Assembly (NCBI GenBank): GCA_050011875.1 | Contig: JBEKIG010000004.1 | Coordinates: forward strand, 32,001 to 96,000 | Source of the DNA: Nitrososphaeria archaeon | GTDB taxonomy: Archaea; Thermoproteota; Nitrososphaeria; JACIWG01 | Length of the DNA stretch: 64,000 nt | Reading direction: 5' to 3' | Shown: positions 1 to 64,000 of the stretch, piece by piece | Layout: the number at the start of each line of letters is the position of its first letter | Numbering within the stretch: position 1 is the stretch's first letter | Notes under the pieces: model-generated | Told to the model about the DNA's origin: nothing | The model's database searches: none | The model's input: the letters and a program-made list of their open reading frames with translations, nothing else | Position numbers and translations under genes: made by a program

Positions 1-340
1 TATCCCTCTCCCTTCGAATATCATCTTTTATGATAAAATCCAGGTCGGAGCCTATTAGATGTATGTTGGAACCAGAAGATGGATCTTTCCTTCTGTTCAG
101 AAGGTATGCGAGATCCAACTTGCTTTGAAGATTTTTTGTATATTCATCTATCCTATTTAGGTCAGCTTCGGAAAGCGAACCCAACCTCGTATCAGTGTCA
201 ATATTTAGCTTGTTTAAAATGGCGTTTGCAGTGTTAAAACCTATACCTTTAATATCCGCTAGAGCGGGTAAAATCTTCTTTTTACCGTTAAGGTCTTTCC
301 CACCTAACCTGATTATTTGTCTAAACTCCGATGATGACGT
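1..340 (-). CDS. rps13: 30S ribosomal protein uS13 (3' end runs off the window; not in the ORF track)
   Basis: Manual translation gives SSSEFRQIIRLGGKDLNGKKKILPALADIKGIGFNTANAIL...YLLNRRKDPSSG...LIGSDLDFIIKDDIRRE, typical of archaeal uS13. No in-frame ATG/GTG/TTG lies between the upstream stop and the conserved N-terminus; ACG at 340-338 follows a GAGGAG RBS. Confidence 0.9.
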
Positions 341-412
341 ATTCTCCTCGCCTTACAAACTCCCTAAATTACTCCTTATTAAATAGTTTTTTGTTAAAAC
401 AAGAAAATATAA

Positions 413-709
413 TCAAAACTTTTGATATTTCCATTCTACGACATCGTCAGCTGAAAGGACAGTCTTAAGCGGGCCCGAATTGGATGCGACGCCGTTAACG
501 TACAAGGACCAGTAACGTGAGGAGCCTACATCGTTTGAAATGCCAAAGAAGCTAGAAATAGCGAAATCTCCGTACTCGGCGGAGTAATTATAGTCTACGA
601 CATCACCAAAAGCCAACAGTGTAGCATTAAATGCTGAAAAACCGTTTCCTGCGATAAAATGAACTGCCTTTGCTTACATGGTTCCGTTATTAAAATTTAC
701 GACGACTAA
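413..709 (-). pseudogene. Second DUF4430 (transcobalamin C-terminal-like) domain, interrupted by a stop codon
   Basis: In frame with the upstream DUF4430 gene: LVVVNFNNGTM*AKAVHFIAGNGFSAFNATLL...ISSFFGISND...YWSLYVNG...LSADDVVEWKY, with TAA at 676-674. Confidence 0.6.
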
Positions 710-1186
710 TCATGGAGATGGGAGATTTTTAGTATTTTCGAAATACCATGCAACGATGTCGTTATTCTTTAAGCTATAAGCATCCGCCCCTACCGATCCA
801 AGTGTCCAAGAGTGTGAAGCGCTATTCCAGACCCACCAAATCCAATAATAAGACACTGTGCTTGACACCCCATTTATTGCAGTGATAAACGAAGGCCCAT
901 AGACAGACGAGTAGTTAACATTCCCATTTGTTACTTTGACGGTTGCATTATAGAGCGACCACCCTATGGGTATTAGCGTTTGGTTGTACCATGTTTTTGT
1001 CCCGTTATTATCTAATAATATGTTTACAGTATATGAAACAACTCCCAACTTTGCAAGTTCCTCATTGTATTGTCTCTTCATGGTCACGTATTCTTGGTGA
1101 TAGTATATTGTTGTTGCTGCAGTGATCATCGAAACAAGTAGGAAAACAATTAGCCCTATAGTCAGTATTCTTTCGTGTTGACTCAT
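710..1186 (-). CDS. Membrane-anchored DUF4430 domain protein (putative cobalamin/vitamin-binding)
   Basis: N-terminal TM helix, then FITAINGV..YYWIWWVWN..GADAYSLKNNDIVAWYF; overlaps the ECF S-component gene. Confidence 0.75.
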   Translation of the reverse strand: MSQHERILTIGLIVFLLVSMITAATTIYYHQEYVTMKRQYNEELAKLGVVSYTVNILLDNNGTKTWYNQTLIPIGWSLYNATVKVTNGNVNYSSVYGPSFITAINGVSSTVSYYWIWWVWNSASHSWTLGSVGADAYSLKNNDIVAWYFENTKNLPSP

Positions 1187-1755
1187 GCCTTGCCACCTCC
1201 TGTAAAAGTTCTTATGACTTTAGTTAACGGATAGACTGCAGAAAAGAATAGGATAAAGTTACTCGCCTCATGCAGGATTCCAAAAAAGGGAGGAATAAAC
1301 CATCCAACCACAATTGCGGTTACTAGTGGCACATCGAAGACGACTGCGAAAACAATGTTCGTGAACAGGTCGTAGATTATGGTGAGGACTAGACCCCATA
1401 GACCTATCTCAAGGCTGAATCTGAAGACGTTAAAGGTTTTTTCTGTGGTTTTATAGCTTATTCTTCCTAAGATTCCGCCCACAATTCCAAAGGCAGCTTC
1501 GCCAACCATGGTCGACATCAATACGGGGAAACTGAAGCCAAAAGGGTTTATAGCACCATACACTATCCACACCAATGCTCCAGTAGTTGCGCCTATGGAT
1601 GCGCCAAATACAAAGCCGGTGATGAAGACCACTAGATCCATGATTTTTATGTTTGGTAACCCTATGAGGGCGTAGTTCCCACCGACGCACAGGGCTGTGA
1701 GTACCGTGATTAGGCTTATGTCTCTGACCGTTAAGTGAGGGAATAAGATGTTCAT
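1183..1755 (-). CDS. ECF transporter substrate-specific (S) component
   Basis: 190 aa and highly hydrophobic; 'VRDISLITVLTALCV...PNIKIMDLVVFITGFVFG' matches the S-component pattern. Confidence 0.75.
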   Translation of the reverse strand: MNILFPHLTVRDISLITVLTALCVGGNYALIGLPNIKIMDLVVFITGFVFGASIGATTGALVWIVYGAINPFGFSFPVLMSTMVGEAAFGIVGGILGRISYKTTEKTFNVFRFSLEIGLWGLVLTIIYDLFTNIVFAVVFDVPLVTAIVVGWFIPPFFGILHEASNFILFFSAVYPLTKVIRTFTGGGKA

Positions 1756-1839
1756 AGGATGTTCATAACCATTGTAACGCTACGGCAGTAGCAGTTATGC
1801 TTGATATTAGCGCTATTTTTTTTATTCTATTTTCCATCA

Positions 1840-1868
1840 TGGTTGGATTATCCAACCAGCTTAATAAA
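1840..1868 (-). promoter_or_regulatory. Perfect palindrome TGGTTGGAT-T-ATCCAACCA next to a TATA-like box (TTTATTAA on the - strand)
   Basis: 9-bp inverted repeat at 1840-1858, lying between the TATA-like box (1868-1861) and the start of the ECF/DUF4430 operon. Confidence 0.55.
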
Positions 1869-1916
1869 GTATTAAACATCTAAACCCTAAAATGAAAGAT
1901 GGGTTGATTTATAAGA

Positions 1917-3266
1917 TTAGAAGGGTTCGGGATGAATTGTAACCACGCATTCTCCGGTGTATTTCTTGATCATGTTTTCGATAACATTAATTTCTTTATG
2001 GACTTCTTCAATAGAATCTATGCCATTGAATGAGCATGTGATGTCCACATATTTGTTGCCCTTACTCTTGTAAATCTTTATTGAGGAAACCTTCTTTATC
2101 TTTTGATCAGAGGCCAGTATCTTGGTAATGCCGCTGATATCTTCCTCTTCATAAATGATTTCTCCTCTGCTTGTGTCAGAGGAAGCTTCTATGTGAACTG
2201 TCGTCTTTTGAACGTTAGGGAAAAAGAGTTTAATATCTTTTTCAATCTTTTCGGAAATCTGATGAGCCTCTGACAATGGAAGATTGGGATTAACTTCAAT
2301 GTGGAGGGTTAAGAATGTCCCTTCCTCTGTTTTTGTCGAAATTATCTGATGAACGTCTTTAACATTTTTGTTCTTCATAACAACTTTTTCGACTTGATCT
2401 GAAAAAGGCAATTCTTCCTCTGCTGGTTCGTAATGAACCATAATCGTAGCGTTTTTAATTAAACTTTTGATCCTCTCTTCTACGGTTGACGAAATATTGT
2501 GGGCGCTCTCTATGTTGATCGTAGAAGACAATAATATTGTAACATCAATGAAATATTTTGTTCCAACCTTCCTCATCCTAAGCGACCTAAATCCCTTAAG
2601 TCCATCGATATTCTCCAGTAAGGATTCAACAGCTTTATACTCTCTAGCAGGGGCTATATCGCTCAATTCTAGGGAAGCGTTATAGATCAGCTTTAAACTT
2701 AGAAAACCGAGCATACAACTAATGAACAGTGAGCCAAGTGTGTCAGTGAAAACAAAGCCGAAGAATGAAAGAGTTAGACCCAATAATGCCACTATAGTTG
2801 AAGAAAAATCCGAAAGGGCATTAAAAAAGTTTGCTCTGGCAGAGATTGAGCCTTTGATATTTCTTAGAATCATAATTCTGAAAACATCTGTACACAGGGT
2901 GTAGAACACAGCGACAAAAGCGAAAGCCGCAAACTCTTTGGATAGATGCACACTTTGGGAGAACCTAATTATTGATTCATAAAACAGTAGGGACGCGATT
3001 CCAAAAAGCGCAATACCTCCAAATTGTCCGCCGAGCGTTTCGATCTTCTCATGACCGTATGTATGGTCGATGTCAGGAGGCTGCAATGAGATTTTCGTAG
3101 CGTAGAGCAACCACGCTGTTGTTACGGCGTCAAGGGCAGCGTGAGCTGCGTCGGTAATTACAACCAAACTATTAGCTAGGAAGCCTGCTGCGAATTCGAA
3201 AAGAACTACTGATAAAATAGCGTAGAGAGACCATTTGATCGCTCTAACTTTATCAAAATCGCTCAT
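1917..3266 (-). CDS. Cation diffusion facilitator (CDF) transporter with repeated C-terminal dimerization domains
   Basis: DAAHAALD and PPDIDHTYGHEKIE motifs; three C-terminal repeats ending MVHYEP, TVHIEA and TIHPEP. Confidence 0.9.
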   Translation of the reverse strand: MSDFDKVRAIKWSLYAILSVVLFEFAAGFLANSLVVITDAAHAALDAVTTAWLLYATKISLQPPDIDHTYGHEKIETLGGQFGGIALFGIASLLFYESIIRFSQSVHLSKEFAAFAFVAVFYTLCTDVFRIMILRNIKGSISARANFFNALSDFSSTIVALLGLTLSFFGFVFTDTLGSLFISCMLGFLSLKLIYNASLELSDIAPAREYKAVESLLENIDGLKGFRSLRMRKVGTKYFIDVTILLSSTINIESAHNISSTVEERIKSLIKNATIMVHYEPAEEELPFSDQVEKVVMKNKNVKDVHQIISTKTEEGTFLTLHIEVNPNLPLSEAHQISEKIEKDIKLFFPNVQKTTVHIEASSDTSRGEIIYEEEDISGITKILASDQKIKKVSSIKIYKSKGNKYVDITCSFNGIDSIEEVHKEINVIENMIKKYTGECVVTIHPEPF

Positions 3267-3320
3267 GCGACCCTTTCTTCTCCTAAATCAGGAGTTTTAG
3301 GTGAGAGATTTAAGGATATT

Positions 3321-3941
3321 TTATAAGTTCAGTGTTAATGCAGCCGCAAAACATCCTAGGTACGCCTGCTGAGTGCTTCCGGCACCACAGATTATTATGA
3401 TATCTCCATTATTAGGGGATATCGAAATCCTGATCTTCTCCCACGTCTCTTGTGGGTACAGAGCTTCGCAGTCTTCCCCACTTGGAAATTTAAAGTGCTC
3501 ATTTTCATATTCCAATGTTATGGCACCCTTAGCGCCATACCTTATGGATTCGTCCCTTTGTTCAATTCCGTAGGACACTCTCCCTCTACCCTTATCAACT
3601 CTAACTATAACACTAAACTCACCTAAAGAAAGCGAACCAAAGGATCCTTCTTTGAGCGTTGGGAATACAGACTTTAGCTTAGAAAAAAATGTTAAACCGC
3701 TTTCACTTAATAGGACACCTTCCCTAGTTATGTTAATTATGCCTTTCTCCTTTAACCTTCTAAGCATAGTCCTAACAGAGCCTTCACCAAGTCCAAGGAA
3801 ATCAGAAATTTCAGAACGGCTCTTTGGAGAAAGTTCACCCAACCAATAAATAAGAAGGCCCATGTATACGTGGTCAAAGGATTCCATAGGACCAGTGTAC
3901 TTTTTTTGGGAAATATCTTGAAGCTCGCTTGTTATGGTCAT
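3321..3941 (-). CDS. Winged-HTH protein, DUF4443-like
   Basis: N-terminal wHTH (SRSEISDFLGLGEGSVRTMLRRL); GIEQRDESIRYGAKGAITL motif. Confidence 0.7.
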   Translation of the reverse strand: MTITSELQDISQKKYTGPMESFDHVYMGLLIYWLGELSPKSRSEISDFLGLGEGSVRTMLRRLKEKGIINITREGVLLSESGLTFFSKLKSVFPTLKEGSFGSLSLGEFSVIVRVDKGRGRVSYGIEQRDESIRYGAKGAITLEYENEHFKFPSGEDCEALYPQETWEKIRISISPNNGDIIIICGAGSTQQAYLGCFAAALTLNL

Positions 3942-4177
3942 GACGTTTTAAGAATGGCGATTCGTAAGTTTATAAGGCTTAGTGTTTTTTCTTTCCAATT
4001 AAAAAGAATTTTCCTATTTCTGCGTTAGACCAGACCTGTGATCGCTAAATTATTTGTTTTTATCAAAATACACTTAAACATAAAAGTTTTAAAAAAGAGC
4101 GAAGTATCTAAGATTGTATGTTGGCATCGACAATTGGGAAACATCGGTTTTAGCTAATTATTAGGTCTATACTAGGC

Positions 4178-5173
4178 TTATTGGTCATCGATTATTACAT
4201 AATCATTTGGGTTAGGAGTGGAGTAGCTAAGTATGGTCAATGGTTCACTAGAGGAAATCTTGTGCTTTTTAAGGGGAAGGATGTGGACTACATCTCCTTC
4301 GCTGACCTTGACCTTTTCGTCATCCAGATCGAGGTACCCTTCACCCGAAATAATATGGATTGTCTCATCCCTTTCCATATGATAATGCATGGGAATGGAG
4401 CATTCTTTCATAACATAGTACTGCGTTGTCATATACTTGTCCGAAATCGCTATACTTTTTTCGTACCCCCAAGGCTTGTCTATTCTGTTAACGAACTCCT
4501 TTTTAACTATCTCAAGATCCTTTTGGGAGTCAACTGATTGCCAGAATGCACCTTCTTCCATATAGTAGTTGAGCAGACCTTCTTTAGCGAGAGACGGAAA
4601 CACTGCCTTTTCAACAGCGCCTTCATCAAAAGCCAGAAACCGATCTTTTATGCTACAGTCTATAATATAAATGCCTGCGTTAATATAATATGGTAAAGTA
4701 GGCTTTTCTTTGAAACCGCTTATCTTACCATTAGAAAGTTCAACTATACCGTAAGGGGAAACAAGTTTTGTCACTGCAATGCTTGCAGTGTTAATAGTAA
4801 AATGATCAAGCATCTGTCTGATGTTCATGTCGGTTACAATATCACCGTTCATTACAAGATAACGTTGGAAGTCATATTCCTTAAGGAGGCTATTTATCGC
4901 ATATAATGTGCCACCTGGCTTCTCCTCTATTGAGTATGTGATTTTCATGCCATTCCAGCTTTTTCCGTATTTTTCTTCTATCTTCTCATGAAGATAACCA
5001 GAAAGAAGGCAGACCTGCCCGATCCCAGCATATTTCATTTGGAAGAGTTGTCTGTCCAAAATAGAATAATTTTCTTTTATCTCAATCAGTGACTTGGGAG
5101 TATAATCGGTAATGGGTCTTAGCCTCTTGCCCAGCCCTCCACAAAGTATTCCACCTATTATATTATTAGACAT
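4178..5173 (-). CDS. Sugar-phosphate nucleotidyltransferase with C-terminal cupin
   Basis: GGLGKRLRPIT..PK signature; C-terminal KPWG..HYH..E cupin (MPI-like). Confidence 0.85.
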   Translation of the reverse strand: MSNNIIGGILCGGLGKRLRPITDYTPKSLIEIKENYSILDRQLFQMKYAGIGQVCLLSGYLHEKIEEKYGKSWNGMKITYSIEEKPGGTLYAINSLLKEYDFQRYLVMNGDIVTDMNIRQMLDHFTINTASIAVTKLVSPYGIVELSNGKISGFKEKPTLPYYINAGIYIIDCSIKDRFLAFDEGAVEKAVFPSLAKEGLLNYYMEEGAFWQSVDSQKDLEIVKKEFVNRIDKPWGYEKSIAISDKYMTTQYYVMKECSIPMHYHMERDETIHIISGEGYLDLDDEKVKVSEGDVVHILPLKKHKISSSEPLTILSYSTPNPNDYVIIDDQ

Positions 5174-5203
5174 CGCGTGTACACTTTTATGTAATTCATT
5201 TTA

Positions 5204-6421
5204 CTACTTTTTTTCGAGAAGCTCTTTTACAGCCTTATTGATTCTGGCTACACCCTCCTGTATAGCTTCTGAGCTCGATGCAAAAGATAATCTGATGAAC
5301 TCGTATCCAGCTTTATCCGGAAATACAGAACCAGGCAAAGTTACAACGTAATATTTGTTTATCAGGCGCTCAACAAGATCTTCCGATGAAATTCCTGTCT
5401 CTCTAGTAAACTTGGATACGTTCGGAAACATATAGAATGCACCTTTACTGGGCCAGACCTCAAAGCTTGGGACCTGCCTAAGCAACTTTGCCATTAGATC
5501 CCTGCGTTTTTGGAAAAGCTGTATCATGCTCTTAACAGGTTCCCACGTGCCTGTGATTGCTGCAACCGCGCCCTTCTGTGCGAAGCTTGTAGGGCAGGAG
5601 TATATATTCACGGCGAGCCTTGTTAGCTTTCTTGCGACATCTTCTTTAACGACCGTGTACCCTAAACGCCAACCTGTCATTGAGAACGTCTTGCTAAATC
5701 CATTTAAATAAACGACATAATCTTTCCAGTCGCTTTCTGTAAGAATACTTTTAAACTCTGCATTATCGTATATGAAGTTATCGTATATTTCATCGACCAA
5801 TAAAACTAAATTATTTTCCTTCACTATTTCATAAACTTTTTTCACTTCGGAAGGTTTGAACAAAGCTCCGGTAGGATTTTGGGGGCTGTTCAAAACGATC
5901 ATCTTCGTTTTCTTTGTTACCGATGAGCGAATCTTCTCTACATCAAGACCGAAGCCCATTTCTGGCCCCAACCACCTGAGAGGCACAAACACCGGCTTAG
6001 CACCTACAAAGTACGCTACTTCAGAGTACGCTGGGAAAGCTGGTTCAGGGATGATGATTTCTTCACCGGGATTAAGATATGAAGCAACGCTTAGAAATAT
6101 AGAAGCTTTGCCACCAGGTGTGACTATGATTTCCGAGGGTTTAACACCAGCCGCATACCGCCCATTAAGATATGACGCTATGCCGTCTCTTAGTTCTGGA
6201 ATCCCAGCTGTTTCAGTGTAACCAGTAAAGCCTTCATCTAAAGCCTTCTTTGCTGCTTCAACAATATGAGGAAAAGTTGGAAGGTCAGGCTGGCCTACGC
6301 CAAATGTGATCACGGGGAGCCCTCTGTTTGCAAGCTCTCTGGTTTTGCCTACGTAGATAAAGGCAGCTTCACCTATTAATTTTGGAACAATCGGCTTAAT
6401 ATTTTCGGTTGGAGATTTCAA
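5204..6421 (-). CDS. PLP-dependent class I/II aminotransferase (aspartate aminotransferase-like)
   Basis: GQPD, NSPQNPTG, DEIY and SKTFSMTGWRLG motifs. Confidence 0.9.
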   Translation of the reverse strand: MKSPTENIKPIVPKLIGEAAFIYVGKTRELANRGLPVITFGVGQPDLPTFPHIVEAAKKALDEGFTGYTETAGIPELRDGIASYLNGRYAAGVKPSEIIVTPGGKASIFLSVASYLNPGEEIIIPEPAFPAYSEVAYFVGAKPVFVPLRWLGPEMGFGLDVEKIRSSVTKKTKMIVLNSPQNPTGALFKPSEVKKVYEIVKENNLVLLVDEIYDNFIYDNAEFKSILTESDWKDYVVYLNGFSKTFSMTGWRLGYTVVKEDVARKLTRLAVNIYSCPTSFAQKGAVAAITGTWEPVKSMIQLFQKRRDLMAKLLRQVPSFEVWPSKGAFYMFPNVSKFTRETGISSEDLVERLINKYYVVTLPGSVFPDKAGYEFIRLSFASSSEAIQEGVARINKAVKELLEKK

Positions 6422-6500
6422 TCCAATACGCCTCTTTCTATGATGAATTTTAAGTTAATAAATTTTTGCAAAAAAGATGCAAGAAAAACTATTTTTAATA

Positions 6501-7439
6501 CTACATTGTCACATAATCTTTAGCAACATCCAAAACGGCTCGCAAGAGATTCTGTAGTTCGTCTCCTATCATGTAAGTCATAGGCTCTAAGCCGAAGGCT
6601 CCTTCATCAAAGACAACAAACAAGGGTTCATTTTTTGATTTGATTATGTTCTTCACGCCTTCTATGACACCATTCTCACTAGGCTTTCCACTATGTTCGG
6701 TCTTAGCGTAGGGAAGCTTTATTGATTGAACAACAGACTTCAGCTTTTCATCGAACTTTACATTGATCACGGCTTTATAGTTTGGGTTCGTTCGTTGAAT
6801 TTCAAGTAAAAGTTTTGCTATATGACTCTGAATTCCGAATTCAGGGGATGAAGTAGCTTTAGCTAGATTTCTAACCCGCACGATTCTTCCCGGTACCGTT
6901 GCGATATCGTCGATGGTTTCTGCTGAGCCCGATGATGCCGCAATGTTAACGTAAACCTCAGGTATTATCGCAGCAAAGTAAGGAGACGTTTCAATTGAAG
7001 AAATAGCTCTTATCATGGATTTTATGAGCTCTCCCTTTTCCTCATTATATCTGGTGAATGAAAAGAGCTTCACACATGCTGTACAATCTTTTACGGCAGA
7101 TACTTTCTTTCTGTGTAAAGCGCAGACCTGTCCACCTATTACAAGTTCACGCCAGATGGCGTGCAACGTTTCAACTGATCGAGGAATGTTTGATACGACA
7201 TCATCCGCTAACATTTCTATATCTCTGTCCATCGACTTCTCGTTCAAACCTATTTCCACCAACTTCTTTCTAAAGTAAGAAGGATTTTTTCCAAGGTAAT
7301 AGCTTATAGATGGCTGAGTGATTCCAAGTGACTGTGATATCTGAGTCTGCGAGTATCCCCTGCCTTTCAGCTTATGGGCTACGAGGCCTCGCATGTTCGG
7401 AAGGAAATCCTTTGACATAATTTCACAAAACGAGAACAT
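6501..7439 (-). CDS. ThiR-like regulator (HTH + ThiN-type domain)
   Basis: N-terminal HTH (YSQTQISQSLGITQPSISYY); IPEVYVNI, VPGRI, PEFG and GLEP motifs of the ThiN fold. Confidence 0.75.
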   Translation of the reverse strand: MFSFCEIMSKDFLPNMRGLVAHKLKGRGYSQTQISQSLGITQPSISYYLGKNPSYFRKKLVEIGLNEKSMDRDIEMLADDVVSNIPRSVETLHAIWRELVIGGQVCALHRKKVSAVKDCTACVKLFSFTRYNEEKGELIKSMIRAISSIETSPYFAAIIPEVYVNIAASSGSAETIDDIATVPGRIVRVRNLAKATSSPEFGIQSHIAKLLLEIQRTNPNYKAVINVKFDEKLKSVVQSIKLPYAKTEHSGKPSENGVIEGVKNIIKSKNEPLFVVFDEGAFGLEPMTYMIGDELQNLLRAVLDVAKDYVTM

Positions 7440-7658
7440 TCAATAATCTACTTATAAAGTGGGTTATAAAAACTTAGCTTAAGAAGAATACGTTTAAGGT
7501 TGCTGGTTAAACTTCTAAAAAAGCAGAATTATATTAGAAGAGTTCGAGATTTGCAATGGTTCTTTTAAGATAGGAAGTTTAGATTCCTATAATATAAAAC
7601 CTATCCATCCAGACCGCACGAAAAGATTATATTTGAATAGGATTCTGAGAAAAAGTTA

Positions 7659-8720
7659 ATGCTCTACGTCATCCACACAACGGGGCAGTGCAACCTAAAA
7701 TGTGCCTATTGCGGTGGAAGTTTTCCAAAACAATTCGTGCCATGGGAGATAAAGTATAGCATCAGCTCCCTTAAAGAAATCGCTAAACGAGAAGAAATAG
7801 ACATCTGCTTCTATGGAGGAGAACCTCTATTAAACGGGGAGTTCATAAAAGAAGTGATCAAGTGTGTTCCTGCCAAGAGATTTATTGTACAGACGAATGG
7901 CCTTCTAGTAAAGGAATTTGATCCAAAATTCTGGGAAAACTTCGATACAATTCTTCTTTCAATAGATGGCGTTAGGGACGTCACAGATTTCTATCGTGGT
8001 GAAGGCATCTACGATAGAGTAGTTGAAGCAGCGCACATTCTCAAGGAAAGTGGGTATAGGGGCGATGTTGTTGCGAGAATGGCACTGGCCGAAGAAGGAG
8101 ATATTTTTAGAGACGTAACCCATCTCCTTTCTCTAAACCTTTTCAATCACGTACATTGGCAATTGAATGTGGTTTGGAGCCAAGCTTGGAAAAATTTCGA
8201 AAAATGGGTTGAAACTAATTACATGCCAGGCATAAAAAAGCTGGTCTATTATTGGATAAATAACATGCAAGAGGGAAGAGTGTTGGGGATCGCGCCTTTC
8301 CAGGGCGTTTTAAGGAGGATGATCTATGGGGGAGTGGCGCCACCGTGCGGTGCGGCTACTGACATGCTTTCAATATCAACTGATGGGCGAATTCTAGCAT
8401 GTCCGATAGCTTTCGAAGAAAGATGGGCCGAACTTTCCACTTTAAATGAGAATAAGAAGGATTTCAGAACTTGCTTTATCAAAGAACCGTGTACTGACTG
8501 CGATGTCTTCAAAGAATGTGGAGGGAGATGTCTTTACGCCTACATGGAAAGGTTTTGGGGGGAAGATGGATTCAATAAGATCTGCGAATTCACTAAGGAA
8601 CTAATATTTATGATCAGAAGTGAAAGGAACAAAATACTTGATTTAGTGAGCAGAGGAAAAATCAGGGAGGAAGAACTCTTTTACCCCAGCTATAACAATT
8701 CAATAGAAATAATACCTTAG
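7659..8720 (+). CDS. Radical SAM/SPASM protein (AF0577/TIGR04084-like)
   Basis: CNLKCAYC motif, GGEPLL, C-terminal CxxC...CGGRC and a NNSIEIIP tail. Confidence 0.8.
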   Translation: MLYVIHTTGQCNLKCAYCGGSFPKQFVPWEIKYSISSLKEIAKREEIDICFYGGEPLLNGEFIKEVIKCVPAKRFIVQTNGLLVKEFDPKFWENFDTILLSIDGVRDVTDFYRGEGIYDRVVEAAHILKESGYRGDVVARMALAEEGDIFRDVTHLLSLNLFNHVHWQLNVVWSQAWKNFEKWVETNYMPGIKKLVYYWINNMQEGRVLGIAPFQGVLRRMIYGGVAPPCGAATDMLSISTDGRILACPIAFEERWAELSTLNENKKDFRTCFIKEPCTDCDVFKECGGRCLYAYMERFWGEDGFNKICEFTKELIFMIRSERNKILDLVSRGKIREEELFYPSYNNSIEIIP

Positions 8721-8915
8721 ACAAAATTTCTTTTATAATTTCTAATTGAACCGCTGAGGATTCCCGTCTCCTTTCCGCTAAAGTTTCATCCGGGTCTAAT
8801 ATATGCAGTGCACAAAAAAGGTTGATAAAATCAAAATAGGCCTAAGGTTGAAACATAATGCGTTGACAAAAATTTGGCTATTTTGCTGGATTGGTCAGGG
8901 GTAGGGATTCGATTC

Positions 8916-9779
8916 TCATATGTTCGGCCTGCGATTTCGTCCGAGGAGAACCCAAATCCCCAGAAGGCCAACATTGGCAATGACGATTGCGGTACCAAGG
9001 TATAGAAGCAATTTCCCCAGACCTTGGTTGGGATAATCGACCGCTGATTGACGGACATAGACAACGGCGACGGTGAGGGGGACACCGGTTGGATTTGAAA
9101 TCGTGTAATTCACAAATCTGGTCCCCATTGGAATCGAATAGTCAGTCTCAGCGTAATTTGATTGAGTGCTGTATATTGTGCCGTTGACAGCTCCGATTGA
9201 GGTGATTTGGAACTCTGGCGGTATCGGAGAGGCGACTCCAAAGTAGACAAGATGCATGACACCGTGAATGTCCAATCCCCCCTCTCCGAACCAGAACATC
9301 GTCCCTCCCGGTGGCAGTGTGAAATTGGTGGGTGAAGTGCTGCTCCATTCCCCAATTAGCTGCGACTGCGAAGCGAGGATAGGACCTGTCACTATCATCA
9401 AAATGCCGAGTACGATCACAAGTGTTACCAGAACGCCAAATCCTTTCCTGACGACCTTCGAACCTCCAAGGTGCCCTTGTTCCGACCGAGATCTTTGGCT
9501 GAGCCGTTCAGTGGCTTCCACGACCCTGATGGCCTCTCTTCCCTCGTCAGTCAAGCCGTAGTTGCCTTCAGAATCAGGTTTGACCAGTGGACCCAACTTG
9601 TTCAAGTGAAAGGAGAGGTTTCCGCTACTTTCGATGTTAGTCGCCCGTTTGAGCTCAGAGAACCCCATCGGGTGATCAGACAACGTCTGTAGGATCAAGA
9701 TTCTCGTCGGGTGTGCCAGAGTTTCATAAAGTTCTGCCTTGTCTGAATTGAACTCATTAGCTGATTCACTTTGGGTCAC
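8916..9779 (-). CDS. Membrane-anchored ArsR-like winged-HTH protein
   Basis: TLAHPTRILIL..MGFSELKR..GNLSFHL, followed by two TM helices flanking a soluble domain. Confidence 0.75.
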   Translation of the reverse strand: MTQSESANEFNSDKAELYETLAHPTRILILQTLSDHPMGFSELKRATNIESSGNLSFHLNKLGPLVKPDSEGNYGLTDEGREAIRVVEATERLSQRSRSEQGHLGGSKVVRKGFGVLVTLVIVLGILMIVTGPILASQSQLIGEWSSTSPTNFTLPPGGTMFWFGEGGLDIHGVMHLVYFGVASPIPPEFQITSIGAVNGTIYSTQSNYAETDYSIPMGTRFVNYTISNPTGVPLTVAVVYVRQSAVDYPNQGLGKLLLYLGTAIVIANVGLLGIWVLLGRNRRPNI

Positions 9780-9993
9780 AATGATCCCTCCGCGAACGGA
9801 TATGTAGGACTTCGATTTAATACCTCTCTCGTTGACAGACCAAGAGGCCCTAGCGGATTAGTGGTCTTCAATTGTTGACTGGCGTCCATACACCCGTTAA
9901 AAGAGCTCGTCTCCTTGGATGTAGGTGACGTCGATTGGGCGGGGATTAATGTTTAATTACGCTTTCGACAATTATTTTGCGGTTGCTGATTTG

Positions 9994-12594
9994 ATGGCAG
10001 ATGACCAAGAGATTCTGTCTCTCGGCGTTGACGACGTTTTAGCTCGGCTGAAGACATCCCGGTCTGGGCTTTCCTCACAGGAAGTTCAGAGCCGCATTGC
10101 AACGTACGGACCGAACGAGCTGGCTAAGAAGCAGAAACGCACCGGGCTTATTGAGATTCTGTACCACCTGAGAAATCCACTCGTGTTGATCCTCCTGATT
10201 GCGGGTTTAGTCTCCGGGTTTGTAGGAGACATAACAGACGCGGTCATAATTTTCACAATCGTGCTTCTCAGCATCGTTCTTGACGTGTATCAAGAATCCA
10301 AAGCTCAAAACGCCGCCGACGCACTCAAAGAAAGGGTCACCACAAAAGCAACAGTTCTCAGAAACGGCACCAAACAAGAAGTGAAACTTTCCGAAATCGT
10401 ACCAGGTGACATAGTCTATCTCATCGCAGGAGACCTCGTTCCCGCCGATTCCAGATTAATCGACGCAAAGGACTTGAACCTCAACCAGTCAGCATTAACA
10501 GGAGAAGCCTTTCCAGTAGAAAAGAACGCTGCCCCGCTTTCAGCTAGCACGTCCGAACTGACCAGCTGGAACAACTACGTATTCATGGGAACCTCAGTGG
10601 TCAGCGGAACCGGAACCGCCGTCGTGGCAAAGACCGGAAGCTTAACGGAATACGGAAAAATCGCCAAAGACCTCGTGGCCAAGACGCCTGAAACCGAATT
10701 CGAAAAAGGGCTTCGCCGATTCGGAGCCTTAATGACCGAAGTCACTCTTTTCCTCGTAGTTTTCGTCTTTTTTGTAAACGCATTTTTCTTTTCAGGCAGC
10801 CGCAGCATTCTGCAATCCCTGCTTTTCTCAGTGGCTCTTGCCGTGGGCTTAACGCCGGAGCTTCTGCCCATGATAATGTCCATCAACCTATCCAGAGGCG
10901 CCGTGGCAATGTCTAAAAAAGGCGTAATCGTGAAACGGCTGGCCTCAATTTCAAACTTCGGCAACATGGACGTTTTATGCACGGACAAAACCGGCACGCT
11001 CACAGAGAACAAGCTCACACTAAGCGAATACGAGGACCTGGAAGGAAAAGAAGCCCCAAAAGTGCTCATGTACGCTTACTTTAACAGCGTTTTTGAAGCA
11101 GGACTGAAAAGCTCTCTAGACGACGCCATGATTCAGTATAAGCAGTTCGACGTCACTGGCGTCCAGAAAATTGACGAAGTGCCCTTTGACTTCATCCGAA
11201 AACGCGTTTCAGTAGTGGCCGAGTACGAAGGACAAAGACTCCTAATCTCCAAAGGAGCCCCTGAAGAAATCCTCAAAATCTGCACCTACTGCGAAACTGA
11301 CGAAAACCTAACCGATCTAACAAACGTTTACCAAGCCAAGTTTGAGCAAAAATACAACGCACTCAGCGCTGAAGGATACAGGGTTCTAGCCGTCGCATAC
11401 AAGAAAGTCAAAGACGACAAAACACACTACACAATCACCGACGAAACCGACATGATCTTTCTAGGTTTCCTGTCTTTCCTTGACCCACCTAAAGAAAGCG
11501 CGAAAGAATCCATCCGTTTACTGGCCAGAGACGGCGTAGAACTCAAAATCGTCACCGGCGACAACGAACTAGTCACAAAAACAACCTGCGAACAACTGGG
11601 CTTCAACATAACAGGAGTCATCCTCGGAAACGACATCGCCCAACTCCAAAACGACGCCCTAGCCCGAGTCGTAGAGGAAAACAACATTTTCGCCCGCGTA
11701 AACCCCGCTCAAAAAGACAGAGTAATCAACGCCCTAAGAACCAACGGACACGTAGTAGGCTACATGGGAGACGGCATCAACGACGCCCCCTCCCTGAAAA
11801 CGGCAGACGTAAGCATATCAGTAGAAAACGCCGTTGACGTCGCCAAAGAATCCGCCGACCTCATACTCCTGCAGCCTGACTTAACCGTGCTCGATCAAGG
11901 CGTTCTGGAAGGCCGCAAAACCTTTGGCAACACCATGAAATACATCATGATGGGCGTCAGCTCAAACTTCGGCACAATGTTCAGCGTAGCCGGAGCCTCC
12001 CTGTTCCTAAACTTCCTACCCATGACAGCTATCCAAATTCTCCTAAACAACCTCCTATACGATCTTTCCGAAGCAACCATACCAACAGACAACGTAGACG
12101 AAGAATACATCGAAAAACCCAAAAAACTAGACATCTCATACATAAGAAGGTTCATGATGACCATGGGCCCCGTAAGCTCTATATTTGACTTCCTGACCTT
12201 CTTTTTGATGCTGGAAATCTTCAAAGCAGCAGTTCCCGTTTTCCAAACCGCATGGTTCGTAGAATCTCTTGTAACACAAACACTTGTGGTTTTCGTGTTA
12301 AGAACCAGAAAAACTCCATTCTACAAGAGCAAACCCGGGAAATTTTTGACGATAAGCAGCCTATCCGTCGCGGCGGTCGCCTTCATAATTCCCTACACGC
12401 CCCTTGCCACCATATTCAATTTTTCGCCTCCCCCACTAGCGTTCTACCCAGCCCTAGCAGGACTAATAGTCGCCTACCTTCTCCTAGTTGAGGTCGTCAA
12501 GAAATGGTTCCAAAAACATAACGCTTACCGCCTGGAACAAATCTATGCCCCGAAAAAAACAAAACCGGCCGACCAAACAACCAATAAGCTTTAA
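9994..12594 (+). CDS. mgtA: Magnesium-translocating P-type ATPase
   Basis: DKTGT, TGE, LTPELLP, PFDF, GDGINDAP, SSNFG and LLNNLLYD motifs. ATG at 9994 is more likely than GTG at 9925. Confidence 0.9.
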   Translation: MADDQEILSLGVDDVLARLKTSRSGLSSQEVQSRIATYGPNELAKKQKRTGLIEILYHLRNPLVLILLIAGLVSGFVGDITDAVIIFTIVLLSIVLDVYQESKAQNAADALKERVTTKATVLRNGTKQEVKLSEIVPGDIVYLIAGDLVPADSRLIDAKDLNLNQSALTGEAFPVEKNAAPLSASTSELTSWNNYVFMGTSVVSGTGTAVVAKTGSLTEYGKIAKDLVAKTPETEFEKGLRRFGALMTEVTLFLVVFVFFVNAFFFSGSRSILQSLLFSVALAVGLTPELLPMIMSINLSRGAVAMSKKGVIVKRLASISNFGNMDVLCTDKTGTLTENKLTLSEYEDLEGKEAPKVLMYAYFNSVFEAGLKSSLDDAMIQYKQFDVTGVQKIDEVPFDFIRKRVSVVAEYEGQRLLISKGAPEEILKICTYCETDENLTDLTNVYQAKFEQKYNALSAEGYRVLAVAYKKVKDDKTHYTITDETDMIFLGFLSFLDPPKESAKESIRLLARDGVELKIVTGDNELVTKTTCEQLGFNITGVILGNDIAQLQNDALARVVEENNIFARVNPAQKDRVINALRTNGHVVGYMGDGINDAPSLKTADVSISVENAVDVAKESADLILLQPDLTVLDQGVLEGRKTFGNTMKYIMMGVSSNFGTMFSVAGASLFLNFLPMTAIQILLNNLLYDLSEATIPTDNVDEEYIEKPKKLDISYIRRFMMTMGPVSSIFDFLTFFLMLEIFKAAVPVFQTAWFVESLVTQTLVVFVLRTRKTPFYKSKPGKFLTISSLSVAAVAFIIPYTPLATIFNFSPPPLAFYPALAGLIVAYLLLVEVVKKWFQKHNAYRLEQIYAPKKTKPADQTTNKL

Positions 12595-12986
12595 CCATTT
12601 TAGGGCGTTTGCAACAACGGGTTTCGAAGAAAGCCCTTTTCTGTGGTCAATCAACCAATCTCTCGTATCAGTAGTGAAAGATTATTTTGAAATGATGTGG
12701 ATTACATCTTTTGCGACATTGAACGAATCTAATTTATTCCGTGTTCCTAAGTGCTATGAATACTGATAGCTTTGTGAAAGGTGGAGACAAAGAAGCTATT
12801 TTTAATGACTGTTATGCTATATGCTCATGAAGTAAATCTTGGTTTGAGTTATGCTTAGTAGGTCCTTTGGTGGAGCTCCTTTGATAAAGGCAAGTCGCCT
12901 TATCTGATTTAATTTGAAGAAGGGCGGATTTTTAGCAGAATGTCTCAAACCTCTAAATCAAGACCTCCTACTTTTTCATGCCATTT

Positions 12987-14078
12987 TTAATTTTCCAGAT
13001 ATTCTTTAAGGATTTCATCCTTTGGCTCTAGGCCTAGTCCAGGCTGTTCGGTGAGAGTGACCCAACCCTTATCCGGTCCAGGAGGATTCTTGAAGATAAT
13101 TTCTCCTACTTTCCACATTAAGTAATGGAACTCCACTCGCCAACCATTGGCCATAGCCGCTTGCAGATGCATGTTGTGGTGTGGCCAGCCACCTCCGTTG
13201 GCTATAAGGATATTGAAGGCTTGGGCCATAGCTGCCACTTTTAAGGCTTCGGTGTAGCCACCTACATAGCATACGTTGGGCTGAAGAATGTCTACCGCTC
13301 CATTTAATAGGAGTTCACGATGACGAAAGCGAGAGCCTTCATTCTGACCGGCTGCAATGGGTATTATTGTTCTTCTTCGTAGGTCTGCTAGGAGCCTAGT
13401 GTCATTTCCATAGACCGGCTCTTCAAACCAAGTTATGTTATATGCCTCTATTTTTTTGGCTAATTCTAATGCCTTGTTGAGGGAGAAGAGGTAGTTGGCA
13501 TCAATCATTAGTTGGGTTTTGTCTCCTATAGAGTCGCGCACCATCTTAACTCGGGCAGCATCTTCAGTAGGGTCTTCGGCGTTGTTTATCGCCACTACCA
13601 TCTTTAGCTTATCCTGTCCTTCACGGATATAGCGGCAAGCCATTTCAACCAGTTGCTCGCGATTAAACTCTAAAAGGCCAAAGGTAATGTAGGCAGGAAC
13701 TTTCTTCTTTGCTCCGCCTAGGAGTCTCCATACCGGTTCTCTGTAATGTTTACCTTTTATGTCCCAGAGGGCTATATCTACTGCGCTCACTGCTGAACTC
13801 CAAACTCCCGTCTGGGATCGCGGGTTGTGTGTGAGGTACATTTGATTCCATAAGGCTTCGGTTTCCAAAGGATTTTTACCTTTTAAGAAAGGCGCCAGTT
13901 CCCTGTTTATGAACTCTCTGACTCCGAAACGCTGCCCTCCACCAGTTAGGCCAAATCCAGTTATGTCCTCATCGGTATCTATATGTACAAAGACGATAGG
14001 CCGATTCATATTCTTTTCCAATAGTGGAACGTACACTGGTATAGTATGTACTGTGGCTAGAATAGAAGTAATTTTCAT
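12987..14078 (-). CDS. Mandelate racemase/muconate lactonizing enzyme (enolase superfamily)
   Basis: SAVDIALWDIKGK, KxK, MIDAN and WFEEP motifs. Confidence 0.9.
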   Translation of the reverse strand: MKITSILATVHTIPVYVPLLEKNMNRPIVFVHIDTDEDITGFGLTGGGQRFGVREFINRELAPFLKGKNPLETEALWNQMYLTHNPRSQTGVWSSAVSAVDIALWDIKGKHYREPVWRLLGGAKKKVPAYITFGLLEFNREQLVEMACRYIREGQDKLKMVVAINNAEDPTEDAARVKMVRDSIGDKTQLMIDANYLFSLNKALELAKKIEAYNITWFEEPVYGNDTRLLADLRRRTIIPIAAGQNEGSRFRHRELLLNGAVDILQPNVCYVGGYTEALKVAAMAQAFNILIANGGGWPHHNMHLQAAMANGWRVEFHYLMWKVGEIIFKNPPGPDKGWVTLTEQPGLGLEPKDEILKEYLEN

Positions 14079-14391
14079 AGTTTACCCCATTCTAAAACTT
14101 CTTAATAAGTAGTATTCTTAATAAGTAGCATCTTTGGGTTGATTAGGAATCAAACTCCATAACGCAGCGATTCTATTAATTTCGTGGTCTCCTATTTGTG
14201 GCTCACCCAAATTATTCCTAGTCATTGTAATAAGTTCTTTGAGCAATGAAGGAATCGTTGAATGACAATGACTAATGGAGTGGGACAGAGAAACTTGTAA
14301 GAAAATTAAGTAGAAAAATGATGGCAGATCTGGAATTTTTGCCTTTTTTAATTCAATTTAATAATTAAACTTTAATAGAAAAGGACTATGT

Positions 14392-15414
14392 GTGTTCCCT
14401 ATGGAAATTCCATATAGATCTTTACGCATTGCCGATATGATGGATGTTTCTAGGGATATCCTTGAGAGAATATGTTTAGTAAAACCAAAGGAGAAGGTTG
14501 TTATTATAGGGGATCTAACTAGTAGTTTAAACATAATAGAAAGCCTCGCTGGCGCATGCGAATATATCGGTGCGGAACCTATTGTAATGATTATTAAAAA
14601 TCCTCCTTATCCTGGAAAGTACGATATACCTTCGCCAGTTTTGGGGGCAATAAGAGAAGCGGACTGTACAATTCAAACTACAACGAATTCTATGGCTCAT
14701 ACAGAAGCAAGTGAATTAGCTATGATAAAAACGGCAACTCGCCCCAATGGAGGAGTATGGGTAAGTATGAACGGTGTTACTGAAACAAATCTAATAAAAG
14801 GTGGAATCAAAGCAACTGGAACAAATAGGTTAAAGAAAATAACACAGAAAGCTACATACGCCATTACCGGGAAAACATGCAAGATAACAAGTAAAATGGG
14901 AACTAATCTAACCTTTGAACTCAGTGGTAAAACCTTCTCACTTTGGGGTGAATCCACTCAACGCCCAGTATACCATATGATTCCCGATGGAGAATCTGGA
15001 AATGCACCGGTTCCAGACTCAGTAAATGGCACAGTAGTTGTGGATGGCATACAGGAGGGGGTCATACCTTTGAGGTGGCCATACGATGGACCTATAAAAT
15101 ATGAATTAAAGGATGGCAGGGTAACAAAAATCTATGGAAGCACCGCTGCTAGGATATTCAAGAAACTAATCTTCGATATTGGCGATGAAGGCGCAAAATA
15201 CATAGGTGAATTCGCTGTTGGAACCAACCCAGAGGCAATTATTACTGGAGCTCTACAAGAAGACAAGCATGTTTTAGGAACCATACATCTATCTCTGGGA
15301 GATGGCCTTGTAAATAGAAGTATACTGCACTTGGATGGTGTTCAGTTAGAACCTACAGTCGAGATTGATGGAAGAGTCATAATAGATGAGGGAGAGCCCA
15401 TTTTCCTCAAGTGA
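14392..15414 (+). CDS. M29/aminopeptidase T-like metallo-protein
   Basis: PDGE, EFAVGTNP, EDKHVLGTIHLSLGD and HLD motifs. Confidence 0.75.
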   Translation: MFPMEIPYRSLRIADMMDVSRDILERICLVKPKEKVVIIGDLTSSLNIIESLAGACEYIGAEPIVMIIKNPPYPGKYDIPSPVLGAIREADCTIQTTTNSMAHTEASELAMIKTATRPNGGVWVSMNGVTETNLIKGGIKATGTNRLKKITQKATYAITGKTCKITSKMGTNLTFELSGKTFSLWGESTQRPVYHMIPDGESGNAPVPDSVNGTVVVDGIQEGVIPLRWPYDGPIKYELKDGRVTKIYGSTAARIFKKLIFDIGDEGAKYIGEFAVGTNPEAIITGALQEDKHVLGTIHLSLGDGLVNRSILHLDGVQLEPTVEIDGRVIIDEGEPIFLK

Positions 15415-15634
15415 TATTTGGATTGCGTTTGCTATGTCAAATCTTGAAATCTAAATCTAAATTAGGTACACTCAAAGCTTAATTTGTTGGCTTACAATAC
15501 TGTAAGAATATTAAATCATGAGATTTTTCTGGTTCAGTCATAGCACGCGCACATTCTCAACACTTAATCAGAACAGAAAACAAAAAAAGAAAGATATGGG
15601 AGCTTTCGGTCAAGCCCCTATGCTTACTCGCTGC

Positions 15635-16284
15635 TTAACTTGTTGGAGGCTGGAACAGAGAGTCCGGAAGCGAAGGATTAACAAGGACGTTGTAGACCAC
15701 GATCGTGCCTTCTCCATTTGCTTCGGTATAAGTGTAACTTCCTCCGATGCCAGTCAAGTATATAGCCATCTTTTGGTATCCTACAATTGCTGTGTTAGTC
15801 TGGTTAAATATAGTTGTGAACTCGGCAGATAGGTTCGTCCAAGTTCCGCCAGTATATACCCACGCCTTCTGCTGGACTCCGTTTACAATGTAAATTAGGT
15901 TGCCTTTCGTCCCATTCGTATCTAGCCGTAGCATTTCGTTAGACGTCCCTCTATTCTTTGCGTAATACGTAGATGTCTGAATTACTGCCCCTGAACTATC
16001 AATATCCTTCACACTGAACTGCACGCTGCTTGCATTAGCAACATTTGGAAAGCTGGATGTTACAGTAGTTGTTGAAGAAGTAGTTGAACTAGAAGTAGTC
16101 GGTACAGAAGTTGAACTAGAAGTAGTCGGTACAGAAGTTGAACTAGAAGTAGTCGGTACAGAAGTTGAACTAGAAGTAGTCGGTACAGAAGTTGAACTAG
16201 AGTCATTGTAGCCACATAAATGCCACCCGCCACCAAAATAACTGCGATGACTACTATTGCCACGATAAGTAACATTCGATTCAT
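15635..16284 (-). pseudogene. Secreted/anchored protein with a Ser/Thr-rich repeat linker and a 1-nt frameshift near 16200
   Basis: ATG at 16284 after GGAGG encodes a signal/TM segment. Adding one base at the first repeat gives (SSSTSVPTT)x4, continuing in frame into ORF 15635..16024. Confidence 0.7.
16082..16201. repeat. 27-bp tandem repeat, 4 full copies plus 12 nt (AGTTGAACTAGAAGTAGTCGGTACAGA)
   Basis: Exact copies at 16082, 16109, 16136 and 16163; partial copy at 16190. Confidence 0.95.
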
Positions 16285-16500
16285 TCTATTACCTCCAATT
16301 GACGCCCGCGCGAGAGTATAAGAATTTAACGGTTTGTGCATATTTAGCTTTGGTTTTTTGACTAGGCTTTGGTTAAACTTATCGCCATCGCTTCATTGGG
16401 GTTGAATCCTTTCTGCTTCCATGGAGCCAACAACGTAGCACGCGCGCGGTTTTGGGTTCTGGTAACTTTTCGTCTGTTTCGGGATTCATGCCAACTGTCG

Positions 16501-16824
16501 TCAGATGATTGATTTTTGTGGAGTTACAGGCTGCATCTTCGGACCGAGTCTCATGAAGAAATATCCGAGGAGATACCCGAAGATCAAGCTTGTGACCAGA
16601 CTAACTAAAAGATTAGTTGAAGCATCGGCTGTTTCGTAGCTAAATGAGCTTGTACTGAGAGCGAGATCAATCAGAAAGAGAATCAAACCAAAGATGAGCC
16701 CTCTGATTGGGAGACTATAACTCTTCATGTATATACCTTGCACGGCAGCAAAGATGAGCCCCACGATCAAACCTATGATGATTCCTCCAATGACCGAGAC
16801 CACTGGAATCAAAATCAAAGTCAA
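16501..16824 (-). CDS. Small membrane protein, probably 5'-truncated
   Basis: Three hydrophobic segments; the ORF begins abruptly inside a TM segment at a TTG. Confidence 0.45.
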   Translation of the reverse strand: MTLILIPVVSVIGGIIIGLIVGLIFAAVQGIYMKSYSLPIRGLIFGLILFLIDLALSTSSFSYETADASTNLLVSLVTSLIFGYLLGYFFMRLGPKMQPVTPQKSII

Positions 16825-16900
16825 GCTGACCAGAGCATCAAGCTGATTAACAAAGCGATTTCAGCTTTAATTTACTTGTAAATAATGAACAGAGAAGAAT

Positions 16901-16921
16901 TGGTGCGGGCCCGGTGAGATT
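16901..16921 (-). repeat. Isolated tRNA 3'-end fragment (att-like scar)
   Basis: The - strand reads AATCTCACCGGGCCCGCACCA; 15 of 16 bases match tRNA-Arg 23641-23656 (AATCCCACCGGGCCCG). Confidence 0.6.
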
Positions 16922-17170
16922 AAGGCCTATATAGGTTCGATTCGTGGATTTCATGGTTTTATTTTTATTTCTGGAAAAGCACAGTTTATGTTTGCATTAA
17001 TATATAGTGTCAAACACATCCAACAAGAGAACTCTGTGTACGCATCTTTGATTTTTTCTCTAGAAAAAATGCGAATCTATTTTAAGGGCATACAGGACCC
17101 TTATATTCCAATGTAATGGTTTTGAAAACGCTACTGCCATTGTTGCCTTAAAGAATAGAAGGAGACTGAT

Positions 17171-18019
17171 ATGAAGTTTAAGTATTTAGTCCCTTACATC
17201 GTTATTACCGTATTCATATCTCAATTCGGTAAGGATTCGCTCAACTACTCATCGCCATTTTTCATGATGGGATTGAGATACTTGATAGCGGGCTCATTGT
17301 TGCTATTAATTTCGAGACGTTTTCTGTTTAATAGGGATTTAATAATTCTGTCGTTGCTTTCGGCAACAAGTACTGTCCTGTGGGCATACGGACTCGAATA
17401 CGTATCTTTTTCAGATTCAACCGTACTAAGTTACACAATGCCACTAATAACGATCTTCACCTCATGGGCACTGTTAAAGGAAAAAGGGACGCTCACCGAA
17501 GTAATAGGTGCCGTGATAGGTTTTTCAGGACTCGTAATCTTCTCAATACCTCTACTGACAGGTTTCCTTCTATTAGGTTCTCTACTAACCCTCGTTAACG
17601 CAGTTTTCTGGTCACTTTATTCAGTGTATTTCAGAAAAATGAAGGAAAGCAACCCAATCTCAGTCGTAGGCTCCCAGTTCATTCTGGGTTCGCTCTTCAT
17701 GCTGGTCCTTTCTCCAATTAATTTCAAGCTCAGTTTTACAAACGGATTCGTCATCGACCTACTTTACCTTTCAATCATAGGAGGAGCTATACAGTTCCTC
17801 TTATGGAACCTGATGATAAGAGGAGAAAAAATAAACATAGTCACGACTTCGGTTTTCGCAGTTCCAGCTCTCACTGTGATTGTACAAGCCTTGGAAACAC
17901 TAACGATCCCATCTGCACTGTCCATAATTGGTATTGCAATAATGTTCATAGGCATATATATTTCCCAGAGTGTAAACAAACCAAAAATCCCCAACAAGGG
18001 ATTGGCGTCGCAATCCTAG
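17171..18019 (+). CDS. DMT/EamA family transporter
   Basis: About 10 TM helices in two repeats; SPFFMMGLRY and LLKEK motifs. Confidence 0.85.
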   Translation: MKFKYLVPYIVITVFISQFGKDSLNYSSPFFMMGLRYLIAGSLLLLISRRFLFNRDLIILSLLSATSTVLWAYGLEYVSFSDSTVLSYTMPLITIFTSWALLKEKGTLTEVIGAVIGFSGLVIFSIPLLTGFLLLGSLLTLVNAVFWSLYSVYFRKMKESNPISVVGSQFILGSLFMLVLSPINFKLSFTNGFVIDLLYLSIIGGAIQFLLWNLMIRGEKINIVTTSVFAVPALTVIVQALETLTIPSALSIIGIAIMFIGIYISQSVNKPKIPNKGLASQS

Positions 18020-18334
18020 TTGGTTTGACGATGTCATCAAACTGAATGCCATAACAAAGAAACTTTCGCCAAAAAGAAAACTAGTTGTCGCAGTACTCTT
18101 AAATGATGAGGAAAATAAACTAATTCTTAGCAGGATAAGGGAAACAGAAAAGTAAGGAACGGAATCGTAATAGTAACTTTACATAATCGTACTCATCTGT
18201 AATAAGGCGATTTTAGACCTGCATAGAGTCGCAAGAATAGAAGCCAAACAAGGATTTGAATGATATTTGAATGATATCCACAGTTTCCTCATACTGTGAG
18301 GTGGCCATAAAGGACAATAAAAGATCGTTTCATT

Positions 18335-19513
18335 TCATTGAAGCGGTTTGCCACACTCGGGACAGAACTTCGTTGGGGAAGTTATCGCTGCGCCACAGTT
18401 CGGGCATGTCTTTCCCTGGCTCTGTTGAGCCGTCTGAGTGCCGCAGTTTGGACAGAACTTTGCGCCAGCTTGAAGAGGAGAACCGCATTGGGAGCAGAAC
18501 AGGCCTTTCTTTGTCTGGCTTGCTGGTTGTGCTTGGCTGGCCCCGCAGCTGGGACAGAAAGAGCTGTTTACTGGAATTAGTGCCCCACAGTTTGAGCAGG
18601 ACTTTGTTGGAGGTTGCGCCATCCCGCCCATCATTTGGCCGCCGACCGCGTATCCCATGCCAGCACCTGCGCCCAGCCCCACACCTATCCCTGCTCCCAC
18701 GCCAGCTGCTCCTGAGGGGTTCTTGGCCGCGTCGACCATGGCCTGTCCTGCTTGATATTGCATATAATTCACACCCAGAACCTGTAACTGAGAGCGGGTG
18801 TCGATCGCCTTCTGAACTTCGTCCGGCAGGCTAATTGTCAAGCCCGAAATCTTGTTTATCTCTACGCCATATTGCCCGAAGTTGTCGGGAGCAGTCGCGA
18901 GCACAACCTGTTCTATATTCGTGAGGTTTGCAGCTAAGTCGGTAACCTTTAGTCCCTGTGATTTCATCTTACCCATCCCGTTGTATACAAGGATAACCAT
19001 CTGCTCCTTCAGCCGTGATTCTACGTCTTCTGAGGTCTCGGCGTTGAAAGTGCCAACAAACTGGTTGATGAAGTTCTCAGGAGAGGAGACCCTCCATCTA
19101 TATTCTCCAAAGACGCGGAGGTTGACGATCCCGAAAGTTGGGTCCGTGAACTGGTACGGCTGTGTGCTGCCGAACTTGCCATCCATGTACCTCTTCTGGA
19201 TGTAGAAGACCTCGGCCTGCTGTACAACGCCGGTGAAGAATTTAAGTAGATTCCCGACTATGGGCGCGTTGAAGTCGGTAAGCGCATATCTGTTTGGCTG
19301 ATCGAAGTATGTCAGCACCTTACCATCCCTGTAAAAGGCCGCAATCTCGTCCTCCCTTACGACTATGTTATCGTTCAACCTGATGTTCCTCGGAACCTTC
19401 CACATCACGTTATTCTGCTTGTACTGGTCCTCCCAGTTTACGGTTATCGAACCCACAACGCTACCACCAGTGGGAGGTATATCGCTCGATTTCTTCTTGA
19501 ATAAGCTACTCAC
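18335..19513 (-). CDS. SPFH (band 7-like) protein with C-terminal zinc ribbons
   Basis: VVREDEIAAFYRDGK SPFH N-terminus, Gly-rich linker, and three CxxC...FCxxCG ribbons. Confidence 0.85.
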   Translation of the reverse strand: MSSLFKKKSSDIPPTGGSVVGSITVNWEDQYKQNNVMWKVPRNIRLNDNIVVREDEIAAFYRDGKVLTYFDQPNRYALTDFNAPIVGNLLKFFTGVVQQAEVFYIQKRYMDGKFGSTQPYQFTDPTFGIVNLRVFGEYRWRVSSPENFINQFVGTFNAETSEDVESRLKEQMVILVYNGMGKMKSQGLKVTDLAANLTNIEQVVLATAPDNFGQYGVEINKISGLTISLPDEVQKAIDTRSQLQVLGVNYMQYQAGQAMVDAAKNPSGAAGVGAGIGVGLGAGAGMGYAVGGQMMGGMAQPPTKSCSNCGALIPVNSSFCPSCGASQAQPASQTKKGLFCSQCGSPLQAGAKFCPNCGTQTAQQSQGKTCPNCGAAITSPTKFCPECGKPLQ

Positions 19514-19523
19514 TCCAATTCAC

Positions 19524-20078
19524 CTACGTCAGCAATATACCCTCTATCGCTTTCATCCTTGCTTCCCACTTTTGCTTGAAGTCCACAATGGCAGCGTTGA
19601 CTTTCGACAGCCCGGTTTGGATCGAAGCAGGAGCTGAGGTGTCGTAAACGAGACTTGATGGAGAGGTAATCGCTAGGAGCTGCACCGCTGAACTTACAAA
19701 GTTGTAATCGTAATCATAAAGTTTGTTGAGCCTATCCTCGTTGATGCTTATCGTAGCAACGAAGCCGGAGTAGCCCTGCTGGGCGTGTCTCACCTCACCG
19801 CTCAGTTGCTGAACCTGCGAGATCAACGAACCAACCGATGTCAGATTCGTATAATCACCAGCAGTAACCATTTGCTTCCTCACATCCTCTAGGTTTCCCT
19901 TCGTTTGGTTGAGCTTGTCCGCTACCTGGTTGCGCAGGAGGTTGTCAGAGACGCGAAGATCCTCTAACGTCCTGTAGCCTTTGAGCCCTGGAACCAGTAG
20001 TTCAAGCTTCTTCTGAGGACCCCTACTTTCCTCAACCTGTTCTCTTATGTCTGGATTATCTTGTGACAATTTGATCAT
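19524..20078 (-). CDS. Hypothetical helical protein, operonic with the SPFH gene
   Basis: 10-bp gap to the SPFH gene; PGLKGY...LR.SDNLLR and LYDYD motifs; coiled-coil character. Confidence 0.7.
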   Translation of the reverse strand: MIKLSQDNPDIREQVEESRGPQKKLELLVPGLKGYRTLEDLRVSDNLLRNQVADKLNQTKGNLEDVRKQMVTAGDYTNLTSVGSLISQVQQLSGEVRHAQQGYSGFVATISINEDRLNKLYDYDYNFVSSAVQLLAITSPSSLVYDTSAPASIQTGLSKVNAAIVDFKQKWEARMKAIEGILLT

Positions 20079-20341
20079 CTATAAACCTATTTCGAAAGTT
20101 TCAAAAGCTATAGCCTAGTATAAATATCTTTTGCTCATCCCCTTATAGTTATGCATTTGCATAGAAAATCTACCGATCAGTCCTACTCATGCCTTACCGC
20201 CAGCTCTGTTCAGTATCATAATAGCTTAGTGGGGTGGATGTCTTTGCTTGGCTCAGAAGATGCCAGAGAGCACTATCCTGATGCTAAGATCATCCTGCGG
20301 ATGCTAAAACCGGACAGGCAGTAGGAAGGAGAGCTACCTCG

Positions 20342-21406
20342 ATGGAGCGAAAAGGAGTCAGCTACGACGTAGGACGCGTGATGGGGTTCAATTGGCGCCC
20401 CGTCTTTGATCCAAAGATCGTCCATCGCGAGCTTGAAATCATCAAGGATGACCTGCACTGCAACGCTGTGAGGATCTGCGGCCGCGACATCGAACGGGCG
20501 ACCGCCTGCGCCCAAGCTGCGATGGAACAGGGACTGGAAGTCTGGCTCTCACCAGAGCTTTGGGACAAGAGCCCGCCGGCGACCCTTGAGTACATCACGA
20601 AGGCCGCATCCGCGGCAGAGACCCTACGAAAGCATTGGCCGGAGAGGATAGTGTTCAGCATCGGCTCCGAGCTGACACTCTTCATACAGGGGATTGTAGA
20701 AGGAAGAAACTTCACGGCCCGTCTGTCGAACCCTAGCCTTATTCCCCGCGTGAAGGCGGGCGAGCACAACAAGCCGCTAAACGACTTCCTGACCAAAGCG
20801 AACGCGGCCGTTAGATCTGTGTTTCACGGTAAAGTAACCTACGCTTCCTTGGTCTGGGAGGCGGTCGACTGGAACCTTTTCGACTACGTAGGAGTCGACC
20901 ATTACCGGACGACCAAGATTGAGGACAAGTACGTTGGGATGTTGAAACCTTCGTTCTCTCACGGGAAACCGGTGGTCATAACAGAGTTTGGCTACGCTAC
21001 GACCCACGGAGGCATAGGCGAGGAAGGCTTCTTGGGCTCGTCAGGCCTCGGTGGAAACATAATCGACCTGAAGTCGCAGTTCCTCCACTACAAAGTACCG
21101 GTCTTGGGTCAGTTCGTCCGACCACACCTCAACGGCGACCATGTTCGCGACGAGGCGTGGCAAGCTCACAAGCTCATCGAAACGTTGGGAATACTGGACA
21201 GTGCGGGGGTTGACGGAGCGTTCGTGTTCCAGTTTATTTCACAAATCACTCCCTACAGCGATGATCCTCATTACGACCTAGATATGGCGAGCTCCAGCTT
21301 GGTGAAATACTACGAGCACGGAAGACACGGCACAACCTATCCAGATATGACGTGGGAGCCTAAGGAGTCCTTCAGGGCCGTCGCCGACTATTACGCCAAT
21401 CATTAG
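20342..21406 (+). CDS. Glycoside hydrolase-like TIM-barrel protein
   Basis: GVSYD..DLHCNAVRI..GSE..TYA..GVDHY..KPVVITEFG pattern (clan GH-A-like); visibly GC-richer than the host genes. Confidence 0.65.
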   Translation: MERKGVSYDVGRVMGFNWRPVFDPKIVHRELEIIKDDLHCNAVRICGRDIERATACAQAAMEQGLEVWLSPELWDKSPPATLEYITKAASAAETLRKHWPERIVFSIGSELTLFIQGIVEGRNFTARLSNPSLIPRVKAGEHNKPLNDFLTKANAAVRSVFHGKVTYASLVWEAVDWNLFDYVGVDHYRTTKIEDKYVGMLKPSFSHGKPVVITEFGYATTHGGIGEEGFLGSSGLGGNIIDLKSQFLHYKVPVLGQFVRPHLNGDHVRDEAWQAHKLIETLGILDSAGVDGAFVFQFISQITPYSDDPHYDLDMASSSLVKYYEHGRHGTTYPDMTWEPKESFRAVADYYANH

Positions 21407-21450
21407 GAGTTGCTGATACTGCTTTGCAAAGGCCTCAATTCCCTGTGCGA

Positions 21451-21665
21451 TTGAATCAGGAGACGGTGATTGGTGGCGTCTTCTAGATATCATCGCTGGA
21501 GTCCTTCGTCGGACAGGCTGTAGCGCAGTCAGCTTGAAAGGGAACTCAGTACAGCCTGATTTGCAACGCCATCAGCGATCTTGGTGTAACGTAACGGTTT
21601 GCTGGACGGTCAATAACGGTGGTGTTTCGGGTTACTATTGCTCCCCCGTGCACAATAGATGATAA
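21451..21665 (+). pseudogene. DUF998-like membrane protein remnant
   Basis: IGGVF*ISSLESFVGQAVAQSA*KGTQYSLICNAISDLGVT*, then GYYCSPVH in another frame. Two stops fall where Trp is expected; the YS..N.ISDLG motif is present. Confidence 0.5.
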
Positions 21666-21697
21666 CATATCACGGCGCTCAACGAAAGGATTAGCGC

Positions 21698-22198
21698 CTA
21701 AATATTTAAAATACCTAAAAGGTCCACTTTAGACTCTTGCGATAATCTTTGAATAAGATCCGATAACTCCTTACCTTTTCTTTTCAGTTCCCTCTTGGAT
21801 ACAGTATACTTCATTGGGCAGATATCATCGACACTCATTCCTTTCCCTACCTGATAGATCACCGGATAAATGTAGCATCCCAGAGGCCTGTCCTTATAGA
21901 CCTTACAACTATGATTCTGGATATTATAGAAAAAACAGTGCCCATGATCATTCCGCAGACAAAAAAAACCTTGCCTATCACGAAATACGAACTTCTGACA
22001 ATCATAACCTAACCTTTCCAATCGTTTAACGTCTTCAAATGAGAGCATCATCTTGGTTTTCTGACAACATATACCGCAAAAGGAACATTTCATAAAGTGA
22101 TTTAACCCCCCAACCTCCATATTTAACTTTTGAATTTCAGAGGCGGTTGTATCCATAAAATCCTTTTTTATAAATAAAATACAAGCTACTGATCCCAT
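21698..22198 (-). CDS. YkgJ-family (CxxCxxCC) Fe-S/Zn cluster protein
   Basis: CSFCGICC, CFFY and CKVYKDRPLGCYIYP motifs; the real start is probably downstream. Confidence 0.8.
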   Translation of the reverse strand: MGSVACILFIKKDFMDTTASEIQKLNMEVGGLNHFMKCSFCGICCQKTKMMLSFEDVKRLERLGYDCQKFVFRDRQGFFCLRNDHGHCFFYNIQNHSCKVYKDRPLGCYIYPVIYQVGKGMSVDDICPMKYTVSKRELKRKGKELSDLIQRLSQESKVDLLGILNI

Positions 22199-22372
22199 TT
22201 CCTAAGAAAATTTACTGCGTTTTTCTTGGAATGCAATCCCTAAACTAAATGATTTGAACATGGGATCTCTTATTTAGCCTTTAAAATATAAATATATGTT
22301 TGTCCAGTTACTAGACACATTACTTTCAAAAGAGGATAAAAAGATTAAGAAGGTATGAAAAACTAAAACTAG

Positions 22373-22801
22373 TTGATGGACATGAACGTTAAGCTGCAAA
22401 TATTCAAGATGAGAGAAGCAAGTGGAACTTCTTTGGCACAGCGCTATCGCTTTGCAGTAGTTGATCTGGACAGGCCTGAAAAGTATCCATCAAACTTTGT
22501 CTGCATGATGCCAGCTCAAATAGGCTCAGATAAGCATAGCGTTTTTGTTAAGCTTTTTGGAGACAAAAGCATAGAACTGGCCAGTCAACTGTTGACGGAT
22601 GCACTTGAGACTGAGACTGACCTTGAAACTAAAGCTGAAATTGGAAGAAGATTGAAGATAATTAAATCCCCTGATACCAATCAGGTCGAATGCAGTGTTT
22701 GCGGAAAACTGTTCAAACCTACACGAAGGAGAGGGTTCAGGCAGAAAATCTGTCCCGAATGTAAAAACAAAAGGTACGGCAACTATGGACAAAAGTCTTA
22801 A
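22373..22801 (+). CDS. Hypothetical protein with C-terminal zinc ribbon
   Basis: CSVCGK...CPEC. Confidence 0.65.
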   Translation: MMDMNVKLQIFKMREASGTSLAQRYRFAVVDLDRPEKYPSNFVCMMPAQIGSDKHSVFVKLFGDKSIELASQLLTDALETETDLETKAEIGRRLKIIKSPDTNQVECSVCGKLFKPTRRRGFRQKICPECKNKRYGNYGQKS

Positions 22802-22916
22802 TAATACTGCCTGCAAATTTTATTTTAAATGAGTATACTGATTAGAAAGGATTCAAACGAAAAGTGAAAGCGTAGTGCATGTTAGTCAGATGGTAATAAA
22901 TTACCAATTTTGATTC

Positions 22917-23111
22917 TTATATAAGATTTAACTCCTTAGCACATTGGAGACAGTGATATTTTCTTGGAGCACCTTTTGAGATGATTGTTTCACCTATGTT
23001 GAAATCTCTTTTACATTTGTAGCATCTTAGACCATATTCCTTCGCATAGTGACGATGTGAAAGCCTCGACATTATTGTTGCCGTTAATTTGATCTTTATA
23101 GTTCCTGTCAT
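22917..23111 (-). CDS. Small zinc-finger protein
   Basis: CYKC...HCLQC in 64 aa. Confidence 0.55.
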   Translation of the reverse strand: MTGTIKIKLTATIMSRLSHRHYAKEYGLRCYKCKRDFNIGETIISKGAPRKYHCLQCAKELNLI

Positions 23112-23581
23112 TTAGGTCAGAGATTTCGTGAAGAATGCTTTATCGCCGTACTTATACTTATAATGGTAGTTATATTTTTGTAGTTTTGCCATTACATTTT
23201 CTTTTTTTAGATACATCTTCCTGTTTTACGGAACAATTAATTTTGAATTCTGTTCCTTTAACCTTTTTAGAATTTTAACTTGTTATTGTTTTTTTAGTTG
23301 CAGAAAAGTTTAAACTACGTCAACGGCTCTTTTGATTCTTCGACTCCATCGCCTTTCTTGTCCAATTTTTTTGAGGAAAGCTTTGGCTTTCCCTGGACAA
23401 CTCCATACCCTAACAGAACCGGTTCTTATCTAGCAACCTCTTTGATCTGGATTACTCCATATTTATATTTCGAGGCTTCATCCTTTAATATCACCTTGAG
23501 TACCCTGTCCAAAGGACTTTCACCCTTAAGGTTCTCCAGCACCCAATAAAGCTGCCTTCCAGACATGTAATCGATTATGAT

Positions 23582-23656
23582 GGGCTCGTGGCTCAGTCTG
23601 GATAGAGTACAGGCCCTCTAAGCCTGGGGTCGTGGGTTCAAATCCCACCGGGCCCG
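23582..23656 (+). tRNA. tRNA-Arg (anticodon TCT), intronless
   Basis: Acceptor stem GGGCTCG/CGGGCCC, anticodon arm CAGGC-CCTCTAA-GCCTG, T arm GTGGG-TTCAAAT-CCCAC. Confidence 0.95.
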
Positions 23657-23810
23657 AACCCAATTATTCTCTGTTAATTATTTACCAGTAAATTAATGCT
23701 AAAATCCCACATTAATTGGAAGCATTAGATGGCAAAGATCCAATAAAAATTGGGTCCGGTTCGCTCAATGCACTCACAAACTAACTAAGAAAGACTTTCC
23801 ATCTTTATAG

Positions 23811-24130
23811 AAACTTTACCTATTTTGTTAAGGTTTCCTTTACCTATTTTGTTAAGGAAAAAATGCTGAACAGACTTTGATAAATTCTGTTCAAACAGAT
23901 ATTTTTTAACAAAATTAGTGCTAACCGTCCGCTGACTTGCTCGAACAGATCCCCCTATGTTCAAATGATTATCACTTTGCTCTCATGCAGAGCGCATTTA
24001 ACTTGAGCAGATAAAAAAAGTTAGCGCTAAATATTTTTCCGAAAAATCAGTTGAACAGAACACAATTGCACACAAATGACCTGTTGTAAAACCTTAACAG
24101 ATCCGGTAAAGGTTATTTTAAAGTGAACTT
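23811..24130 (+). ncRNA. Long-hairpin structured unit A (putative ncRNA or folded ssDNA)
   Basis: Nested stems 23885-23894/24051-24060, 23915-23925/24020-24030 and 23937-23944/24003-24010, plus a terminal inverted repeat; diverged paralogue of unit B. Confidence 0.6.
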
Positions 24131-24393
24131 CAAAAAAATGCGTACATCAAAAATAGACAGAAAGAACTTCCGGCTACATGTTCGAGAAGAAGGAGCTATT
24201 CTGAAAAATTGATAAGGGGATCTGAAATAAAAAGCGACAGTACCTTACTTAGATCAAAGGGGCAATCATTTTACTAAACCTTTTTAGCGAACCCCCATAA
24301 GTTGGAGCCTTCTTCCAGTTAAAATCATAGCGATAGGTTTTTGCAAAACTTCCCCTAACGTCAAGCCGGGAACAGCATCTACCTACATTTAAC

Positions 24394-24714
24394 AAACCTT
24401 TACCGATTTTGTTAAGGTTTCCTTTACATATTTTGTCAATGAAAAATCCGCTGATAATCGTGGATAAAGTTTGCTCATGCAGATATTTTTTTGAACAATT
24501 AGCGCAGACGGTCTGCTGATTTGCTCGGACAGATCCCCCTGTGTATTATTTGTTATCATATTGCTCCCATGCAGGACGGTTTTAAGTTGAGCAAACAAAA
24601 ACTGTTTGTGCAAACTTTTTTGTCTAAAAATCAACTGAGCAAACTATTTTTGCACCTAGTTGATTGAACGTTGTGCATTAACAGATTTCGTAAAGGTTCT
24701 TTGATAGTGAACTT
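24394..24714 (+). ncRNA. Long-hairpin structured unit B (diverged copy of A)
   Basis: Collinear with A; stems such as 24468-24477/24636-24645 keep their pairing through compensatory changes. Confidence 0.6.
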
Positions 24715-24780
24715 GTAACAAAAGGAATGTACGGCCCGTGAGACACTTTGTTTTGATCGACTAACTAGAATTTATGGGAA

Positions 24781-24832
24781 ATGTTCAAAAAGTGGGTTTA
24801 CGGTCATGACCACAGACATTAATTTTGAACAT
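24781..24832. repeat. 52-bp quasi-palindrome P1
   Basis: ATGTTCAAAA AGTGGGTTTACG GTCATGAC CACAGACATTA ATTTTGAACAT. Confidence 0.85.
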
Positions 24833-25076
24833 TATTGCCTAAAAGGAAGTTATAATTTAGTATCAATTTCTTCTCATTAATTGCGCCACTTACATCCACT
24901 ACACCTATTATAGAAGAGTTAAATTTCTTCCAAATATGCTTTGCCATATCAATAGACGAATGATAGGAAGGTGATTGCAACTACACCAAATATCAGGAAG
25001 AAAAAGAAAATACGACTAAACCAATTATCTGAGGAATTGGAAAACTCATGGTATTGTAGGTTAACTGGACCTTAAA

Positions 25077-25128
25077 ATGTTCAAAAATGGTGACTGCTGT
25101 CATGACCGGGGAAGCAGATTTTGAACAT
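25077..25128. repeat. 52-bp quasi-palindrome P2
   Basis: ATGTTCAAAA ATGGTGACTGCT GTCATGAC CGGGGAAGCAG ATTTTGAACAT. Confidence 0.85.
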
Positions 25129-25182
25129 AGTTCTCCATTTTAGGTAAAGTTTCCATTTAGATCGTTAACTAACTAAGAAAAA

Positions 25183-25460
25183 AACCTTTACATATAGCGT
25201 AATAATTAATCATCAGAGGCCGTTTAGAATGTTCAAGCCGATCTCCAAACAGGAAAAACGCGCAGCCCTATTATAGCAGATTCCCCAATAAACCCCAGTA
25301 TTCCTTAGGAAAACAGGCATGTTCCTCTATATATAGCAAAAAATTTTTTTTCTGTTTGGTGAACAGACGTTTGAACATTTGAACTTAATTATTACGCTAA
25401 GAGTAAAAGTTAATTTAATTATTACACTACAAGTAAAAGTTAAACACTAACTAAGTGAAC
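25183..25460 (+). ncRNA. Long-hairpin structured unit C (more divergent family member)
   Basis: 5' arm 25183-25209 pairs with 25385-25411 (duplicated at 25415-25441). Inner stems AATGTTCAAGC/GTTTGAACATT and CCAAACAGGA/TTCTGTTTGG. Shares AACCTTTAC, CAGATYCCCC and GTAAARGTT..AGTGAAC with A and B. Confidence 0.5.
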
Positions 25461-25607
25461 ATGCAAAAGGAAGATAAGTCCAAAGAGGAAATGAAGCCCT
25501 ATGGTTCAGGGCTGATGGGCCGGCAGGTGAAGCGATCAAAGAGGAACGAGATAAACCTCCAACCCTCAAAGACAATGCCAGACAGCTAACTTATCACTAG
25601 ACTTTAA

Positions 25608-25658
25608 ATGTTCAAAATGGTGATTACTGTCATGACTGTGGATACAGATTTTGAACAA
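25608..25658. repeat. 51-bp quasi-palindrome P3
   Basis: ATGTTCAAAA TGGTGATTACT GTCATGAC TGTGGATACAG ATTTTGAACAA. Confidence 0.85.
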
Positions 25659-25881
25659 GACGACCTTAATGTAAAAAATAAGTTTTGTCCGTTATACAAT
25701 GATCTTAATGCTACAAGAAATGTTAAAAAAAATTAGAGTCAGACTTATAGTCGAACAATGTAGAATCCCATTTTAAAATAATAGAATCATTACTTAACTT
25801 CTATAGAATCTTCAATTGGAATATTAATCTAGTTCTCCGAGAATCAATCAAAACCTTTATTGCTTCAAATGCTTAAAAAAA

Positions 25882-26223
25882 TTATTGCGGGTTTGTACAG
25901 CCGTATATCAACCCTGTAAAAATTAAGCCGAAAGCGAATATGCCAAAAGCTAACAAATCAGTGTTTTCTGGTGGATCTACTACAAGACCTTTGTAGCATC
26001 TGCAGAACTCCTTCTGTTTAACGTTTTTTGGTGGGGTCATCCACTTGTTTGTCTCTTCTAAATCTCTGTACACGTAGACTTGCACAGTTCGGGGGTCTAA
26101 ATTGCATACTTCACCCACTTGATTGATAGTGTATTCCTTATCTTTCTCTAAACTTCCTTCTAAACATTTTACGAATTTCTTTATTGGTGGTTCATAAGGT
26201 CCTCTTGACATCATTGAATTCAC
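25882..26223 (-). CDS. Small HTH-like protein with a C-terminal TM helix
   Basis: YTINQVGEVCNLDPRTVQVY (HTH-like) and LLAFGIFAFGLIFTGLIYG (TM). Confidence 0.55.
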   Translation of the reverse strand: MNSMMSRGPYEPPIKKFVKCLEGSLEKDKEYTINQVGEVCNLDPRTVQVYVYRDLEETNKWMTPPKNVKQKEFCRCYKGLVVDPPENTDLLAFGIFAFGLIFTGLIYGCTNPQ

Positions 26224-26375
26224 ACCTAGGTGTAATTTTGTAAATATAATTTAAACTTTTCCTAAGGGCATGTACAGCAATAATATAAACTCCATAATAT
26301 CTTTGGGTTCCGAAAGTAAAACGAACGATAGTGATTCTACTTCACTACCTTTTACTCGAAGGACTTTTGGAAATT

Positions 26376-26427
26376 ATGTTAAGAAAAGGAGAGTGTCGTC
26401 ATGACCGCAGGCAACGATTTTGAACAT
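26376..26427. repeat. 52-bp quasi-palindrome P4 overlapping the RBS and start of the topoisomerase-like gene
   Basis: ATGTTAAGAA AAGGAGAGTGTC GTCATGAC CGCAGGCAACG ATTTTGAACAT; ATG 26401 lies in the central GTCATGAC. Confidence 0.8.
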
Positions 26428-28581
26428 GATGATGACATCACGAACAAAATCAGAGCACGGCCACGGATCTACGATTTTTTCACTCTCGATGGCGTGCAGC
26501 GGCTTACCGGGTGCACACCAGAAAAATTCCTCTTGTTCATGTCAAAGGAATTAACCGATAACGCCCTCGATAAACGGAATGTAAAGAATGTCAAGGTCGA
26601 GATCGTTGAAGAAGGCAAAATATTGATTCTGTCAGTATCTGATGACGGAAAACCAACGTTTGATAGTGAATCTCTGACTAAGATCCTAGACTTTGAGAAA
26701 GCGCCCTCCGAGAAAAGAGGAAAAAAGTGTGTAAAAAGAGGAGTACTTGGGAACGCACTACAAAGTTGCTTCGGGATTTCTTATGCAACATTCAACGCAG
26801 ACAACAGACCTGAATACACTGCAGAGGTATGGGGAACCAAAAAATTTTTCATAAAGTTGGATCCCAGTAAGACATCATTTCAAGAAGAACCACGGGAAAA
26901 CGATGGCTTTACAGTCATTCGATTCAAACTACCAACTGGCAATTATGTTTCACCTTTTAGAATTTTAAGAACTATCGCCCTGCTTAACCTCTATGTCACT
27001 ATCTCTTACAAGGATAAAGAATTAGAACACACTTCCGCAGCTTTGGAATGTATCAAACCTCCCATACAAAACGAAGTTGATATACATTGCTATAGTTATG
27101 CAGAATTTAGCGACTTTGTCGATGAGATACAGCATAGTACAGTGGAGCAGTGTGTGACGATCTTCAAAGGCCTAAAGAACCGTTTCTACGCAAAAAAGGT
27201 CCTCGAGGATGCAGGTATTAAGCCTGGAACGAGGCTTTCAGATCTTAGCTCTAAAGAACGTCAATGCCTTTTCAGTACGATAAAAAAGGCTGCGAAGACC
27301 CTAAAAGCCATCCAACTACCTGTAGTCGGCAAAGATTCATTCGAGCAGCATGGTATTGTGAACTACTTTGTAAAGCGTGGTACATTGAGCGATAAAGAGG
27401 GGAGAATCGTGCCCTATGTTGTCGAGGCCGCCTCCTTCGAAGACAAGGATGAAGAGATTTTTGAGACAGTAAACTTCACGACATCGATACATCATCCCTT
27501 CACCATGTACGTTTTCACTGAAGGAGAAAAAAGAGTAAAATTTAGTGATCTCACGAAGGACAAAGGGCTAAACGTGCTTATCCACCTAGTGTGTCCAGCG
27601 ATCACATGGCTCAGCGCAAGCAAGGGCGAAATGGATATTCACCCCTTTCAGGATGCGATATTTTCAGCAATCAGACATGTCTGCAGGCAGAACAAGATGA
27701 CAGGATTTGATTCAGAAACTTTGATTTCACTTACCAACAATGTTATGAGTTCCTACCCGACATTTAACTTTACGCTCAGGCAGGTCTTCTACCTTCTGGT
27801 GTCTCATCACGGTTACCCTAACGAGAAACAAGCCTACAACAAGCTAGGTAAAGCTCTTGTCAAGGCAAGACAAGAAGGGACAGTAGATGCGGATAGAATT
27901 CTGGACTTGAGCAGGCCAGAGTACATAAATAACAGCTCGTATCAATCGTTCCTAGAGCGGGCCCGATCAGACTTCAAGACACTGATTAACGACTTTGATT
28001 TAGATAAATGGAGTCTACAACCGATATACTGTGAAACATGGATAGAAAAGGAGGCCCTCTCCAGAGTCATTGCACCGGTCTGCAAGAAATATAGTGTAAA
28101 CGAAATTGTTGGACGTGGCTATTCATCCTACACACAAATTCGAAGAGCTGTCAAAAGACTTCCAGAGGATAAGAAGGTAATCATACTCTATATTGGCGAC
28201 TTTGACCCGCCTGGACTTCACATAGAAGAGAAGCTAAAAGAAAGGCTCCTTGATGAAGCAAGTAGAAGAGGTAAACACTTACAACTGGATGTGAGGAGGG
28301 TCGCCTTAACCTATGAGCAGATTCAACAGTATCACCTTCCTGCCTCTCCCTTGAAAAAGTCAGGCCAAAAGCGTCAAGAATACCTAGAAAAATATGGAAG
28401 TGACGTATGGGAGGTTGATGCCTTAAGTCCTGAAGTCCTTATAAAAACTTTAGAGGAAGAAATTAGAAGTTTAATCGATTGGGAGATCTGGAACAAAAAA
28501 GAGGAAGAGGTCGAATACTTTAGGGGACTACTAAGAGAAGGCTTGGGACGATTTCTAGACGAACTGAACGCTTTCGAATGA
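26401..28581 (+). CDS. Single-chain type IIB topoisomerase-like protein (Topo VIII-like: GHKL ATPase + transducer + WHD + Toprim)
   Basis: KELTDNALD, VSDDG and GVLGNAL (GHKL); TLRQVFY (catalytic-Tyr WHD); WIEKEAL, GRGYSS and GDFDPPG (Toprim). Confidence 0.8.
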   Translation: MTAGNDFEHDDDITNKIRARPRIYDFFTLDGVQRLTGCTPEKFLLFMSKELTDNALDKRNVKNVKVEIVEEGKILILSVSDDGKPTFDSESLTKILDFEKAPSEKRGKKCVKRGVLGNALQSCFGISYATFNADNRPEYTAEVWGTKKFFIKLDPSKTSFQEEPRENDGFTVIRFKLPTGNYVSPFRILRTIALLNLYVTISYKDKELEHTSAALECIKPPIQNEVDIHCYSYAEFSDFVDEIQHSTVEQCVTIFKGLKNRFYAKKVLEDAGIKPGTRLSDLSSKERQCLFSTIKKAAKTLKAIQLPVVGKDSFEQHGIVNYFVKRGTLSDKEGRIVPYVVEAASFEDKDEEIFETVNFTTSIHHPFTMYVFTEGEKRVKFSDLTKDKGLNVLIHLVCPAITWLSASKGEMDIHPFQDAIFSAIRHVCRQNKMTGFDSETLISLTNNVMSSYPTFNFTLRQVFYLLVSHHGYPNEKQAYNKLGKALVKARQEGTVDADRILDLSRPEYINNSSYQSFLERARSDFKTLINDFDLDKWSLQPIYCETWIEKEALSRVIAPVCKKYSVNEIVGRGYSSYTQIRRAVKRLPEDKKVIILYIGDFDPPGLHIEEKLKERLLDEASRRGKHLQLDVRRVALTYEQIQQYHLPASPLKKSGQKRQEYLEKYGSDVWEVDALSPEVLIKTLEEEIRSLIDWEIWNKKEEEVEYFRGLLREGLGRFLDELNAFE

Positions 28582-28810
28582 TGAGGCTTCTGGCAGATGC
28601 TCGTACATTCTCGTTACGATTTCATATGATGCATTGATTAAATTTTGCCATAATACCTAAAGGTCATATAGTTGGGTCGATCAGGTGGCCACCCTTTTTT
28701 GTTCAACGACAAGTTTAGAGAACACCCTATTTCATAATTATATCAGTTTGGAAAATCGTGTCCCTTAATCACACAGAATCTTAAAATTATACGCAATATG
28801 ATCGCTTTGA

Positions 28811-29659
28811 TTAGGCAGAAGCTGTAACTTCCAAGTCCAGAACTACTTGAACAATTCTGGGTCCGACCTCTCTCACGACTTTTCCTCGAGTTGATGAAAT
28901 CTTGAAGTTATGAGGTAAAACCAGTTCCGGTAAAACTTCGTTAATCGTTTCATCTATCGGTGCTGATTTAACGTGTAGATATAAGTGAATGACACCACCT
29001 TCCTCCCTCAACGCCTTAACAGCGTACGGAAAATATTCTATGGATCTCTCAGGATATGGCATTATAACGCGATTGGCGAAACCTGCGAGCCTGTAACTTA
29101 TTATTCGAGCTGCATCGCCCAAGAAGGCTATTATGCGGTCATCCACCTTATTTACGAAAGCGTTTTTCAATATCATTTCATACGCGTCAGGGTTAAGGTC
29201 AATTACATAATTTGTCGATGTCTTACGTTTTTTTGCGATCAAGATGGAAAACGTGCCGACACCCGCGAACATGTTGACAACAACCTCATTCTCGCCAACG
29301 AGGTTTGCGATCCTCAACCGTTCCGCAGACAACCTCGGTGAAAAATAGGTTTTACCTATGTCTACATAGAATCTGCAACCGCTTTCCTTACATTCTGTGG
29401 AAGTCCGATTTTCCCCAGCTAGATATTCTAAGCCCATCAGCCTATACTCTCCAGAAACAGGTGAAGCCTGTCTGAAAACACATTTTACACTTTTAACGTT
29501 CTCCAGTAAGGTTTCCGCGATCAGGCTCTTCTTTGGCAAAAGTGTGTCCGGGATCTTTATAACCGCAATATCTCCAATAACGTCAAATCCTGAAATTATG
29601 TCGTCAAGCTCTTCAGGCGAGAGTTTCTCTGAAAGTAATTCTTTTACAAGACGCCCCAA
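28811..29659 (-). CDS. Trm5/Taw2 (Met-10+) family tRNA SAM-dependent transferase
   Basis: FDVIGDIAVI, YFSPRLSAER, NMFAGVGTF and DLNPDA motifs. Confidence 0.85.
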   Translation of the reverse strand: MGRLVKELLSEKLSPEELDDIISGFDVIGDIAVIKIPDTLLPKKSLIAETLLENVKSVKCVFRQASPVSGEYRLMGLEYLAGENRTSTECKESGCRFYVDIGKTYFSPRLSAERLRIANLVGENEVVVNMFAGVGTFSILIAKKRKTSTNYVIDLNPDAYEMILKNAFVNKVDDRIIAFLGDAARIISYRLAGFANRVIMPYPERSIEYFPYAVKALREEGGVIHLYLHVKSAPIDETINEVLPELVLPHNFKISSTRGKVVREVGPRIVQVVLDLEVTASA

Positions 29660-29729
29660 TTATTATAGCACTTTGTCCCGTGGAAGTGCACATGATATCA
29701 ATTTATTAAAAGTTTTTCATTTAAGAAAG

Positions 29730-31538
29730 CTATTCTTCTTCCGTCGACCTAGCGATATAATAGTATCTGCCTTCTTCTTTCTGTATCCTATCAAGCTTGC
29801 TCTTAGGTTTGTTTATCCTTGGTCTCCCGGTTGTCCAGTCCCTCCTGTAAGTGATCCCCAACTGTTTCAGAAATTCATTCATGCCATCATCCTTCATCAG
29901 CGGAGCTTCGACGTAACCGAGAAAAGACGGGGTTCCTTTGAATATCATAAGTCTATCAGAGACTATGTCGATTAGCTGTATGTCGTGGTCGACAACGATA
30001 GCCGACTTGTTTCTAGAGCGAATATATCTTTGGATGATCTTAGCGAGTTCAACCCTATCCTCGGCGTCTATGAAGGCCGAGGGCTCATCAAGTGCATATA
30101 TTTCTGCATTCTGTAACAGCGTCGCAGCAACCGCTGTCTTTTGAAGCTCTCCTCCACTCAATTTTAAGACTTCTTTCTCAAACAACTTATCTACGTTAAG
30201 TGGGACGATAACTTCATTGAACTCTGAGATTGATGTCACATCCTTACCTGCAACACTATCCAGCATTTCTTTCACATACTGGAATTCTCCTGACGCCAGA
30301 AGGTACTGAGGCTTATACGATATTTTTGAAGTGATCGATACTTCCCCTGAGTCAGGTTTTTCAACACCCGCTATCATCTTGATAAATGTTGTTTTACCTA
30401 GAGCGTTCGCACCGACTACACCGATTACTTCTCCTAACCTAAGTTTACCGCCGAGGACTTTTAGATTGAATTTATCATATCGCTTTTCAAGATTAGTGTA
30501 TTCTGCTATAGCGACAGATTCTATCATCTCAGGCTTGGGGGTGTAGATGTCAAAAACGATCCTTTTATCCCTAAAACGAATATTTTCTTCAGGAATGTAG
30601 CCGTCTAGGAAAGCGTTTATGCCCGCCTTTGTAGAAATCACATGAGAGACTACACCATAGACCCCAGGCTCCCCGTAAAGCAGGTGGATATGATCGCTGA
30701 GGTAGTCAAGAATCGTGAGGTCGTGTTCGACTACGAAAACACATTTTCCGTTTTTTGCAAGATTCATTATTACATTGGAAACTGCGAGCCTTTGATAGAC
30801 ATCGTTATAGGAAGATGGTTCATCAAAGAAGTATATGTCCGCATCCTTTGCCGCTGAAACAGCGATCGAAAGCCTCTGGAGTTCACCGCCGCTAAGTTGT
30901 GAGACGCTCTTAGTTATAGATTCACGCAGGTTAAGTTGCGATATCAAATCGTCTGATGCACCCCGATGGTCCATCATTTTTAAAAGGGACAACCCGTCTC
31001 CTGACCAAACTTTAACAAGATTGTAGACCGCTTGAGGTTTCACACTAACCTTTAGTTGGTTGTTAACTATCTTTTCAAAATGATCTTTCAAAGCTGTTCC
31101 CTTGAAATAGGTTAGAACATCTTCCCACGTAGGTTCAGGTACCCTGCCAAGGTTAGGTTTGAGCAGCCCTGACATAATGTTGATTACGGTTGACTTACCG
31201 ACGCCATTTCTCCCTAGAAGGCCTACCACAGAATTGGGCTTAGGTGAAGGTAGACGGTAAAGTCTATAACTATTCGGACCATATTGGTGCATCTTTTCAC
31301 CTGCCAGTTCTTCGGCAAGATTAACTATCGAAATAGCTTCGAATGGACAACGCTTTGGGCAGATACCGCACCCTGTACAAAGAATTTCGCTGATAAGTGG
31401 AAAATCGTCTTCGCCTTTCTTAACAGTTTCCTTCTTCATCTTGTTAATGGGACATACGTTTATGCAGATGTAGGGACACTTTTTAGGATTGCAGAGTTCC
31501 CGATCTATCACCGCTATTCTATGAACCACAACTTTCAC
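29730..31538 (-). CDS. rli: Ribosome recycling ATPase ABCE1/Rli1
   Basis: N-terminal 4Fe-4S cysteines, two ABC cassettes (GRNGVGKS, GANALGKT, LSGGELQ) and RPRINK. Confidence 0.95.
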   Translation of the reverse strand: MKVVVHRIAVIDRELCNPKKCPYICINVCPINKMKKETVKKGEDDFPLISEILCTGCGICPKRCPFEAISIVNLAEELAGEKMHQYGPNSYRLYRLPSPKPNSVVGLLGRNGVGKSTVINIMSGLLKPNLGRVPEPTWEDVLTYFKGTALKDHFEKIVNNQLKVSVKPQAVYNLVKVWSGDGLSLLKMMDHRGASDDLISQLNLRESITKSVSQLSGGELQRLSIAVSAAKDADIYFFDEPSSYNDVYQRLAVSNVIMNLAKNGKCVFVVEHDLTILDYLSDHIHLLYGEPGVYGVVSHVISTKAGINAFLDGYIPEENIRFRDKRIVFDIYTPKPEMIESVAIAEYTNLEKRYDKFNLKVLGGKLRLGEVIGVVGANALGKTTFIKMIAGVEKPDSGEVSITSKISYKPQYLLASGEFQYVKEMLDSVAGKDVTSISEFNEVIVPLNVDKLFEKEVLKLSGGELQKTAVAATLLQNAEIYALDEPSAFIDAEDRVELAKIIQRYIRSRNKSAIVVDHDIQLIDIVSDRLMIFKGTPSFLGYVEAPLMKDDGMNEFLKQLGITYRRDWTTGRPRINKPKSKLDRIQKEEGRYYYIARSTEEE

Positions 31539-31541
31539 CCA

Positions 31542-32060
31542 TCATTCTTCCTTTAAACGACCTGGAATCGGGCAGTATTCGCACACTCTGCCTTCGCGAT
31601 AAATATTCATTTCTTCTGCACTATAAACCTTCTTTAAAGTGTTCCAGACCTCCTTTTCTGATGCATTCGAATTCAGATGGACGAGCTCGTGGTCTATGAT
31701 GAGCTTATTGAAATCACATCTGAAGCATTTCTTCTTTATGAAGATCAGCCCGAAAAAATAGCTGTTAACAAGAAGGACGAATCCTATCGAGCCTATAGAG
31801 AAGGTGAATAAAATATAGGAGAGTATTAGCAAAAGTATTAGCGGTAATTCATCAATGTTTAACAAGAGGGTTATGAATACTGCGCTTAAACCTATCCAGA
31901 GGGCAATAAATATGGCACCGAGCAGACCCATGAAATTGTTTCTGTTAAAAGAAAACGCTAGGTTGCGTTTCGTGAGAGAAAGTATCAAGAGTTGAGGGAG
32001 TATTATTAGTAGTAAAGGGTTTAATATAAAAATTCTATAAGATTTCTCTTTTACATTCAA
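31542..32060 (-). CDS. Hypothetical membrane protein with HExxH and CxxC motifs
   Basis: 3-4 TM helices, then CFRC, DHELVH and CEYC. Confidence 0.6.
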   Translation of the reverse strand: MNVKEKSYRIFILNPLLLIILPQLLILSLTKRNLAFSFNRNNFMGLLGAIFIALWIGLSAVFITLLLNIDELPLILLLILSYILFTFSIGSIGFVLLVNSYFFGLIFIKKKCFRCDFNKLIIDHELVHLNSNASEKEVWNTLKKVYSAEEMNIYREGRVCEYCPIPGRLKEE

Positions 32061-32072
32061 CGCTATACACTC

Positions 32073-32885
32073 TCATGGGAAGGCTGGTTCAACGGCGACA
32101 CCGAACTCTCTACCCGCTTTAACAATCTTGGAATAAACTTTATCCATATATCCTTCCCTTATTAATTGGATAACAGTAGACAGCCTGTCGTCTCCAATTT
32201 TGCTTGAAAGCCTTTTAGATAAGATTGGCCTAAGATTTAGTCTGTCGTATAAAAGATGGCTCTCGGTTCTCTTAGCCAAATTCATCACCGCCATTATTGT
32301 TTCTTCATCATCGTTGTAGCCTGGTATAATTGGGCCGTAGAAGATCCACGTTTTAACACCGTTTGAAGCGAACCTTTCTAAAGCCTGAACTCTCGCTTCA
32401 GGTTTAGAGGCGTAAGGTTCAAAGGTTCCTGCGAACTCGTTGCTAAACGATGTAATTGTGAAACCTACTTCGACGTTTTCTCCTCTAATTAGGTCTTCAT
32501 CCCTCAATATCAAAGAGGATTTCGTCTGGAAAGAAATTCTAAAGTTATGTTTAAGAAGGGTTTCTATAAGAGTTCTCGCAAGGCACTTCTCTGACTCGAT
32601 TGGCTGATAAGGGTCTGTTACGGTACTGAATCCGACGACACCAGGTTTCATTGCATGGATCTGTCTCATCAAGGTTTCAGATATATTCCCTTTAGCGTAT
32701 ACGATGTGCCCCCAAGAATCGACAAACTGCTTCTTTCTTAGAACGTCTGGTACGTAGCAGTAAAGGCAGCCGTGCTCACATCCCAAATATGGATTAATAG
32801 TGTAATCTAGTCCGGGGAGACTGCTCTTTGAGAGAGCACTGTAGCATTTTACCTCACCGAGATACTTTGCATGTTTTTGGAGCAA
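32073..32885 (-). CDS. Spore-photoproduct-lyase-like radical SAM protein
   Basis: INPYLGCEHGCLYCY, TDPYQPIE and QTKS motifs. Confidence 0.85.
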   Translation of the reverse strand: MLQKHAKYLGEVKCYSALSKSSLPGLDYTINPYLGCEHGCLYCYVPDVLRKKQFVDSWGHIVYAKGNISETLMRQIHAMKPGVVGFSTVTDPYQPIESEKCLARTLIETLLKHNFRISFQTKSSLILRDEDLIRGENVEVGFTITSFSNEFAGTFEPYASKPEARVQALERFASNGVKTWIFYGPIIPGYNDDEETIMAVMNLAKRTESHLLYDRLNLRPILSKRLSSKIGDDRLSTVIQLIREGYMDKVYSKIVKAGREFGVAVEPAFP

Positions 32886-33048
32886 CAGACGTTCCCTCTT
32901 ATCAAAGAAATTTAGGCTGTTTTTAACAATTGCTATAGCGACAAGCCTTTTAATTCTTTAAAGTTAATACTTGGATTGATAAAATTGATTTAAGGAATCT
33001 AAAGATGTTTTAACAGCAACGTCCCATAGAAAAAACAATATATCATCA

Positions 33049-34359
33049 TTAGGTCGCCTGTTTCCAGTAGTCAGTTATCTTCCTCTGAAAGTGACAGTTT
33101 CTTAGTATTTCACTCTTTGTAACCCATCTGTTCAGAGGTATCGTAAGAGCTTTGGATAGACCCTTCAAAGAAGAATCCAAATCTTCATAAATATCAGGCT
33201 TATTTTTGAACATGTTTCTGACACACTCTCTAACAAACCATACTCCTAACGGCAGAGGAAATTCAGGGTGAATTTCCCTTAAAATGAGGACGGTAGCCTG
33301 TCTTTTCATTCTTTCTAGAGCTTCAGCCGCACCAAGCTTTGACGAGAAATAGCAGCCTCCTATACTCGGATACGTAGTCCTCCCCCAGTAACTTTCGTAA
33401 TCTCCGCCTACATCTGCTTCAGGTAAGGTTTGGTTCCAAAAGGTTCCAGGGAACCATGCCTCCATCCATTCGTAACTCCATTTCTCAGGAAAGAGCAGTG
33501 CTGCATATATATTATGCATGTATACGTATTTGTATAGGAGGTACTTGTCTACTGTTTCATATCTCTTAACCATGTCCATAGTTGTTGATGCTATCATGCT
33601 GTCAACAGCCGTTATACTCCATCTTGTCGGAACAAGTTTTCTATTGTTTTTTAATCCAAACATTCCAACGCTGAATGCTTTTTGGATCTTGCTTACTTCA
33701 ATCCCCGAATTATATAATTCAATTACAGCGTCATGAGATAAAAGGTCTGTGTCATAATATAACTTCTCAATCCTTCTATCGGCTGAAACATTCTGCAGCT
33801 TAAAGTTTTTGAAAGGAGCGCTCGGCCCAAAAGGCTGCGAATAATCATCAATGTAGATTGTGCCAGAGGGCTTCTTAGTGAATTCAATTTCAGATTCCAC
33901 CGGCTTAGAGCTCATCGCTAGTTCATGCAGTTTTCCTATCAGACGGTCTCCTAATCTAACATCGGTAACTTTCATCTGAGTTTTTCCTCTTAAAAGAGAA
34001 TACCTGTAATCAATGATCTGCTCTAAAGATGTTCCCATCCATTCTTCAGGAAGATCCATTATAAGGGTGTCTCCTGTGATTGGAGGAACCATAGGCCCGA
34101 TTGCAACCTTAGGGTAGCCGTATCTTCCTACAAAGACAGACGGCGGAGACGATCCAGCTACATAGTTAGAGTTTATTGGTTTGGACACTTTCACCATCGC
34201 CATCGCCTTTAGGGTTATAGGGCATACAGCTTTTCCGCAGAGATTTCTTCCTCCCCTACAGTAAATACAGATTGAGGAAAATTTTCCTCTGACAGAGACT
34301 CCGCTACTGTCTAGATCTCTTTTCACATGTTCTGGAACTATCTGGTCAAGCCGGCTCAT
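33049..34359 (-). CDS. nreA: DNA repair protein NreA
   Basis: CxxC..C..C N-terminus, GSSPPSVFVGRYGYPKV, LVPTRWSITAVD and a C-terminal PIP box QRKITDYW. Confidence 0.9.
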   Translation of the reverse strand: MSRLDQIVPEHVKRDLDSSGVSVRGKFSSICIYCRGGRNLCGKAVCPITLKAMAMVKVSKPINSNYVAGSSPPSVFVGRYGYPKVAIGPMVPPITGDTLIMDLPEEWMGTSLEQIIDYRYSLLRGKTQMKVTDVRLGDRLIGKLHELAMSSKPVESEIEFTKKPSGTIYIDDYSQPFGPSAPFKNFKLQNVSADRRIEKLYYDTDLLSHDAVIELYNSGIEVSKIQKAFSVGMFGLKNNRKLVPTRWSITAVDSMIASTTMDMVKRYETVDKYLLYKYVYMHNIYAALLFPEKWSYEWMEAWFPGTFWNQTLPEADVGGDYESYWGRTTYPSIGGCYFSSKLGAAEALERMKRQATVLILREIHPEFPLPLGVWFVRECVRNMFKNKPDIYEDLDSSLKGLSKALTIPLNRWVTKSEILRNCHFQRKITDYWKQAT

Positions 34360-34475
34360 TGATCACATCCAAGAGTCAAACGGTCAATTTTAAACTTTAG
34401 TCTTATTGGACTATTCTATGGCATTTTGCCTAAAGTTTAACTATATTTAGAGTCATCGCTAGATGTGAGCTGGGA

Positions 34476-35174
34476 ATGACGCTAAAGATGCCTTGGAGGG
34501 GTTGGAAGCATGTAACAAAGCTTGACCCCGATAAAGACAACAAGGAGGAAATAGTTAACACAGTTCTAGAAAATCGTACTGACGCTATACTAGTTGGCGG
34601 CACACAGGGTGTAACTTTAGAGAAAGTCAGAATGTTGAAGAAAGCGCTCCGAAATTGCGATGTCCCAGTATTGCTAGAACCGTCGAAAGTTGAAGCAGTT
34701 GATCTTTCTTACGACTACTTCTTTGTTCCACTTGTTTTAAACTCCCAAGAGAGGTGGTGGCTTGGTGGAGCTCACATAGAATGGATAAACTCTCTTAAGA
34801 AGACCTTTGGAAGCTACGATAGCATTCCATGGGATAAAATTGTAATAGAAGCTTACATCGTTCTAAACCCTGAATCTGTGGTTGCTAAGGTTACAAAAAG
34901 CATCACTAGTTTAACGATAGACCAGATCGTATCCCATGCCGTATACGCTGACAGAATAATGAATGCCCCCATAGTATACATAGAATACAGCGGAAAATTT
35001 GGAGACCCGAACATTGTGAAGACGGTTAGGGACAACCTGAGAAGTTCCCATCTTTTCTACGGAGGCGGAATTGACTCAAAAGATAGAGCCGCGATTATGG
35101 GAAAATACGCCACAGTAGTAGTTGGAAATATAATATACGATGATGTCAAAAAATATAAGCAGACAATAATTTAG
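34476..35174 (+). CDS. Geranylgeranylglyceryl phosphate synthase (PcrB/group I type)
   Basis: WKHVTKLDPDK, YIEYSG, LFYGGGI and VVVGN motifs. Confidence 0.85.
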   Translation: MTLKMPWRGWKHVTKLDPDKDNKEEIVNTVLENRTDAILVGGTQGVTLEKVRMLKKALRNCDVPVLLEPSKVEAVDLSYDYFFVPLVLNSQERWWLGGAHIEWINSLKKTFGSYDSIPWDKIVIEAYIVLNPESVVAKVTKSITSLTIDQIVSHAVYADRIMNAPIVYIEYSGKFGDPNIVKTVRDNLRSSHLFYGGGIDSKDRAAIMGKYATVVVGNIIYDDVKKYKQTII

Positions 35175-35192
35175 TAATAATGGAGCGTCAGT

Positions 35193-36026
35193 CTATTTCT
35201 GGCGTATAGCTTTCGCAGCTCCTATTGCTGTAGCATAGAGGGCGTTAACTGGAATGGTAGCTTTCCCTCCAAGAATTCTAAGGGTTTCATTTAGCTCTTG
35301 CGAGAAAAGTTCCTCCGCTGGAAGCCTGCCGACGTAGACGATCTCGTTTTCTAGGTTTTTCTGTTTTGCCGCAAAATAGGTTATCGTCGCAATGGTCTGC
35401 GCTATCATCACTATGAGGCCTAAAGCTATATCTTCTGACCTAGTATCATCGCCAACTTTGCCGAAATTAGATGCTGTAGCGTTTGCAGGTATTATCCCTA
35501 TTGGACCTCCTCTAATATCTTGTACCAAAAGGTTTGTTCGCGATATTTCTCCCATCTTCGCCTTTTGAAAGATAGTTGAAGCTTTATCTTTATTGAGTAA
35601 GAGTTTTCCGAGACCGACCATAGTTCCCCCTCCCACACCTGTCCCCCCCAAGTGCTCTACATGATATTTTGTACCATCTTCCTTAGCATAGACTATAGCT
35701 GTCCCCGTCCCTATACTTGCCACTATAGATTCTTTTTTACCTGACAGGTATAGACCTCCTATCCCTATCGCGTCGATTTCGCTTATTATGCTGTATTTTA
35801 GTTCCGTCATGTCGAACTTGAATCCTCTTCCTATCGAACCTGTAAGCGCTACTTCAGATATGTCTCTCATCTTTATCTGCGCTTCAGACAATAGCTTTCC
35901 CAAGCAGCCTAAGGCAGAAGCTAATGAATCTGAAGCTTGAACTTCCGATAATGCCCAAATCTTGCTTTCGTTGAGTAGTACACCCTTTGTTATACTTCCT
36001 CCAATATCTAACCCGGCCACTATCAT
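35193..36026 (-). CDS. Type II pantothenate kinase-like (CoaW/Fumble family)
   Basis: GLDIGGSITK, EIDAIGIGG, SIGTGT, GGTGVGGGT and ASNFGK motifs. Confidence 0.75.
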   Translation of the reverse strand: MIVAGLDIGGSITKGVLLNESKIWALSEVQASDSLASALGCLGKLLSEAQIKMRDISEVALTGSIGRGFKFDMTELKYSIISEIDAIGIGGLYLSGKKESIVASIGTGTAIVYAKEDGTKYHVEHLGGTGVGGGTMVGLGKLLLNKDKASTIFQKAKMGEISRTNLLVQDIRGGPIGIIPANATASNFGKVGDDTRSEDIALGLIVMIAQTIATITYFAAKQKNLENEIVYVGRLPAEELFSQELNETLRILGGKATIPVNALYATAIGAAKAIRQK

Positions 36027-36166
36027 CCGATTCGCTGTAGATATTCTTCCCTTTATTTCTTTTACTAATAAAGAAAAAGTAAGCCGGAGAGTTTAACTCA
36101 AACGCATTGGGTTCAAGAAACGGAAAAAGATAAGAACTGCATGATTCACCTGAAAGGTGCAGAATT

Positions 36167-36976
36167 ATGAATAAAGTCATCAACAAGCCGAATAGGGTCG
36201 TACTTGTGTCAAGGATCGCCATCTGCGCTGCCCTCTATGCTGTGATAAATGGCATTACAGCCGCAATTCCTACGCCATTTTCGATAGGACAATTCAGACC
36301 TGGTGTGATAATACCGGCTTTATTTTCAATCATATTCGGAACTCTAGTGGGGTCGGTTGGCGCAGCTTTAGGGTCTTTTATAGGTGACATAATTTTTTTG
36401 ACACCTTTAGGACGTACCAACCCCTTGTTGGCGTTGGTGGCTGGGGTTCCAGGTAATTTTGTCGGGTTTCTTGTTTTTGGCATTATAATTAATAGATATA
36501 AATCGTGGAGCTGGTTTATGATCGATAGCCTTATAGCTCTATTTATAGGCAATTTTATTGCCGGTGCCGGAGTGGTCCTAATAATTTTCCAAATAAGTAG
36601 CACCCCACTGCCCTTTGGATTAGCATTAGGTGCGACACTAGGGTACGCCTTTTGGTGGTTATTCACAATGCTACCTTTTATGCTACTAGTTTTACCACTA
36701 ATTTTGCGTATATTCCTTAGATATGAAAACGGAAAGGTTTTAGCGCGTGAATTTCTAACGTGGAAAGAGGAGTCGATAAAGCACGTTGCTTTGGTGTCTG
36801 TTCTTGTTTCTTTACCATTATTTCTTGTTTTCATGTTCAGTTACACACCTTACCTTTCTGGTGCATTTGCCGCTCTTGGAAGCCTATCTGATTTGATCCG
36901 TTATCTGATATTAGGGTCAGCCGTTGTACTGCTGTTAACCCCTTTTGCTCCAAAGATAGCGGGTGTTAGATCGTAG
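36167..36976 (+). CDS. ECF-type S-component-like membrane protein
   Basis: IAICAALYAVI..GQFRP..LFSIIFG..G..GAALGSFIGD pattern. Confidence 0.65.
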   Translation: MNKVINKPNRVVLVSRIAICAALYAVINGITAAIPTPFSIGQFRPGVIIPALFSIIFGTLVGSVGAALGSFIGDIIFLTPLGRTNPLLALVAGVPGNFVGFLVFGIIINRYKSWSWFMIDSLIALFIGNFIAGAGVVLIIFQISSTPLPFGLALGATLGYAFWWLFTMLPFMLLVLPLILRIFLRYENGKVLAREFLTWKEESIKHVALVSVLVSLPLFLVFMFSYTPYLSGAFAALGSLSDLIRYLILGSAVVLLLTPFAPKIAGVRS

Positions 36977-37098
36977 TCGAGCAGGCCATGTAATAAATAT
37001 TCAGTAAATCAACACAACTCAGGCGCGGACATTTCACACGCGCGACATAACAAGTTCTTTTATCGTTCTTCCCTGATATTCATAAACAGGCGTAACGT

Positions 37099-38328
37099 TT
37101 AAACCTTATATGAAATCCCTGGCTGAAGATTTTTTATGACATTGAGCTTATCGACGACCTTCTCCCTGATTGTTTTGCTGTCCTCAAACTTTTTTACAAT
37201 CTTGCCGTCAATAATTAGATCGTTGAGCAAAGGGATCATCTTCTTTGAAGGTGGTCTCTCTTCCCTGAGTGCAACAAAATCTGCATATGTATCTGGATCA
37301 CGGTACACAGCCTTTGCACCGCCAATATCTCCCCTTTTAGCCATTGGCACCATCACTCCATCTCTCTCAACAGCTACAATTTTGGCGCTGAAATCAACAG
37401 GTTGTGCGCCGCTTACAGATGCTCCTATACCAAAACCATCTACAAGATCAGAAAGCTCTTGAATTGTTTTTTCATCTATCCCTCCGCTTATGAAAATCTT
37501 GACGTTTTTCATTCCTCTGGCATGAAGTTCCCATTTAACCTCCTCTATGATCTTCCGCCATTCTCCTCTCCTTGATTTAGGTGTATCAAGTCTGACGCCA
37601 TCAAGTTTTGAGCCAAGTGTTTCTGCAGCCATTATCGCTTCTATTTTCTCGTCACAGAAGGTGTCTATCAGAGCTATTCTCGGAACATCCTTGGGCATCG
37701 TTTCATCGAGTGCTAGCCAAGCTTTCCTTTGGTCTTCGAAGACTTGAACCATCGCATGTGGCATTGTGCCAACAGGTGTCAGACCCAGTAGTTTTCCTGC
37801 TAAAACATTAGATACTCCATTGAATCCTGCGATGTATGCCGCTCTCTCCGATGCGGGAGCTATAGCGGGATGAATTCTTCTTGAACCGAAACTGAACATC
37901 ACCTTATCTAAAGCAAGAATTCTGAAGTGTGCTGCTTTAGACGCAATCCCTGTACTGCTGGATAGAAGGCCTAGAAGCGGGTTCTCGTATAAGCAGAAGT
38001 CATCGTAATAACATTCTATCTGCATAACCGGTTCGTACACAATCGACTTGGAGTTGACCTCGAATATTTCCCCTTCGTCCATGCTTTTGACGTTTATTGG
38101 CAGACCTTCCAGAAGCTTTGCTACGTCGTGTACGCCAATCAGAATGCCCCAGTTTCCTTCGAATGGCAGGTTTCTAGCGTAGACTTCAATTACAACCTTC
38201 TTATGCAAACCGAATTTTTCAAGAGCCTTTTTTGTGTAGACTAAATACACATCAGTAGTCTCTGCATTTTTAATCTCATGCTCTGTGGCAATCCAAAAAA
38301 GTCTATCCAAAACTGGATCATTCCCCAA
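37099..38328 (-). CDS. pncB: Nicotinate phosphoribosyltransferase
   Basis: TTDVY, FGSRR, GTMPHA, LIDTF, GVRLDTP and SGGID motifs. Confidence 0.9.
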   Translation of the reverse strand: MGNDPVLDRLFWIATEHEIKNAETTDVYLVYTKKALEKFGLHKKVVIEVYARNLPFEGNWGILIGVHDVAKLLEGLPINVKSMDEGEIFEVNSKSIVYEPVMQIECYYDDFCLYENPLLGLLSSSTGIASKAAHFRILALDKVMFSFGSRRIHPAIAPASERAAYIAGFNGVSNVLAGKLLGLTPVGTMPHAMVQVFEDQRKAWLALDETMPKDVPRIALIDTFCDEKIEAIMAAETLGSKLDGVRLDTPKSRRGEWRKIIEEVKWELHARGMKNVKIFISGGIDEKTIQELSDLVDGFGIGASVSGAQPVDFSAKIVAVERDGVMVPMAKRGDIGGAKAVYRDPDTYADFVALREERPPSKKMIPLLNDLIIDGKIVKKFEDSKTIREKVVDKLNVIKNLQPGISYKV

Positions 38329-38426
38329 TTATATCTGCTGCTATTGTAGATAACACAACATAGATAAAAGTTTAACGTATGCATCATACGATAGATACCT
38401 GTCTCAGACAAGCTGCAGTTTCGAAC

Positions 38427-38840
38427 CTACGCTTTCTTATCTTTACTCTTTCGGCTTTCCCTTATCGCACGCAGATTTTCTCTTTTAGCTCGAGCGTACA
38501 CCTCTGCCATAATATTCCTTGCAGATCTCAACTGTTCCAGTGCTTGAATCATTTTTCCTTCCCCCATAAATCGGAGCACGTTTACTAATTGGTCTCCAGC
38601 TAAACTTATCGTTTGTTCCATGTGGTCGATATCGATCCGCGTACTTGTATTATCTGAGAATTCGACATCTGAAATTTCAAGCTTAACAAGGAACACCGCT
38701 GACTCGCAGTCCCTATAGACCGCCCATAACTCTTTTTCGAGATCCTTAACTGGGGTTCCAGCCATAACTTGTTCCTCTACCGATTTTATTCCATTCGCGG
38801 CACTATCCACGAACTTTAAAATATCAGGTGAACGTCCCAT
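38427..38840 (-). CDS. Hypothetical helical protein
   Basis: 137-aa ORF filling the intergenic space; no motif recognised. Confidence 0.6.
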   Translation of the reverse strand: MGRSPDILKFVDSAANGIKSVEEQVMAGTPVKDLEKELWAVYRDCESAVFLVKLEISDVEFSDNTSTRIDIDHMEQTISLAGDQLVNVLRFMGEGKMIQALEQLRSARNIMAEVYARAKRENLRAIRESRKSKDKKA

Positions 38841-38923
38841 GTTTCAGATTCTCTGCATTAAAATATAATGATTTAAAAAGTTTTTATCACCTCTAAAACA
38901 GAAAATCTATCAGCGATTTAGGT

Positions 38924-39580
38924 ATGACGTTTGAGCTGGTTTCCATTAATGATCTCGGCAGACTAGCCTGTGCTTTTGAACGGACACCTCAGCCTATATT
39001 TGCTTTCAAAGGAAACAAGTCTTGGAATCTTATAATACAGTTTCAGATAGATGAAAAAAAGATAGACTTCTTCCATGTTCAATGCAATAAAATCGGATCT
39101 TTTCTTGGTTACAAGAACGTCTACGGCAACGAAATAGTTGAATTCTTCTCGGTTGTTCAAAATGCTTCATATATCTACGCACCTATTATTTTTCTTAAGA
39201 AGTCTCCGTTTAAACATGGTGAACATAATAAGTTTCCGGGAAATGTTCCTCTAATTGAATTGGAAGATATAGGGAGCCTGATAAGAATTGTAACATACAA
39301 GATTCTCTATGAGGAATCGCCTCTACCTGTTTTTCTATACCCTCTTATCTCGGGCTCAGCCCTTTTTACCATGCTAAGCTATTCGGAGGAAGGACCCGCA
39401 AGAGTATATTATGTAAAAGTAAATGAAGTGCCTCAACAAAATTTCATAAAATATGCCTCTGACCGAGAAGAAACCGACTATACGGACAATGTTGATGGAT
39501 CAGGGTCCATTTATGTAAAGATTATTAAGTTAAGGAGTTTTCCATCAAATGTGGGAAAATGGCCTTCGCGCAAAGGATAA
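38924..39580 (+). CDS. Hypothetical protein with an internal two-fold repeat
   Basis: Two similar halves (ELVSINDLGR..YIYAPIIFLK and ELEDIGSLIR..IYVKIIKL). Confidence 0.65.
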   Translation: MTFELVSINDLGRLACAFERTPQPIFAFKGNKSWNLIIQFQIDEKKIDFFHVQCNKIGSFLGYKNVYGNEIVEFFSVVQNASYIYAPIIFLKKSPFKHGEHNKFPGNVPLIELEDIGSLIRIVTYKILYEESPLPVFLYPLISGSALFTMLSYSEEGPARVYYVKVNEVPQQNFIKYASDREETDYTDNVDGSGSIYVKIIKLRSFPSNVGKWPSRKG

Positions 39581-40299
39581 GGGAAGCTTCAGTCAGCAAG
39601 AAGAGCAGGGTCGTAGTAGGTCTGGACCTAACATCTGAAGATTTTAGTCAGTTGGCGCAAAAGGCTGAGCATATTATAGATCTTGTTCAAGGAGAAATAT
39701 GTGCTGTCAAAATAAATTTTCATCTTATAATCCCCCTCGGAATATCTGAATTGAGCAGAATTGTGACAGAAGCGCACAAACATGGCCTGCAGGCGATTGC
39801 TGATATTAAACTCAACGATATATCTTCAACAAATCTAGCAGCCACAGAAATATTATGGAAAGTCGGCTTCGATGCCGTTATATCAAATCCCTTTGTCGGT
39901 TTCGTTGAAGGTCTTGGGCCGTGTTTAGATGAAGCTCATAAAAGAGGGAAAGGCATGATCCTTCTAATATATATGAGTCACAGAGGTGCCGTCGAAAACT
40001 ATGAACTAGATGTTCTTTATGAAGGACAGGTGCAGAAGATGTACGATCTCTTCGTACAAAGAGCGATAAGCTGGGCCGTTGACGGACTCGTAGTTGGTGC
40101 GACAAAGCCTGAAATAATAGCCCACGTAAAAGAAGAAGCCAGAGGCATACCAATTTTTTCTCCTGGCCTAATTGCGCAAGGGGGAGACCCTAAAGAGGCT
40201 GTTAAAGCGGGCGCAGACTACCTTATAGTTGCGAGGGGAATAATAGCGGCTGCCGATCCTCTCTTAAAAGCAAGAGAAATACGAGCTGCAACATGGTAG
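39559..40299 (+). CDS. pyrF: Orotidine-5'-phosphate decarboxylase
   Basis: VVGLD, DIKLNDISST, VVGAT and SPG..QGG motifs. Confidence 0.9.
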   Translation: MAFAQRIREASVSKKSRVVVGLDLTSEDFSQLAQKAEHIIDLVQGEICAVKINFHLIIPLGISELSRIVTEAHKHGLQAIADIKLNDISSTNLAATEILWKVGFDAVISNPFVGFVEGLGPCLDEAHKRGKGMILLIYMSHRGAVENYELDVLYEGQVQKMYDLFVQRAISWAVDGLVVGATKPEIIAHVKEEARGIPIFSPGLIAQGGDPKEAVKAGADYLIVARGIIAAADPLLKAREIRAATW

Positions 40300-40385
40300 C
40301 GATGATTTTTTACAGTTGTCCAAATAATTTCAAAAAATAAGCAAGCTTTTATAATAAGGCACATCCCTTTGAGGGACGAAGCGTA

Positions 40386-41849
40386 ATGGAACATTTAAAG
40401 TTTACAAGGAGCTTGTGCCCCATATGTTTTAACGTTGTTCCAGCTGAGCTGTTTGCTGAGAACAACGTCGTATACATGAAAAAGAAGTGTGAAGAACACG
40501 GGGAATTTGAAGATATTTACATGTCAGATTACAGATGGTATAAGAGAGCTCAGCGTTTCGAGCGACTAGGGGGAGGAATAAGTAATCCTAGAACAAGAAG
40601 GAAGATAGGTTGCCCGCGCGACTGTGGCATATGTAATGAACACAAATCCCAAACTCTCCTAGGCATAATTGATGTCACAAACGCATGTAACCTCAGATGT
40701 CCGATATGTTTTGCAAACGCTGCCGCGGTAGGATACCTCTATCAACCAACTTTGGAACAGATCAAAGGGATGCTTGATAATCTGTACCATAACACGCCTG
40801 TTCCAACATTAGCTGTTCAACTTAGTGGCGGTGAACCAACTTTAAGGGATGACCTACCGGAAATAGTAAGTTATGCGGGGAAGATAGGCATACCCCATGT
40901 TGAGGTCAACACGAATGGTGTGAGGATAGCTAGGGACGTCGACTATCTTAAGAAGCTTATAGAAGGGGGAGTCAGCACTTTTTACCTTTCGTTTGACAGT
41001 TTGACAAAGGAAGCTTATTTGAAGATGAAAGGTGCCGATCTACTTGACTTAAAGCACAAGGCTTTACAGAATATTCGAGAAGTTGGTTTCCACAGCGTAG
41101 TGCTTGTGCCAACTATTGTAAAGGGGATAAACGACAATGAAATAGGTTCAATTATCGAATTCGGTATAAAAAACAGTGACATAGTTAGATGTGTGAACTT
41201 CCAGCCTGTATCCTTTGCAGGCAGGATAGAGACTTCAAAGTTGAAAGAATTCAGAGTGACAACTTCAGATATAATAAACAACGCTGAAAAACAGACGGAC
41301 GGTAAGATTAAAATGGATGACTGGTATCCAGTTCCCTTCATCGCACCAATATCGGATTTCATAGCTGGATTGAAAGGGAAACCTCAACCAACTTTTACCG
41401 TTCACCAAAATTGTGGCGCAGCGACATTCTTAGTCGCAGAGGATAATGGCGACAGCTACGAGCCCATAACCAAATACGCGAACGTAGAAAGATTTGTGCA
41501 AGACCTATCAAAGGCAGCGGTCGCGCTGCAATCGGGTAAAAGGACGCAGGGGAAACTTAGAGCCGCTTCCGCACTTAGACACGTCAGTCTAGGGTTGTCT
41601 ACTTCATTAGTAAAAGGCTTTCTTTCAAATGGGACCTACAATTCGCTTGGTAAGTTCATGAGAAAAATAGTAATGGTTGGCGACATGCACTTTATGGACC
41701 CATACAACTTTGACCTTGAAAGGGTTGAGAGATGCGGAATTCATTACGCAACGCCTGATGGAAGAATAATACCCTTCTGCACAATGAACACGCTCTACAG
41801 ACCTGAAATTGAGAAGGCTTTTTCTATAGCGTACAATAAGAAAGAATAA
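40386..41849 (+). CDS. tes: Tetraether lipid synthase (Tes/GDGT-MAS, MJ0619 family radical SAM)
   Basis: SLCPIC..KCEEHG, CPRDCGIC..H, CNLRCPIC and RCGIHYATPDGRIIPFC motifs. Confidence 0.8.
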   Translation: MEHLKFTRSLCPICFNVVPAELFAENNVVYMKKKCEEHGEFEDIYMSDYRWYKRAQRFERLGGGISNPRTRRKIGCPRDCGICNEHKSQTLLGIIDVTNACNLRCPICFANAAAVGYLYQPTLEQIKGMLDNLYHNTPVPTLAVQLSGGEPTLRDDLPEIVSYAGKIGIPHVEVNTNGVRIARDVDYLKKLIEGGVSTFYLSFDSLTKEAYLKMKGADLLDLKHKALQNIREVGFHSVVLVPTIVKGINDNEIGSIIEFGIKNSDIVRCVNFQPVSFAGRIETSKLKEFRVTTSDIINNAEKQTDGKIKMDDWYPVPFIAPISDFIAGLKGKPQPTFTVHQNCGAATFLVAEDNGDSYEPITKYANVERFVQDLSKAAVALQSGKRTQGKLRAASALRHVSLGLSTSLVKGFLSNGTYNSLGKFMRKIVMVGDMHFMDPYNFDLERVERCGIHYATPDGRIIPFCTMNTLYRPEIEKAFSIAYNKKE

Positions 41850-41854
41850 GATAG

Positions 41855-44476
41855 CTACCGTCTAATTCTGCCCAAGACTATCGCACACCCAATCATGACA
41901 ATGATACCGATAGCAATAGGGATCAAGTATCTCGCAGTCAAATTTTCTGAAACTGTTAAAGACTGCGACGTCGGAGGTGAACTCATGGTTTCACCTTTGA
42001 AGCTATAATATATCTTTGTCGTATTAATCTGATAGTCTCTAGGTGATGAAGAAGATATATATAGAGTACTTGATTCCTGCTTTTCTCCTTCAAGGGCTGA
42101 AATCTGAACCGTATCCGATCCATTGATTATTTTAAATTGCGAAGGCAACAGCACCTTGTACGAGATATTATTTACTGTAACATTTGCGACGTTGTTTGTT
42201 GTTACCTCTATTTTAATAGACTTTCCTTCTTCAGTCGCACCAACCTGGTTTAATGTTACCTGCGGAGGTGGATAAGAGGTTACAAGAATTGTCTGAGAGC
42301 TTACGTTCATGCTCCTTCCTGCGAAGAAGAACGTGGCGTTAGATGAAATATCGTTTGTACCGACACCGTTGAACTTAAGGTTAAAATCGATTTTTTCTTG
42401 TGAGCCTGCTCTCATAAGAGCAGTTGTAAAGTTAGAGGATGTTACCGTAAAATTGGAACCAGTGTTCAGTTGCGTTTCTAACCTGAACACATCTTGGTCT
42501 CCATTATTGTTAACTATATAATATCCTGTTGTATTGTACGTAGCGAAAGCGGCCCTATCTGCCAAGTTAAGTGAAATTGATAGAGCTAAAGGTACGCCGT
42601 CAGACGTGCTTACAGCCGTAAACGTTATTCCCCCAACCTGGTAAAAAGATGAGGCTGGCGGAAGGACATAGTTCCTGCCGAGGTTTTCGACTTCACATAA
42701 GTAGGTGTAATTCATTGTCTCAGAACTATTGATGCTTTTGACAAGCTTTGTAAGAACTCCATTTTTTTCTGAAAAACTACCGTTGATGAAGTTTAACCCA
42801 GAAGGTAGGCTGTCCGTTATCGTCACATTTGAAGCCTTCGCTACGCCCAAATTTTGGGCGCTAATGCTGAAGTTTAGAAAAATTTTTTCTCCTACAGTTA
42901 ACTGGTCTACTTCCTTTGTGAGATTTATCAGTGGAATGTTCATGGTGTTGAACGAGTTTATGAGGGTTAAGTTATTTGACGTACTAGATCTTTTCTGAGA
43001 GCCATCCGACCAAGAACAGATGTAAGAGTTTTCCGAATTGGGGGATGAAATGTTGCTTAGGGACGATTGGATTATCACCTGTGAGCTTTCACCTTCTGGT
43101 AGAAGGCTTAGAAACTGCCCGCCGTAAGTAAGGTTAAAGGCCGCAAACTTGCCTTCATTTGAAACTCTTACTGTGACCTGATTTGGGGTTCCGAAGCTGG
43201 TTAGAGCCGTCGAAGTCTGGGCTGTTACGTAGACAGATGGCCCGTTTTCGTTAAGGGTGAGGTATAGATCATTCGTTGAAGAGAGAAGCTGCATTGTTTC
43301 CCCTCCGACATTCCAATAATATATAACACTTGATGGAGGAACATAATATTCTTCGGCTGAGCTCGACGTCAATTTGATTCTATAAACTATGGTGCGATTC
43401 CCTCCTGGCGCTAGGGAATCGATTTTACCTGACGAATTTCCTGCGGTAAGAGTGAATATTCCATCCTTTGACCACCAGTCATCGTTATAGGAGATATTAG
43501 ATGCTGTCGATGTACCTATGTTCGCTATATTGAGCTGAACCTCCATTTCTTCGTTCACGTTAAGTGTTCCTTGGGAAATCTCTCTGTATGAGATAAGAGA
43601 AGGTGTGCCTGAGGAAAGTGTAACATTTGGAAATGAAAGGCTACCCTCTACTGGAACAGAAATAGAAAGTTCGGATGTCTTTAACTGAAAATTCCTATTT
43701 ATGGTGCCCACGTCGCTTGAAATTATTATCTGACCGTATGTGATTAGTTTGAAGCTGCTTAGATCAGATTGATTAGAGGCATCGACCTTCTGCTGTCCAA
43801 AGAACGTGGCGCCGATGCTAACAGTATTGCCTATCGAGATTGGTGCGTCGATGAAATCGACGATGACGCTTCTTTCGAAGCCTCCACCGCTATTCCTTCC
43901 TATCAAGGAGAACTGAGAGATTGCCCTAGACTCTAGTTCAGAGAGAGTAACAAGGCTGCTAAATCCTCCATAGGATTGCGGATACATGGACCAGATGAAG
44001 CTATTTATTACTTCGTCAAAGTTTGACGGCGCCGCAAACACATATGTACCTCCAAAAGTGCCATATGGCGAGAAAGAGAGACCGGTGAAGTTTCCAAGGG
44101 CAGAAGCAAACTGGCTTGCAGAATTAAAGGAGTCCGCTTTGACATAGAGAAATGCGCTATCCGACGACACATATTCAGATAAAGTCAAATTGTATCCCAA
44201 GTTTGAAAAGTAGATGTATTGGGTTGGCCAAGAATTGAATCTACCAATAAAAAGCTTATAGTATGAGACGTCGGGGAAAGAGGATTCGACGGTTTTTATT
44301 CCGTTAAAACCTATTCCTGTTCCAGTAAAGTTGAATCGGGTAAGAGCACTGTTACCTATTAAATAAAGTGAAATATTTTCATTGTAAACGTTCACCGATT
44401 GAGCGTAGCTTAATGGGACAATAAAGGCAGTAATCATAATTAATAAAATAATTATTGATATAACCTTTCTTTGCAT
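41855..44476 (-). CDS. Large surface protein (S-layer/DUF11/BatD-like Ig repeats)
   Basis: Signal peptide, repeated N.G..A.NV.I.D.LP motifs, many N-x-S/T sites and a C-terminal TM anchor. Confidence 0.7.
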   Translation of the reverse strand: MQRKVISIIILLIMITAFIVPLSYAQSVNVYNENISLYLIGNSALTRFNFTGTGIGFNGIKTVESSFPDVSYYKLFIGRFNSWPTQYIYFSNLGYNLTLSEYVSSDSAFLYVKADSFNSASQFASALGNFTGLSFSPYGTFGGTYVFAAPSNFDEVINSFIWSMYPQSYGGFSSLVTLSELESRAISQFSLIGRNSGGGFERSVIVDFIDAPISIGNTVSIGATFFGQQKVDASNQSDLSSFKLITYGQIIISSDVGTINRNFQLKTSELSISVPVEGSLSFPNVTLSSGTPSLISYREISQGTLNVNEEMEVQLNIANIGTSTASNISYNDDWWSKDGIFTLTAGNSSGKIDSLAPGGNRTIVYRIKLTSSSAEEYYVPPSSVIYYWNVGGETMQLLSSTNDLYLTLNENGPSVYVTAQTSTALTSFGTPNQVTVRVSNEGKFAAFNLTYGGQFLSLLPEGESSQVIIQSSLSNISSPNSENSYICSWSDGSQKRSSTSNNLTLINSFNTMNIPLINLTKEVDQLTVGEKIFLNFSISAQNLGVAKASNVTITDSLPSGLNFINGSFSEKNGVLTKLVKSINSSETMNYTYLCEVENLGRNYVLPPASSFYQVGGITFTAVSTSDGVPLALSISLNLADRAAFATYNTTGYYIVNNNGDQDVFRLETQLNTGSNFTVTSSNFTTALMRAGSQEKIDFNLKFNGVGTNDISSNATFFFAGRSMNVSSQTILVTSYPPPQVTLNQVGATEEGKSIKIEVTTNNVANVTVNNISYKVLLPSQFKIINGSDTVQISALEGEKQESSTLYISSSSPRDYQINTTKIYYSFKGETMSSPPTSQSLTVSENLTARYLIPIAIGIIVMIGCAIVLGRIRR

Positions 44477-44534
44477 ACCTCGACCTATTCAAACTTTCCT
44501 ATATATATTATTATAAGAGGAACTACCTTGAACT

Positions 44535-45524
44535 TTACTTCTTTGACTCTTCTGGATCAGCGATGCCGCCTTCGGTTAACGTGAAGATGGTGTCAGCTTC
44601 AGCATGATATGGACTATCGACGATACGAGCTATCCTGTTCTTACCCGATTTTCTCAAATAGATCCGATACGTGCTTGAATGCGCCATTATGTGACCGCCC
44701 GTAGGCCGGGTTGGGTCTCCAAAGAAGCTGTCCGGTGCGGCTTGAACCTGGTTTGTTATAACAACCGCGATATGATATATTTCGGAAAGCCTTATCAGAG
44801 TGTGAAGATATCTGTTGAGCCTCTGCTGTCTGTCCGCTAAGGTTCCTCTTCCCAAAAACTCTGATCTGAAGTGTGTCATCGAAGAATCAACTATCACAAG
44901 CTTGCACTTTTCCTTTTCAATATAGTTTGGAATTTCTCTGGTCAAGAGTTCCTGATGGCTCGTATTATAGGCTTTCCCGACAAATATACGTTTTAGAACT
45001 TCATCCGGATCAAGTCCCTTGTTTTCAGCTATGGAAACAATTCTTTCAGGTCTGAAGGTGTTCTCAGTGTCTATGTAAACGGCTCCAGAACTTAGTCCTT
45101 TTTTCTCCTTAGGCAGCTGGACAGTTACACATAGAGTGTGACAGATCTGGGTCTTGCCTGTTCCGAATTCACCATAAAATTCCGTTAGAGCTTCGACTTC
45201 TATTCCACCGCTTAAAAGATTGTCTACATTATTGGACCCTGTGGTTATCCTCTCAATCATTAATCTACGTTTAAGAACGTCACTCGCAAGGGAGAACTGG
45301 CTTTCCATTAATCCTAGTTCGGTCAACTTCTTTCTAGAACGATTTGACATTTCAACAGCTTTATCATAGTTTATACCAAGAGTTTCTGAAAGCTCAACTG
45401 GACCTAGGGTCATCAACTGCCTGATATCACATATTCCTGCAGCATAGAGCTTGTCCCTTGTGACGGGTCCAATTCCATCTATGCTCTCTACATCTAGTTC
45501 GTCTTCTTCTACCAACTTACTCAT
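44535..45524 (-). CDS. radA: DNA repair and recombination protein RadA
   Basis: GEFGTGKT, YIDTENTFRPERI, FRSEFLGRGTLADRQQ and VDSP motifs. Confidence 0.97.
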   Translation of the reverse strand: MSKLVEEDELDVESIDGIGPVTRDKLYAAGICDIRQLMTLGPVELSETLGINYDKAVEMSNRSRKKLTELGLMESQFSLASDVLKRRLMIERITTGSNNVDNLLSGGIEVEALTEFYGEFGTGKTQICHTLCVTVQLPKEKKGLSSGAVYIDTENTFRPERIVSIAENKGLDPDEVLKRIFVGKAYNTSHQELLTREIPNYIEKEKCKLVIVDSSMTHFRSEFLGRGTLADRQQRLNRYLHTLIRLSEIYHIAVVITNQVQAAPDSFFGDPTRPTGGHIMAHSSTYRIYLRKSGKNRIARIVDSPYHAEADTIFTLTEGGIADPEESKK

Positions 45525-45560
45525 AAGGGTATAGAATGGGTTTGTTTTTAATCTATCTTT

Positions 45561-46874
45561 TTATGGGTTGAGACGCGTCGGTGTCCTTGGAAACAGTGAA
45601 GCAGCACGGATATGTTTGAGACCGCACAGCCATCTTGTTAATCTTTCAACACCAAGCCCAAATCCTGAATGCGGCGGCAACCCGTACTTTCTGAGTTCCA
45701 GATACCATTCAAAACTCTGTTTCGGAAGCTCTTGCTGCAAAACCCTTCTTTCAAGTTCTTGATAGTCGCTCAACCTTTGTCCTCCGGTTGTTATTTCGCC
45801 ATAACCTTCAGGCGCGATGAGGTCAGAAGACAATGTGACCTTATCGTTATCCGGTTTCGTCATATGGTAGAAGCTTCTTGCAGAGAGTGGAAATTCTTTA
45901 ACGAAGACAGGTTTGTCGAACTCGTTTGAAATTATTTTTTCACCTTCTGTCGGAATATCTTCCCCCCATTCGAAATTCACACCCTTTTTAATAAGAAGAT
46001 TTCTTGCCTCATCATATGTTATCCTATAGAACGGCAGTTCTGGGGGGATAAACTTTCTTCCTAAAATCTTTAACTCGAACGAGCATTCTTGAGCTACTCT
46101 TTGCGCTATGCTACAGATTAGTTCTTCCTCTAAACGCATGATGTCCTCGTGCGTTGCGAAAGCTACTTCAGATTCTATCATCCAAAATTCCGTAAGATGT
46201 TTTGATGTCTTCGATTTTTCTGCTCTAAAGCATGGCTCAACGGTCCAAACTCTTTCAAGCGCAAATATCGCCGCTTCCTCATATAGTTGAGCGCTCTGCG
46301 TCAGGTAGGCCTTTTGCCCAAAGTAGTCAACTTCAAAAAGTGTAGATCCCCCTTCACATGCAGACTGCACAATCGATGGAGCGCTAATTAAGTAGAAGCT
46401 GTTCCTAAAGAAATAGTCCGCAGTTGCCTCGATGACTTTTGATCTGACCTTTATAACTGAAGAAGCTTTCTTCCCCCTTATCGAGAGGTGCCTCATGTCA
46501 TACAGGTAAGAAGGAGACTTTACCGCACTTTTTGTAATGGGCCAGACATCTGATTTTGCGATAACTTCAAGACTGTCGGCGACTATTTCTAAACCATATG
46601 GCGCCCTTTTATCCACCTTAGTTTTTCCACTGATCTTTACAGCCGATTCGATAGTCAGATTCTTAACCTCTTCAAATACAGAGGGTGATACATTTCCTTT
46701 CTTGACAGTTGTCTGGATAAATCCACTGCCATCCCTTATGGTGAGAAAGATCATCCCCCCTATCCAACTCTTATTCTGAACCCATCCTAAGATTGTTGCC
46801 TGTTGCGCTCTTTGATCAGAAATAAGTTCTCTTATTGTATGGGTTCTTCCACCGACCTTAAATTTTGTGCTCAA
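45561..46874 (-). CDS. asnS: Asparagine--tRNA ligase (class IIb Asx family)
   Basis: OB-fold N-terminus; EGGSTLF..YLTQSAQLY, FRAEKS..HLTEFW and PHSGFGLGVER motifs. Confidence 0.75.
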   Translation of the reverse strand: MSTKFKVGGRTHTIRELISDQRAQQATILGWVQNKSWIGGMIFLTIRDGSGFIQTTVKKGNVSPSVFEEVKNLTIESAVKISGKTKVDKRAPYGLEIVADSLEVIAKSDVWPITKSAVKSPSYLYDMRHLSIRGKKASSVIKVRSKVIEATADYFFRNSFYLISAPSIVQSACEGGSTLFEVDYFGQKAYLTQSAQLYEEAAIFALERVWTVEPCFRAEKSKTSKHLTEFWMIESEVAFATHEDIMRLEEELICSIAQRVAQECSFELKILGRKFIPPELPFYRITYDEARNLLIKKGVNFEWGEDIPTEGEKIISNEFDKPVFVKEFPLSARSFYHMTKPDNDKVTLSSDLIAPEGYGEITTGGQRLSDYQELERRVLQQELPKQSFEWYLELRKYGLPPHSGFGLGVERLTRWLCGLKHIRAASLFPRTPTRLNP

Positions 46875-47167
46875 TCGCAGTCTATGTAAAAGTTATAAAT
46901 TTAAAATTTTAATGGTCCTTTAAGAATTTTTGTCGATGGGAATAGGTGCCTTAGATCACCCGATTAGAATCTGATTTGAAGCTCACCTTTCTCCACAGAT
47001 CTTAAGCCCTACTATTGCTATTTCTTGCTTCCCTAGTTCGGTCCTCCTGATCCTTCAGCCATCGGTCTTTGGTGGAGTGGTCATGGACTGTGTTGTTCCC
47101 ATAGGCTTGCATGGCGCAATTTTTTTGGCGAATCTAGAAATTTCTAATGCCCATCTTTTAATCGGGT

Positions 47168-48340
47168 TTAGTTGAAATATTTTGTAATTTGATCGACAGT
47201 ATACTTTACCCCATCCATTTGATTAGCAATCTTTGATAGGGAAGAAATATTTGAAGCGAACGAGTAATCGGTTAAAAGCGTATCGATTCCGTCTGTTAGT
47301 CTTTGCCCATCTAAATTCTTGAGCTCGGCCATTCTTCCTATACCGAGTTTGTGCACTTTACGTGCGTTAGCGTACTGTTCTGTATGATTTTCTATAGGGA
47401 TGACAATCATCGGTTTACCGTAAATTATACCATTAGCTATTGAAGAATGCCCTCCTCTTATTACCGCAACATCTGCCAAAGAAAAGAAACCTTGCACGTC
47501 TTCACACCAATTGTAAATGAATCCGCCTTCTATCTCCGAACGTTGTACTAGACCGGCGGGTTGTCCTAGTGCAATAACATAAACACGCCGGTTGGAAGTT
47601 TCTTTCGCTGCGATAACCAACTGATTTAGAACAGGCCTAATCGTCGTAACCGGACCGCTTAACGGAGCGAAGACAAGTGTTTTTCTCCTTTTTTCAGTCA
47701 TTTTATTCACTAGCTCTTCAGTCTTCTTACTTGGGTGCGATCCATTGCGTGCCAGAAAGCCGATGAATTTTTCTTTCCCTTTAACAGCAGTTACATCGCA
47801 AAGATTCTCTTCAGATATGGTATATGGGGGAGGCAGATCTGGAAAAAGCAGTTCATCCGAAGTCCTCCACAACATGCCTAGAACGTTCGCTTCCAAGTTC
47901 TCTAGCCATTTAATCGATCTCTTTTTCCTCGCGCAAGTCGCTAAGATTCTGAGCTGATTCGTTATCGCTATAGTTTTTATACCAAACATCTTTGCAGCTA
48001 AAAGAGCATCCAATCTAGAATCCGAAACTAAAACATCAGGACGCACTTTCCCGATAATGGAAAGCTCTTTCTCTAGATAGTGGTAGGTGACCGAGGACAA
48101 ATTTTTTGACCGGGAAATCAGTTTATAAAAACTAAATGATCCTTCGACTGTCCACAGATACTTGAAGTCCTCTAAACACCAACCCTTTAAGCCTAGGGAA
48201 GTAAAATAGCTCGCGGGTACACCGCTCGAAGAGAAGGTCACCTCAAAACCTTTATCCTTAAGTGTCGCTGCAATATTTCTCATTCTCATAGCGTGGCCGA
48301 AGCCTATGCCTAAGAAAGAGATATGCACCTTACGATGCAA
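47168..48340 (-). CDS. GT-B glycosyltransferase (MurG/MJ1255-like)
   Basis: GIGFGHAMR, RPDVLVSD, RGGHSS and EQYANA motifs. Confidence 0.85.
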   Translation of the reverse strand: MHRKVHISFLGIGFGHAMRMRNIAATLKDKGFEVTFSSSGVPASYFTSLGLKGWCLEDFKYLWTVEGSFSFYKLISRSKNLSSVTYHYLEKELSIIGKVRPDVLVSDSRLDALLAAKMFGIKTIAITNQLRILATCARKKRSIKWLENLEANVLGMLWRTSDELLFPDLPPPYTISEENLCDVTAVKGKEKFIGFLARNGSHPSKKTEELVNKMTEKRRKTLVFAPLSGPVTTIRPVLNQLVIAAKETSNRRVYVIALGQPAGLVQRSEIEGGFIYNWCEDVQGFFSLADVAVIRGGHSSIANGIIYGKPMIVIPIENHTEQYANARKVHKLGIGRMAELKNLDGQRLTDGIDTLLTDYSFASNISSLSKIANQMDGVKYTVDQITKYFN

Positions 48341-48949
48341 TTATGCTCTCTTCCTAGAGATGCTGCCATCCTTTTTTTCTTCAAAAATTACTGCATTAAA
48401 CTTGTAGACCTTAACTCCTTTTTTCAGCCAAGAATCTGGTGTAGCACCAGCCTTCATGCACACATTTTCAAGATATTCATTAGAATCCCACCCGTATTCC
48501 CCAGCCACCTGTGGCAGAAGAAGACCTGAACCCCATTCCCATTCAAATACTAGGCCATCTTCACCTACCTTAATTTGTTGAGGGTATTCGAGAGGAGATT
48601 TGACGTTCACCAATTCCAGTGGTGTTAAAACGCTTACTTCAATAAGAACTTTATCCAATTCATTCTTTCTCATTGGATTAAATCTCGGGTCTTCAGTTGC
48701 AGCTGCTATGGCTGCGTCAACCACTGCGTCGGCTAAAGGCAAAAGTGGGGTTGGGTAACCTATGCACCCCCTTAGTTCAGTTACTTTACCTTTTACACGA
48801 TTTATTGTAACGAATACGCCACATTTTTCAGAAAATTTTTCTCTCACATCTTCTGGAGCAACATATCTTACTTTGTCGCTCACATATTCTTCAATAGCCT
48901 TTCTAGCCTGCTGTACTAGGAGTTTTCCATCTTCATCTGAAAGTTCCAA
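48341..48949 (-). CDS. AMMECR1 family protein (TIGR00296)
   Basis: GVFVT..LRGCIG, DPRF and GLLLPQV motifs. Confidence 0.92.
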   Translation of the reverse strand: MELSDEDGKLLVQQARKAIEEYVSDKVRYVAPEDVREKFSEKCGVFVTINRVKGKVTELRGCIGYPTPLLPLADAVVDAAIAAATEDPRFNPMRKNELDKVLIEVSVLTPLELVNVKSPLEYPQQIKVGEDGLVFEWEWGSGLLLPQVAGEYGWDSNEYLENVCMKAGATPDSWLKKGVKVYKFNAVIFEEKKDGSISRKRA

Positions 48950-48966
48950 AATTTGATTCCACCTAC

Positions 48967-49440
48967 TTACGAATCATTTAATCTTTTCTTAAGTGTTTCC
49001 TCAAAATTGCGTATCTTAGCCCAGTGGGAACCGTACCAATAGATTCTACCGCAATTCTCACATTTGTAGAAAATCCTCTTTCGCCTAAGAACCCCTTTCG
49101 GAACCCCCTCCGCTTGTGACTTGCTTATTTTTATCAGCATCGAGTTACAGTGTGGGCATCTAGAGTGTTTGGGATTCAGGTTTGGTTTCAGCCTGTAGGT
49201 TCTAAATATCTTCGTCATTCTCGAGACATCGCTGTCTAAAGGTGCTTCGACTACAGGAATCCTTTCGGAATATGCTCTCTCGATTAGGTTCTTGTCGGAG
49301 GTTATGATTACCCGTTCTTCTTTCTGTGCTGTGGCAAGAATGGTGTCATCATCCAAATTCGCTTCATAGAGAGTGTCGAAGCCGTATATTCTCATCTTCC
49401 TCGCCAGTTTGCCGTGCATGCAGTCAACTATAAACCTCAT
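48967..49440 (-). CDS. Mut7-C RNase domain protein
   Basis: FIVDCMHGKLARKMRIYGFDT, SRCPHCN and C..CGRIYWYGSH motifs. Confidence 0.9.
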   Translation of the reverse strand: MRFIVDCMHGKLARKMRIYGFDTLYEANLDDDTILATAQKEERVIITSDKNLIERAYSERIPVVEAPLDSDVSRMTKIFRTYRLKPNLNPKHSRCPHCNSMLIKISKSQAEGVPKGVLRRKRIFYKCENCGRIYWYGSHWAKIRNFEETLKKRLNDS

Positions 49441-50750
49441 TTAGGCTCGACTATCTTTCCATTTCCGACGGAGGTTAGCCCATCTTCTATCGAGAAGGCC
49501 GTTTTACCTCTGACGATCGTCCTTTCAACCTGAGTTTCAGCCTTAAACCCTTCAAATGGTGAAAATTTTGCTTTCGAGAAGAACTTTGAAGGATCAACAG
49601 AATATTCTGGAACAAATCGTATGAAAGTAAGGTTCGCCATCATACCCTTATCTATTGACCCATGTTTTTTCAATCCAAAAAAGCTGGCGGGATTAGATGT
49701 CAGGCATCTAACCAAGCTGGAAAAAGGTAAAAATCCCTTCTTCGAGAGGGTGAAAAGGACGCAAACAGCCGTTTCTAGACCCGGGAACCCTGGTATCGGA
49801 TTTTCAGAAAGCTTTTCTGAAAGCGCGTGCGGAGCATGATCGGTGCCTATTATATCGATCTGATCTCTCCACATGGAGTTCCTTAAGGCAACCACATTTG
49901 AACGTTTTCTAAGAGGCGGTTCGAGCGTACATATTTTACTGCATTGCCCAAGAACAGAATCGTCTAAGGTAAGATGTGAAGGTGTGGCCTCAATTGAGAG
50001 ATTCCTATTATATTCTTTTGCGCTTGATATTTCCCTGATACTATTTATGGTGGAGACATGGCAAAACCGTATTTTCAATGGAAAACCTTGACACAACCTC
50101 AAAATCCTATCTATCATTGAATGTTCAGCTTCCTCGGTATGAGCTTTTGCGTGGTCTTTTGCATCATACTTTTCATTAAGCTTGCCGATCTTGTCTGGAT
50201 CCTCAGCGTGTATAGATAATGGAAGATTCGTTGCTTTGATTTCTTCGAACAGCTCTATCAGATTTTCTTCCTTTGAGAAATCCATGTCTTCAAAGACCTT
50301 ATGCGTATAGATCTTGAACCCTACACATCCAGCTTTAGCGAGTTCTCTGACATTTTTGGGGTCAGTTGGCATCGCGTAAAGTCCCACATCACACATGATC
50401 TTCTTGTCGGCGAGGGTTTTTCTCATAACTATACGTTCCGGTGTTGAGACAGGTGGAACATTATTTGGCATGTCTAAAACAACCGTGAAGCCGCCTGCAA
50501 CCGCTGAACTAGTGCCGCTTTCAAAGCTTTCTTTATAGGCTAAAGGTCCATCACGAAGGTGGACATGGCTGTCTATTAAGCCAGGTAGAACTATAGCTCC
50601 TTTTGCATCAATAACCTCGTCGACGTTTACTTCTGCCGTCTTCCTTACGACGCCTTTTATGGTATCATCTTCGATTACGATATCTTTCTCCACTATTCTC
50701 TCGTGTATCCAAGTTCTTCCATTTATAATACGAGACAGCAAGCCTACCAC
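49437..50750 (-). CDS. pyrC: Dihydroorotase
   Basis: PGLIDSHVHLR, DMPNN, HAED and GTDHAPH motifs. Confidence 0.85.
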   Translation of the reverse strand: MVGLLSRIINGRTWIHERIVEKDIVIEDDTIKGVVRKTAEVNVDEVIDAKGAIVLPGLIDSHVHLRDGPLAYKESFESGTSSAVAGGFTVVLDMPNNVPPVSTPERIVMRKTLADKKIMCDVGLYAMPTDPKNVRELAKAGCVGFKIYTHKVFEDMDFSKEENLIELFEEIKATNLPLSIHAEDPDKIGKLNEKYDAKDHAKAHTEEAEHSMIDRILRLCQGFPLKIRFCHVSTINSIREISSAKEYNRNLSIEATPSHLTLDDSVLGQCSKICTLEPPLRKRSNVVALRNSMWRDQIDIIGTDHAPHALSEKLSENPIPGFPGLETAVCVLFTLSKKGFLPFSSLVRCLTSNPASFFGLKKHGSIDKGMMANLTFIRFVPEYSVDPSKFFSKAKFSPFEGFKAETQVERTIVRGKTAFSIEDGLTSVGNGKIVEPK

Positions 50751-50757
50751 ATGTAAA

Positions 50758-51564
50758 TTACGTTAGAAGCTGGTTGAAAAGCTCTCTTCTTCTAATTACA
50801 CCTGAGAAGACTCCTTCTTGTATTACAGGATATATGACTAAGTTGGTGCCGGCTATTAGACTCGATGCCTTCTGCACAGGATCTTGGGATTTTAGCTGCT
50901 CTGTTACAAGCGTCATGATGTCGTTTGCCACATATTTTCGCAGTGCACTTTTCATGTGATGTATCTGATCATTTGAGAGGTAATTGAACAGAAAGGTTGA
51001 GAGTTCTTTTTCGCCTACAACGCCTGAGGGAATACTGTTTTGAACGACAGCGAATTCTCTCATGTCCCTATCCTTAAGTATTTCATTGATGAGTGAAGAA
51101 AGACTGGTTTCTGGAATTGTGCTGTACCCAGTTTTTATGACGTAGTTCTCAACTTTTCCTTTAAGTTCGCTTGCAAGAAGATAGATCAACAGGTTCTTGG
51201 TTAGTAAGCCAAGCACTGTCCCTTCCCCATTAAAAACGGGAAGAGCGCTTATAGTTTCTCTAGCCATAATATTTACAGCTTCACCAAGAGTGCTTTTTGC
51301 ATCGGTATATGTCAAGCGTTCGCTCGTAAATGCCGCTACGCTCAGGGAGGAGGGTGATATGTTACTGAACTTCTTCGAAGCTAGCTTCATAAAGACGTCC
51401 CTTAATGTCACGACCCCTATCAGCTTGTCCTTATCCTTTACAAGAACTCTGTCAAGTTTTGTCTTTTTTATTTCGTAAAACATCATCGAAATCTTCTCAG
51501 ATTTCGATAGAATGCTGACCTTCGGAAGATTAAGGGTAGTTAAACTATCTTTTCTTTGCGGCAA
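50758..51564 (-). CDS. CBS domain protein
   Basis: Repeated CBS motifs (LIGVVTLRD, ALPV, GVIRRR). Confidence 0.8.
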   Translation of the reverse strand: MPQRKDSLTTLNLPKVSILSKSEKISMMFYEIKKTKLDRVLVKDKDKLIGVVTLRDVFMKLASKKFSNISPSSLSVAAFTSERLTYTDAKSTLGEAVNIMARETISALPVFNGEGTVLGLLTKNLLIYLLASELKGKVENYVIKTGYSTIPETSLSSLINEILKDRDMREFAVVQNSIPSGVVGEKELSTFLFNYLSNDQIHHMKSALRKYVANDIMTLVTEQLKSQDPVQKASSLIAGTNLVIYPVIQEGVFSGVIRRRELFNQLLT

Positions 51565-52399
51565 TTTCGAGTACCTCCTTCTTTGAGAAGATTCCGCTAA
51601 CGCGTCCTTCTGAATTTAGCACAGGAAGAGCGCCTATATCTTTTGCTACCATTATCGCAGCCGCATTTTGAACAGTTTCATTCTCGTGTACGATAATAAC
51701 AGGACTTGACATAATGTCACCTGCAGTCGCTATAGCTATATAGCTTATTTTGTCATGCGTGGGAGCCCCACCTTTTTGAACAGAACGCATAGAATGCACT
51801 TTCTTAATTTGAGAAAATTTAGCAAAGGCCAGGTTGGCTGGGGCAATGATTCCGACCGGCTTCCCCTCTTCATCCAGCACTATGACACGATGAGGTGGGG
51901 TTTTAAACAGTAAATCTATTACGTGGTTTACACTATGGAAGGGGGTGGTAAATGCAACATCCCTGTACATGAAATTCTTCACTACCATGCCTGATCGTGG
52001 AAACTGGGATACATATTTTGTCATATCGTGAGTTGTTATAATCCCCGCAAGTCTTCCGTCCCATGTCACTGGCACACCTCCAATATTCTTCTCCAACATC
52101 AGCCTTGCCGCCTCACTTATTCCTTCACTATATTCCACCGTCAGGACCTTCCGCTCCATAAAATGCCGAACCAGTAGCCGATCTATCGATCTAACTTTAG
52201 ACGAAGGCTTTGACATTCGAAATGCTCCCGCTAGATCCTCCCTTGTTATTATACCGACGATCTTATCCCCTTCCAGAACCACTAGTCTTCCTATTTTCTT
52301 TGAAAGCATCAAATTTTTTACTCTTGCCAAGGTATCATTAGGCCCTATGACAAAAACATCTTTAGTCATAAAATCGTTTACTGAAGTCAAACTTAACAC
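51545..52399 (-). CDS. CBS domain protein (4 CBS repeats)
   Basis: VGIITRED, GGVPV, GIITTHD and GALPV motifs. Confidence 0.85.
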   Translation of the reverse strand: MLSLTSVNDFMTKDVFVIGPNDTLARVKNLMLSKKIGRLVVLEGDKIVGIITREDLAGAFRMSKPSSKVRSIDRLLVRHFMERKVLTVEYSEGISEAARLMLEKNIGGVPVTWDGRLAGIITTHDMTKYVSQFPRSGMVVKNFMYRDVAFTTPFHSVNHVIDLLFKTPPHRVIVLDEEGKPVGIIAPANLAFAKFSQIKKVHSMRSVQKGGAPTHDKISYIAIATAGDIMSSPVIIVHENETVQNAAAIMVAKDIGALPVLNSEGRVSGIFSKKEVLEIAAKKR

Positions 52400-52496
52400 T
52401 TATAATTAAAATGATAGGTTGTTAAAAACTGTTTCTATCTTAGAATTTCTTGTAGCGGGTTAACCAAGGGTTTTTTAGCAAGGTTTTACTATATAC

Positions 52497-53060
52497 TCAT
52501 TCAGATCTACATTCATCGCAAAGATATTTATCGTCCACTTCAACCAGTGTGTCAGACCATCTTGAACAGATGTCGCAGTAACCCGCCATGTAGATAGACC
52601 CTTTCTGGGATTCAGAAAATGAAGTTTCGATGTTTAGTCTCTCTGAGAATATTTCTACAAGCTCTGGCGTTATCGCTATAATGTCCCAGAGGGACAATAT
52701 ACCCTCAAGGTTTCCTCGATATGTAACTCCGACACGTTTCACCTTCTTCTTCCTCATGTACTTTACAGCATCAATGACCTTTGCCTCGCTCTCGACCGTG
52801 TAAATTGGTGTGCTCATTATTTCCCTTGCCTTTGTCTTGTCAGGATCTAGACCGCTTGAAACAACACGATAAATTATGTCGCCATCGGTCACCATACCTA
52901 TAGGCAGCTTGTTCTCCACTATGACTATGCTACCAACGCTGCTTTCAGTCATCTTTTGAGCTATCTGTCTAACGGTTTCGTCAGGACCTCCGGTAATAAC
53001 TGGGCTGTTCATCACTTCCCTAACAGTTATATTTGCAGGATTAGTCGCACTAGATTCCAT
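52497..53060 (-). CDS. CBS domain protein with C-terminal zinc ribbon
   Basis: CBS pair followed by GYCDIC...LCDEC. Confidence 0.85.
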   Translation of the reverse strand: MESSATNPANITVREVMNSPVITGGPDETVRQIAQKMTESSVGSIVIVENKLPIGMVTDGDIIYRVVSSGLDPDKTKAREIMSTPIYTVESEAKVIDAVKYMRKKKVKRVGVTYRGNLEGILSLWDIIAITPELVEIFSERLNIETSFSESQKGSIYMAGYCDICSRWSDTLVEVDDKYLCDECRSE

Positions 53061-53109
53061 GAATACCTTGTCAACGCTTGGTTAGGAACAGGAGTAGAAA
53101 AATATTTCC

Positions 53110-55011
53110 TTACGATTTGATCTTACATCCTCCCGGAGGTAGAGATAGAGTGAAATCTTCTAATGGAATGTTTCTTACATCCTCTAAGGAGTTCATCTTT
53201 TCCAAGAGAACTGCTTTGATCTTCTTTGCAGTATAGTTCTTTTCCTCTCTCCCTGGCAGAATCTGAACATATGCTTCAGCGTATGCTTTTACGGCCCCCA
53301 TTGGCCCGCTTACGACAGAATAGTGGTCCTTAACCTTTGTTATTGCAACGGCAAGTTCGAGGGGAATGTTCTTTACATAATTTCTCTTTCCCGAAATCAT
53401 GAAAGCTCCTTTGCCTATATATTGCCCCGAAGGCGCTTGCTTTGAAATCTGATCTTTGAACACCCAGTACGCTTCCCCTGAAGCTATTCCAAGCTTCCAG
53501 ATGTTACTGAAAGCTACCGCGGCTAGAGCGGTTTCCCTTACACTAGGTTCCGTTGCCCTTTTACCTTCTTTAATTATGAAGAAAGGTGCACCAGTGAACT
53601 CCGCGTGAAACACGATGTCTCCATCTCCCAAATATTTCTTTATTACTGCTTCATTTGAAGAAGCATCTCTTCCACCTATCGCTAAAAAACCCTCTGATGT
53701 ACGGAACCAGCGATATCTTTCATACCATTCTTTTTCAAAAATCTTTCGGCTTCCTTTTACCACGTTTCTTTCCTTTAATTCTACCTTCTTTTCTATCTGT
53801 TGCAGTTCCCTTTCCAATTTTTTTACTGAAGAATCGATGTCCAGCATTCCTTGTGACAGAACCTTGGTGGCGTTAAAGATTTCTGAGCGGGTCTTCATAG
53901 GGTTAAGCTGGTCTAATTCGAACTCGAAGTTCTTATAAGAAATTTTTAGTATATCATCACTTAAACTTACGATCCCAGATTTGAATAACTTCAAAAACTG
54001 ATCTTTGTCTTGATAGTACAGCGAGATACTTTCAATGATGCTGTTCGCGATTTCGGTTAAAACCTTCTTGTCTTCGGCTAGCACTTCCTTTTTCTTATTC
54101 AAGCCTTCCATCGTGTTCTTCAGTCCTTCTCTCTCCCTATACATTGGGTGAAGAAGTGCCTGTTCTCTTTTCTTCAGACAACTTCTTGTGTACAGCGTGT
54201 CTAATGCTTCATTAAGACTTCCAACTTCCTTGATCTCATGTTTGTTAAGGCCGGTGGGAAAAATTGAAAAGTCGACTGGTTCTTCCCCGTCAACAAAAAG
54301 TACCGGCCTAATTTTGAAGTCTTCTGAGAAAAAACCATGTATAGCTGTAATAAGCGACCTTAGTGTCTGTTCGCCGATCTCTTTCCCAGTCGAACCAGCT
54401 GGCAAGTTGAGGAGAGCTGGAAGAGTGTCGATGTATTTTTTGGGGAGGGAAAGGTTTTTCCCTAGCCATTTCCTAAAATCTTCTTGGTATCCAAGAAGAG
54501 GTTTAAGAAATTCTTCATCGACCGCAAGTGGGTCGGCTCCTCTCTGTGGTGGGGGAATATACTTAGTTCCTAGGGCTATTCTCCTATGTTTTGTTTCACG
54601 ATATTCTAACGCTGCAAGGATAGCATCTTTATCGTCTAAGAGAATCAAGTTTCCACTACTGAAGAATTCGGCAACAAGTTTAGTCGCTTCACAACCAATG
54701 AATTCTATTACTACTATTCTTTCAGTTCCAAGCTGGGATATCGACAAAATCTTTCCCCTAGAAAGTTTTTTTCTAAACAGATTCAGAAGGCTGTCAGTGC
54801 TTTCTCCTTCAAGCTTAGCTTCTGTAACCCAGATCGCACGCCCGCGGTTTAAAACAAGCCTTCTTTCTGAGTTTGAAGGATGGTGTAGCCTAATAAGTAA
54901 TGTGCCTTCAACGACCCAGTAAACGTTGTTAACATAATAATCCTTAAGACTATCATTTAACCACCTGACTTGGTGAAAGAGTTCTATGTTGCTTAGCGCA
55001 GGGGTGCTCAT
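53110..55011 (-). CDS. rqcH: Ribosome quality-control protein RqcH/NEMF (NFACT)
   Basis: WYERYRWF.TSEG.L.IGGRDA..NE, FHAE..GAP and SKQAPSGQYIGKGAFMI motifs. Confidence 0.9.
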   Translation of the reverse strand: MSTPALSNIELFHQVRWLNDSLKDYYVNNVYWVVEGTLLIRLHHPSNSERRLVLNRGRAIWVTEAKLEGESTDSLLNLFRKKLSRGKILSISQLGTERIVVIEFIGCEATKLVAEFFSSGNLILLDDKDAILAALEYRETKHRRIALGTKYIPPPQRGADPLAVDEEFLKPLLGYQEDFRKWLGKNLSLPKKYIDTLPALLNLPAGSTGKEIGEQTLRSLITAIHGFFSEDFKIRPVLFVDGEEPVDFSIFPTGLNKHEIKEVGSLNEALDTLYTRSCLKKREQALLHPMYREREGLKNTMEGLNKKKEVLAEDKKVLTEIANSIIESISLYYQDKDQFLKLFKSGIVSLSDDILKISYKNFEFELDQLNPMKTRSEIFNATKVLSQGMLDIDSSVKKLERELQQIEKKVELKERNVVKGSRKIFEKEWYERYRWFRTSEGFLAIGGRDASSNEAVIKKYLGDGDIVFHAEFTGAPFFIIKEGKRATEPSVRETALAAVAFSNIWKLGIASGEAYWVFKDQISKQAPSGQYIGKGAFMISGKRNYVKNIPLELAVAITKVKDHYSVVSGPMGAVKAYAEAYVQILPGREEKNYTAKKIKAVLLEKMNSLEDVRNIPLEDFTLSLPPGGCKIKS

Positions 55012-55029
55012 CTTGGAGGCCGTGGGGAT

Positions 55030-55314
55030 ATGTTAACAGACAGCAATAAACTATTCTGGACTAGAGTCATCTTTGCAGCATTATCAGGGTTCGTTTCTGG
55101 AATAATGAAATTCAGCGGCAGCACCGCCTTTGATGGCGTGGGTACAATCATTTTCATGTACATCTTATCGTATTTTATAGGGGAAGCCTTTATATTCAAA
55201 GGTAAAAAGGTTAGCAGAAATACACTGATACTCACTGGAATAGGAACATTCATTATGATGTCTCTTTTTATGTGGATCCTCTTCTATACTCTGAAGGTAA
55301 ATGGATTTATTTAG
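55030..55314 (+). CDS. Small 3-TM protein, EMC6/Rab5-interacting-like
   Basis: LFWTRVIFAALSGFVSG...GIGTFIMMSLFMWILFYT. Confidence 0.6.
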   Translation: MLTDSNKLFWTRVIFAALSGFVSGIMKFSGSTAFDGVGTIIFMYILSYFIGEAFIFKGKKVSRNTLILTGIGTFIMMSLFMWILFYTLKVNGFI

Positions 55315-55588
55315 CTCCCTTTTCTATCAGATCAATATATGCGAATAACAGCGAAAAGTAATCGGAATCGTATTCTGAAATCCATCCACTGGAGAGTAAG
55401 TTTGACATGCTAGCCTTCATGGACTTTAGTCTCTCAAGTTCTTCTTGGGTAATATCTCCATTCTTAAGAAGACTTTTTAAACCGTTTATTGCCTGTGACG
55501 CACCGAGCGAATCTTTGGCAGCTTCCTTAGCTTCTTCCCATCTACCTGTCTGAATCAGCTTCACAATCTCTACCGTATTGTTTATCAA
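55307..55588 (-). CDS. Hypothetical protein
   Basis: 93-aa ORF overlapping the stop codon of the RadA-like gene. Confidence 0.55.
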   Translation of the reverse strand: MINNTVEIVKLIQTGRWEEAKEAAKDSLGASQAINGLKSLLKNGDITQEELERLKSMKASMSNLLSSGWISEYDSDYFSLLFAYIDLIEKGAK

Positions 55589-56496
55589 GAAATGTCCCCT
55601 GCACCATATTCTGTTAAACTAAACTCGGTGGTCTCTACACAGTCTCCTATTACAACCTTAGCTTCCCAAGTCATATCTTCTGACCTACTTAGCAAAATTT
55701 TCGTTCGAATAAAAGGGCCTATTATATCATCATATTCTGGGACTAAAGCACTGTCTCGAAACCTCCTCATGCTATTGCTTAGAAGTATAACGATCATGTT
55801 ATCGCGTGCTGCTAAATAGTTTAGTCTCATAATAAAGTTCTCCAACGCTTTAAGCCTATAGAAGATTATGCTCTTCTTCTTGGCAACTAGTTTAAGTGAT
55901 TCGCATAAACCGTCGATTACCAGAAGTTTGTGATTGAATTGTTTAAAAGAGTTTTCATATATTTTAAAGATTTCAAATTGTTGGGGTAAACTATAGGGTC
56001 TGAAGACCGAGATTTTATTTAATATTTCTTTGGAACCTAAACCGTGATATCGTCCAAGTTCGTTTAGCTTTTCTGGTCTAAACATTCCATTGGAGTCGTT
56101 GTAGAGAACTACTCCTTCTTTTTGTTCGTGTAGAAAGTTGAGCACAATGTCGTAGCAGAGTTGGATACGAGGAAAATGTTGTTCACTGCATATTTCAGTT
56201 ATCTGTCGGGAAGGTATGCCGCTTTTAAGCTTTGAATTAAGGGAAACCGATGATATTGCAATATTGTTTATTTCTCCACCTACATTTTTGTCTAAAACTC
56301 TGTATACGCCGCCTACCCTACATTGTAATGTCGAAATGATGTTAACAAGCTCGTCTTTTTCAAAATATTTCTCTAGGATGTTGTGGGGAGTTAAAAGGAA
56401 CTGTAGAACTGTGCAAATGTTCCCTTGAGCAAGCTGTCCAACCTTTTCTTTGGATAGTATATTTAATTCGTTTATCAGTGGACTCTGCTCTATCAT
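55585..56496 (-). CDS. Degenerate RadA/RecA-fold paralogue
   Basis: Collinear with RadA (GIPSRQITEI, YNDSNGMFRPEKL, LLVIDG, FSLTEYG), but Walker A is replaced by SEQHFPRI. Confidence 0.7.
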   Translation of the reverse strand: MIEQSPLINELNILSKEKVGQLAQGNICTVLQFLLTPHNILEKYFEKDELVNIISTLQCRVGGVYRVLDKNVGGEINNIAISSVSLNSKLKSGIPSRQITEICSEQHFPRIQLCYDIVLNFLHEQKEGVVLYNDSNGMFRPEKLNELGRYHGLGSKEILNKISVFRPYSLPQQFEIFKIYENSFKQFNHKLLVIDGLCESLKLVAKKKSIIFYRLKALENFIMRLNYLAARDNMIVILLSNSMRRFRDSALVPEYDDIIGPFIRTKILLSRSEDMTWEAKVVIGDCVETTEFSLTEYGAGDIS

Positions 56497-56556
56497 AAAC
56501 GCATAGCCTTATACAAGAATAAGATAAAAATAATAATGTGTAGAAAATAGCATAAC

Positions 56557-57414
56557 GTGTCAAATATGGGAGAGTACGAACAAGTGCTCGAGAAGGCTGT
56601 TATGATGATGGTAACGGATATTCCACCCGATGTCTTTGCAGCCCTTAAAATTGCGGCAAGTAAAGAGAAGCTGAAAATCGCAAAGAAACAATTTGAAACG
56701 ATAATTAAAAGTATCAGCCTAAGCCACACCGGTAGTCTACCCCTATGCCAAGACACCGGCCTGTTAACCGTTTTTTTAAATGGGAAATATGTAGTCGATT
56801 ACAATGTAATTAGGGAAGTTCTGGATAGAATCGTAATTAAGCTAACAAAGTCAGGGAAGATCAGGCCCAATCTTGTCAATGCAATAAGCAGGGTTCCAAT
56901 CGAAGGAAATGTAGGTTTCGGTCAGCCTGAAATCTACCTCGGAATGGAAAAAGAGGATTCGATAAAGATGATGCTGAAGGGTGCGGGTTCTGAGAACTAT
57001 TCTTCCTTAGAGATGTTTCTACCATCGGTAGACATACGTGAGATAAATAGATTCATCCTTAAGAAAACTCTCGATGCCGGAGGAAAGATATGCCCACCTT
57101 CTATCGTAAGCGTGTCCATAGGCGGTTCACCTGCTGCCGCAGTAATAGAGTCTAGGAAAGCTCTGTTCGCCAAGATTGGTGTAAGGAACAAGGATAAAGA
57201 TATAGCTGTATGGGAAAAGAGGCTTATTAAAGCCTTGAATGCGTTGAACATAGGTCCAATGGGTTTAGGAGGAAAAACAAGTGTACTCGATGTGAAGATT
57301 AGCGTCTTAGGCACGCATATTGCAATGTTACCGGTAGCTTTAACATACAACTGTTGGGCACTTCGTCGGATACAGATCCGAAGGGTTCAAGGAAAAGAGG
57401 CGATTTTATGGTAA
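56557..57414 (+). CDS. Class I fumarate hydratase/tartrate dehydratase alpha subunit
   Basis: LCQDTG, KGAGSEN, CPP, GPMGLGG and CWALR motifs. Confidence 0.9.
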   Translation: MSNMGEYEQVLEKAVMMMVTDIPPDVFAALKIAASKEKLKIAKKQFETIIKSISLSHTGSLPLCQDTGLLTVFLNGKYVVDYNVIREVLDRIVIKLTKSGKIRPNLVNAISRVPIEGNVGFGQPEIYLGMEKEDSIKMMLKGAGSENYSSLEMFLPSVDIREINRFILKKTLDAGGKICPPSIVSVSIGGSPAAAVIESRKALFAKIGVRNKDKDIAVWEKRLIKALNALNIGPMGLGGKTSVLDVKISVLGTHIAMLPVALTYNCWALRRIQIRRVQGKEAILW

Positions 57415-58001
57415 AAGAAAGTTCGAAAGTCAAAGTAATAGAATTGGTAGATAGATCGAAAGATTTTAGGGTAGGAAACGTAATTTACTTAACAGGCGAC
57501 ATAGCTATTGCGAGAGACCAAGCCCATAAACGTCTCTGTGAGAACGATTTCATCTTAAAAGATGTAATAGACCTGCCTGTCTATCACTGTGGACCCATAG
57601 CAATCCAAGAACGAGGAGGATTCAGATTTTTGGGGGCAGGCCCCACAACGAGCAAAAGGATGGAGAAGTTTACAGAACAGATGATTTTGAGATATCATAC
57701 ACCTCTATTCATTGGAAAAGGGGGTTTCGGAGACGTTGGTAAAGCGACTATAGTAAAATATGGTTCTTTCTACTGCGAATTCACAGGTGGAGCTTCAGCC
57801 TATGCTGTATCAAAGATCGATAGCGTTCTTAAAATTTTCTTTGAGGATCTAGGAACATCTGAAGCCTTATGGATTGTATCAGTAAAGAATTTCGGACCTT
57901 TACTTGTGACCCAAGACTCTGAAGGAAATGATCTCAGGTCTGACGTGTACAAAAATGCAGTCGAAAAAATGGACCGAATATTACGCGAATACGGTCTGTA
58001 G
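57408..58001 (+). CDS. Class I fumarate hydratase/tartrate dehydratase beta subunit
   Basis: ARDQAHKR, YHCGP, AGPTTSKRM and IGKGG motifs; ATG at 57408. Confidence 0.9.
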   Translation: MVKESSKVKVIELVDRSKDFRVGNVIYLTGDIAIARDQAHKRLCENDFILKDVIDLPVYHCGPIAIQERGGFRFLGAGPTTSKRMEKFTEQMILRYHTPLFIGKGGFGDVGKATIVKYGSFYCEFTGGASAYAVSKIDSVLKIFFEDLGTSEALWIVSVKNFGPLLVTQDSEGNDLRSDVYKNAVEKMDRILREYGL

Positions 58002-58004
58002 TTT

Positions 58005-59903
58005 CTATATTCTTGTATGTGCTTCTATACCAAGAATGCTCATCAAAGTTTTGAGCGCATTCGCAAATGCGATTACTAGAATAAGCCTCTGCTCCTTCTT
58101 AGCTTCATTCTTTTCGTGTAATACTGGATACTTTTCGTAGAACGTGTTGAATAACAGACAGATCGAATGTGCATACTCCGCCAGTTTGTTTGTTTGGAGA
58201 TTTTCTACGGAATCTTTTAGATTAGTATCCATTTTGGACAGCTCTTTAACAATCATGTATTCTTCTATTTCATCTAATTCGGTTATGGAGAAACTCTTTT
58301 TGATCGCTTTCCCGTACTTTTCAATGATTCTTGATGCTCTTGCGAACGTGTACTGTAGATATGGTCCTGTGTCACCTTCGATCTTCAGTGCTTCGTTTAA
58401 ATCAAAGACCATTATTTTTTTGAAGTCCTGCTTTACCAGACTGTACCTAATTGCTGAAACTGCTAGGGAAGTCGAAATTGTTATCAGCCATTCTTCGTCA
58501 GCCTCAGGATTTCTCTGCTTACTCCCAATATACGCGAGTTTCTGCAGCTTTTCGAGAACATCGTCTGCATTTATGTAGATACCCGCCCTTCCTGACATGT
58601 GGACGAAATCTTTTTCTTCTACTTTAAGGCCCATTTCTTTAGCTGTATCTCTGCTGAGTGACACAATTTCGTAACCTAGATGAATATAGTTTTTCTCTTT
58701 TCCTTTTTCTCCCAATTTTTTAAGGATACTCGCTATTATCTTTTGAAGCCATGCTTGTCGAACATCAATCACGTTTATAGCGGCGTCCGCGTTGTTGAAA
58801 GACGGATGATCTTTAACACCGTCTGAGAGGGTTGTTCTCCAAAGAACACTTCCGTTTGGTTGTTTGAAAAATTCCACGTATTTAAAAAAGTCTTCTATCA
58901 GCCCAAGCTTCCAAGCCGCGTAAGGTATGTCTTTCGCAATATACGTTAAGGTGCCATCACTCCTGATCAAAATTTTGTCTTGGTCGCCTCCACCTTTTAT
59001 AATCCAGCACCCAGCGTTCTCTCCCTCCCCTTCATAATTGACAAGGTTATTGTCTTTCATTTTTTGGAAAACCTCCTGCCACATACCTGAAGTAAAGATA
59101 TGTGATTCGAAGTTCAGACAGTCATAATATGCTCCTACGGCGGAACACGTTTTTAGCTGTTCTAAAAGAACACGCTCTGTAATAGTCTTTGAATAGGCAA
59201 AAATTTCTGAATCATGATCTTCCATTTCCTTTAAAACAACCCTTCTGTATTGCTCTGTTTCCGGCTTTTCTAAATAGATCTGATTCACTTTGACGTACAC
59301 TTGATCTCCGCAATAGTGATCGAATTTCGTTTTTGGATCAGGTGGATTTTCTGGGAAACCGAGGAACCTGAAACCTACAATAATATCCGCCACCTGGAGC
59401 CCTGAGTCGTCAACGTAGTTTAGGACTGTGACATCATGGTTGGTGTACTTCAGAAGACGCTGAATCGTGTCTCCTATCACAACGTTCCGCATATGACCTA
59501 TATGGAGCGCCTTATTGGGGTTGACACTGGTGTGCTCTACAATCACCTTTTTACCCTTTCCGACATCGATGTAACCCGGTTTTTCTTCCATCATATTACA
59601 TAAGGTCATTGTGAGAAACTTCGGTTTGTCTACTCTAAAGTTCAAGTAGGCTGGATGGGATACAGATACTTCAGACACCAAATCATGCTTCACATCCCCC
59701 ATCGCTGAATGCAATTCTTCCGCTATTTCGAATGGCTTTTTTCTTGCAGTCTTTGCAATATCAAAGGCGATCGTAGAAGAGAGGTCCCCAAATTGGGGCC
59801 TTGGAGGCTCCTCTAATGGAATGTGATTTACCCTGTATCCCAGCTTATCAGCTGCCAGAGTAATGCTCTTCTCCACCTCTCTCCTAAAAGCTTCAAAAGC
59901 CAT
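58005..59903 (-). CDS. argS: Arginine--tRNA ligase
   Basis: EHTSVNPNKALHIGH, RSDGT..Y, MSGR and GPYLQY motifs. Confidence 0.95.
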   Translation of the reverse strand: MAFEAFRREVEKSITLAADKLGYRVNHIPLEEPPRPQFGDLSSTIAFDIAKTARKKPFEIAEELHSAMGDVKHDLVSEVSVSHPAYLNFRVDKPKFLTMTLCNMMEEKPGYIDVGKGKKVIVEHTSVNPNKALHIGHMRNVVIGDTIQRLLKYTNHDVTVLNYVDDSGLQVADIIVGFRFLGFPENPPDPKTKFDHYCGDQVYVKVNQIYLEKPETEQYRRVVLKEMEDHDSEIFAYSKTITERVLLEQLKTCSAVGAYYDCLNFESHIFTSGMWQEVFQKMKDNNLVNYEGEGENAGCWIIKGGGDQDKILIRSDGTLTYIAKDIPYAAWKLGLIEDFFKYVEFFKQPNGSVLWRTTLSDGVKDHPSFNNADAAINVIDVRQAWLQKIIASILKKLGEKGKEKNYIHLGYEIVSLSRDTAKEMGLKVEEKDFVHMSGRAGIYINADDVLEKLQKLAYIGSKQRNPEADEEWLITISTSLAVSAIRYSLVKQDFKKIMVFDLNEALKIEGDTGPYLQYTFARASRIIEKYGKAIKKSFSITELDEIEEYMIVKELSKMDTNLKDSVENLQTNKLAEYAHSICLLFNTFYEKYPVLHEKNEAKKEQRLILVIAFANALKTLMSILGIEAHTRI

Positions 59904-60013
59904 CTCTTTTCCTCATCTATCAGCTTCAGTCCATCTAAAAAACTTATCTTGGAATCCTCCTTATCTAAGATATTTGACAGAACTTACTATTTAGACAACG
60001 ATTCCCGTAGATT

Positions 60014-60265
60014 TTAGCCTTCGGCTTCATAGAATTTTTTTTCCACTACTGAAAGCGTGCCGGATCTGATTATTGTACGGTAATCCCTATCTAGGTCCTG
60101 TTTATGCAAATATTTCTTAATAAGCATCTTAAGTTCATCCGTTTTAGTCTCACTGAAATCAATAGAATCGCCGTCAACCTTTCCCTCAACTTTTTTCCTC
60201 TCCCTGACAAATTCTTGGAAATCTGAAATCTTATCTTTCATCTTTTCAAATTTTACTATCGCCAT
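60014..60265 (-). CDS. Putative ribosomal protein eL22-like
   Basis: FQEFVRERKKVEGK and LKMLIKKYLHKQDL.RDYR resemble the eukaryotic L22e blocks; ATG at 60265 is likely. Confidence 0.55.
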   Translation of the reverse strand: MAIVKFEKMKDKISDFQEFVRERKKVEGKVDGDSIDFSETKTDELKMLIKKYLHKQDLDRDYRTIIRSGTLSVVEKKFYEAEG

Positions 60266-60408
60266 ACTGATCACTGCACCACCACGTCTACGGTCTACAG
60301 CCTTTATTAGCTTAAAGAGGGCTCCCTTCCTTTTTCTGCTCAACTAGACTAGAACCATCTCTCTTAAGGACGGCATAGTTGTTTAAGACACGCGCCTATC
60401 ATAAAATA

Positions 60409-61428
60409 TTACTTTAACCCGAGTTCCTTCCTTCTATCAATCGTTGCTTCGGCGTCTGCGCCTGTGCTTATTATAGACACCGGCACTTTTACCTCTTTTT
60501 CAATATTTTCAACCATTTTCCTTGCATCTACGGGAAGCAATGAGAAATCTCTTAGATTCTTTGCGGCCGGAAACAGAATATCAAATTTCGTTACAGCCAC
60601 CTGTGTCGCGGAATTCAACATCACCGCTCTTTTGGCAAGTTCAAAGTTGAAAGGCGCACTTCTTCTGGTTCTCCCTGTAACGGTCGCTCTCTCCAGCCAT
60701 CCCCTCTTTTCAGCTTCCTGTTCTGACAGTTCTCCGGGAAGCTCCCCCGCACCCACACGTGTAACGTAAGCCTTGAAGACTATTAGAACGCTGTCTACGG
60801 CCTTCGGTCCTATTCCGATGTCAGAACAGATTGCTGAAGCCGTAACGTCTTTGGTTGTCACAAATGGATATGTGCCATGGTAGAGGGATATGTATGTACC
60901 CTGAGTTCCCTCAACATGAACGGTCTCTCCACTTGATATTGCTTCATTAACTAGAAAAGAGACATCACCCGTATATTTGGATAGAGATGGCACATCTTTG
61001 GCAAGTCGAGCCACTCGCATTATCCTCTCCACATTCGCCGGCCCACATCCTGTACCCGTTGTCCCAATTTTTCCCTTCAAGTACGCGTCTGAGCGGTCTT
61101 TTTCGACATGCTTTTCCTCTATAACACCACATTGTCTGTCAATGGTCACCCTGTTATCGACGTTAAACTGTTCTATTTCCCTAGTCAACACTTTAGGGTC
61201 GACGAGAACACCGGCGCCTATCATCAACTTCGTACTCTCATTTATCAGAGCACTTGGTAACATTCTCAACCTGCTTTCTATCCCCCTATAGACGACTGTG
61301 TGCCCAGCATTTGGACCGACACCCCCCCGTACTGCAATCTTTGGTTTGTCTTTAATGGCTAAATAAGAGACTATCTTACCTTTTCCTTCATCCCCAAAGA
61401 AGCCTCCTACAATAACGGTGCAGGTCAT
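60409..61428 (-). CDS. purA: Adenylosuccinate synthetase (short archaeal type)
   Basis: GDEGKGK, NAGHT, EGTQG, YPFVT and TVTGRTRR motifs. Confidence 0.95.
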   Translation of the reverse strand: MTCTVIVGGFFGDEGKGKIVSYLAIKDKPKIAVRGGVGPNAGHTVVYRGIESRLRMLPSALINESTKLMIGAGVLVDPKVLTREIEQFNVDNRVTIDRQCGVIEEKHVEKDRSDAYLKGKIGTTGTGCGPANVERIMRVARLAKDVPSLSKYTGDVSFLVNEAISSGETVHVEGTQGTYISLYHGTYPFVTTKDVTASAICSDIGIGPKAVDSVLIVFKAYVTRVGAGELPGELSEQEAEKRGWLERATVTGRTRRSAPFNFELAKRAVMLNSATQVAVTKFDILFPAAKNLRDFSLLPVDARKMVENIEKEVKVPVSIISTGADAEATIDRRKELGLK

Positions 61429-61668
61429 ATTCTAACATTAAAAGGGAATAGTAATAGAGTATAATAAGATTTGACCCTATTTTAGTTCTAATCCCTCTAT
61501 CTTAGCCTTCTCTTCGACTTTAGCGTCCTTGTTTCTGTGAGCAGGCAGGCTTTAATAACGATACTTGAAATTCGTGCAGAGATACTGCTGGTTTGCGTCT
61601 TCCCTCATTCTATAGATAACTGGGCGATTCAATTCCCATAATGAATTGAAGGACGACGTGATAGGCTG

Positions 61669-61947
61669 TCAACCAGATCGATGTCTACAGAACCAACAAT
61701 TACAGCCTCGATGTGTGTATACTGGGATAACCTTCCTCCCTATAAGTGAACTGCCCCCTTCTTCTATGATTCCAGCCCATTCATAGTCCCAACCGAACGG
61801 GTAAGCCCAGCCTGGGTATCCCCTTGCATACTGTTTCACGGTCGTTCCAGACATCATACACAGTTTCACGTGGACGGGACTTCACATTGTTCAAGTGTGG
61901 GCTTCGGCTGATCGACTACACGAACATCTATTGGACCAAAGTATAAA
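61669..61947 (-). pseudogene. Zinc-dependent alcohol dehydrogenase N-terminal remnant
   Basis: LYFGPIDVRVVDQPKP..EV, then after a frameshift VHVKLC..SGT.VKQY..GYP...EWAGII...GRKV...CNCWFCR; truncated. Confidence 0.55.
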
Positions 61948-62210
61948 GAAACCTTTATTATATTAACTAAACCCTAGCGTTCCTCAACCCATTTTATTAA
62001 TATTACTGAGAAACTTTCAGCCACGGAAACAAGTTTACAAACAATATCTTTTATTCAATCTCTATAAACTGCTTCTTAAAACAACCTTATCCTAAGTCCC
62101 GGATCTTGGTGACAGATTTAAATTAATACTTCATCGAATTTTACCGAGATAAGCATTTTAAAATGCCTAAAGATATAAAGTTTAATCCTAAATGTATGTA
62201 GTGGAAAAAA

Positions 62211-63203
62211 ATGAAGGCATTCGGTAAAATTAACGAAAAAGATTTGAGAAAATATGTATTACCAAATTTAGGTGTAAAAGATGAGAATTTAGTAGAACCT
62301 GCGGATGTCGGTGTCGACTTTGCGGTGTTGCAGGGCACAAACCAATATATTATCGTCTCATCAGACCCGGTTACTGGCGTTAGAAAGAACATAGGCTTAT
62401 ATGCGGTAAACGTAAACGCAAATGACGTTGCGACAAGTGGCAACAGACCAAGATTTATGGTGAACGTTATACTCCTAGCCAAGACTGAGAACGCTTCATC
62501 ACTAGCTGAGATAACGAAAGAGATTGACAGGGCATGTAAGATTTTAGGCATTTCGGTTATAGGAGGCCATACTGAGACTACAAAAGGCATTAAACAGACA
62601 ATCCTTGTTATGACAGCCCTCACCTTTGCCAGCAGTTACGTTTCCTCAAAAAGAGCAAAGGAAGGGGACGTGATTTTGATGAGTAAAACCGCTGGTCTAG
62701 AAGGCACCAGTATCTTAGCTCATGAATACAGGAAGAGCCTTAGTCGGTTAGGTGAAAAAACGATTGAAAACGCCTTGAAGATGGTTGGCCAAATAAGCAT
62801 CGTAAACGAGGCTGAAGCAGCTTTCAAAACAGGTTACGTACACGCAATGCATGACCCCACAGAAGGCGGTGTCCTAGGAGGCGTGTATGAAATGAGTGTA
62901 GCTTCGAAGCTGGGATTTATCATAGACAAAAATCTGATCCCAGTCGCACAAGAAACAAAGAAGATAAGTAAAGCCCTGCAGATCGATCCTTTAAAGCTGA
63001 TCAGTTCAGGGGTCCTACTTCTAGCCGTCGATCCAAAGGGGAAGGAATATGTTATCGAAGCGTTGAAGGACAAGGGAGTAGAGGTCAATGAAATAGGGAA
63101 TTTCATGATAGGTGAAAGATCTCTTTTGTCAAATGGAAGGAGGTTGTTGGTTAAGGAGAGCCCCATCGACGAACTTTGGAGGATAAAGAGGAAGGATTTA
63201 TAG
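62211..63203 (+). CDS. AIR synthase-related protein (HypE/ThiL superfamily)
   Basis: SSDPVTG, NANDVATSG, GGHTE, MHDPTEGG and LISSG motifs. Confidence 0.85.
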   Translation: MKAFGKINEKDLRKYVLPNLGVKDENLVEPADVGVDFAVLQGTNQYIIVSSDPVTGVRKNIGLYAVNVNANDVATSGNRPRFMVNVILLAKTENASSLAEITKEIDRACKILGISVIGGHTETTKGIKQTILVMTALTFASSYVSSKRAKEGDVILMSKTAGLEGTSILAHEYRKSLSRLGEKTIENALKMVGQISIVNEAEAAFKTGYVHAMHDPTEGGVLGGVYEMSVASKLGFIIDKNLIPVAQETKKISKALQIDPLKLISSGVLLLAVDPKGKEYVIEALKDKGVEVNEIGNFMIGERSLLSNGRRLLVKESPIDELWRIKRKDL

Positions 63204-63980
63204 GCCCAAGCGTCTGCTTCTTTGCTGATAGATTCTAATCGCTCTCATTAGGTCTATCTTCCTAAAGTCAGGCCAGTAGGCGTCAAAGAATACAAGTTCA
63301 CTGTATGCACTCTGCCACAAAAGGAAACCGCTGAGACGCTCCTCACCCGAAGTTCTTATGATAAGATCTGGTTCAGGGTTCGGTAGATGTGAAGTATAGA
63401 GTGAGTTCCCCACTATTTCATTATCTATTTCTTCCACCTTCAGCTTCGAACTTGCAACATCTTCGGCAATATTCTTCACCATGTCAATAATTTCTTGTCT
63501 TCCACCATAGGCTATAGCTATGTTAAAGAAGAAGCCGTCAAAATTGCTTGTTGAGTCTTCGATTTCTTTAATTAATTTCTGGAGAGTTTCAGGAAGAAGT
63601 GAGAGTTTTCCGATAAATTTAATTTTGACCTTTTTCTCTTGGAAATCCTTGATCTCTATCATCCTCTTGACATATTCTTCCATTAAACTGAGTATATGCG
63701 AAACTTCCTCTGAAGACCGCTTCAGGTTTTCTGTAGATAAAACGTAAAGCGTTATAGTTTTTATCCCTAAAGCTGCAGCCCAATCAAGAGATTCCTCAGC
63801 CACTTTAGCTCCGAAATTGTGCCCCAAGTTTGTCGTTAAATGCTTTTGTTTAGCCCATCTCCTGTTGCCGTCCAAGATGATGCCGACGTGAGATGGAATA
63901 GGTTTCCCTCTGATCTGCCGACTAAGCCAATATTCATAGATTTTATAGGCCCCTAAAACCTCCAAGGTTTTTTTAAGCAT
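63198..63980 (-). CDS. uppS: cis-prenyltransferase (undecaprenyl diphosphate synthase family)
   Basis: IILDGNRRWA, STENLKR, YGGRQEI and IRTSGEERLSGFLLWQ motifs. Confidence 0.95.
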   Translation of the reverse strand: MLKKTLEVLGAYKIYEYWLSRQIRGKPIPSHVGIILDGNRRWAKQKHLTTNLGHNFGAKVAEESLDWAAALGIKTITLYVLSTENLKRSSEEVSHILSLMEEYVKRMIEIKDFQEKKVKIKFIGKLSLLPETLQKLIKEIEDSTSNFDGFFFNIAIAYGGRQEIIDMVKNIAEDVASSKLKVEEIDNEIVGNSLYTSHLPNPEPDLIIRTSGEERLSGFLLWQSAYSELVFFDAYWPDFRKIDLMRAIRIYQQRSRRLGL

Positions 63981-64000
63981 AACTCATGCACCCTATTTAT

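What the first reader, a model, noticed from the sequence alone, without database searches (positions are those of the whole stretch)
23657..28581. Candidate new system: tRNA-linked array of structured units and palindromic sites leading into a single-chain type IIB topoisomerase
Seen in sequence: right after tRNA-Arg the order is hairpin unit A, degenerate site (about 24178-24228), unit B, P1, P2, unit C, P3, HTH-TM ORF (- strand), then P4 overlapping the start of the Topo VIII-like gene. The region therefore looks like repeats of a module (about 300-nt fold followed by a 52-bp palindrome containing an RBS and ATG), and only the last palindrome leads into a full gene. I recognised no integrase, transposase, RT or Cas gene in the window. 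Established: Topo VIII-type fusions occur on mobile and integrated elements, and Topo VI-type enzymes make 2-nt staggered breaks through tyrosine adducts. Inference: the enzyme may act with these cis elements as an RNA-associated or site-specific recombination/mobilisation system. Alternatively, the array records repeated integration of related elements at one hotspot.
Basis: partly seen in the sequence, partly recalled or inferred. Interest (0 to 1): 0.9.

Follow-up and report, generated by a model that had tools for sequence, protein, structure and literature searches.

The report
Palindrome array before a fused topoisomerase
An archaeal genome island carries an unusual one-piece DNA topoisomerase whose gene start sits inside a 52-base palindrome that is repeated three more times upstream, which hints that this enzyme recognises a specific DNA site, while the neighbouring 'structured units' are just scattered repeats.

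Summary
The sequence features are real, but the proposed 'module' system is not supported. Units A and B belong to a structured repeat family with 15 full copies scattered over this genome. It occurs in only 1 of 28 loci that encode relatives of the enzyme. Unit C is an unrelated MITE-like repeat.

The four 52-bp palindromes P1-P4 are the interesting part. They occur nowhere else in the genome. P4 is centred on the start codon. Between two sister genomes their arms and core show 0 of 56 differences, against 12% in the flanks. One P-to-P segment is present in one genome and absent in the other.

The 726-aa protein is a complete single-chain type IIB topoisomerase. Its cleavage half is of the viral 'Mini-A' type, not the Topo VIII type. 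Mini-A with a fused ATPase half was not described in the papers I read.

The gene lies in a genus-specific island. It has been swapped for a deeply diverged allele (dS 1.96, against 0.13-0.19 in host genes).

Best reading: P sites are promoter-proximal operator or binding sites, probably for the enzyme itself. This is inferred, not shown.

The parts
23581..23657 (+). tRNA-Arg (anticodon TCT). It forms the left edge of the island.
   Evidence: ARAGORN; Rfam tRNA, 62 bits. A second tRNA-Arg(TCT) at G000:C7:38319-38395 is also followed by an A/B-type unit.
23658..23712 (+). Post-tRNA repeat of about 55 nt. Elsewhere in the genome it is preceded by decayed 3' parts of tRNA-Arg, so it is att-like.
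   Evidence: Copies lie at C1:70122, C11:117424, C21:7209 and 10271, C30, C31 and C4:48903(-). Five of these seven are preceded by a recognisable 12-22 nt remnant of the tRNA-Arg 3' end; the C30 and C31 copies are not. In the sister genome the stretch from window 23636 on is present without a tRNA.
16857..16915 (-). Inverted copy of the tRNA-Arg 3' fragment plus the 55-nt repeat, 6.7 kb upstream.
   Evidence: BLAST hit at C4:48857-48903, 89%; flank shows CACCGGGCCCG. Not followed up.
23802..24122 (+). Unit A: a member of a dispersed family of structured repeats.
   Evidence: nhmmer score 242. The DNA fold has z = -5.4. 87% identical to C10:87890-88230.
24389..24708 (+). Unit B: a second member of the same family, in tandem with A (584-nt spacing). 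The full-length copy spans about 24200-24790.
   Evidence: the repeat finder D1, D3, D4; nhmmer score 250; 73% identical to A.
24781..24832 (.). P1, a 52-bp palindrome.
   Evidence: An orthologous copy in L001 has 0 changes in arms and core and 3 in one spacer.
25077..25128 (.). P2, a 52-bp palindrome.
   Evidence: Its left flank and left half match the single hybrid P site of L001.
25176..25460 (.). Unit C: a MITE-like repeat of about 280 nt with inverted ends. It is unrelated to A/B.
   Evidence: Inverted repeat I2, 46 nt, 72%. Copies at G000:C1:171680-171958 and three in G001, each in different flanks. Absent from the P locus of L001.
25608..25658 (.). P3, a 51-bp palindrome (A-run one base shorter).
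   Evidence: Its right half and the 235 nt downstream match the hybrid P site of L001 at 89%.
25882..26223 (-). 113-aa ORF with a hydrophobic C-terminus, transcribed divergently from the topoisomerase gene. Possibly winged-helix; weak evidence.
   Evidence: no Pfam or PHROG hit; Atlas TM 0.36-0.43. Only its C-terminal 16 residues match an 81-aa ORF in L001.
26376..26427 (.). P4, a palindrome centred on the start codon of the topoisomerase gene. Its left arm is degenerate (ATGTTAAGAA).
   Evidence: A palindrome with the same centre occurs at the start of the homologues in L001, L009, L022 and L023.
26401..28581 (+). 726-aa single-chain type IIB topoisomerase: GHKL ATPase, H2TH and transducer (aa 1 to about 430), then 5Y-CAP/WHD and Toprim of Mini-A type (aa about 437-715).
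   Evidence: Pfam PF21180; PDB Topo VI-B; motifs in alignment A1; AF2 pLDDT 83.6; Foldseek Topo VI-B E 1e-21; phrog_6247 E 2.5e-60; phage Mini-A-like hits E 1e-37; tree.
25893..28400 (.). Segment replaced by a deeply diverged allele relative to the sister genome (small ORF, P4 and most of the topoisomerase gene).
   Evidence: About 70% identity inside, against 89-97% outside. dS 1.96 against 0.13-0.19 for Tyw2 and ABCE1, and 0.11 for the last 54 codons.

Best explanation
The stretch between tRNA-Arg and the host gene Tyw2 is a genus-specific accessory island at a site of frequent insertion and recombination.

Its one substantial gene encodes a complete single-chain type IIB topoisomerase. It has an ATPase (B) half fused to a cleavage (A) half of the Mini-A type. 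The host keeps its own Topo VI.

P4 is the promoter-proximal operator of that gene. It is a two-fold symmetric 52-bp site whose dyad lies on the start codon. P1-P3 are three further copies upstream that are kept by selection.

The most likely binder is the two-fold symmetric enzyme dimer itself. In that picture the A dimer sits on the central GTCATGAC and the B halves touch the outer ATGTTCAAAA arms. Binding at P4 would shut off its own transcription. The extra sites would concentrate or load the enzyme on this DNA.

Recombination between P sites adds or removes the segments between them. Units A/B (a strand-specific structured repeat) and C (a MITE-like repeat) are separate dispersed elements that landed in the same hotspot.

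Shown: the anatomy, the uniqueness of the sites, the constraint on them, the presence/absence difference between genomes, the allelic replacement, and the protein class. Inferred: which protein binds P, the repression, and any cleavage.
For: The sites:
- P sites occur only here in the 2.64-Mb genome; 0 are expected by chance.
- Between sister genomes the arms and core show 0 of 56 differences, against 7 of 48 in the spacers (Fisher p = 0.0035) and 70 of 573 in the flanks (p = 0.0015).
- In 5 of 20 homologue loci (window, L001, L009, L022, L023; the enzymes are 48-68% identical) the best palindrome within 40 nt of the start is centred exactly on the start codon, and GTCATGAC is present there.
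- The coded N-terminal residues 1-20 are disordered in the model (pLDDT below 50) and variable or absent in most relatives. The conserved TTTTGAACAT is therefore better explained at DNA level.
- Each P has an A/T-rich box about 24-30 nt before its ATG (my reading).

Geometry: Topo VI A2B2 is two-fold symmetric on 74 bp of bent DNA, with H2TH/stalk contacts on the arms (PMC13040014, passages read).

The enzyme:
- It is intact and under purifying selection: dN/dS 0.10; catalytic motifs are invariant in A1 (R460, Y464, E549, G605) or in at least 90% of sequences (the ELxDNALD box, D600, D602).
- It is accessory: the host Top6A scores 187 bits at C7:21904-22398.

P-to-P difference: the hybrid P site of L001 joins the left flank of P2 to the right flank of P3.

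The units are unrelated to the enzyme: 15 full copies in G000, a hit in 1 of 28 homologue loci, found only in the genus.
Against: - No binding, cleavage or transcript data exist. No RNA run was listed.
- Type II topoisomerases are generally not sequence-specific.
- 15 of 20 homologue loci have no such palindrome at the start, including relatives at about 52% identity such as L008. The site is therefore not a family-wide requirement.
- A host or element repressor could bind P just as well. Only the small neighbouring ORF was examined, and it is not conserved.
- The constraint test rests on one pair of genomes and 56 positions. The split into arms and spacers was chosen from this genome's own copies.
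- The TATA-like boxes are my reading, not a scan.
Confidence: 0.5

Rival explanations
1. P sites are active site-specific recombination sites, like att sites or integron attC/attI. Segments between P sites are cassettes inserted or excised as circles at P4, by the topoisomerase-like enzyme or by an unseen recombinase.
For: - A whole P-to-P segment (about 530 nt) is present in the window and absent in L001, with a hybrid P at the junction.
- The inter-P segments are unrelated to each other.
- P4, next to the gene, is the most divergent copy, as attI is in integrons. The integron comparison is recalled.
- No integrase was found among the 20 window ORFs scanned.
- Arms and core are constrained.
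Against: - Type IIB enzymes reseal the ends they cut; strand exchange has not been described for them (recalled).
- The 'cassettes' lack convincing genes: the ORF after P3 shows 9 amino-acid differences in 34 residues between the sisters (my translation of the alignment), and c2 is largely a MITE.
- There are only 4 sites in one genome and 3 in the other.
- No P site lies elsewhere in the genome, and no full P site in IMG/VR (0 among the 80 listed matching stretches checked, of 84 reported).
- No junctions appear in public contigs.
- Slippage or homologous recombination between repeats of about 57 nt at 86% identity would give the same deletion.
Confidence: 0.15
2. P1-P3 are dead relics: leftover promoter and 5' ends from earlier copies of the topoisomerase module. 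They were left behind by serial integration and replacement at this hotspot and have no present function.
For: - The module has been replaced by a deeply diverged allele between the sister genomes.
- Similarity of P3 to the gene runs 12 nt beyond the palindrome (FEQDD against FEHDD).
- Different source alleles would share arms and core but differ in spacers.
- The region is full of repeats and tRNA fragments.
Against: Since the two genomes split, arms and core of P1 and P2/P3 have 0 of 56 changes, while the flanks have 12.2% (p = 0.0015). Relics should drift like the flanks.
Confidence: 0.15
3. The P array is a replication-origin or partition-type set of iterated binding sites of a former plasmid-like element, and the topoisomerase is its replication or segregation factor.
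For: - Repeated protein-binding sites lie upstream of, and overlap the promoter of, the gene for the element's DNA enzyme. This resembles iteron/operator layouts of plasmid replicons (recalled).
- Topo VIII and Mini-A are confined to mobile elements (PMC7671362, sections 11-12 read).
- Homologues lie beside integrases in L011 and L014 (the L014 call is my reading of the printed ORF) and beside R-M and OLD genes in L022.
Against: - No replication initiator or partition gene is in the island.
- Spacing of the sites is irregular: 296, 530 and 769 nt.
- The more distant homologues have a single site, not an array.
Confidence: 0.1
4. One reading: structured RNAs from units A/B/C act together with P sites and the enzyme in RNA-associated recombination or mobilisation.
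For: - A/B units have a real, strand-specific fold with compensatory changes.
- A distant second enzyme of this kind (C11) also lies about 0.8 kb from an A/B unit and a tRNA-fragment repeat.
- The half-site-like word TGTTCAAA occurs 4 times in units A, B and C beyond the P arms; 0.23 occurrences are expected over the whole region.
Against: - 12 of the 15 full A/B copies lie away from either enzyme gene.
- 27 of 28 homologue loci have no unit.
- C is a different family.
- L001 has one unit of a different subtype where the window has two.
- The enzyme shows no RNA-binding domain.
Confidence: 0.05

Closest known systems
Mini-A, the stand-alone Topo VI-A-like proteins of viruses (Takahashi et al. 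2019, PMC7671362)
   Same: - The T2BI box is xWELDAL: VWEVDAL here, and 15 of 16 family members carry it.
- phrog_6247 matches over nearly its whole profile (E 2.5e-60).
- 84 phage records match at up to E 1e-37.
- The A module forms one clade with 20 stand-alone proteins (SH-aLRT 95).
   Different: - It carries a full GHKL-H2TH-transducer half on the same chain. The paper reports that no B partner was found for Mini-A.
- The context is an archaeal chromosomal island, not a recognisable virus.
Topo VIII (Gadelle et al. 2014, seen only in a search listing; Takahashi et al. 2019)
   Same: - Single chain, with the B half before the A half.
- Accessory, and found in mobile-element-like contexts.
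   Different: - The T2BI box is not RVELNAM.
- The A module falls outside the RVELNA clade.
- tblastn against plasmids found no match to the B half and only Mini-A-length matches.
- The archaeal Topo VIII listed in 2019 were all Euryarchaeota; the named relatives here are Nitrososphaeria/Thaumarchaeota and one Bathyarchaeales MAG.
Topo VI holoenzyme on DNA (M. mazei cryo-EM, PMC13040014)
   Same: - Same fold for the B half (Foldseek E 1e-21 to 9o0g_B).
- A two-fold symmetric complex that contacts a long bent duplex at the centre and on both arms. This matches the centre-plus-two-arms layout of P.
   Different: - Topo VI chooses sites by deformability, not by a defined sequence.
- It has two subunits and is a housekeeping enzyme.
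Integron attI/attC cassette arrays (recalled)
   Same: - An array of imperfect palindromes next to the gene of a DNA-breaking enzyme.
- A segment bounded by two sites differs between relatives.
   Different: - No tyrosine recombinase.
- No cassette genes.
- The sites overlap a start codon.
- Only 3-4 sites.
MITEs and other dispersed structured repeats (recalled category)
   Same: Units A/B and C are short, non-coding, multi-copy and genus-restricted, and have inverted ends or a long hairpin.
   Different: - A/B shows strand-specific G-U pairs and compensatory changes, more like a transcribed RNA.
- No transposase or target duplication was identified.

Membership tests
Type IIB topoisomerase superfamily | GHKL (Bergerat) ATPase fold with N-box and G-boxes | tested here: met
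   ELxDNALDK, DDG and GxLGNALQ are conserved in A1. PF02518 is on record for 7 homologues. Foldseek to Topo VI-B gives E 1e-21.
Type IIB topoisomerase superfamily | H2TH and transducer between the ATPase and the cleavage half | tested here: met
   phmmer aligns aa 192-344 to Topo VI-B 193-354 (E 0.014). The fold match runs over 478-547 columns.
Type IIB topoisomerase superfamily | 5Y-CAP/WHD with catalytic tyrosine, plus Toprim acidic residues | tested here: met
   R460, Q461, F463, Y464, E549 and G605 are invariant, and D600 and D602 are present in at least 90% of sequences. PF21180 scores 24.8 bits against a cut-off of 24.1. The assignment of Y464 as the catalytic residue is by motif position only.
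Type IIB topoisomerase superfamily | ATP-dependent strand passage; double-strand breaks with a 2-nt stagger | not testable with these tools
   Needs enzyme assays.
Topo VIII | Single chain, B half fused to A half | tested here: met
Topo VIII | T2BI box RVELNAM | tested here: not met
   The box is VWEVDAL. 31 of 75 long representatives carry RVELNA-type boxes, but this family does not.
Topo VIII | A module within the Topo VIII clade | tested here: not met
   In the quick ML tree, RVELNA plus RIEIDSVL form a separate clade (97). The window protein sits in the Mini-A clade (95). The tree used a short search with no bootstrap.
Mini-A | T2BI box xWELDAL | tested here: met
   15 of 16 members of A1 carry it. 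The motif definition comes from PMC7671362, section 16.
Mini-A | About 300 aa, 5Y-CAP and Toprim only, no B half | tested here: not met
   The protein is 726 aa with a full B half.
Mini-A | Encoded by viruses or proviruses | tested here: inconclusive
   No viral hallmark gene was recognised in the Pfam scans of island and neighbouring ORFs; only P0001 and P0002 were scanned against PHROGs. No relative was found in IMG/VR. Some homologues lie beside integrases or defence genes.
Integron-like cassette array | Adjacent site-specific recombinase, and gene cassettes each ending in a palindromic site | tested here: not met
   No integrase among the scanned ORFs. The inter-P segments lack conserved ORFs.
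tRNA-integrating archaeal element | Direct repeat of the tRNA 3' part at the far end, plus an integrase | tested here: not met
   The 22-nt tRNA 3' end (up to 3 mismatches) has no second copy in the window. A shorter, decayed fragment lies inverted at about 16.9 kb, and others lie on other contigs. No integrase was found.
MITE (unit C) | Short, non-coding, multi-copy, terminal inverted repeats | tested here: met
   5 copies in two genomes, each in different flanks. Inverted ends of 46 nt at 72%. Target-site duplication was not examined.

The most novel reading that the evidence does not exclude
P1-P4 are the cognate recognition and DNA-gate sites of a sequence-specific type IIB topoisomerase, here a Mini-A that still has its ATPase half. 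The dimer would cleave at the AT dyad of GTCATGAC, repress its own gene at P4, and use the upstream sites for a site-directed DNA transaction on its element: loading, decatenation, or exchange of the segments between sites. This would be the first known pairing of a type IIB enzyme with a specific cis site. It would also give a handle on what Topo VIII and Mini-A enzymes do for mobile elements.
Probability: 0.2. Interest if true: 0.85.

Novelty: new variant of a known kind. Interest (0 to 1): 0.55.

Why it matters
[quoted passage not shown] It is also open whether Mini-A ever had an ATPase partner (PMC7671362, section 19).

This family supplies a natural Mini-A-type cleavage module fused to a full B half. 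On the quick tree it is sister to the sampled stand-alone Mini-A proteins. That bears on the 'lost its B half' and 'never had one' scenarios.

The conserved palindrome on the start codon, repeated upstream, gives a concrete DNA substrate to test with purified enzyme. Such a substrate has been missing for this enzyme group.

If the enzyme proves site-specific, it would be unusual among type II topoisomerases. If not, the array is still a clear case of a selectively maintained operator cluster in an archaeal island.

Tried and rejected
- Rfam scan of 23000-27000 at E up to 1: only the tRNA was found. No known RNA family explains A, B or C.
- First related-loci run with the single protein found nothing. 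The alignment query was needed.
- My first P pattern had the wrong spacing and found nothing. It was corrected.
- IMG/VR scan for a P half-site: 84 matching stretches were reported and 80 listed as loci. None of the 80 I checked carries a full palindrome. They are chance matches.
- IMG/VR scan for the protein family: none.
- Public runs: three peat-metagenome runs hold the stretch. No RNA holder was listed.
- Laying their contigs gave no joints. One contig spans 24407-27137 unchanged, and a third study holds identical pieces across the P2/unit C and c2/P3 junctions. Contigs cannot show rare variants, so this says nothing about excision.
- Recurrent neighbours of the A/B copies: a 72-aa ORF and 309-350-aa proteins. 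These have no significant Pfam hits (only sub-cut-off matches at E 0.013-0.06) and no PHROG hits. My impression that the latter have a ParB-like N-terminus is reading only and was not tested.
- The 3-kb C21 segment between two direct copies of the tRNA fragment has no integrase.
- The distant paralogue on C11 shows no P-like palindrome at its start (my reading).
- The idea that A/B units are origins of replication or known ribozymes was considered and dropped. Nothing beyond the repeated motifs supported it.
DNA for the closest homologues P0005 and P0007 (N-termini MTLG..NFEH and MTVS.NDFE) therefore could not be read.
- Supplements are closed. Supplementary Tables S1-S3 of PMC7671362 list the Topo VIII and Mini-A sequences and might include relatives of this family. 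I could not check.
- 'Not in print' rests on four searches and on passages or sections of PMC7671362, PMC6563490, PMC11894792, PMC11302465 and PMC13040014. PMC4117785 was seen only in a search listing.

Full report
**What is there**

The window comes from a Nitrososphaeria-type archaeon; its closest relative in the genome collection is a Nitrososphaeria MAG. tRNA-Arg(TCT) lies at 23581-23657. Downstream, in order, lie:
- a 55-nt repeat;
- two tandem units, A and B, 584 nt apart;
- palindromes P1 and P2;
- unit C;
- P3;
- a 113-aa minus-strand ORF;
- P4, which contains the ATG of a 726-aa ORF.

The P sites read ATGTTCAAAA-N12-GTCATGAC-N12-TTTTGAACAT. Allowing 3 mismatches gives 3 matches in the window, against 0 in 100 shuffles. 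P3 is the fourth copy; it has a 1-nt shorter A-run. The next genes downstream are ordinary host genes, Tyw2/Trm5 and ABCE1.

By my reading of the sequence it matches 14 of 28 consensus positions and lacks GTCATGAC. The same stretch recurs in the tail of another copy of the A/B repeat.

**The protein**

The evidence for the two halves is as follows.
- Pfam finds the Topo VI-A/Spo11 Toprim domain.
- phmmer against PDB aligns aa 192-344 to the H2TH/transducer region of Topo VI-B.
- An alignment of 16 relatives conserves the ATPase N-box and G-boxes, an RQxFY motif with invariant Y464, and the Toprim E549 and DxD.
- An AlphaFold model built on that alignment has mean pLDDT 83.6. Its N-terminal part matches Topo VI-B structures at E 1e-21.

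It is therefore a complete single-chain type IIB topoisomerase. The host has its own Top6A elsewhere (187 bits), so this enzyme is accessory.

**Which kind of type IIB enzyme**

Takahashi et al. (PMC7671362; sections 11, 12, 16 and 19 read) separate the three subfamilies by a C-terminal 'T2BI' box:
- Topo VIII: RVELNAM.
- Mini-A: xWELDAL.
- Topo VI: R/KxExxA/S.

The window protein has VWEVDAL, and 15 of 16 family members have the Mini-A form. Further support for the Mini-A assignment:
- The cleavage half (aa 437-715) matches a phage protein family over nearly its full profile (phrog_6247, E 2.5e-60).
- It matches 84 phage records at up to E 1e-37, and 77 of those matches cover at least 80% of the query.
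- In plasmids, 50 records match. All 12 listed rows cover only aa 421-705, and no record covers 80% of the query. The best two include an archaeal plasmid gene annotated 'Topo Mini-A'.

A search with the ATPase half alone against 1.84 billion representatives found 381 relatives at E up to 0.001. Among the 75 of these that are at least 600 aa long, the T2BI boxes divide as follows: 31 RVELNA-type, 10 WELDAL-type, 9 RIEIDSVL-type, 6 KxEANA-type and 19 unclassified by my patterns.

A quick maximum-likelihood tree of 68 cleavage modules was built.
- 20 of 21 fused WELDAL proteins group with 20 stand-alone Mini-A-like proteins in one clade (SH-aLRT 95).
- That clade is separate from the RVELNA plus RIEIDSVL clade (97).
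- The fused core (19 rows, support 99) is sister to the stand-alone set (91).
- One fused row is basal and one is a long-branch outlier.

Caveats on the tree: the search was short and there are no bootstraps; the root is on one long Top6A branch; the stand-alone rows were the best hits to my own query; and 'stand-alone' was judged by length only.

The paper states that no B partner was found for Mini-A, and it lists archaeal Topo VIII only from Euryarchaeota. My four literature searches found no description of a B-fused Mini-A.

**The 'structured units'**

An HMM of units A/B finds 15 full-length copies plus fragments across nine contigs of this genome.
- By DNA similarity there are 14 matches in this genome and 5 in the one other genome of the genus. 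None was found in 59 further relatives searched.
- Of the 28 loci that encode relatives of the enzyme, only the sister genome's locus contains a unit.
- The fold is real. On 13 copies, 30 predicted pairs include 15 with changes on both sides.
- 90.8% of cells pair, against 77.9% in shuffles (0 of 500 shuffles reach it). The covariation score is 0.384 against 0.181. Slid controls pair at only 22-40%.
- Two pairs are G-U in 8 and 10 of 13 copies, so the structure belongs to one strand. This favours an RNA or a single-stranded intermediate.

Unit C is different. It is a repeat of about 280 nt with inverted ends. It has one more copy in this genome and three in the sister genome, each in different flanks.

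The units are thus dispersed, genus-specific repeats, not partners of the enzyme. One residual link remains. A distant second single-chain enzyme on contig C11 (824 aa, 27-33% identical in three blocks) also lies about 0.8 kb from an A/B unit and a tRNA-fragment repeat. This suggests that both genes arrived on related elements.

**The palindromes**

- P sites occur only at this locus in the 2.64-Mb assembly.
- Of 20 homologue loci with a readable 5' end, five have their best local palindrome centred exactly on the start codon, with GTCATGAC there. These are the window, L001, L009, L022 and L023; the last three are one lineage, and their proteins are 48-52% identical to the window's. The other 15 loci do not.
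- Only the window and L001 have extra copies upstream.
- The right arm encodes residues (D)FEH in a tail that the model leaves disordered (residues 1-20 below pLDDT 50) and that most relatives lack. The conservation is therefore more plausibly at DNA level.

**Comparison with the sister genome**

L001 belongs to the only other genome of the genus. It has one A/B unit of another subtype, P1, a single site where the window has P2 and P3, no unit C, and P4.
- Its single site joins the left flank of P2 to the right flank of P3. The 530-nt P-to-P segment has thus been gained or lost by recombination between P sites.
- Arms and core of these sites show 0 of 56 differences between the two genomes. 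Spacers show 7 of 48 (Fisher p = 0.0035) and flanks 70 of 573, or 12.2% (p = 0.0015).
- The flank value is close to the synonymous divergence of the neighbouring host genes (dS 0.13-0.19).

P1-P3 therefore appear to be maintained by selection, not decaying relics. This rests on one pair of genomes.

**History of the locus**

- Host genes downstream are 93-97% identical between the two genomes, while the topoisomerase gene body is about 70% identical.
- The gene body has dS 1.96 and dN/dS 0.10. Its last 54 codons return to dS 0.11.
- The segment from about 25893 to 28400 (small ORF, P4 and most of the gene) is thus a deeply diverged allele. It was exchanged by recombination, and it is kept functional in this genome.
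- The sister's copy has a 1-nt deletion that breaks the frame. This may be real or a sequencing error.
- In four genomes of other genera of the family, ABCE1-Tyw2 synteny is kept. Within the 10-11 kb beyond Tyw2 there is no topoisomerase, no tRNA, and none of the window's upstream genes.
- The 55 nt after the tRNA recur at seven other places, five of them preceded by a decayed 3' part of tRNA-Arg. In L001 such a fragment, not a tRNA, precedes the array, next to arsenic-resistance genes like those beside the C11 copy.
- These look like attachment-site remnants of elements that target tRNA-Arg.
- No integrase was found in the window ORFs scanned. Relatives of the enzyme do lie beside integrases (L011; L014, my reading of the ORF) or beside restriction-modification and OLD genes (L022).

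**How it most likely works**

The site is two-fold symmetric, with a conserved 8-bp centre and two 10-bp arms 21 bp out. Its dyad lies on the start codon, and an A/T-rich box sits about 24-30 nt upstream (my reading). That is what an operator covering the promoter and start of a gene looks like.

The layout also fits a type IIB dimer. The 2026 M. mazei Topo VI structures show a two-fold symmetric A2B2 complex on 74 bp of bent DNA. The A subunits sit at the centre and the H2TH/stalk of B contacts the arms (PMC13040014, passages read).

I therefore favour the enzyme itself as the binder. It would repress its own gene at P4 and be held at P1-P3. Recombination between P sites would reshuffle the segments between them. 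None of the binding, repression or cleavage is shown. A separate repressor is equally compatible with the sequence data.

They are weighed in their own sections.

**Novelty and verdict**

The 'module' system is not supported. Two things remain of interest.
- A Mini-A-type type IIB topoisomerase with a fused ATPase half, from Nitrososphaeria/Thaumarchaeota and (one) Bathyarchaeales MAGs and unnamed metagenome contigs. It bears on an open question about the origin of Mini-A.
- A locus-specific, constrained palindrome array tied to its start codon. It offers a concrete substrate for testing whether this enzyme is site-specific.

I rate it a new variant of a known kind, with moderate interest.

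Noticed in passing
G000: 15 full copies, for example C10:12126-12440, C2:113782-114094, C7:38687-39009, C11:117992-118295; window 23802-24122 and 24389-24708: A genus-specific dispersed repeat of about 320-580 nt with a three-tier hairpin. It shows compensatory changes and strand-specific G-U pairs, and has no Rfam match. It may be a new structured RNA or a mobile element with a single-stranded stage. Tandem pairs occur twice (window A/B and C4:204402-205256).
   Followed up: partly
G000 C10:12497-12715, C11:21483-21701, C7:53217-53435, C4:204213-204413: A conserved 66-72-aa ORF (50-79% identity; no significant Pfam hit, no PHROG hit) lies directly after four of the A/B-type units.
   Followed up: partly
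G000 C1:70122, C11:117424, C21:7209 and 10271, C30:3217, C31:5945; window about 16857-16915 (-): The 55 nt that follow tRNA-Arg recur at seven other sites, five of them preceded by a decayed 3' part of tRNA-Arg. On C21 two direct copies bracket a 3-kb segment with a Schlafen/AlbA_2 gene and no integrase.
   Followed up: partly
L029:7058-9532 (-) = G000:C11:119057-121531: A second, very distant single-chain type IIB-like gene (824 aa). It has an ATPase N-box, transducer and Toprim blocks at 27-33% identity, and no Pfam hit. It lies beside arsenic-resistance genes, a tRNA-fragment repeat and an A/B unit.
   Followed up: partly
Representatives P0024-P0169: Single-chain type IIB proteins in metagenomes fall into at least four T2BI-box classes: RVELNA 31, WELDAL-like 10, RIEIDSVL 9 and KxEANA 6, with 19 unclassified, out of 75 proteins of at least 600 aa. 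RIEIDSVL and KxEANA are not among the T2BI boxes described in section 16 of PMC7671362, which I read.
   Followed up: partly
window 26401-28581: The protein on record for this gene is 475 aa (P0003, 100% identical, covering 65%). It starts at residue 252 of the ORF, so the public gene call appears truncated at the 5' end and misses the ATPase domain.
   Followed up: no
L001, about 6414 (aligned to window 26815): The sister genome's topoisomerase gene has a 1-nt deletion that splits it into a 156-aa ORF and a 595-aa protein (P0004). This is either a pseudogene or an assembly error.
   Followed up: no
L003:6021 and L004:6057: Two paralogous homologues in one Thaumarchaeota MAG share a 16-of-26 palindrome centred 35 nt inside the coding region, over the conserved RQHPRV motif. 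This may be chance or another cis site.
   Followed up: no
G000 C6:77195-78247, C10:14306-15340, C1:172022-172951: Related 309-350-aa proteins with no family assignment recur 0.06-1.9 kb from repeat copies; one lies next to the second copy of unit C. A ParB-like N-terminus and a nuclease-like C-terminus are my reading only.
   Followed up: partly
window 9001-12000 and 18001-22000: Two stretches have about 48-52% G+C against a background of about 40%. They contain a P-type ATPase with tRNA-Ser, and an SPFH/zinc-ribbon gene cluster. These are possibly further foreign DNA.
   Followed up: no

Follow-up and report, generated by a model that had tools for sequence, protein, structure and literature searches.

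A genus-restricted family of hairpin-forming repeats carried by mobile-type modules in a Nitrososphaeria archaeon

The window analyzed here is a 64,000-nt stretch of a Nitrososphaeria archaeon genome (JBEKIG010000004.1:32001-96000). Its segment 23660-25880 is non-coding, lies just downstream of a tRNA-Arg(TCT) gene and contains two similar units, A and B, that can each be folded into a long imperfect hairpin. The locus raises the question of whether A and B are a pair of dedicated RNA genes or parts of something more widespread, and on which strand, and in which molecule, the fold is kept. A preliminary description based on the window had called A and B diverged direct repeats with compensating changes in their stems. 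It took these changes, together with G:U wobbles working only on the plus strand, as signs of a folded single strand, either RNA or attC-like ssDNA, of a family that it did not recognize.

The two units were direct repeats offset by 584 nt (Table 1), with 73% identity over 193 ungapped nt and 72.8% identity over the 184-nt core. For either unit, 0 of 100 shuffles folded as well as the plus-strand RNA; the minus-strand z-scores were -3.54 (A) and -3.25 (B). The 20-mer that opens the units, CTTTACCTATTTTGTTAAGG, had four matches against 0.00 expected (100 shuffles), and an inverted copy closed each unit. The proposed stems were found in A (TTCTGTTCA/TGAACAGAA and GTGCTAAC/GTTAGCGC) and in B (GTTTGCTCA/TGAGCAAAC and GCGCAGAC/GTTTGTGC), and the central motifs CAGATCCCCCT and TTGCTCYCATGCAG were found in A and B alike. 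This architecture was therefore as the preliminary description had it. Neither unit had coding capacity or contained an ORF of note. Chance or a low-complexity artefact as the source of A and B was ruled out by the folding z-scores, the 20-mer shuffles and the pairing statistics given below.

Between A and B, at 24214-24224, was AAGGGGATCTG, the reverse complement of which matches the first 9 nt of the apical motif CAGATCCCCCT. It belonged to inverted repeat I10 (21 nt, 76% complementary) and was not seen after other copies.

Table 1. Features of the A/B locus and of the two Topo VIII-like genes (window coordinates unless another locus is named).
Feature	Position	Strand	Details
tRNA-Arg(TCT) gene	23581..23657	+	ARAGORN; Rfam tRNA 62.1 bits; directly upstream of units
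att-like repeat, ~66 nt	23645..23710	+	last 12-16 nt of tRNA plus ~54 nt downstream; contains palindrome ATTTACCAGTAAAT
Unit A, long imperfect hairpin	23811..24125	+	MFE -77.2 kcal/mol, z -5.13; core 172.9 bits (covariance model)
Unit A tandem 20-mer boxes (two)	23814..23857 (23814-23833, 23838-23857)	+	exact matches; 7-6-7 design, CTTTACC N6 GTTAAGG
Unit A 184-nt conserved core	23880..24063	+	P1, P2, P3 and apical region with GATCCCCCT, CTCTCATGCA; alignment A3, pair counts
Unit A closing inverted box	24094..24114	+	inverted repeat I4; outer helix, 19 pairs
5' extension of unit-B module	24240..24394	+	common to other copies C7_38682, C10_87893 and G001 L053 (alignment); left limit approximate
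Unit B, long imperfect hairpin	24395..24709	+	MFE -87.9 kcal/mol, z -4.97; core 167.5 bits (covariance model)
Unit B tandem boxes (two)	24398..24441 (24398-24417, 24422-24441)	+	1 mismatch (24398) and 3 mismatches (24422) to 20-mer
Unit B 184-nt conserved core	24464..24647	+	alignment A3
Unit B closing inverted box	24678..24698	+	inverted repeat I9; C-to-A change with G-to-T partner in box 2
Topo VIII-like gene, 726 aa	26401-28581	+	GHKL-type ATPase N-terminus and Top6A/Spo11 Toprim domain
Sole paralogue of Topo VIII-like gene in G000, 823 aa	L034:8058-10529 = G000 C11:119057-121531	-	ATPase part 33% identical

A and B were not alone. A nhmmer profile built from the two units found 16 loci in the window's own genome (G000; a 2.64-Mb assembly of 119 contigs), and the rebuilt profile gave 15 near-full copies plus fragments on contigs C22, C14 and C2. 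A covariance model of the 184-nt core (R1) found 15 full plus-strand copies (159-206 bits) and one partial copy in G000, and eight full plus-strand copies (90-200 bits) in the one other genome of the genus (G001). The same model found no copies in eight further genomes of the taxonomic family (68-95% complete) or in 149 other genomes of the class, leaving 2 of 151 genomes positive. A blastn search with a 1.2-kb module as query agreed, with 2 of 41 genomes positive.

Motif scans followed by model scoring returned 10 loci from viral contigs, 77 from genome contigs and 12 from metagenome contigs; the first motif in these scans was loose, and the majority of its matches were due to chance. The only bit scores among these public-contig loci were those of G000 or G001 copies and, as a consequence, no independent sequences were gained. 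Phage and plasmid collections had no blastn match to the repeat. The stretch was present in DNA runs labelled peat metagenome, with no RNA run listed for it, and the DNA contigs from three runs were broken at the repeats and included reads from other copies. Overall, A and B are not a private pair but stand in tandem within a non-coding family of about 24 copies that is restricted to the genus.

The copies were carried by modules of ~0.3-1 kb and fell into two subfamilies. Subfamily 1 comprised A, B, C10_87893, C7_38682, C6_79612 and several G001 copies, and ended in the inverted box. Subfamily 2 units were followed by a local hairpin with T runs, a small ORF, a ~250-nt module, conserved and non-coding, that contains a GC hairpin and dyads of the TTTACC..GGTAAA type, and, lastly, one of three alternative continuations. 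Gene callers elsewhere give the small ORF a 72-aa product; several of the copies here were truncated or stop-bearing.

The orphan 72-aa protein (L033:6498-6713, plus strand, and paralogues) was predicted to form a hydrophilic single helix of 60 residues (pLDDT 92). A search of 1.84 billion representative proteins gave only three related clusters, and neither Pfam nor PHROG had a matching family. A type I toxin-antitoxin-like module was weighed against this hydrophilic single-helix ORF without a family, and against the lack of any ORF in A and B, and was rejected.

Twenty copies were folded together with RNAalifold. Three nested helices, of 8 bp (P1), 11 bp (P2) and 10 bp (P3), were obtained together with two short helices; a 58-nt apical region inside P1-P3 carries two conserved motifs. 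All 20 copies had a core of 183-185 nt, at pairwise identities of 52-93% (median 61%); the flanks of the core, unlike the core itself, contained many indels. Paired cells made up 89.0% of 680 (34 pairs, alignment A3), versus 26.6-40.1% when partners were slid by one to three columns.

Both sides had changed in 19 of the 34 pairs (shuffles 15.6 ± 1.5; 13 of 500 reached 19). There were 40 further pair types (6 of 500 shuffles had as many), and the covariation score was 0.406 versus 0.188 in shuffles (0 of 500 as high). The counts of both-side changes and of pair types are only moderately significant because the structure came from the same, related sequences: kin sequences can exceed shuffles without any structure, and a structure built from the sequences being scored favours itself. 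Covariation alone is insufficient here for calling an RNA.

The P2 arms gave a separate line of evidence. In all 20 copies they paired at 8-11 of the 12 positions, and this held for copies with non-palindromic and mutually unrelated arms too. In G1_L049, GCAAATTCCAGA was matched with GTTGGAATATTC, and in G1_L061, TTAGCGCAAA was matched with TTTGCGCTAA, despite no shared sequence. Arms of unrelated sequence that still match their own partner offer independent support for the predicted pairing. Additionally, the subfamily-1 consensus fold had an outer helix of 19 bp formed by box 2 and the 3' inverted box; at column 49:286 of this helix, GC was replaced by UA in B and in G001 L061, with box 1 unaltered in both. 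In an antisense-target search, all 7 of 7 occurrences of the loop motif GATCCCCCTGTG were inside units. Complementarity, length and the two apical motifs are what is conserved across the roughly 24 recombining, moving copies, and the argument that covariation points to a folded single strand was borne out by the wider family, in which complementarity was kept and sequence was not.

The pairing might in principle need no folded strand at all, if double-stranded protein-binding sites, iterons or operators (e.g., the origin or partition site of an integrated plasmid) contained a word recurring in both directions. Within each unit an 8-9-mer does appear four to six times, its orientation alternating (A, TGAACAGA; B, TGAGCAAAC; subfamily 2, TTGAGCC), the tandem boxes have 24-bp spacing and an inverted copy, many P2 arms are themselves palindromic (e.g., TTAGCGCTAA, TATCGATA and TAACGTTA), and plasmid-type Topo VIII-like genes are nearby. 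However, there were about 20 diverged arm variants in two genomes and no protein encoded in A or B, and one protein could not read them all; each arm, even where non-palindromic, still matched its own partner, and box 2 and the closing box had changed jointly in both B and G001 L061, leaving box 1 behind. A folded single strand is the simplest constraint because one trans-acting protein cannot read 20 different arm sequences. No replication initiator gene was linked to the units, and no replication protein gene was found adjoining them. An array of double-stranded sites is thus the least probable of the readings weighed here. A chromosomal replication origin was set aside, there being about 15 copies and no Orc1/Cdc6 nearby (Pfam scans).

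The strand on which the fold is kept was examined through the mismatches. In the consensus structure, A had 27 Watson-Crick, five G:U, no A:C and two other cells, and B had 23 Watson-Crick, five G:U, two A:C and four other cells. Across the family, the 680 cells comprised 540 Watson-Crick, 65 G:U, 34 A:C and 41 other. Twenty-eight of the G:U cells were in two near-fixed GG:TT columns at the base of P3 (66:127 and 67:126, with G:U on the plus strand in 11 of 20 and 17 of 20 copies, respectively). With these two columns left out, there were 37 G:U and 34 A:C cells, so that strand-specific tolerance of G:U over A:C in the helices was not found across the family. C10_12121, C11_117987 and G1_L059 leaned the opposite way to A, with A:C over G:U. 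Folded as RNA, the core had the lower energy on the minus strand in 16 of 20 copies (mean 6.5 kcal/mol).

The observation that wobbles work only on the plus strand was therefore right for A, weaker for B, and did not extend to the family. The plus-strand assignment drawn from it fell to the 37 to 34 count and to the better folding of the minus strand. From the preliminary interpretation the folded single strand is retained; the strand is not, and the dispersed family of mobile type had been missed. The mismatches look like unfiltered mutation, a pattern to be expected from strands of equal importance and not from selection on one RNA strand.

These counts bear directly on a structured non-coding RNA gene of ~300 nt, either stand-alone or the leader of the subfamily-2 72-aa ORF, with the fold under selection and the gene carried along by the modules. 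This reading is ranked second and is possible, though clearly short of probable. It would account for the covariation in three helices, the conserved unpaired motifs, the constant length, the near-fixed GG:UU columns on the plus strand, and the five G:U and no A:C cells of A. Unit and small ORF were co-oriented in 8 of 8 copies that keep the ORF sequence. Subfamily 2 has four TTGAGCC/GGCTCAA words whose 1:2, 2:3 and 3:4 pairings compete and are followed by T runs, an attenuator-like arrangement. Its plus-strand core lacks runs of at least five T and is followed by a hairpin and T runs, which would suit a transcript of ~300 nt.

Against an RNA gene, the family showed no wobble excess on either strand, and the minus strand folded better in 16 of 20 cores, yet the wobble counts disfavour that strand. 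T6-T7 runs occurred within the plus-strand 5' arm of subfamily 1, A and B included, and a conserved archaeal promoter was not seen by eye before the units. Paired columns evolved as fast as unpaired ones (column divergence 0.327 paired, 0.297 apical, 0.348 other unpaired), and the units are exchanged and duplicated like cassettes. A scan for bacterial-type promoters and terminators, ill-suited to archaea, gave nothing above shuffles. Equal numbers of G:U and A:C cells could also reflect unfiltered recent mutation in a partly decaying RNA gene family. A more specific proposal is an undescribed archaeal class of ~300-nt structured RNA in mobile modules, with the apical loops GAUCCCCCUGUG and CUCUCAUGCA read by an element or host protein that controls or guides module mobility, copy number or exclusion; this is doubtful, and somewhat more so than an RNA gene in general.

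The same mismatch spectrum would also suit a selfish or neutral palindrome whose structure has no function, with templated repair or gene conversion from arm to arm keeping the two sides alike. The G:U (37), A:C (34) and other (41) cells resemble raw mutation, substitution rates were similar in paired and unpaired columns, and inter-copy recombination was frequent. Such a palindrome is nevertheless unlikely, if a little less so than an array of double-stranded binding sites. Despite a median identity of 61%, net indels were missing from the core of all 20 copies, next to indel-rich flanks, and its asymmetric apical motifs were conserved. The helices are short (8-11 bp) and split by internal loops, and are therefore poor substrates for templated correction.

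Comparison of G000 and G001 revealed differences at several loci with copies. A 931-nt module with the C15 copy (L035:6707-7637) was absent from G001, where the flanks were contiguous. Its junction lacked terminal inverted repeats and a clear target-site duplication; at this one clean empty site, at most a 2-nt AT repeat was present at the junctions. At the A/B locus, G001 had a single unit, 77% identical to either A or B, with its 3' box split by a 125-nt insert; around it, adjoining non-coding DNA was 89% and coding DNA 86% identical between the two genomes. A ~600-nt flank, 89% shared, was joined to different unit types in the two genomes: subfamily 2 in G000 (C11), but subfamily 1 in G001. 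The change of type fell inside the 19 nt of the box. Three other loci had conserved flanks and different cargo in G000 and G001, indicating replacement and not simple insertion.

In subfamily 1 the boxes were internal, with homologous sequence extending beyond them on both sides. A simple MITE bounded by the boxes was rejected, as the flanks outside the boxes were homologous between copies. The modules that carry the units are mosaic and recombining, and they bear hallmarks of mobile elements. A and B are best read as copies of a mobile repeat, and not as two dedicated RNA genes.

A second non-coding repeat, R2 (~155-177 nt), was found at L035:6530-6706 (G000 C15:60529-60705) and at five other places. 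In total, R2 had six matches in G000 (87-100% identity) and at least four in G001. It abutted the C15 module, was 0.9-1.8 kb from the C4 and C14 copies, and its end was exactly where the 931-nt indel starts.

The neighbours of the copies were varied housekeeping genes, and TBP and eRF1 genes, which mark the organism as an archaeon, were on the same contigs. In every case seen, tRNA-Arg genes or their 3' fragments preceded co-oriented units by 150-600 nt, at three loci in G000 (window, C7 and C11) and two in G001 (L072 and L093). The ~66-nt att-like repeat occurred in at least eight places in G000, with partial copies at 80-92% identity; its copies included C11:117411, C1:70109, C21:7196 and 10251, and window 16857-16921 (minus strand), and others too. 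One copy was 570 nt upstream of the C11 unit. In the G001 orthologue of the window locus, the repeat sequence came after a partial tRNA 3' end only, and in G001 L093 a tRNA-like sequence, its anticodon loop read by eye as Arg(CCG), came before the same flank. The ~66-nt repeat looks like an attachment-site scar of elements targeting tRNA-Arg genes. An integrated element with a second full tRNA 3' end in the window was rejected: the 28-nt tRNA end occurs there once, although shorter att-like copies exist.

A second tRNA-Arg(TCT) gene was found in G000 C7 (L039:6320-6396), with a unit ~290 nt downstream. A 1.29-kb insert with the unit (L039:6531-7817) began 134 nt past this tRNA; G001 had an unrelated 385 nt between the same flanks.

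Genes typical of mobile elements were found near some copies. The ORF at 26401-28581 matched phrog_6247 (E 2.5e-60) and PF21180 (E 2.5e-5). Its paralogue was 0.7 kb from the C11 copy. G000 had no Topo VIII-like genes besides these two, which were 0.7-2.3 kb from units. According to passages of PMC7671362, Topo VIII occurs in mobile elements only, and its archaeal reports are limited to Euryarchaeota. An integrase was 3 kb from the C16 copy, with four tyrosine recombinase matches in the genome, and Eco57I-type restriction gene fragments were beside three copies. No integrase was found in window 20-29 kb, and in the neighbour clustering no copy had a transposase within 4 kb.

The motif GTCATGAC-N-ATTTTGAACA spanned the start codon of the Topo VIII-like gene in the window. 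Three more copies were upstream on the same strand (24803-24831, 25099-25127 and 25629-25657), each opening a short dead-end reading frame (MT..DFEH..). These upstream copies have the look of leftovers from repeated recombination at the gene's 5' end.

Taken together, the reading ranked first, at a probability of roughly 0.4, is that the units belong to non-autonomous mobile or recombining modules whose hairpin core has a cis-acting role as DNA. This reading is placed first because of the strand symmetry of the mismatches, the dyad boxes as crossover points, and the links to att-like repeats and mobile-element genes. In the units, one or two 20-bp boxes of 7-6-7 design are followed by the 184-nt core, and an inverted box closes the unit in subfamily 1. 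On a single strand, box 2 pairs with the 3' box, and the core has P1-P3 nested round the 58-nt apical region.

The folded site would form as a hairpin or cruciform upon strand separation and may serve recombination, mobilisation or replication of the modules; the boxes would be protein-binding or crossover sites. Under this reading both strands would be equivalent, and G:T and A:C mismatches would therefore be equally common. The 58-nt non-palindromic centre makes spontaneous cruciform extrusion from the duplex unlikely, and a single-stranded state must therefore be assumed. Against a DNA-level role, no enzyme is tied to the units, and there is one clean junction, without terminal repeats or a clear duplication. 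The steps from the folded strand to any proposed function are inferred.

No known family matches the repeat. At the gathering threshold, Rfam matched only the tRNA in the window stretch. At E up to 1, segment 23500-26400 gave the tRNA plus three sub-threshold chance matches on the tRNA only, and three subfamily-2 loci gave nothing. A known RNA family was rejected, there being no Rfam match beyond the neighbouring tRNA; in size and level of covariation, the units are nonetheless typical of Rfam families of structured RNA. No such element was described in the literature returned by term searches, including passages of PMC6563490 (integrated elements of Thaumarchaeota, with element lists in its supplements) and PMC7671362 (Topo VIII). 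The covariation persisted when homologues were added, and no known MITE with a cognate transposase and target-site duplications was found. The repeat therefore stands as a new family; if the RNA reading were true, it would be a new RNA family.

Small plasmids have comparable hairpins at single-strand origins and other origins (rolling-circle sso, pRN1-type stem-loops). Like the units, these are long imperfect hairpins of 100-300 nt with conserved loop motifs and linked plasmid-type genes. The units differ in having about 15 chromosomal copies, many between housekeeping genes, and no adjoining replication protein gene.

IS200/IS605 elements insert without terminal inverted repeats or target duplication and rely on single-stranded-DNA hairpins, which are short and subterminal. 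These elements and PATEs share with the modules the lack of terminal repeats and the presence of hairpins, but the hairpin here is ~290 nt and central. Matches in G000 over the family cut-off were one Y1 transposase and four TnpB-type. An IS200/IS605 cluster was found at G000 C4:1-3500 (two TnpB-type genes and one Y1 transposase), with two further TnpB-type genes on C81 and C24. An IS200/IS605 derivative (PATE) was rejected, as blastn of three IS loci versus all unit regions gave no match at E 0.01.

Integron attC sites are 57-141 bp long, with the core consensus GTTRRRY/RYYYAAC. As in attC sites, whose active form is a folded single DNA strand, structure was conserved here and sequence was not. 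Units were exchanged like cassettes, and the inner half-sites GTTAAGG and CCTTAAC match the core consensus at 6 of 7 positions. In contrast to attC, units of ~300 nt are two to five times longer, the half-site order is reversed, A and B have no cassette ORF between them, and no integrase was within window 20-29 kb, whereas attC arrays adjoin intI. If a folded single-stranded-DNA site of recombination or replication is the true reading, the repeat would give archaea an equivalent of attC-like or single-strand-origin-like elements.

Among known kinds, the repeat comes closest in its workings to the hairpin-forming MITEs and small intergenic mobile repeats of prokaryotes, such as ERIC, Correia, Nezha and the Sulfolobus SM MITEs. 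Unlike in MITEs, the inverted boxes were not at the ends of the mobile segment and flanks beyond them were common to copies. Terminal inverted repeats were not found at mobile-segment ends (the boxes are internal, and the ends of the 931-nt indel are not inverted), and the clean junction showed no clear target-site duplication. No autonomous partner was found among the IS200/IS605 loci (by sequence) or the genes within 4 kb of copies. The constant-length core, the conserved asymmetric apical motifs and the mosaic flanks also set the units apart. Shared with MITEs are the small, non-coding nature of the repeat, its many dispersed intergenic copies, the long hairpin of each copy, the division into subfamilies, and presence or absence that varies among close relatives. 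With 24 copies in two genomes, the repeat is a compact model of long-kept complementarity in an archaeal element that is mobile and non-coding. In a little-studied peat archaeal lineage it marks hot spots of recombination by tRNA-Arg genes, and it has a tie to Topo VIII-like genes.

Follow-up and report, generated by a model that had tools for sequence, protein, structure and literature searches.

Organisation of the locus

The window analysed, a 64,000-nt stretch of a Nitrososphaeria archaeon contig (JBEKIG010000004.1, positions 32,001 to 96,000), contains a gene for a topoisomerase-like protein that is preceded by four mirror-symmetric sites of about 50 bases (P1-P4, Table 1), all of them located 5' of this one gene. 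Each site consists of inverted arms of 9-11 bp (TGTTCAAAA / TTTTGAACA), an invariant centre (GTCATGAC) and, between them, spacers of 10-12 nt with variable sequence. In a repeat search of the window, P1-P4 formed one 54-nt repeat family with spacings of 296, 530 and 769 nt, and a pattern composed of the centre plus the right arm gave three exact matches in the window vs none in 100 shuffles. Repeat grouping, arms and shuffles together confirm the original prediction that four such sites exist, each with a start codon, the last being the start of the gene. The shared arms, invariant centre and near-fixed spacing that it described were also borne out, although the four sites are not equivalent: the arms of P1-P3 are perfect over 10-11 bp, while the left arm of P4 is degenerate (TGTTAAGAAAA), making P4 the poorer palindrome. 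A generic statistic for gapped palindromes rates the gene-proximal sites as individually ordinary and gives no clear global enrichment, and a strict-threshold ungapped palindrome scan returned one site only.

Table 1. Features of the palindrome array and its surroundings (window positions)
Feature	Position	Strand	Description
tRNA-Arg(TCT)	23581..23657	+	left edge of the low-GC (0.35-0.36) island containing the array
Repeat-rich spacer	23658..24780		~330-bp unit present as two diverged copies and containing iteron-like tandem 21-mers
P1	24779..24833		arms 11 bp, perfect; centre GTCATGAC 24803-24810; central ATG opens a 24-aa ORF
Interval A (P1-P2)	24834..25074		non-coding according to Pfam; congener identity 88-89%; unrelated to the other intervals
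P2	25075..25129		arms 10 bp; centre 25099-25106; central ATG opens a 13-aa ORF
Interval B (P2-P3)	25130..25604		absent in the congener
P3	25605..25658		arms 10 bp; centre 25629-25636; central ATG opens a 34-aa ORF
Interval C (P3-P4)	25659..26373		first ~235 bp conserved with the congener, remainder unalignable; holds the 113-aa ORF
113-aa ORF	25882..26223	-	C-terminal hydrophobic segment; weak winged-helix-like structural hints only
Hyper-divergent block	25894..28390		hyper-divergent from the congener
P4	26374..26427		start of the real gene; centre 26398-26405; left arm degenerate
Topoisomerase-like gene	26401..28581	+	726-aa single-chain type IIB topoisomerase-like protein; single ORF

The intervals between the sites are mostly non-coding and mutually unrelated. 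Interval B carries a MITE-like repeat of ~280 bp (25178-25456) with an 80% identical copy on contig C1, and the ~330-bp unit of the spacer preceding P1 is multi-copy in the genome. A direct repeat of the tRNA-Arg 3' end that would bound the island was searched for and not found. The 113-aa ORF is divergent from P4; its C-terminus resembles an 81-aa ORF of a same-genus genome (the congener), in which the ORF as such is not conserved. Among the 33 ORFs scanned (window 7.6-34 kb and five small ORFs of the congener locus, L006), no Phage_integrase, resolvase, IntI or recombinase match was found.

Translation from the central ATG gives peptides opening with MTTDINFEH at P1, MTGEADFEHSSPF at P2 and MTVDTDFEQ at P3, and the topoisomerase-like protein at P4, whose right half encodes residues 1-9. 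In each of P1-P3 promoter-like and SD-like elements accompany the ATG and an MTxxxDFE(H/Q) opening. The TATA-like hexamers of the sites lie at -28 to -31 (TTAAAA at -30 in P2, AAATTA at -31 in P4), and the leaderless promoter peak of the genome is at -31/-30. The SD-like GGTGA (P2, P3) and AGGAG (P4) noted earlier were found again 13-14 nt 5' of the ATG (-13 in P2, -14 in P4), and at P3 the codons just past the arm (E-Q-D-D) are similar to E-H-D-D of the gene over about four codons. The MTxxx(D/N)FE openings of the original prediction can thus be read from the central ATG at all four sites, although the micro-ORFs, with 18/25 and 26/35 residues identical to the congener at ~12% nucleotide divergence, are apparently free of constraint at the amino-acid level.

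One way to read a palindrome around an SD and a start codon is as an RNA hairpin that sequesters both and thereby controls translation, and P1-P3 with their orthologues do fold at z -2.0 to -4.7. For the three gene-proximal sites, however, folding is no better than for shuffles (z +0.26, +0.68 and -0.83), so this reading was rejected for the real gene. It is scarcely credible for the array as well: the invariant 8-nt centre would be unable to self-pair in a hairpin, a TATA-like box at about -30 would leave the left arm untranscribed, and tRNA was the sole match in the Rfam search.

The topoisomerase-like protein

The N-terminal ~430-480 aa of the 726-aa protein are Top6B-like, with a GHKL domain, a GxxGxA G2 box (GVLGNA at 114-119) and the rest of the Top6B fold, and the C-terminal ~290 aa form a Mini-A-type 5Y-CAP and Toprim module (R460, Y464, E549, D600, D602 and a WEVDAL box). 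The predicted fold matches Top6B structures with E ~1e-20, and the Mini-A family phrog_6247 matches residues 437-715 with E 2.5e-60. NCBIfam Top6A models reach 14-20 bits vs cut-offs of 424-675, and PADLOC returned weak JetD Toprim matches only (E 0.001-0.004).

The motifs of the 5Y-CAP tyrosine, the T2BI box and the G2 box are those defined in the available part of PMC7671362. In an alignment of 16 sequences the N-box, G1 and G2 boxes are invariant or nearly so. R460, F463 and Y464, corresponding to the Mini-A tyrosine motif R-x-x-[Y/F]-Y, are invariant; in the Toprim part (E plus DxDxxG), E549 and G605 are invariant and G599, D600 and D602 nearly invariant. The T2BI box (xWELDAL) reads VWEVDAL in the window and VWELDAL in the family consensus, with W670 invariant and E671 and D673 nearly so. 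Judged by these residues and the fold matches, the enzyme appears to be active and symmetric. Its nearest relatives among proteins, P0004 and P0006, have the N-termini MTLGSNFEH and MTVSNDFEQ. Of the best 150 matches in a search for members of the fused family, about 16 are full-length, single-stretch representatives at 50% clustering, and about 12 are more remote. Residues 1-19 have a pLDDT of 30-39 in the structural model, and the N-terminus encoded by the right half of P4 is accordingly predicted to be disordered. Together with a clade that has the site as an in-frame loop insertion (see below), this indicates that the sites take precedence over coding.

The genome also encodes a second GHKL/Toprim-like ORF (824 aa, contig C11), with no palindromes or tRNA close by. 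No description of a fusion between Top6B-like and Mini-A modules was found in the literature searched, and the supplementary sequence tables of PMC7671362 may already include a member.

Distribution of the sites in the genome and the class

In the genome of 2,643,350 bp, both the exact pattern and a relaxed full-site pattern (2+1+2 mismatches) recovered P1-P4, all inside one 1.65-kb stretch, and the relaxed scan added one degenerate palindromic match on another contig (C3:188739). The window has no site 3' of the gene. A half-site pattern searched in 401 sampled genomes of the class found sites in the window genome (four) and the congener (three) only, with one single-sided half-site match in each of two further genomes. 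Viral contigs contained neither site matches nor relatives of the gene. The original prediction had set itself against a motif scattered genome-wide upstream of unrelated host genes, and the relaxed scan and the 401-genome sample reveal no such scattering. These data support a reading of the sites as symmetric DNA elements that are functional and belong with the downstream gene, and not as a host motif spread over the genome.

Comparison with the congener

The congener retains the array minus the P2-P3 unit, and the junction falls inside a P2/P3 hybrid site. Its orthologue of P1 (L006, centre 4505-4512) is identical in arms and centre. Over the shared sites, arms and centres show no differences in 60 nt (52 with the shared hybrid centre counted once) vs 75 differences (12%) in the surrounding 622 nt (P about 0.0004-0.001), and this background is close to the four-fold-site divergence of host genes (5-13%). 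By this comparison, the arms and centres are evidently under selection, while the spacers and flanks drift at a neutral rate. The congener copy of the gene is in two frames with a stop, and its sites are intact.

The gene itself is ~71% identical to its congener copy at the nucleotide level, with a four-fold-site divergence of 55%, while the flanking host genes are 95-97% identical with a four-fold-site divergence of 5-13%; these values indicate that a divergent allele of the gene was replaced in place between the congeners. A highly divergent allele replaced amid nearly identical host genes is a pattern typically seen where a gene is in conflict with other genetic elements. A homology break exactly at the P4 centre was considered and dropped, since a more sensitive alignment begins at 26381 and shows left halves that have diverged but retain similarity.

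The replaced gene block might suggest that P1-P3 are what remains of earlier 5' ends of the gene after a duplication or the replacement of an allele, now decaying and functionless, as the original prediction had also allowed; their promoter-like and SD-like elements, ATG and peptide opening, together with the additional gene-like codons at P3, would agree with this. The fit is nevertheless poor. The orphan sites are better palindromes than that of the gene, their arms and centres are invariant between the species against a neutral drift of spacers and flanks, homology does not extend past the site limits, and the sites found downstream of or inside genes at other loci (see below) cannot be 5' relics. 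We consider an origin as relics highly doubtful.

Sites at related loci

At least one homologous site, a palindrome of 48-78 bp, was found at 15 of the 18 fused-gene loci examined; at the other three (L035, L039 and L047) no site was detected by the patterns used. The homologous sites have a common arm motif and the centre GACTAGTC or GTCATGAC. The arm motif ATGTT(C/A)A(A/T)AAAT is common to the window, L031, L034 and L040 despite their differing centres, and all intact sites have AT or TA as their central dinucleotide. The arm-to-centre distance varies, from about 17-27 bp here to 24-36 bp in L034_u. The sites may lie at the start codon, upstream, in-frame within the gene or just downstream of it.

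The GACTAGTC centre, which does not occur in the window, was found 13 times in exact form in the 15 non-redundant loci lacking the GTCATGAC type (115,707 bp), always within 1.5 kb of the gene, vs 0.52 expected (P = 1.8e-14) from a frequency of 33 occurrences in the ~7.4 Mb of five host genomes. In two host genomes the remaining copies (13 in one and 1 in the other) are all armless. As a control, 85 stand-alone Mini-A loci (565,849 bp) contained two GACTAGTC and three GTCATGAC, an unusual palindrome was present at 1 of 52 bacterial Mini-A starts, and none of 12 archaeal stand-alone Mini-A loci had an armed site. Comparison of the loci thus evidently links the sites to one gene family across archaeal classes, and the conservation beside homologous genes, on which the original prediction depended, holds. 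Most likely, P1-P4 belong to a conserved site class that travels with single-chain enzymes of Top6B-like and Mini-A parts in archaeal mobile elements.

The variable positions around the gene could point to a small, mobile palindrome of the MITE or RPE kind, copies of which insert near or into the gene and have no function for it. In one clade the site forms an in-frame loop insertion in the ATPase domain, resembling the Rickettsia palindromic elements, which are known to insert in-frame in genes, and the neighbourhood of the array is rich in other repeats. A mobile element of this kind is nonetheless very unlikely, given that the 2.64 Mb genome has no other copy except the degenerate match on C3, that no armed copies lie elsewhere in the two other host genomes, that 399 other genomes of the class have none bar the two single-sided matches, and that the tie to one gene family persists across archaeal classes; target-site duplications were not seen.

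Relative to the start codon, P4 and its counterparts in six further lineages span about -35 to +25, the classic position of an operator, and the TATA-like hexamers in or adjoining the left arm match the promoter peak of the genome. The sites might therefore be operators for another dimeric DNA-binding protein, such as the product of the 113-aa ORF with its weak winged-helix hints, the ribbon-helix-helix (RHH) proteins encoded in three loci or a host factor; this protein would control transcription of the gene and of neighbouring genes, and the enzyme would not touch the sites. This is unlikely for the sites as a whole, although P4 itself may be an operator. The enzyme is the only protein common to the site-bearing loci, and no accessory or regulator family occurs in all of them by BLASTP, a search that could miss a common regulator among fast-evolving small DNA-binding proteins. 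The 113-aa ORF is not conserved in the congener, in which the sites are; many sites are downstream of or within the gene, where an operator role is improbable; and for a small repressor a site of 50-78 bp that has a palindromic centre of its own would be large.

Several differences between related loci have their junctions inside sites, in agreement with the crossover or recombination originally predicted. Besides the P2/P3 hybrid of the congener, L038 differs from L031 in a half-site, ending in GACTA, that continues into an inverted segment, and a block starting at the downstream site has changed both its orientation and its place between L042 and L050. In L045 three TAGTCTA repeats stand in place of the centre. 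Such site-bounded insertion/deletion and inversion-type differences, as well as the alternation of one conserved site with unrelated DNA, might reflect the activity of a separate recombinase, a tyrosine integrase or another enzyme, with the array representing stacked cassettes in an integron-like logic, and tyrosine integrases are encoded within 2.5 kb of the gene in four loci. In L038 and L039, however, the integrase adjoins a tRNA gene, its usual attachment site, so that no att role has to be assigned to the palindromes. Neither integrase nor resolvase was found among the ORFs scanned in the window and L006, the arms lie 10-25 nt from the centre and so differ from lox/dif-type cores, the intervals are almost gene-free, and sites also occur within coding sequence. 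A separate recombinase is, on balance, quite improbable.

Possible function of the sites

The reading that we prefer, with a probability of about 45%, is that the enzyme itself uses these two-fold-symmetric sequences as its cognate sites, be it as gate DNA or for binding or cleavage, that P4 serves in addition as its operator, and that the sites are local hot spots of breakage and rejoining. The gate segment preferred by the homodimeric enzyme would be a site of this kind, with the 8-bp palindromic centre (GTC-AT-GAC here, GAC-TA-GTC elsewhere) on the dimer axis. The two tyrosines would cut at the centre with the 2-nt stagger typical for type IIB enzymes, and the B-like modules would grip the A/T-rich arms on bent DNA at a distance of two to three helical turns. 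P4 covers the promoter and start of the enzyme's own gene, and its occupancy would therefore feed back on expression. The orphan sites P1-P3 may be additional functional copies, and the unrelated DNA between sites and the site-bounded insertion/deletion might be the outcome of breakage and rejoining or recombination at them. We infer the identity of the binder, the central cleavage and the autoregulation as parts of this proposal.

The geometry of the sites fits that of a type IIB gate segment by analogy with Topo VI. According to the available part of PMC13040014, the A2B2 complex of Topo VI is two-fold symmetric, a bent gate DNA of 74 bp was modelled with H2TH and stalk contacts on its flanks, and cutting leaves 2-nt overhangs at AT-rich hot spots. 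Several observations count against the cognate-site proposal. The variable arm-to-centre distance is awkward for a single rigid footprint. The same holds for the three of 18 loci at which no site was detected and for the ordinary palindrome statistic of the gene-proximal sites. If the enzyme alone maintained the sites, one would not expect them to be intact beside the split gene of the congener, unless the split is of recent date or stems from faulty assembly. Ordinary recombination could also account for the P2-P3 insertion/deletion, the two repeats being 57 bp long and 86% alike. To our knowledge, moreover, no sequence specificity is known for type IIB topoisomerases.

A more far-reaching version would make the enzyme a sequence-specific breaking-rejoining enzyme that recombines its own palindromes, that is, a new class of site-specific recombinase or self-mobilising element built on type IIB (Spo11-like) chemistry. 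Its footprints would then be seen in the array of P1-P4, in the insertion/deletion bounded by sites, and in the inversions and junctions at half-sites. We regard this version as quite unlikely.

According to reviews of 2021 and 2024, no archaeal member of these topoisomerase-like enzymes has been characterised. A defined, conserved site accompanying one such family would provide a substrate for binding, cleavage and structural work, and would allow one to ask whether these proteins are true topoisomerases, Spo11-like makers of programmed double-strand breaks or recombinases.

Comparison with known systems

The original prediction likened the sites to serine-recombinase att/res sites or integron-like cassette boundaries. 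Neither membership is supported by the ORFs scanned in the 7.6-34 kb region, which include no Resolvase/Recombinase match and no IntI or integrase, and the would-be cassettes are mostly non-coding and unrelated. The likeness to attI/attC of integrons lies in an imperfect palindrome with conserved arms and variable inner sequence, repeated between unrelated DNA beside a gene for a DNA-breaking enzyme. Integron attC sites have the core motifs RYYYAAC / GTTRRRY and a variable centre; the arms TGTTCAAAA / TTTTGAACA deviate from such motifs, and the centre here is invariant. Furthermore, the last site overlaps the start codon of the enzyme's own gene, and elsewhere sites flank or interrupt the gene. 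Cores of the lox/dif type consist of inverted arms of 11-13 bp abutting a spacer of 6-8 bp, whereas the arms considered here are separated from the central palindrome by 10-12 nt (the window) to about 25 nt (L034_u).

REP/REPIN-RAYT systems are similar in that the gene of a DNA-cleaving enzyme is flanked by palindromes on which it is thought to act. REPINs, however, are dispersed in tens to hundreds of copies and the enzyme is an HUH transposase, while here the sites are restricted to the locus, save for the one degenerate match, and the enzyme is a relative of type IIB topoisomerases. Plasmids possess autoregulatory operator or centromere-like arrays, for example parC and the AspA site of pNOB8, in which several palindromes likewise lie upstream of and overlap the promoter of a mobile-element gene. 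The present array differs in its spacing of 300-770 bp with unrelated DNA and in the lack of partition genes, and in relatives of the window locus sites also occur within and downstream of the gene.

Among topoisomerases, gyrase (type IIA) has preferred strong sites, such as the Mu SGS, REP/BIME and pSC101 par. No cognate site is described for a type IIB enzyme, Topo VIII or Mini-A, and neither 'palindrom' nor 'inverted repeat' occurs in PMC4117785 or the available text of PMC7671362. The gate DNA of Topo VI, as presented in the available part of PMC13040014, is similar in that a two-fold-symmetric enzyme acts on a bent duplex of ~70 bp with a cut at the dyad, a 2-nt stagger and AT-rich steps; it differs in being chosen by deformability with no defined palindromic site, while the sites described here are conserved, locus-specific and multi-copy. 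Topo VI also has separate A and B subunits encoded in tandem, as opposed to the single ORF of the window.

With Mini-A the protein shares the T2BI box, the catalytic tyrosine and the Toprim residues. The original description of Mini-A gave ~300 aa and found no B partner, whereas the protein considered here has a full Top6B-like module; the fusion of a B-like module thus fills a gap left by that description. As in most Topo VIII, the ATPase part is in the same polypeptide, with a G2 box of the GxxGxG/GxxGxA type, but the RVELNAM box is replaced by VWEVDAL and the Arg three residues past the catalytic tyrosine is missing, Y464 being followed by L-L-V (the consensus of the fused family is FYRLV, with Arg at +1). 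Finally, the mobile-element contexts of Mini-A and Topo VIII recur in the fused family, which has integrases and tRNA genes near other of its loci.

Palindromic sites at the topoisomerase-like gene

Four palindromic sites (P1-P4, Table) lie in direct order upstream of, and at the start of, a gene for a topoisomerase-like protein of 726 aa. Each of them combines the arms TGTTCAAAA and TTTTGAACA with the centre GTCATGAC, separated by spacers of 10-12 nt that are different from site to site; in P1-P3 the arms are perfect over 10-11 bp. ORFs of 24, 13 and 34 codons start at the central ATG of P1-P3, and the 726-codon gene starts at that of P4. Three exact matches to the centre-plus-right-arm pattern were found in the window and none in 100 shuffles, and the arm decamer occurs seven times (0.35 expected), five of these inside the sites. 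In the whole genome (2,643,350 bp) the exact pattern returned these four sites, and the relaxed full-site pattern added one degenerate match on another contig (C3). Pattern scans, shuffles and ORF starts thus confirm the original prediction of four palindromes, the last at the start of the topoisomerase gene. RNA hairpins were not supported for the real gene (z of +0.26, +0.68 and -0.83 at gene-proximal sites); the orphan sites P1-P3, which open no long gene, gave z of -2.0 to -4.7 as RNA.

Palindromic sites and other features (window coordinates unless a contig, C, or a locus of a relative, L, is named; distances are relative to the fused gene)
Feature	Position	Remarks
P1	24779-24833	palindromic site
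P2	25075-25129	palindromic site
P3	25605-25658	palindromic site
P4	26374-26427	palindromic site, left arm degenerate
Topoisomerase-like gene	26401-28581	726 aa
Block divergent from congener	about 25894 to about 28390	L006 ~5066-8000
MITE-like repeat	25178-25456; C1:171680-171958	copies 80% identical
~330-bp unit	23714-24071; 24395-24722	diverged copies, tandem iteron-like 21-mers
tRNA-Arg 3' end and ~50 nt downstream flank	23636-23710	inverted copy 16857-16921 (minus strand), 6.7 kb upstream
tRNA-Ser(ACT) ARAGORN call, 95 nt	10460-10554 (minus strand)	inside P-type ATPase ORF 9925-12594; probably false
GHKL ORF	C11:119057-121531 (minus strand)	824 aa
Cys-rich ORF	L006 5616-6005 (minus strand)	129 codons, divergent from gene
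In-frame sites	L007 ~1928-1975; L037 ~2545-2592; L041 ~2032-2079; L042 ~6496-6543	within ATPase domain
Second palindrome kind	L050 ~1685-1712; ~2497-2522	AACATGGT...CCCGGG...ACCATGTT
GACTAGTC-type, L008, L009, L043/L044	start codon	
GACTAGTC-type, L007	233 bp upstream; in-frame about +540; 113 bp downstream	
GACTAGTC-type, L040	322 bp upstream; about 370 bp downstream	
GACTAGTC-type, L034 group	about 900-990 bp upstream; 138 bp downstream	
GACTAGTC-type, L050	1069 bp upstream	
GACTAGTC-type, L037	in-frame about +540; 287 bp downstream	
GACTAGTC-type, L041/L042	in-frame about +540; 82 bp downstream	
GACTAGTC-type, L031	71 bp downstream	
GACTAGTC-type, L045	103 bp downstream	
GACTAGTC-type, L038	333 bp downstream	

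The fused enzyme

The 726-aa protein shows weak sequence matches to the Top6B and Top6A chains, and the Top6A/Spo11 Toprim Pfam model was matched barely over the cut-off. Its AlphaFold model (mean pLDDT 84.8) fits Top6B structures over the N-terminal ~430-480 residues (E ~1e-20). Residues 437-715 match a viral 'DNA topoisomerase' PHROG (E 2.5e-60). In an alignment of 16 sequences the ATP-binding boxes, among them a G2 box of the form GxxGxA, are invariant or nearly so; the R-x-x-F-Y tyrosine motif (Y464), Toprim E549, D600/D602 and a WEVDAL/WELDAL box are also present. By the criteria in the accessible part of PMC7671362, the cleavage module belongs to the Mini-A type, not to Topo VIII; in the same part, Mini-A has no reported B partner and archaeal Topo VIII is reported from Euryarchaeota only.

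The fused Top6B-like and Mini-A form is rare. A word-indexed protein search gave 18 matches; in an exhaustive search of 1.84 billion entries, about 16 of the best 150 representatives were full-length, single-stretch fused forms, and the 1529 matches at E<=1e-30 were mostly Mini-A proteins of ~300 aa. In a sample of 401 genomes from the phylum, the fused gene occurred in one, the genome studied here, and stand-alone Mini-A in 12 others. No description of such a fusion was found in the literature searched, and this architecture may represent a fourth type IIB subfamily. A second and distant ORF with GHKL, on contig C11, matches positions 11-420 of the family alignment profile (E 4.4e-28); its surroundings yielded no palindromic sites.

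Comparison with the congener

In the same-genus genome G009 the gene occupies the same place (locus L006) and is broken into two frames with a stop, and the sites comprise P1, one second site and the gene-start site. Window segments 24690-25127 and 25596-25893 align to one continuous L006 stretch and overlap in one site, the left part of which resembles P2 and the right part P3; the mosaic switch falls within ~12 nt left of the centre. Because both segments overlap in this hybrid, the P2-P3 unit (530 bp) is a site-bounded insertion or deletion. A MITE-like repeat, of which another contig holds a second copy, makes up about 280 bp of the unit; its terminal inverted repeats are short, and it contains a tandem duplication of 30 bp.

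Neighbouring host genes are 95-97% identical between the two genomes, with 5-13% divergence at four-fold sites. In the P1-P3 region, 75 of 622 positions outside the arms and centres differ (12%), compared with 0/60 within them (0/52 with the hybrid centre counted once), an invariance with P about 0.0004-0.001 against the 12% background. The micro-ORF lengths are kept, and residues differ at 7/25 and 9/35, which argues that they are not constrained as peptides. The orphan sites had also been proposed as relics of truncated gene copies; such relics of gene 5' ends fail to explain why arms and centres are selectively conserved, why the orphan sites are the more symmetric ones and why sites also occur inside or downstream of genes.

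The topoisomerase-like gene itself is ~71% identical to that of the congener, with 55% four-fold divergence, and this difference from the host genes indicates that one lineage took in a different allele in place. L034 and L040 differ from each other in the same manner (flanks 91-94%, gene about 75% identical). The Cys-rich ORF of L006 begins within the gene-start palindrome, at its ATG on the minus strand, and gave no Pfam match.

Sites across the gene family

Long palindromic sites are linked family-wide to the fused type IIB topoisomerase-like enzyme, and this is a new result; the accessible parts of PMC7671362, PMC4117785 and PMC6563490 hold no relevant mention of palindromes or inverted repeats. 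At least one site was present in 15 of the 18 loci examined, a count including L031 and L038, whose genes are near-identical; the patterns used found none in L035, L039 and L047. In L032, L048 and L049 (protein 48-52% identical) GTCATGAC lies on the ATG and the arms are recognisable, and in the remaining lineages palindromes of 48-78 bp carry the centre GACTAGTC or its one-mismatch or CTAG-core variants. The arm motif ATGTT(C/A)A(A/T)AAAT is common to the window, L031, L034 and L040. The in-frame sites of one clade encode a V-K-N-C...T-S-L...Q-N-F loop insertion that is missing in other family members.

Fifteen non-redundant loci (115,707 bp) hold 13 exact copies of GACTAGTC, all less than 1.5 kb from the gene, with 0.52 expected at the rate of five host genomes (P = 1.8e-14); the other occurrences in two of these genomes, 13 and 1, are without arms. 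In the controls, 565,849 bp from 85 stand-alone Mini-A loci had one centre twice and the other three times, an unusual palindrome was seen at 1/52 bacterial Mini-A starts, and no armed sites were found at 12 archaeal stand-alone Mini-A loci, nor any sites in viral contigs. In a class scan the window-type half-site was confined to this genus, plus two single-sided matches. In L050, the two palindromes of the second kind flank the conserved upstream segment.

Possible function of the sites

The sites are two-fold symmetric, 48-78 bp long, and have a palindromic centre with AT or TA as the middle dinucleotide and A/T-rich arms two to three turns away. According to the accessible part of PMC13040014, Topo VI A2B2 is two-fold symmetric; its gate DNA is bent, measures 74 bp and is contacted by the B subunits at its flanks, and cleavage at AT-rich steps leaves 2-nt overhangs. 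A fused-protein homodimer would share this symmetry. Since symmetry, length and AT/TA centre match the Topo VI gate DNA, the sites are read as candidate cognate gate, binding or cleavage sites of the fused enzyme. The GxxGxA G2 box, the type of a Topo VIII enzyme by which plasmids are linearised and not religated (accessible part of PMC7671362), would fit break-prone sites. Against the gate-site reading, arm-to-centre spacing differs among lineages, the congener gene is broken with its sites intact, and a generic palindrome statistic does not flag gene-proximal sites. Alternatively, a separate regulator or a separate recombinase may act on the sites; no accessory protein family common to all site-bearing loci was found.

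In seven lineages the promoter and gene start lie under a site, as they do with P4 here, and a site so placed might allow feedback on gene expression. TATA-like hexamers peak at -31/-30 and -41 to -37 in the genome, where SD-like motifs occupy -15 to -9; P2-P4 have a hexamer at -28 to -31 plus an SD-like motif at -13/-14, which one transcript cannot both use.

Rearrangements and genomic context

Several rearrangements coincide with sites, although these are anecdotes from metagenomic contigs rather than a statistical test: in L038 a half-site ending in ...GACTA is joined to a segment inverted relative to L031, with a complete inverted site copy 260 bp beyond the junction; the block beginning at the downstream site of L042 is upstream and inverted in L050; and in L045 three TAGTCTA repeats replace the left inner half of a site. 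The suggestion of recombination sites or operators is partly supported in spirit, whereas membership of serine-recombinase sites or of an integron is unsupported; a scan of ORFs at 7.6-34 kb of the window found no recombinase.

The array is part of a low-GC stretch (0.35-0.36) that begins right behind tRNA-Arg, and is preceded by a repeat-rich spacer, the ~330-bp unit of which is multi-copy in the genome, with relatives on at least nine other contigs, one near the GHKL/Toprim-like gene of C11. The tRNA-Arg 3'-end copies bracket a segment including DNA of GC 0.49-0.50 (genome ~0.40); at this locus the congener has only the 3' fragment, and no tRNA was called there.

L009, L034, L038 and L039 have tyrosine integrases within 2.5 kb of the gene, which in the latter two adjoin tRNA genes; this indicates that the gene family rides on integrated elements; the palindromes are not tRNA-type attachment sites. 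In being carried by integrated elements the fused family resembles Topo VIII and Mini-A, but, unlike Mini-A as published, the window protein has its cleavage module fused to a B-like ATPase.
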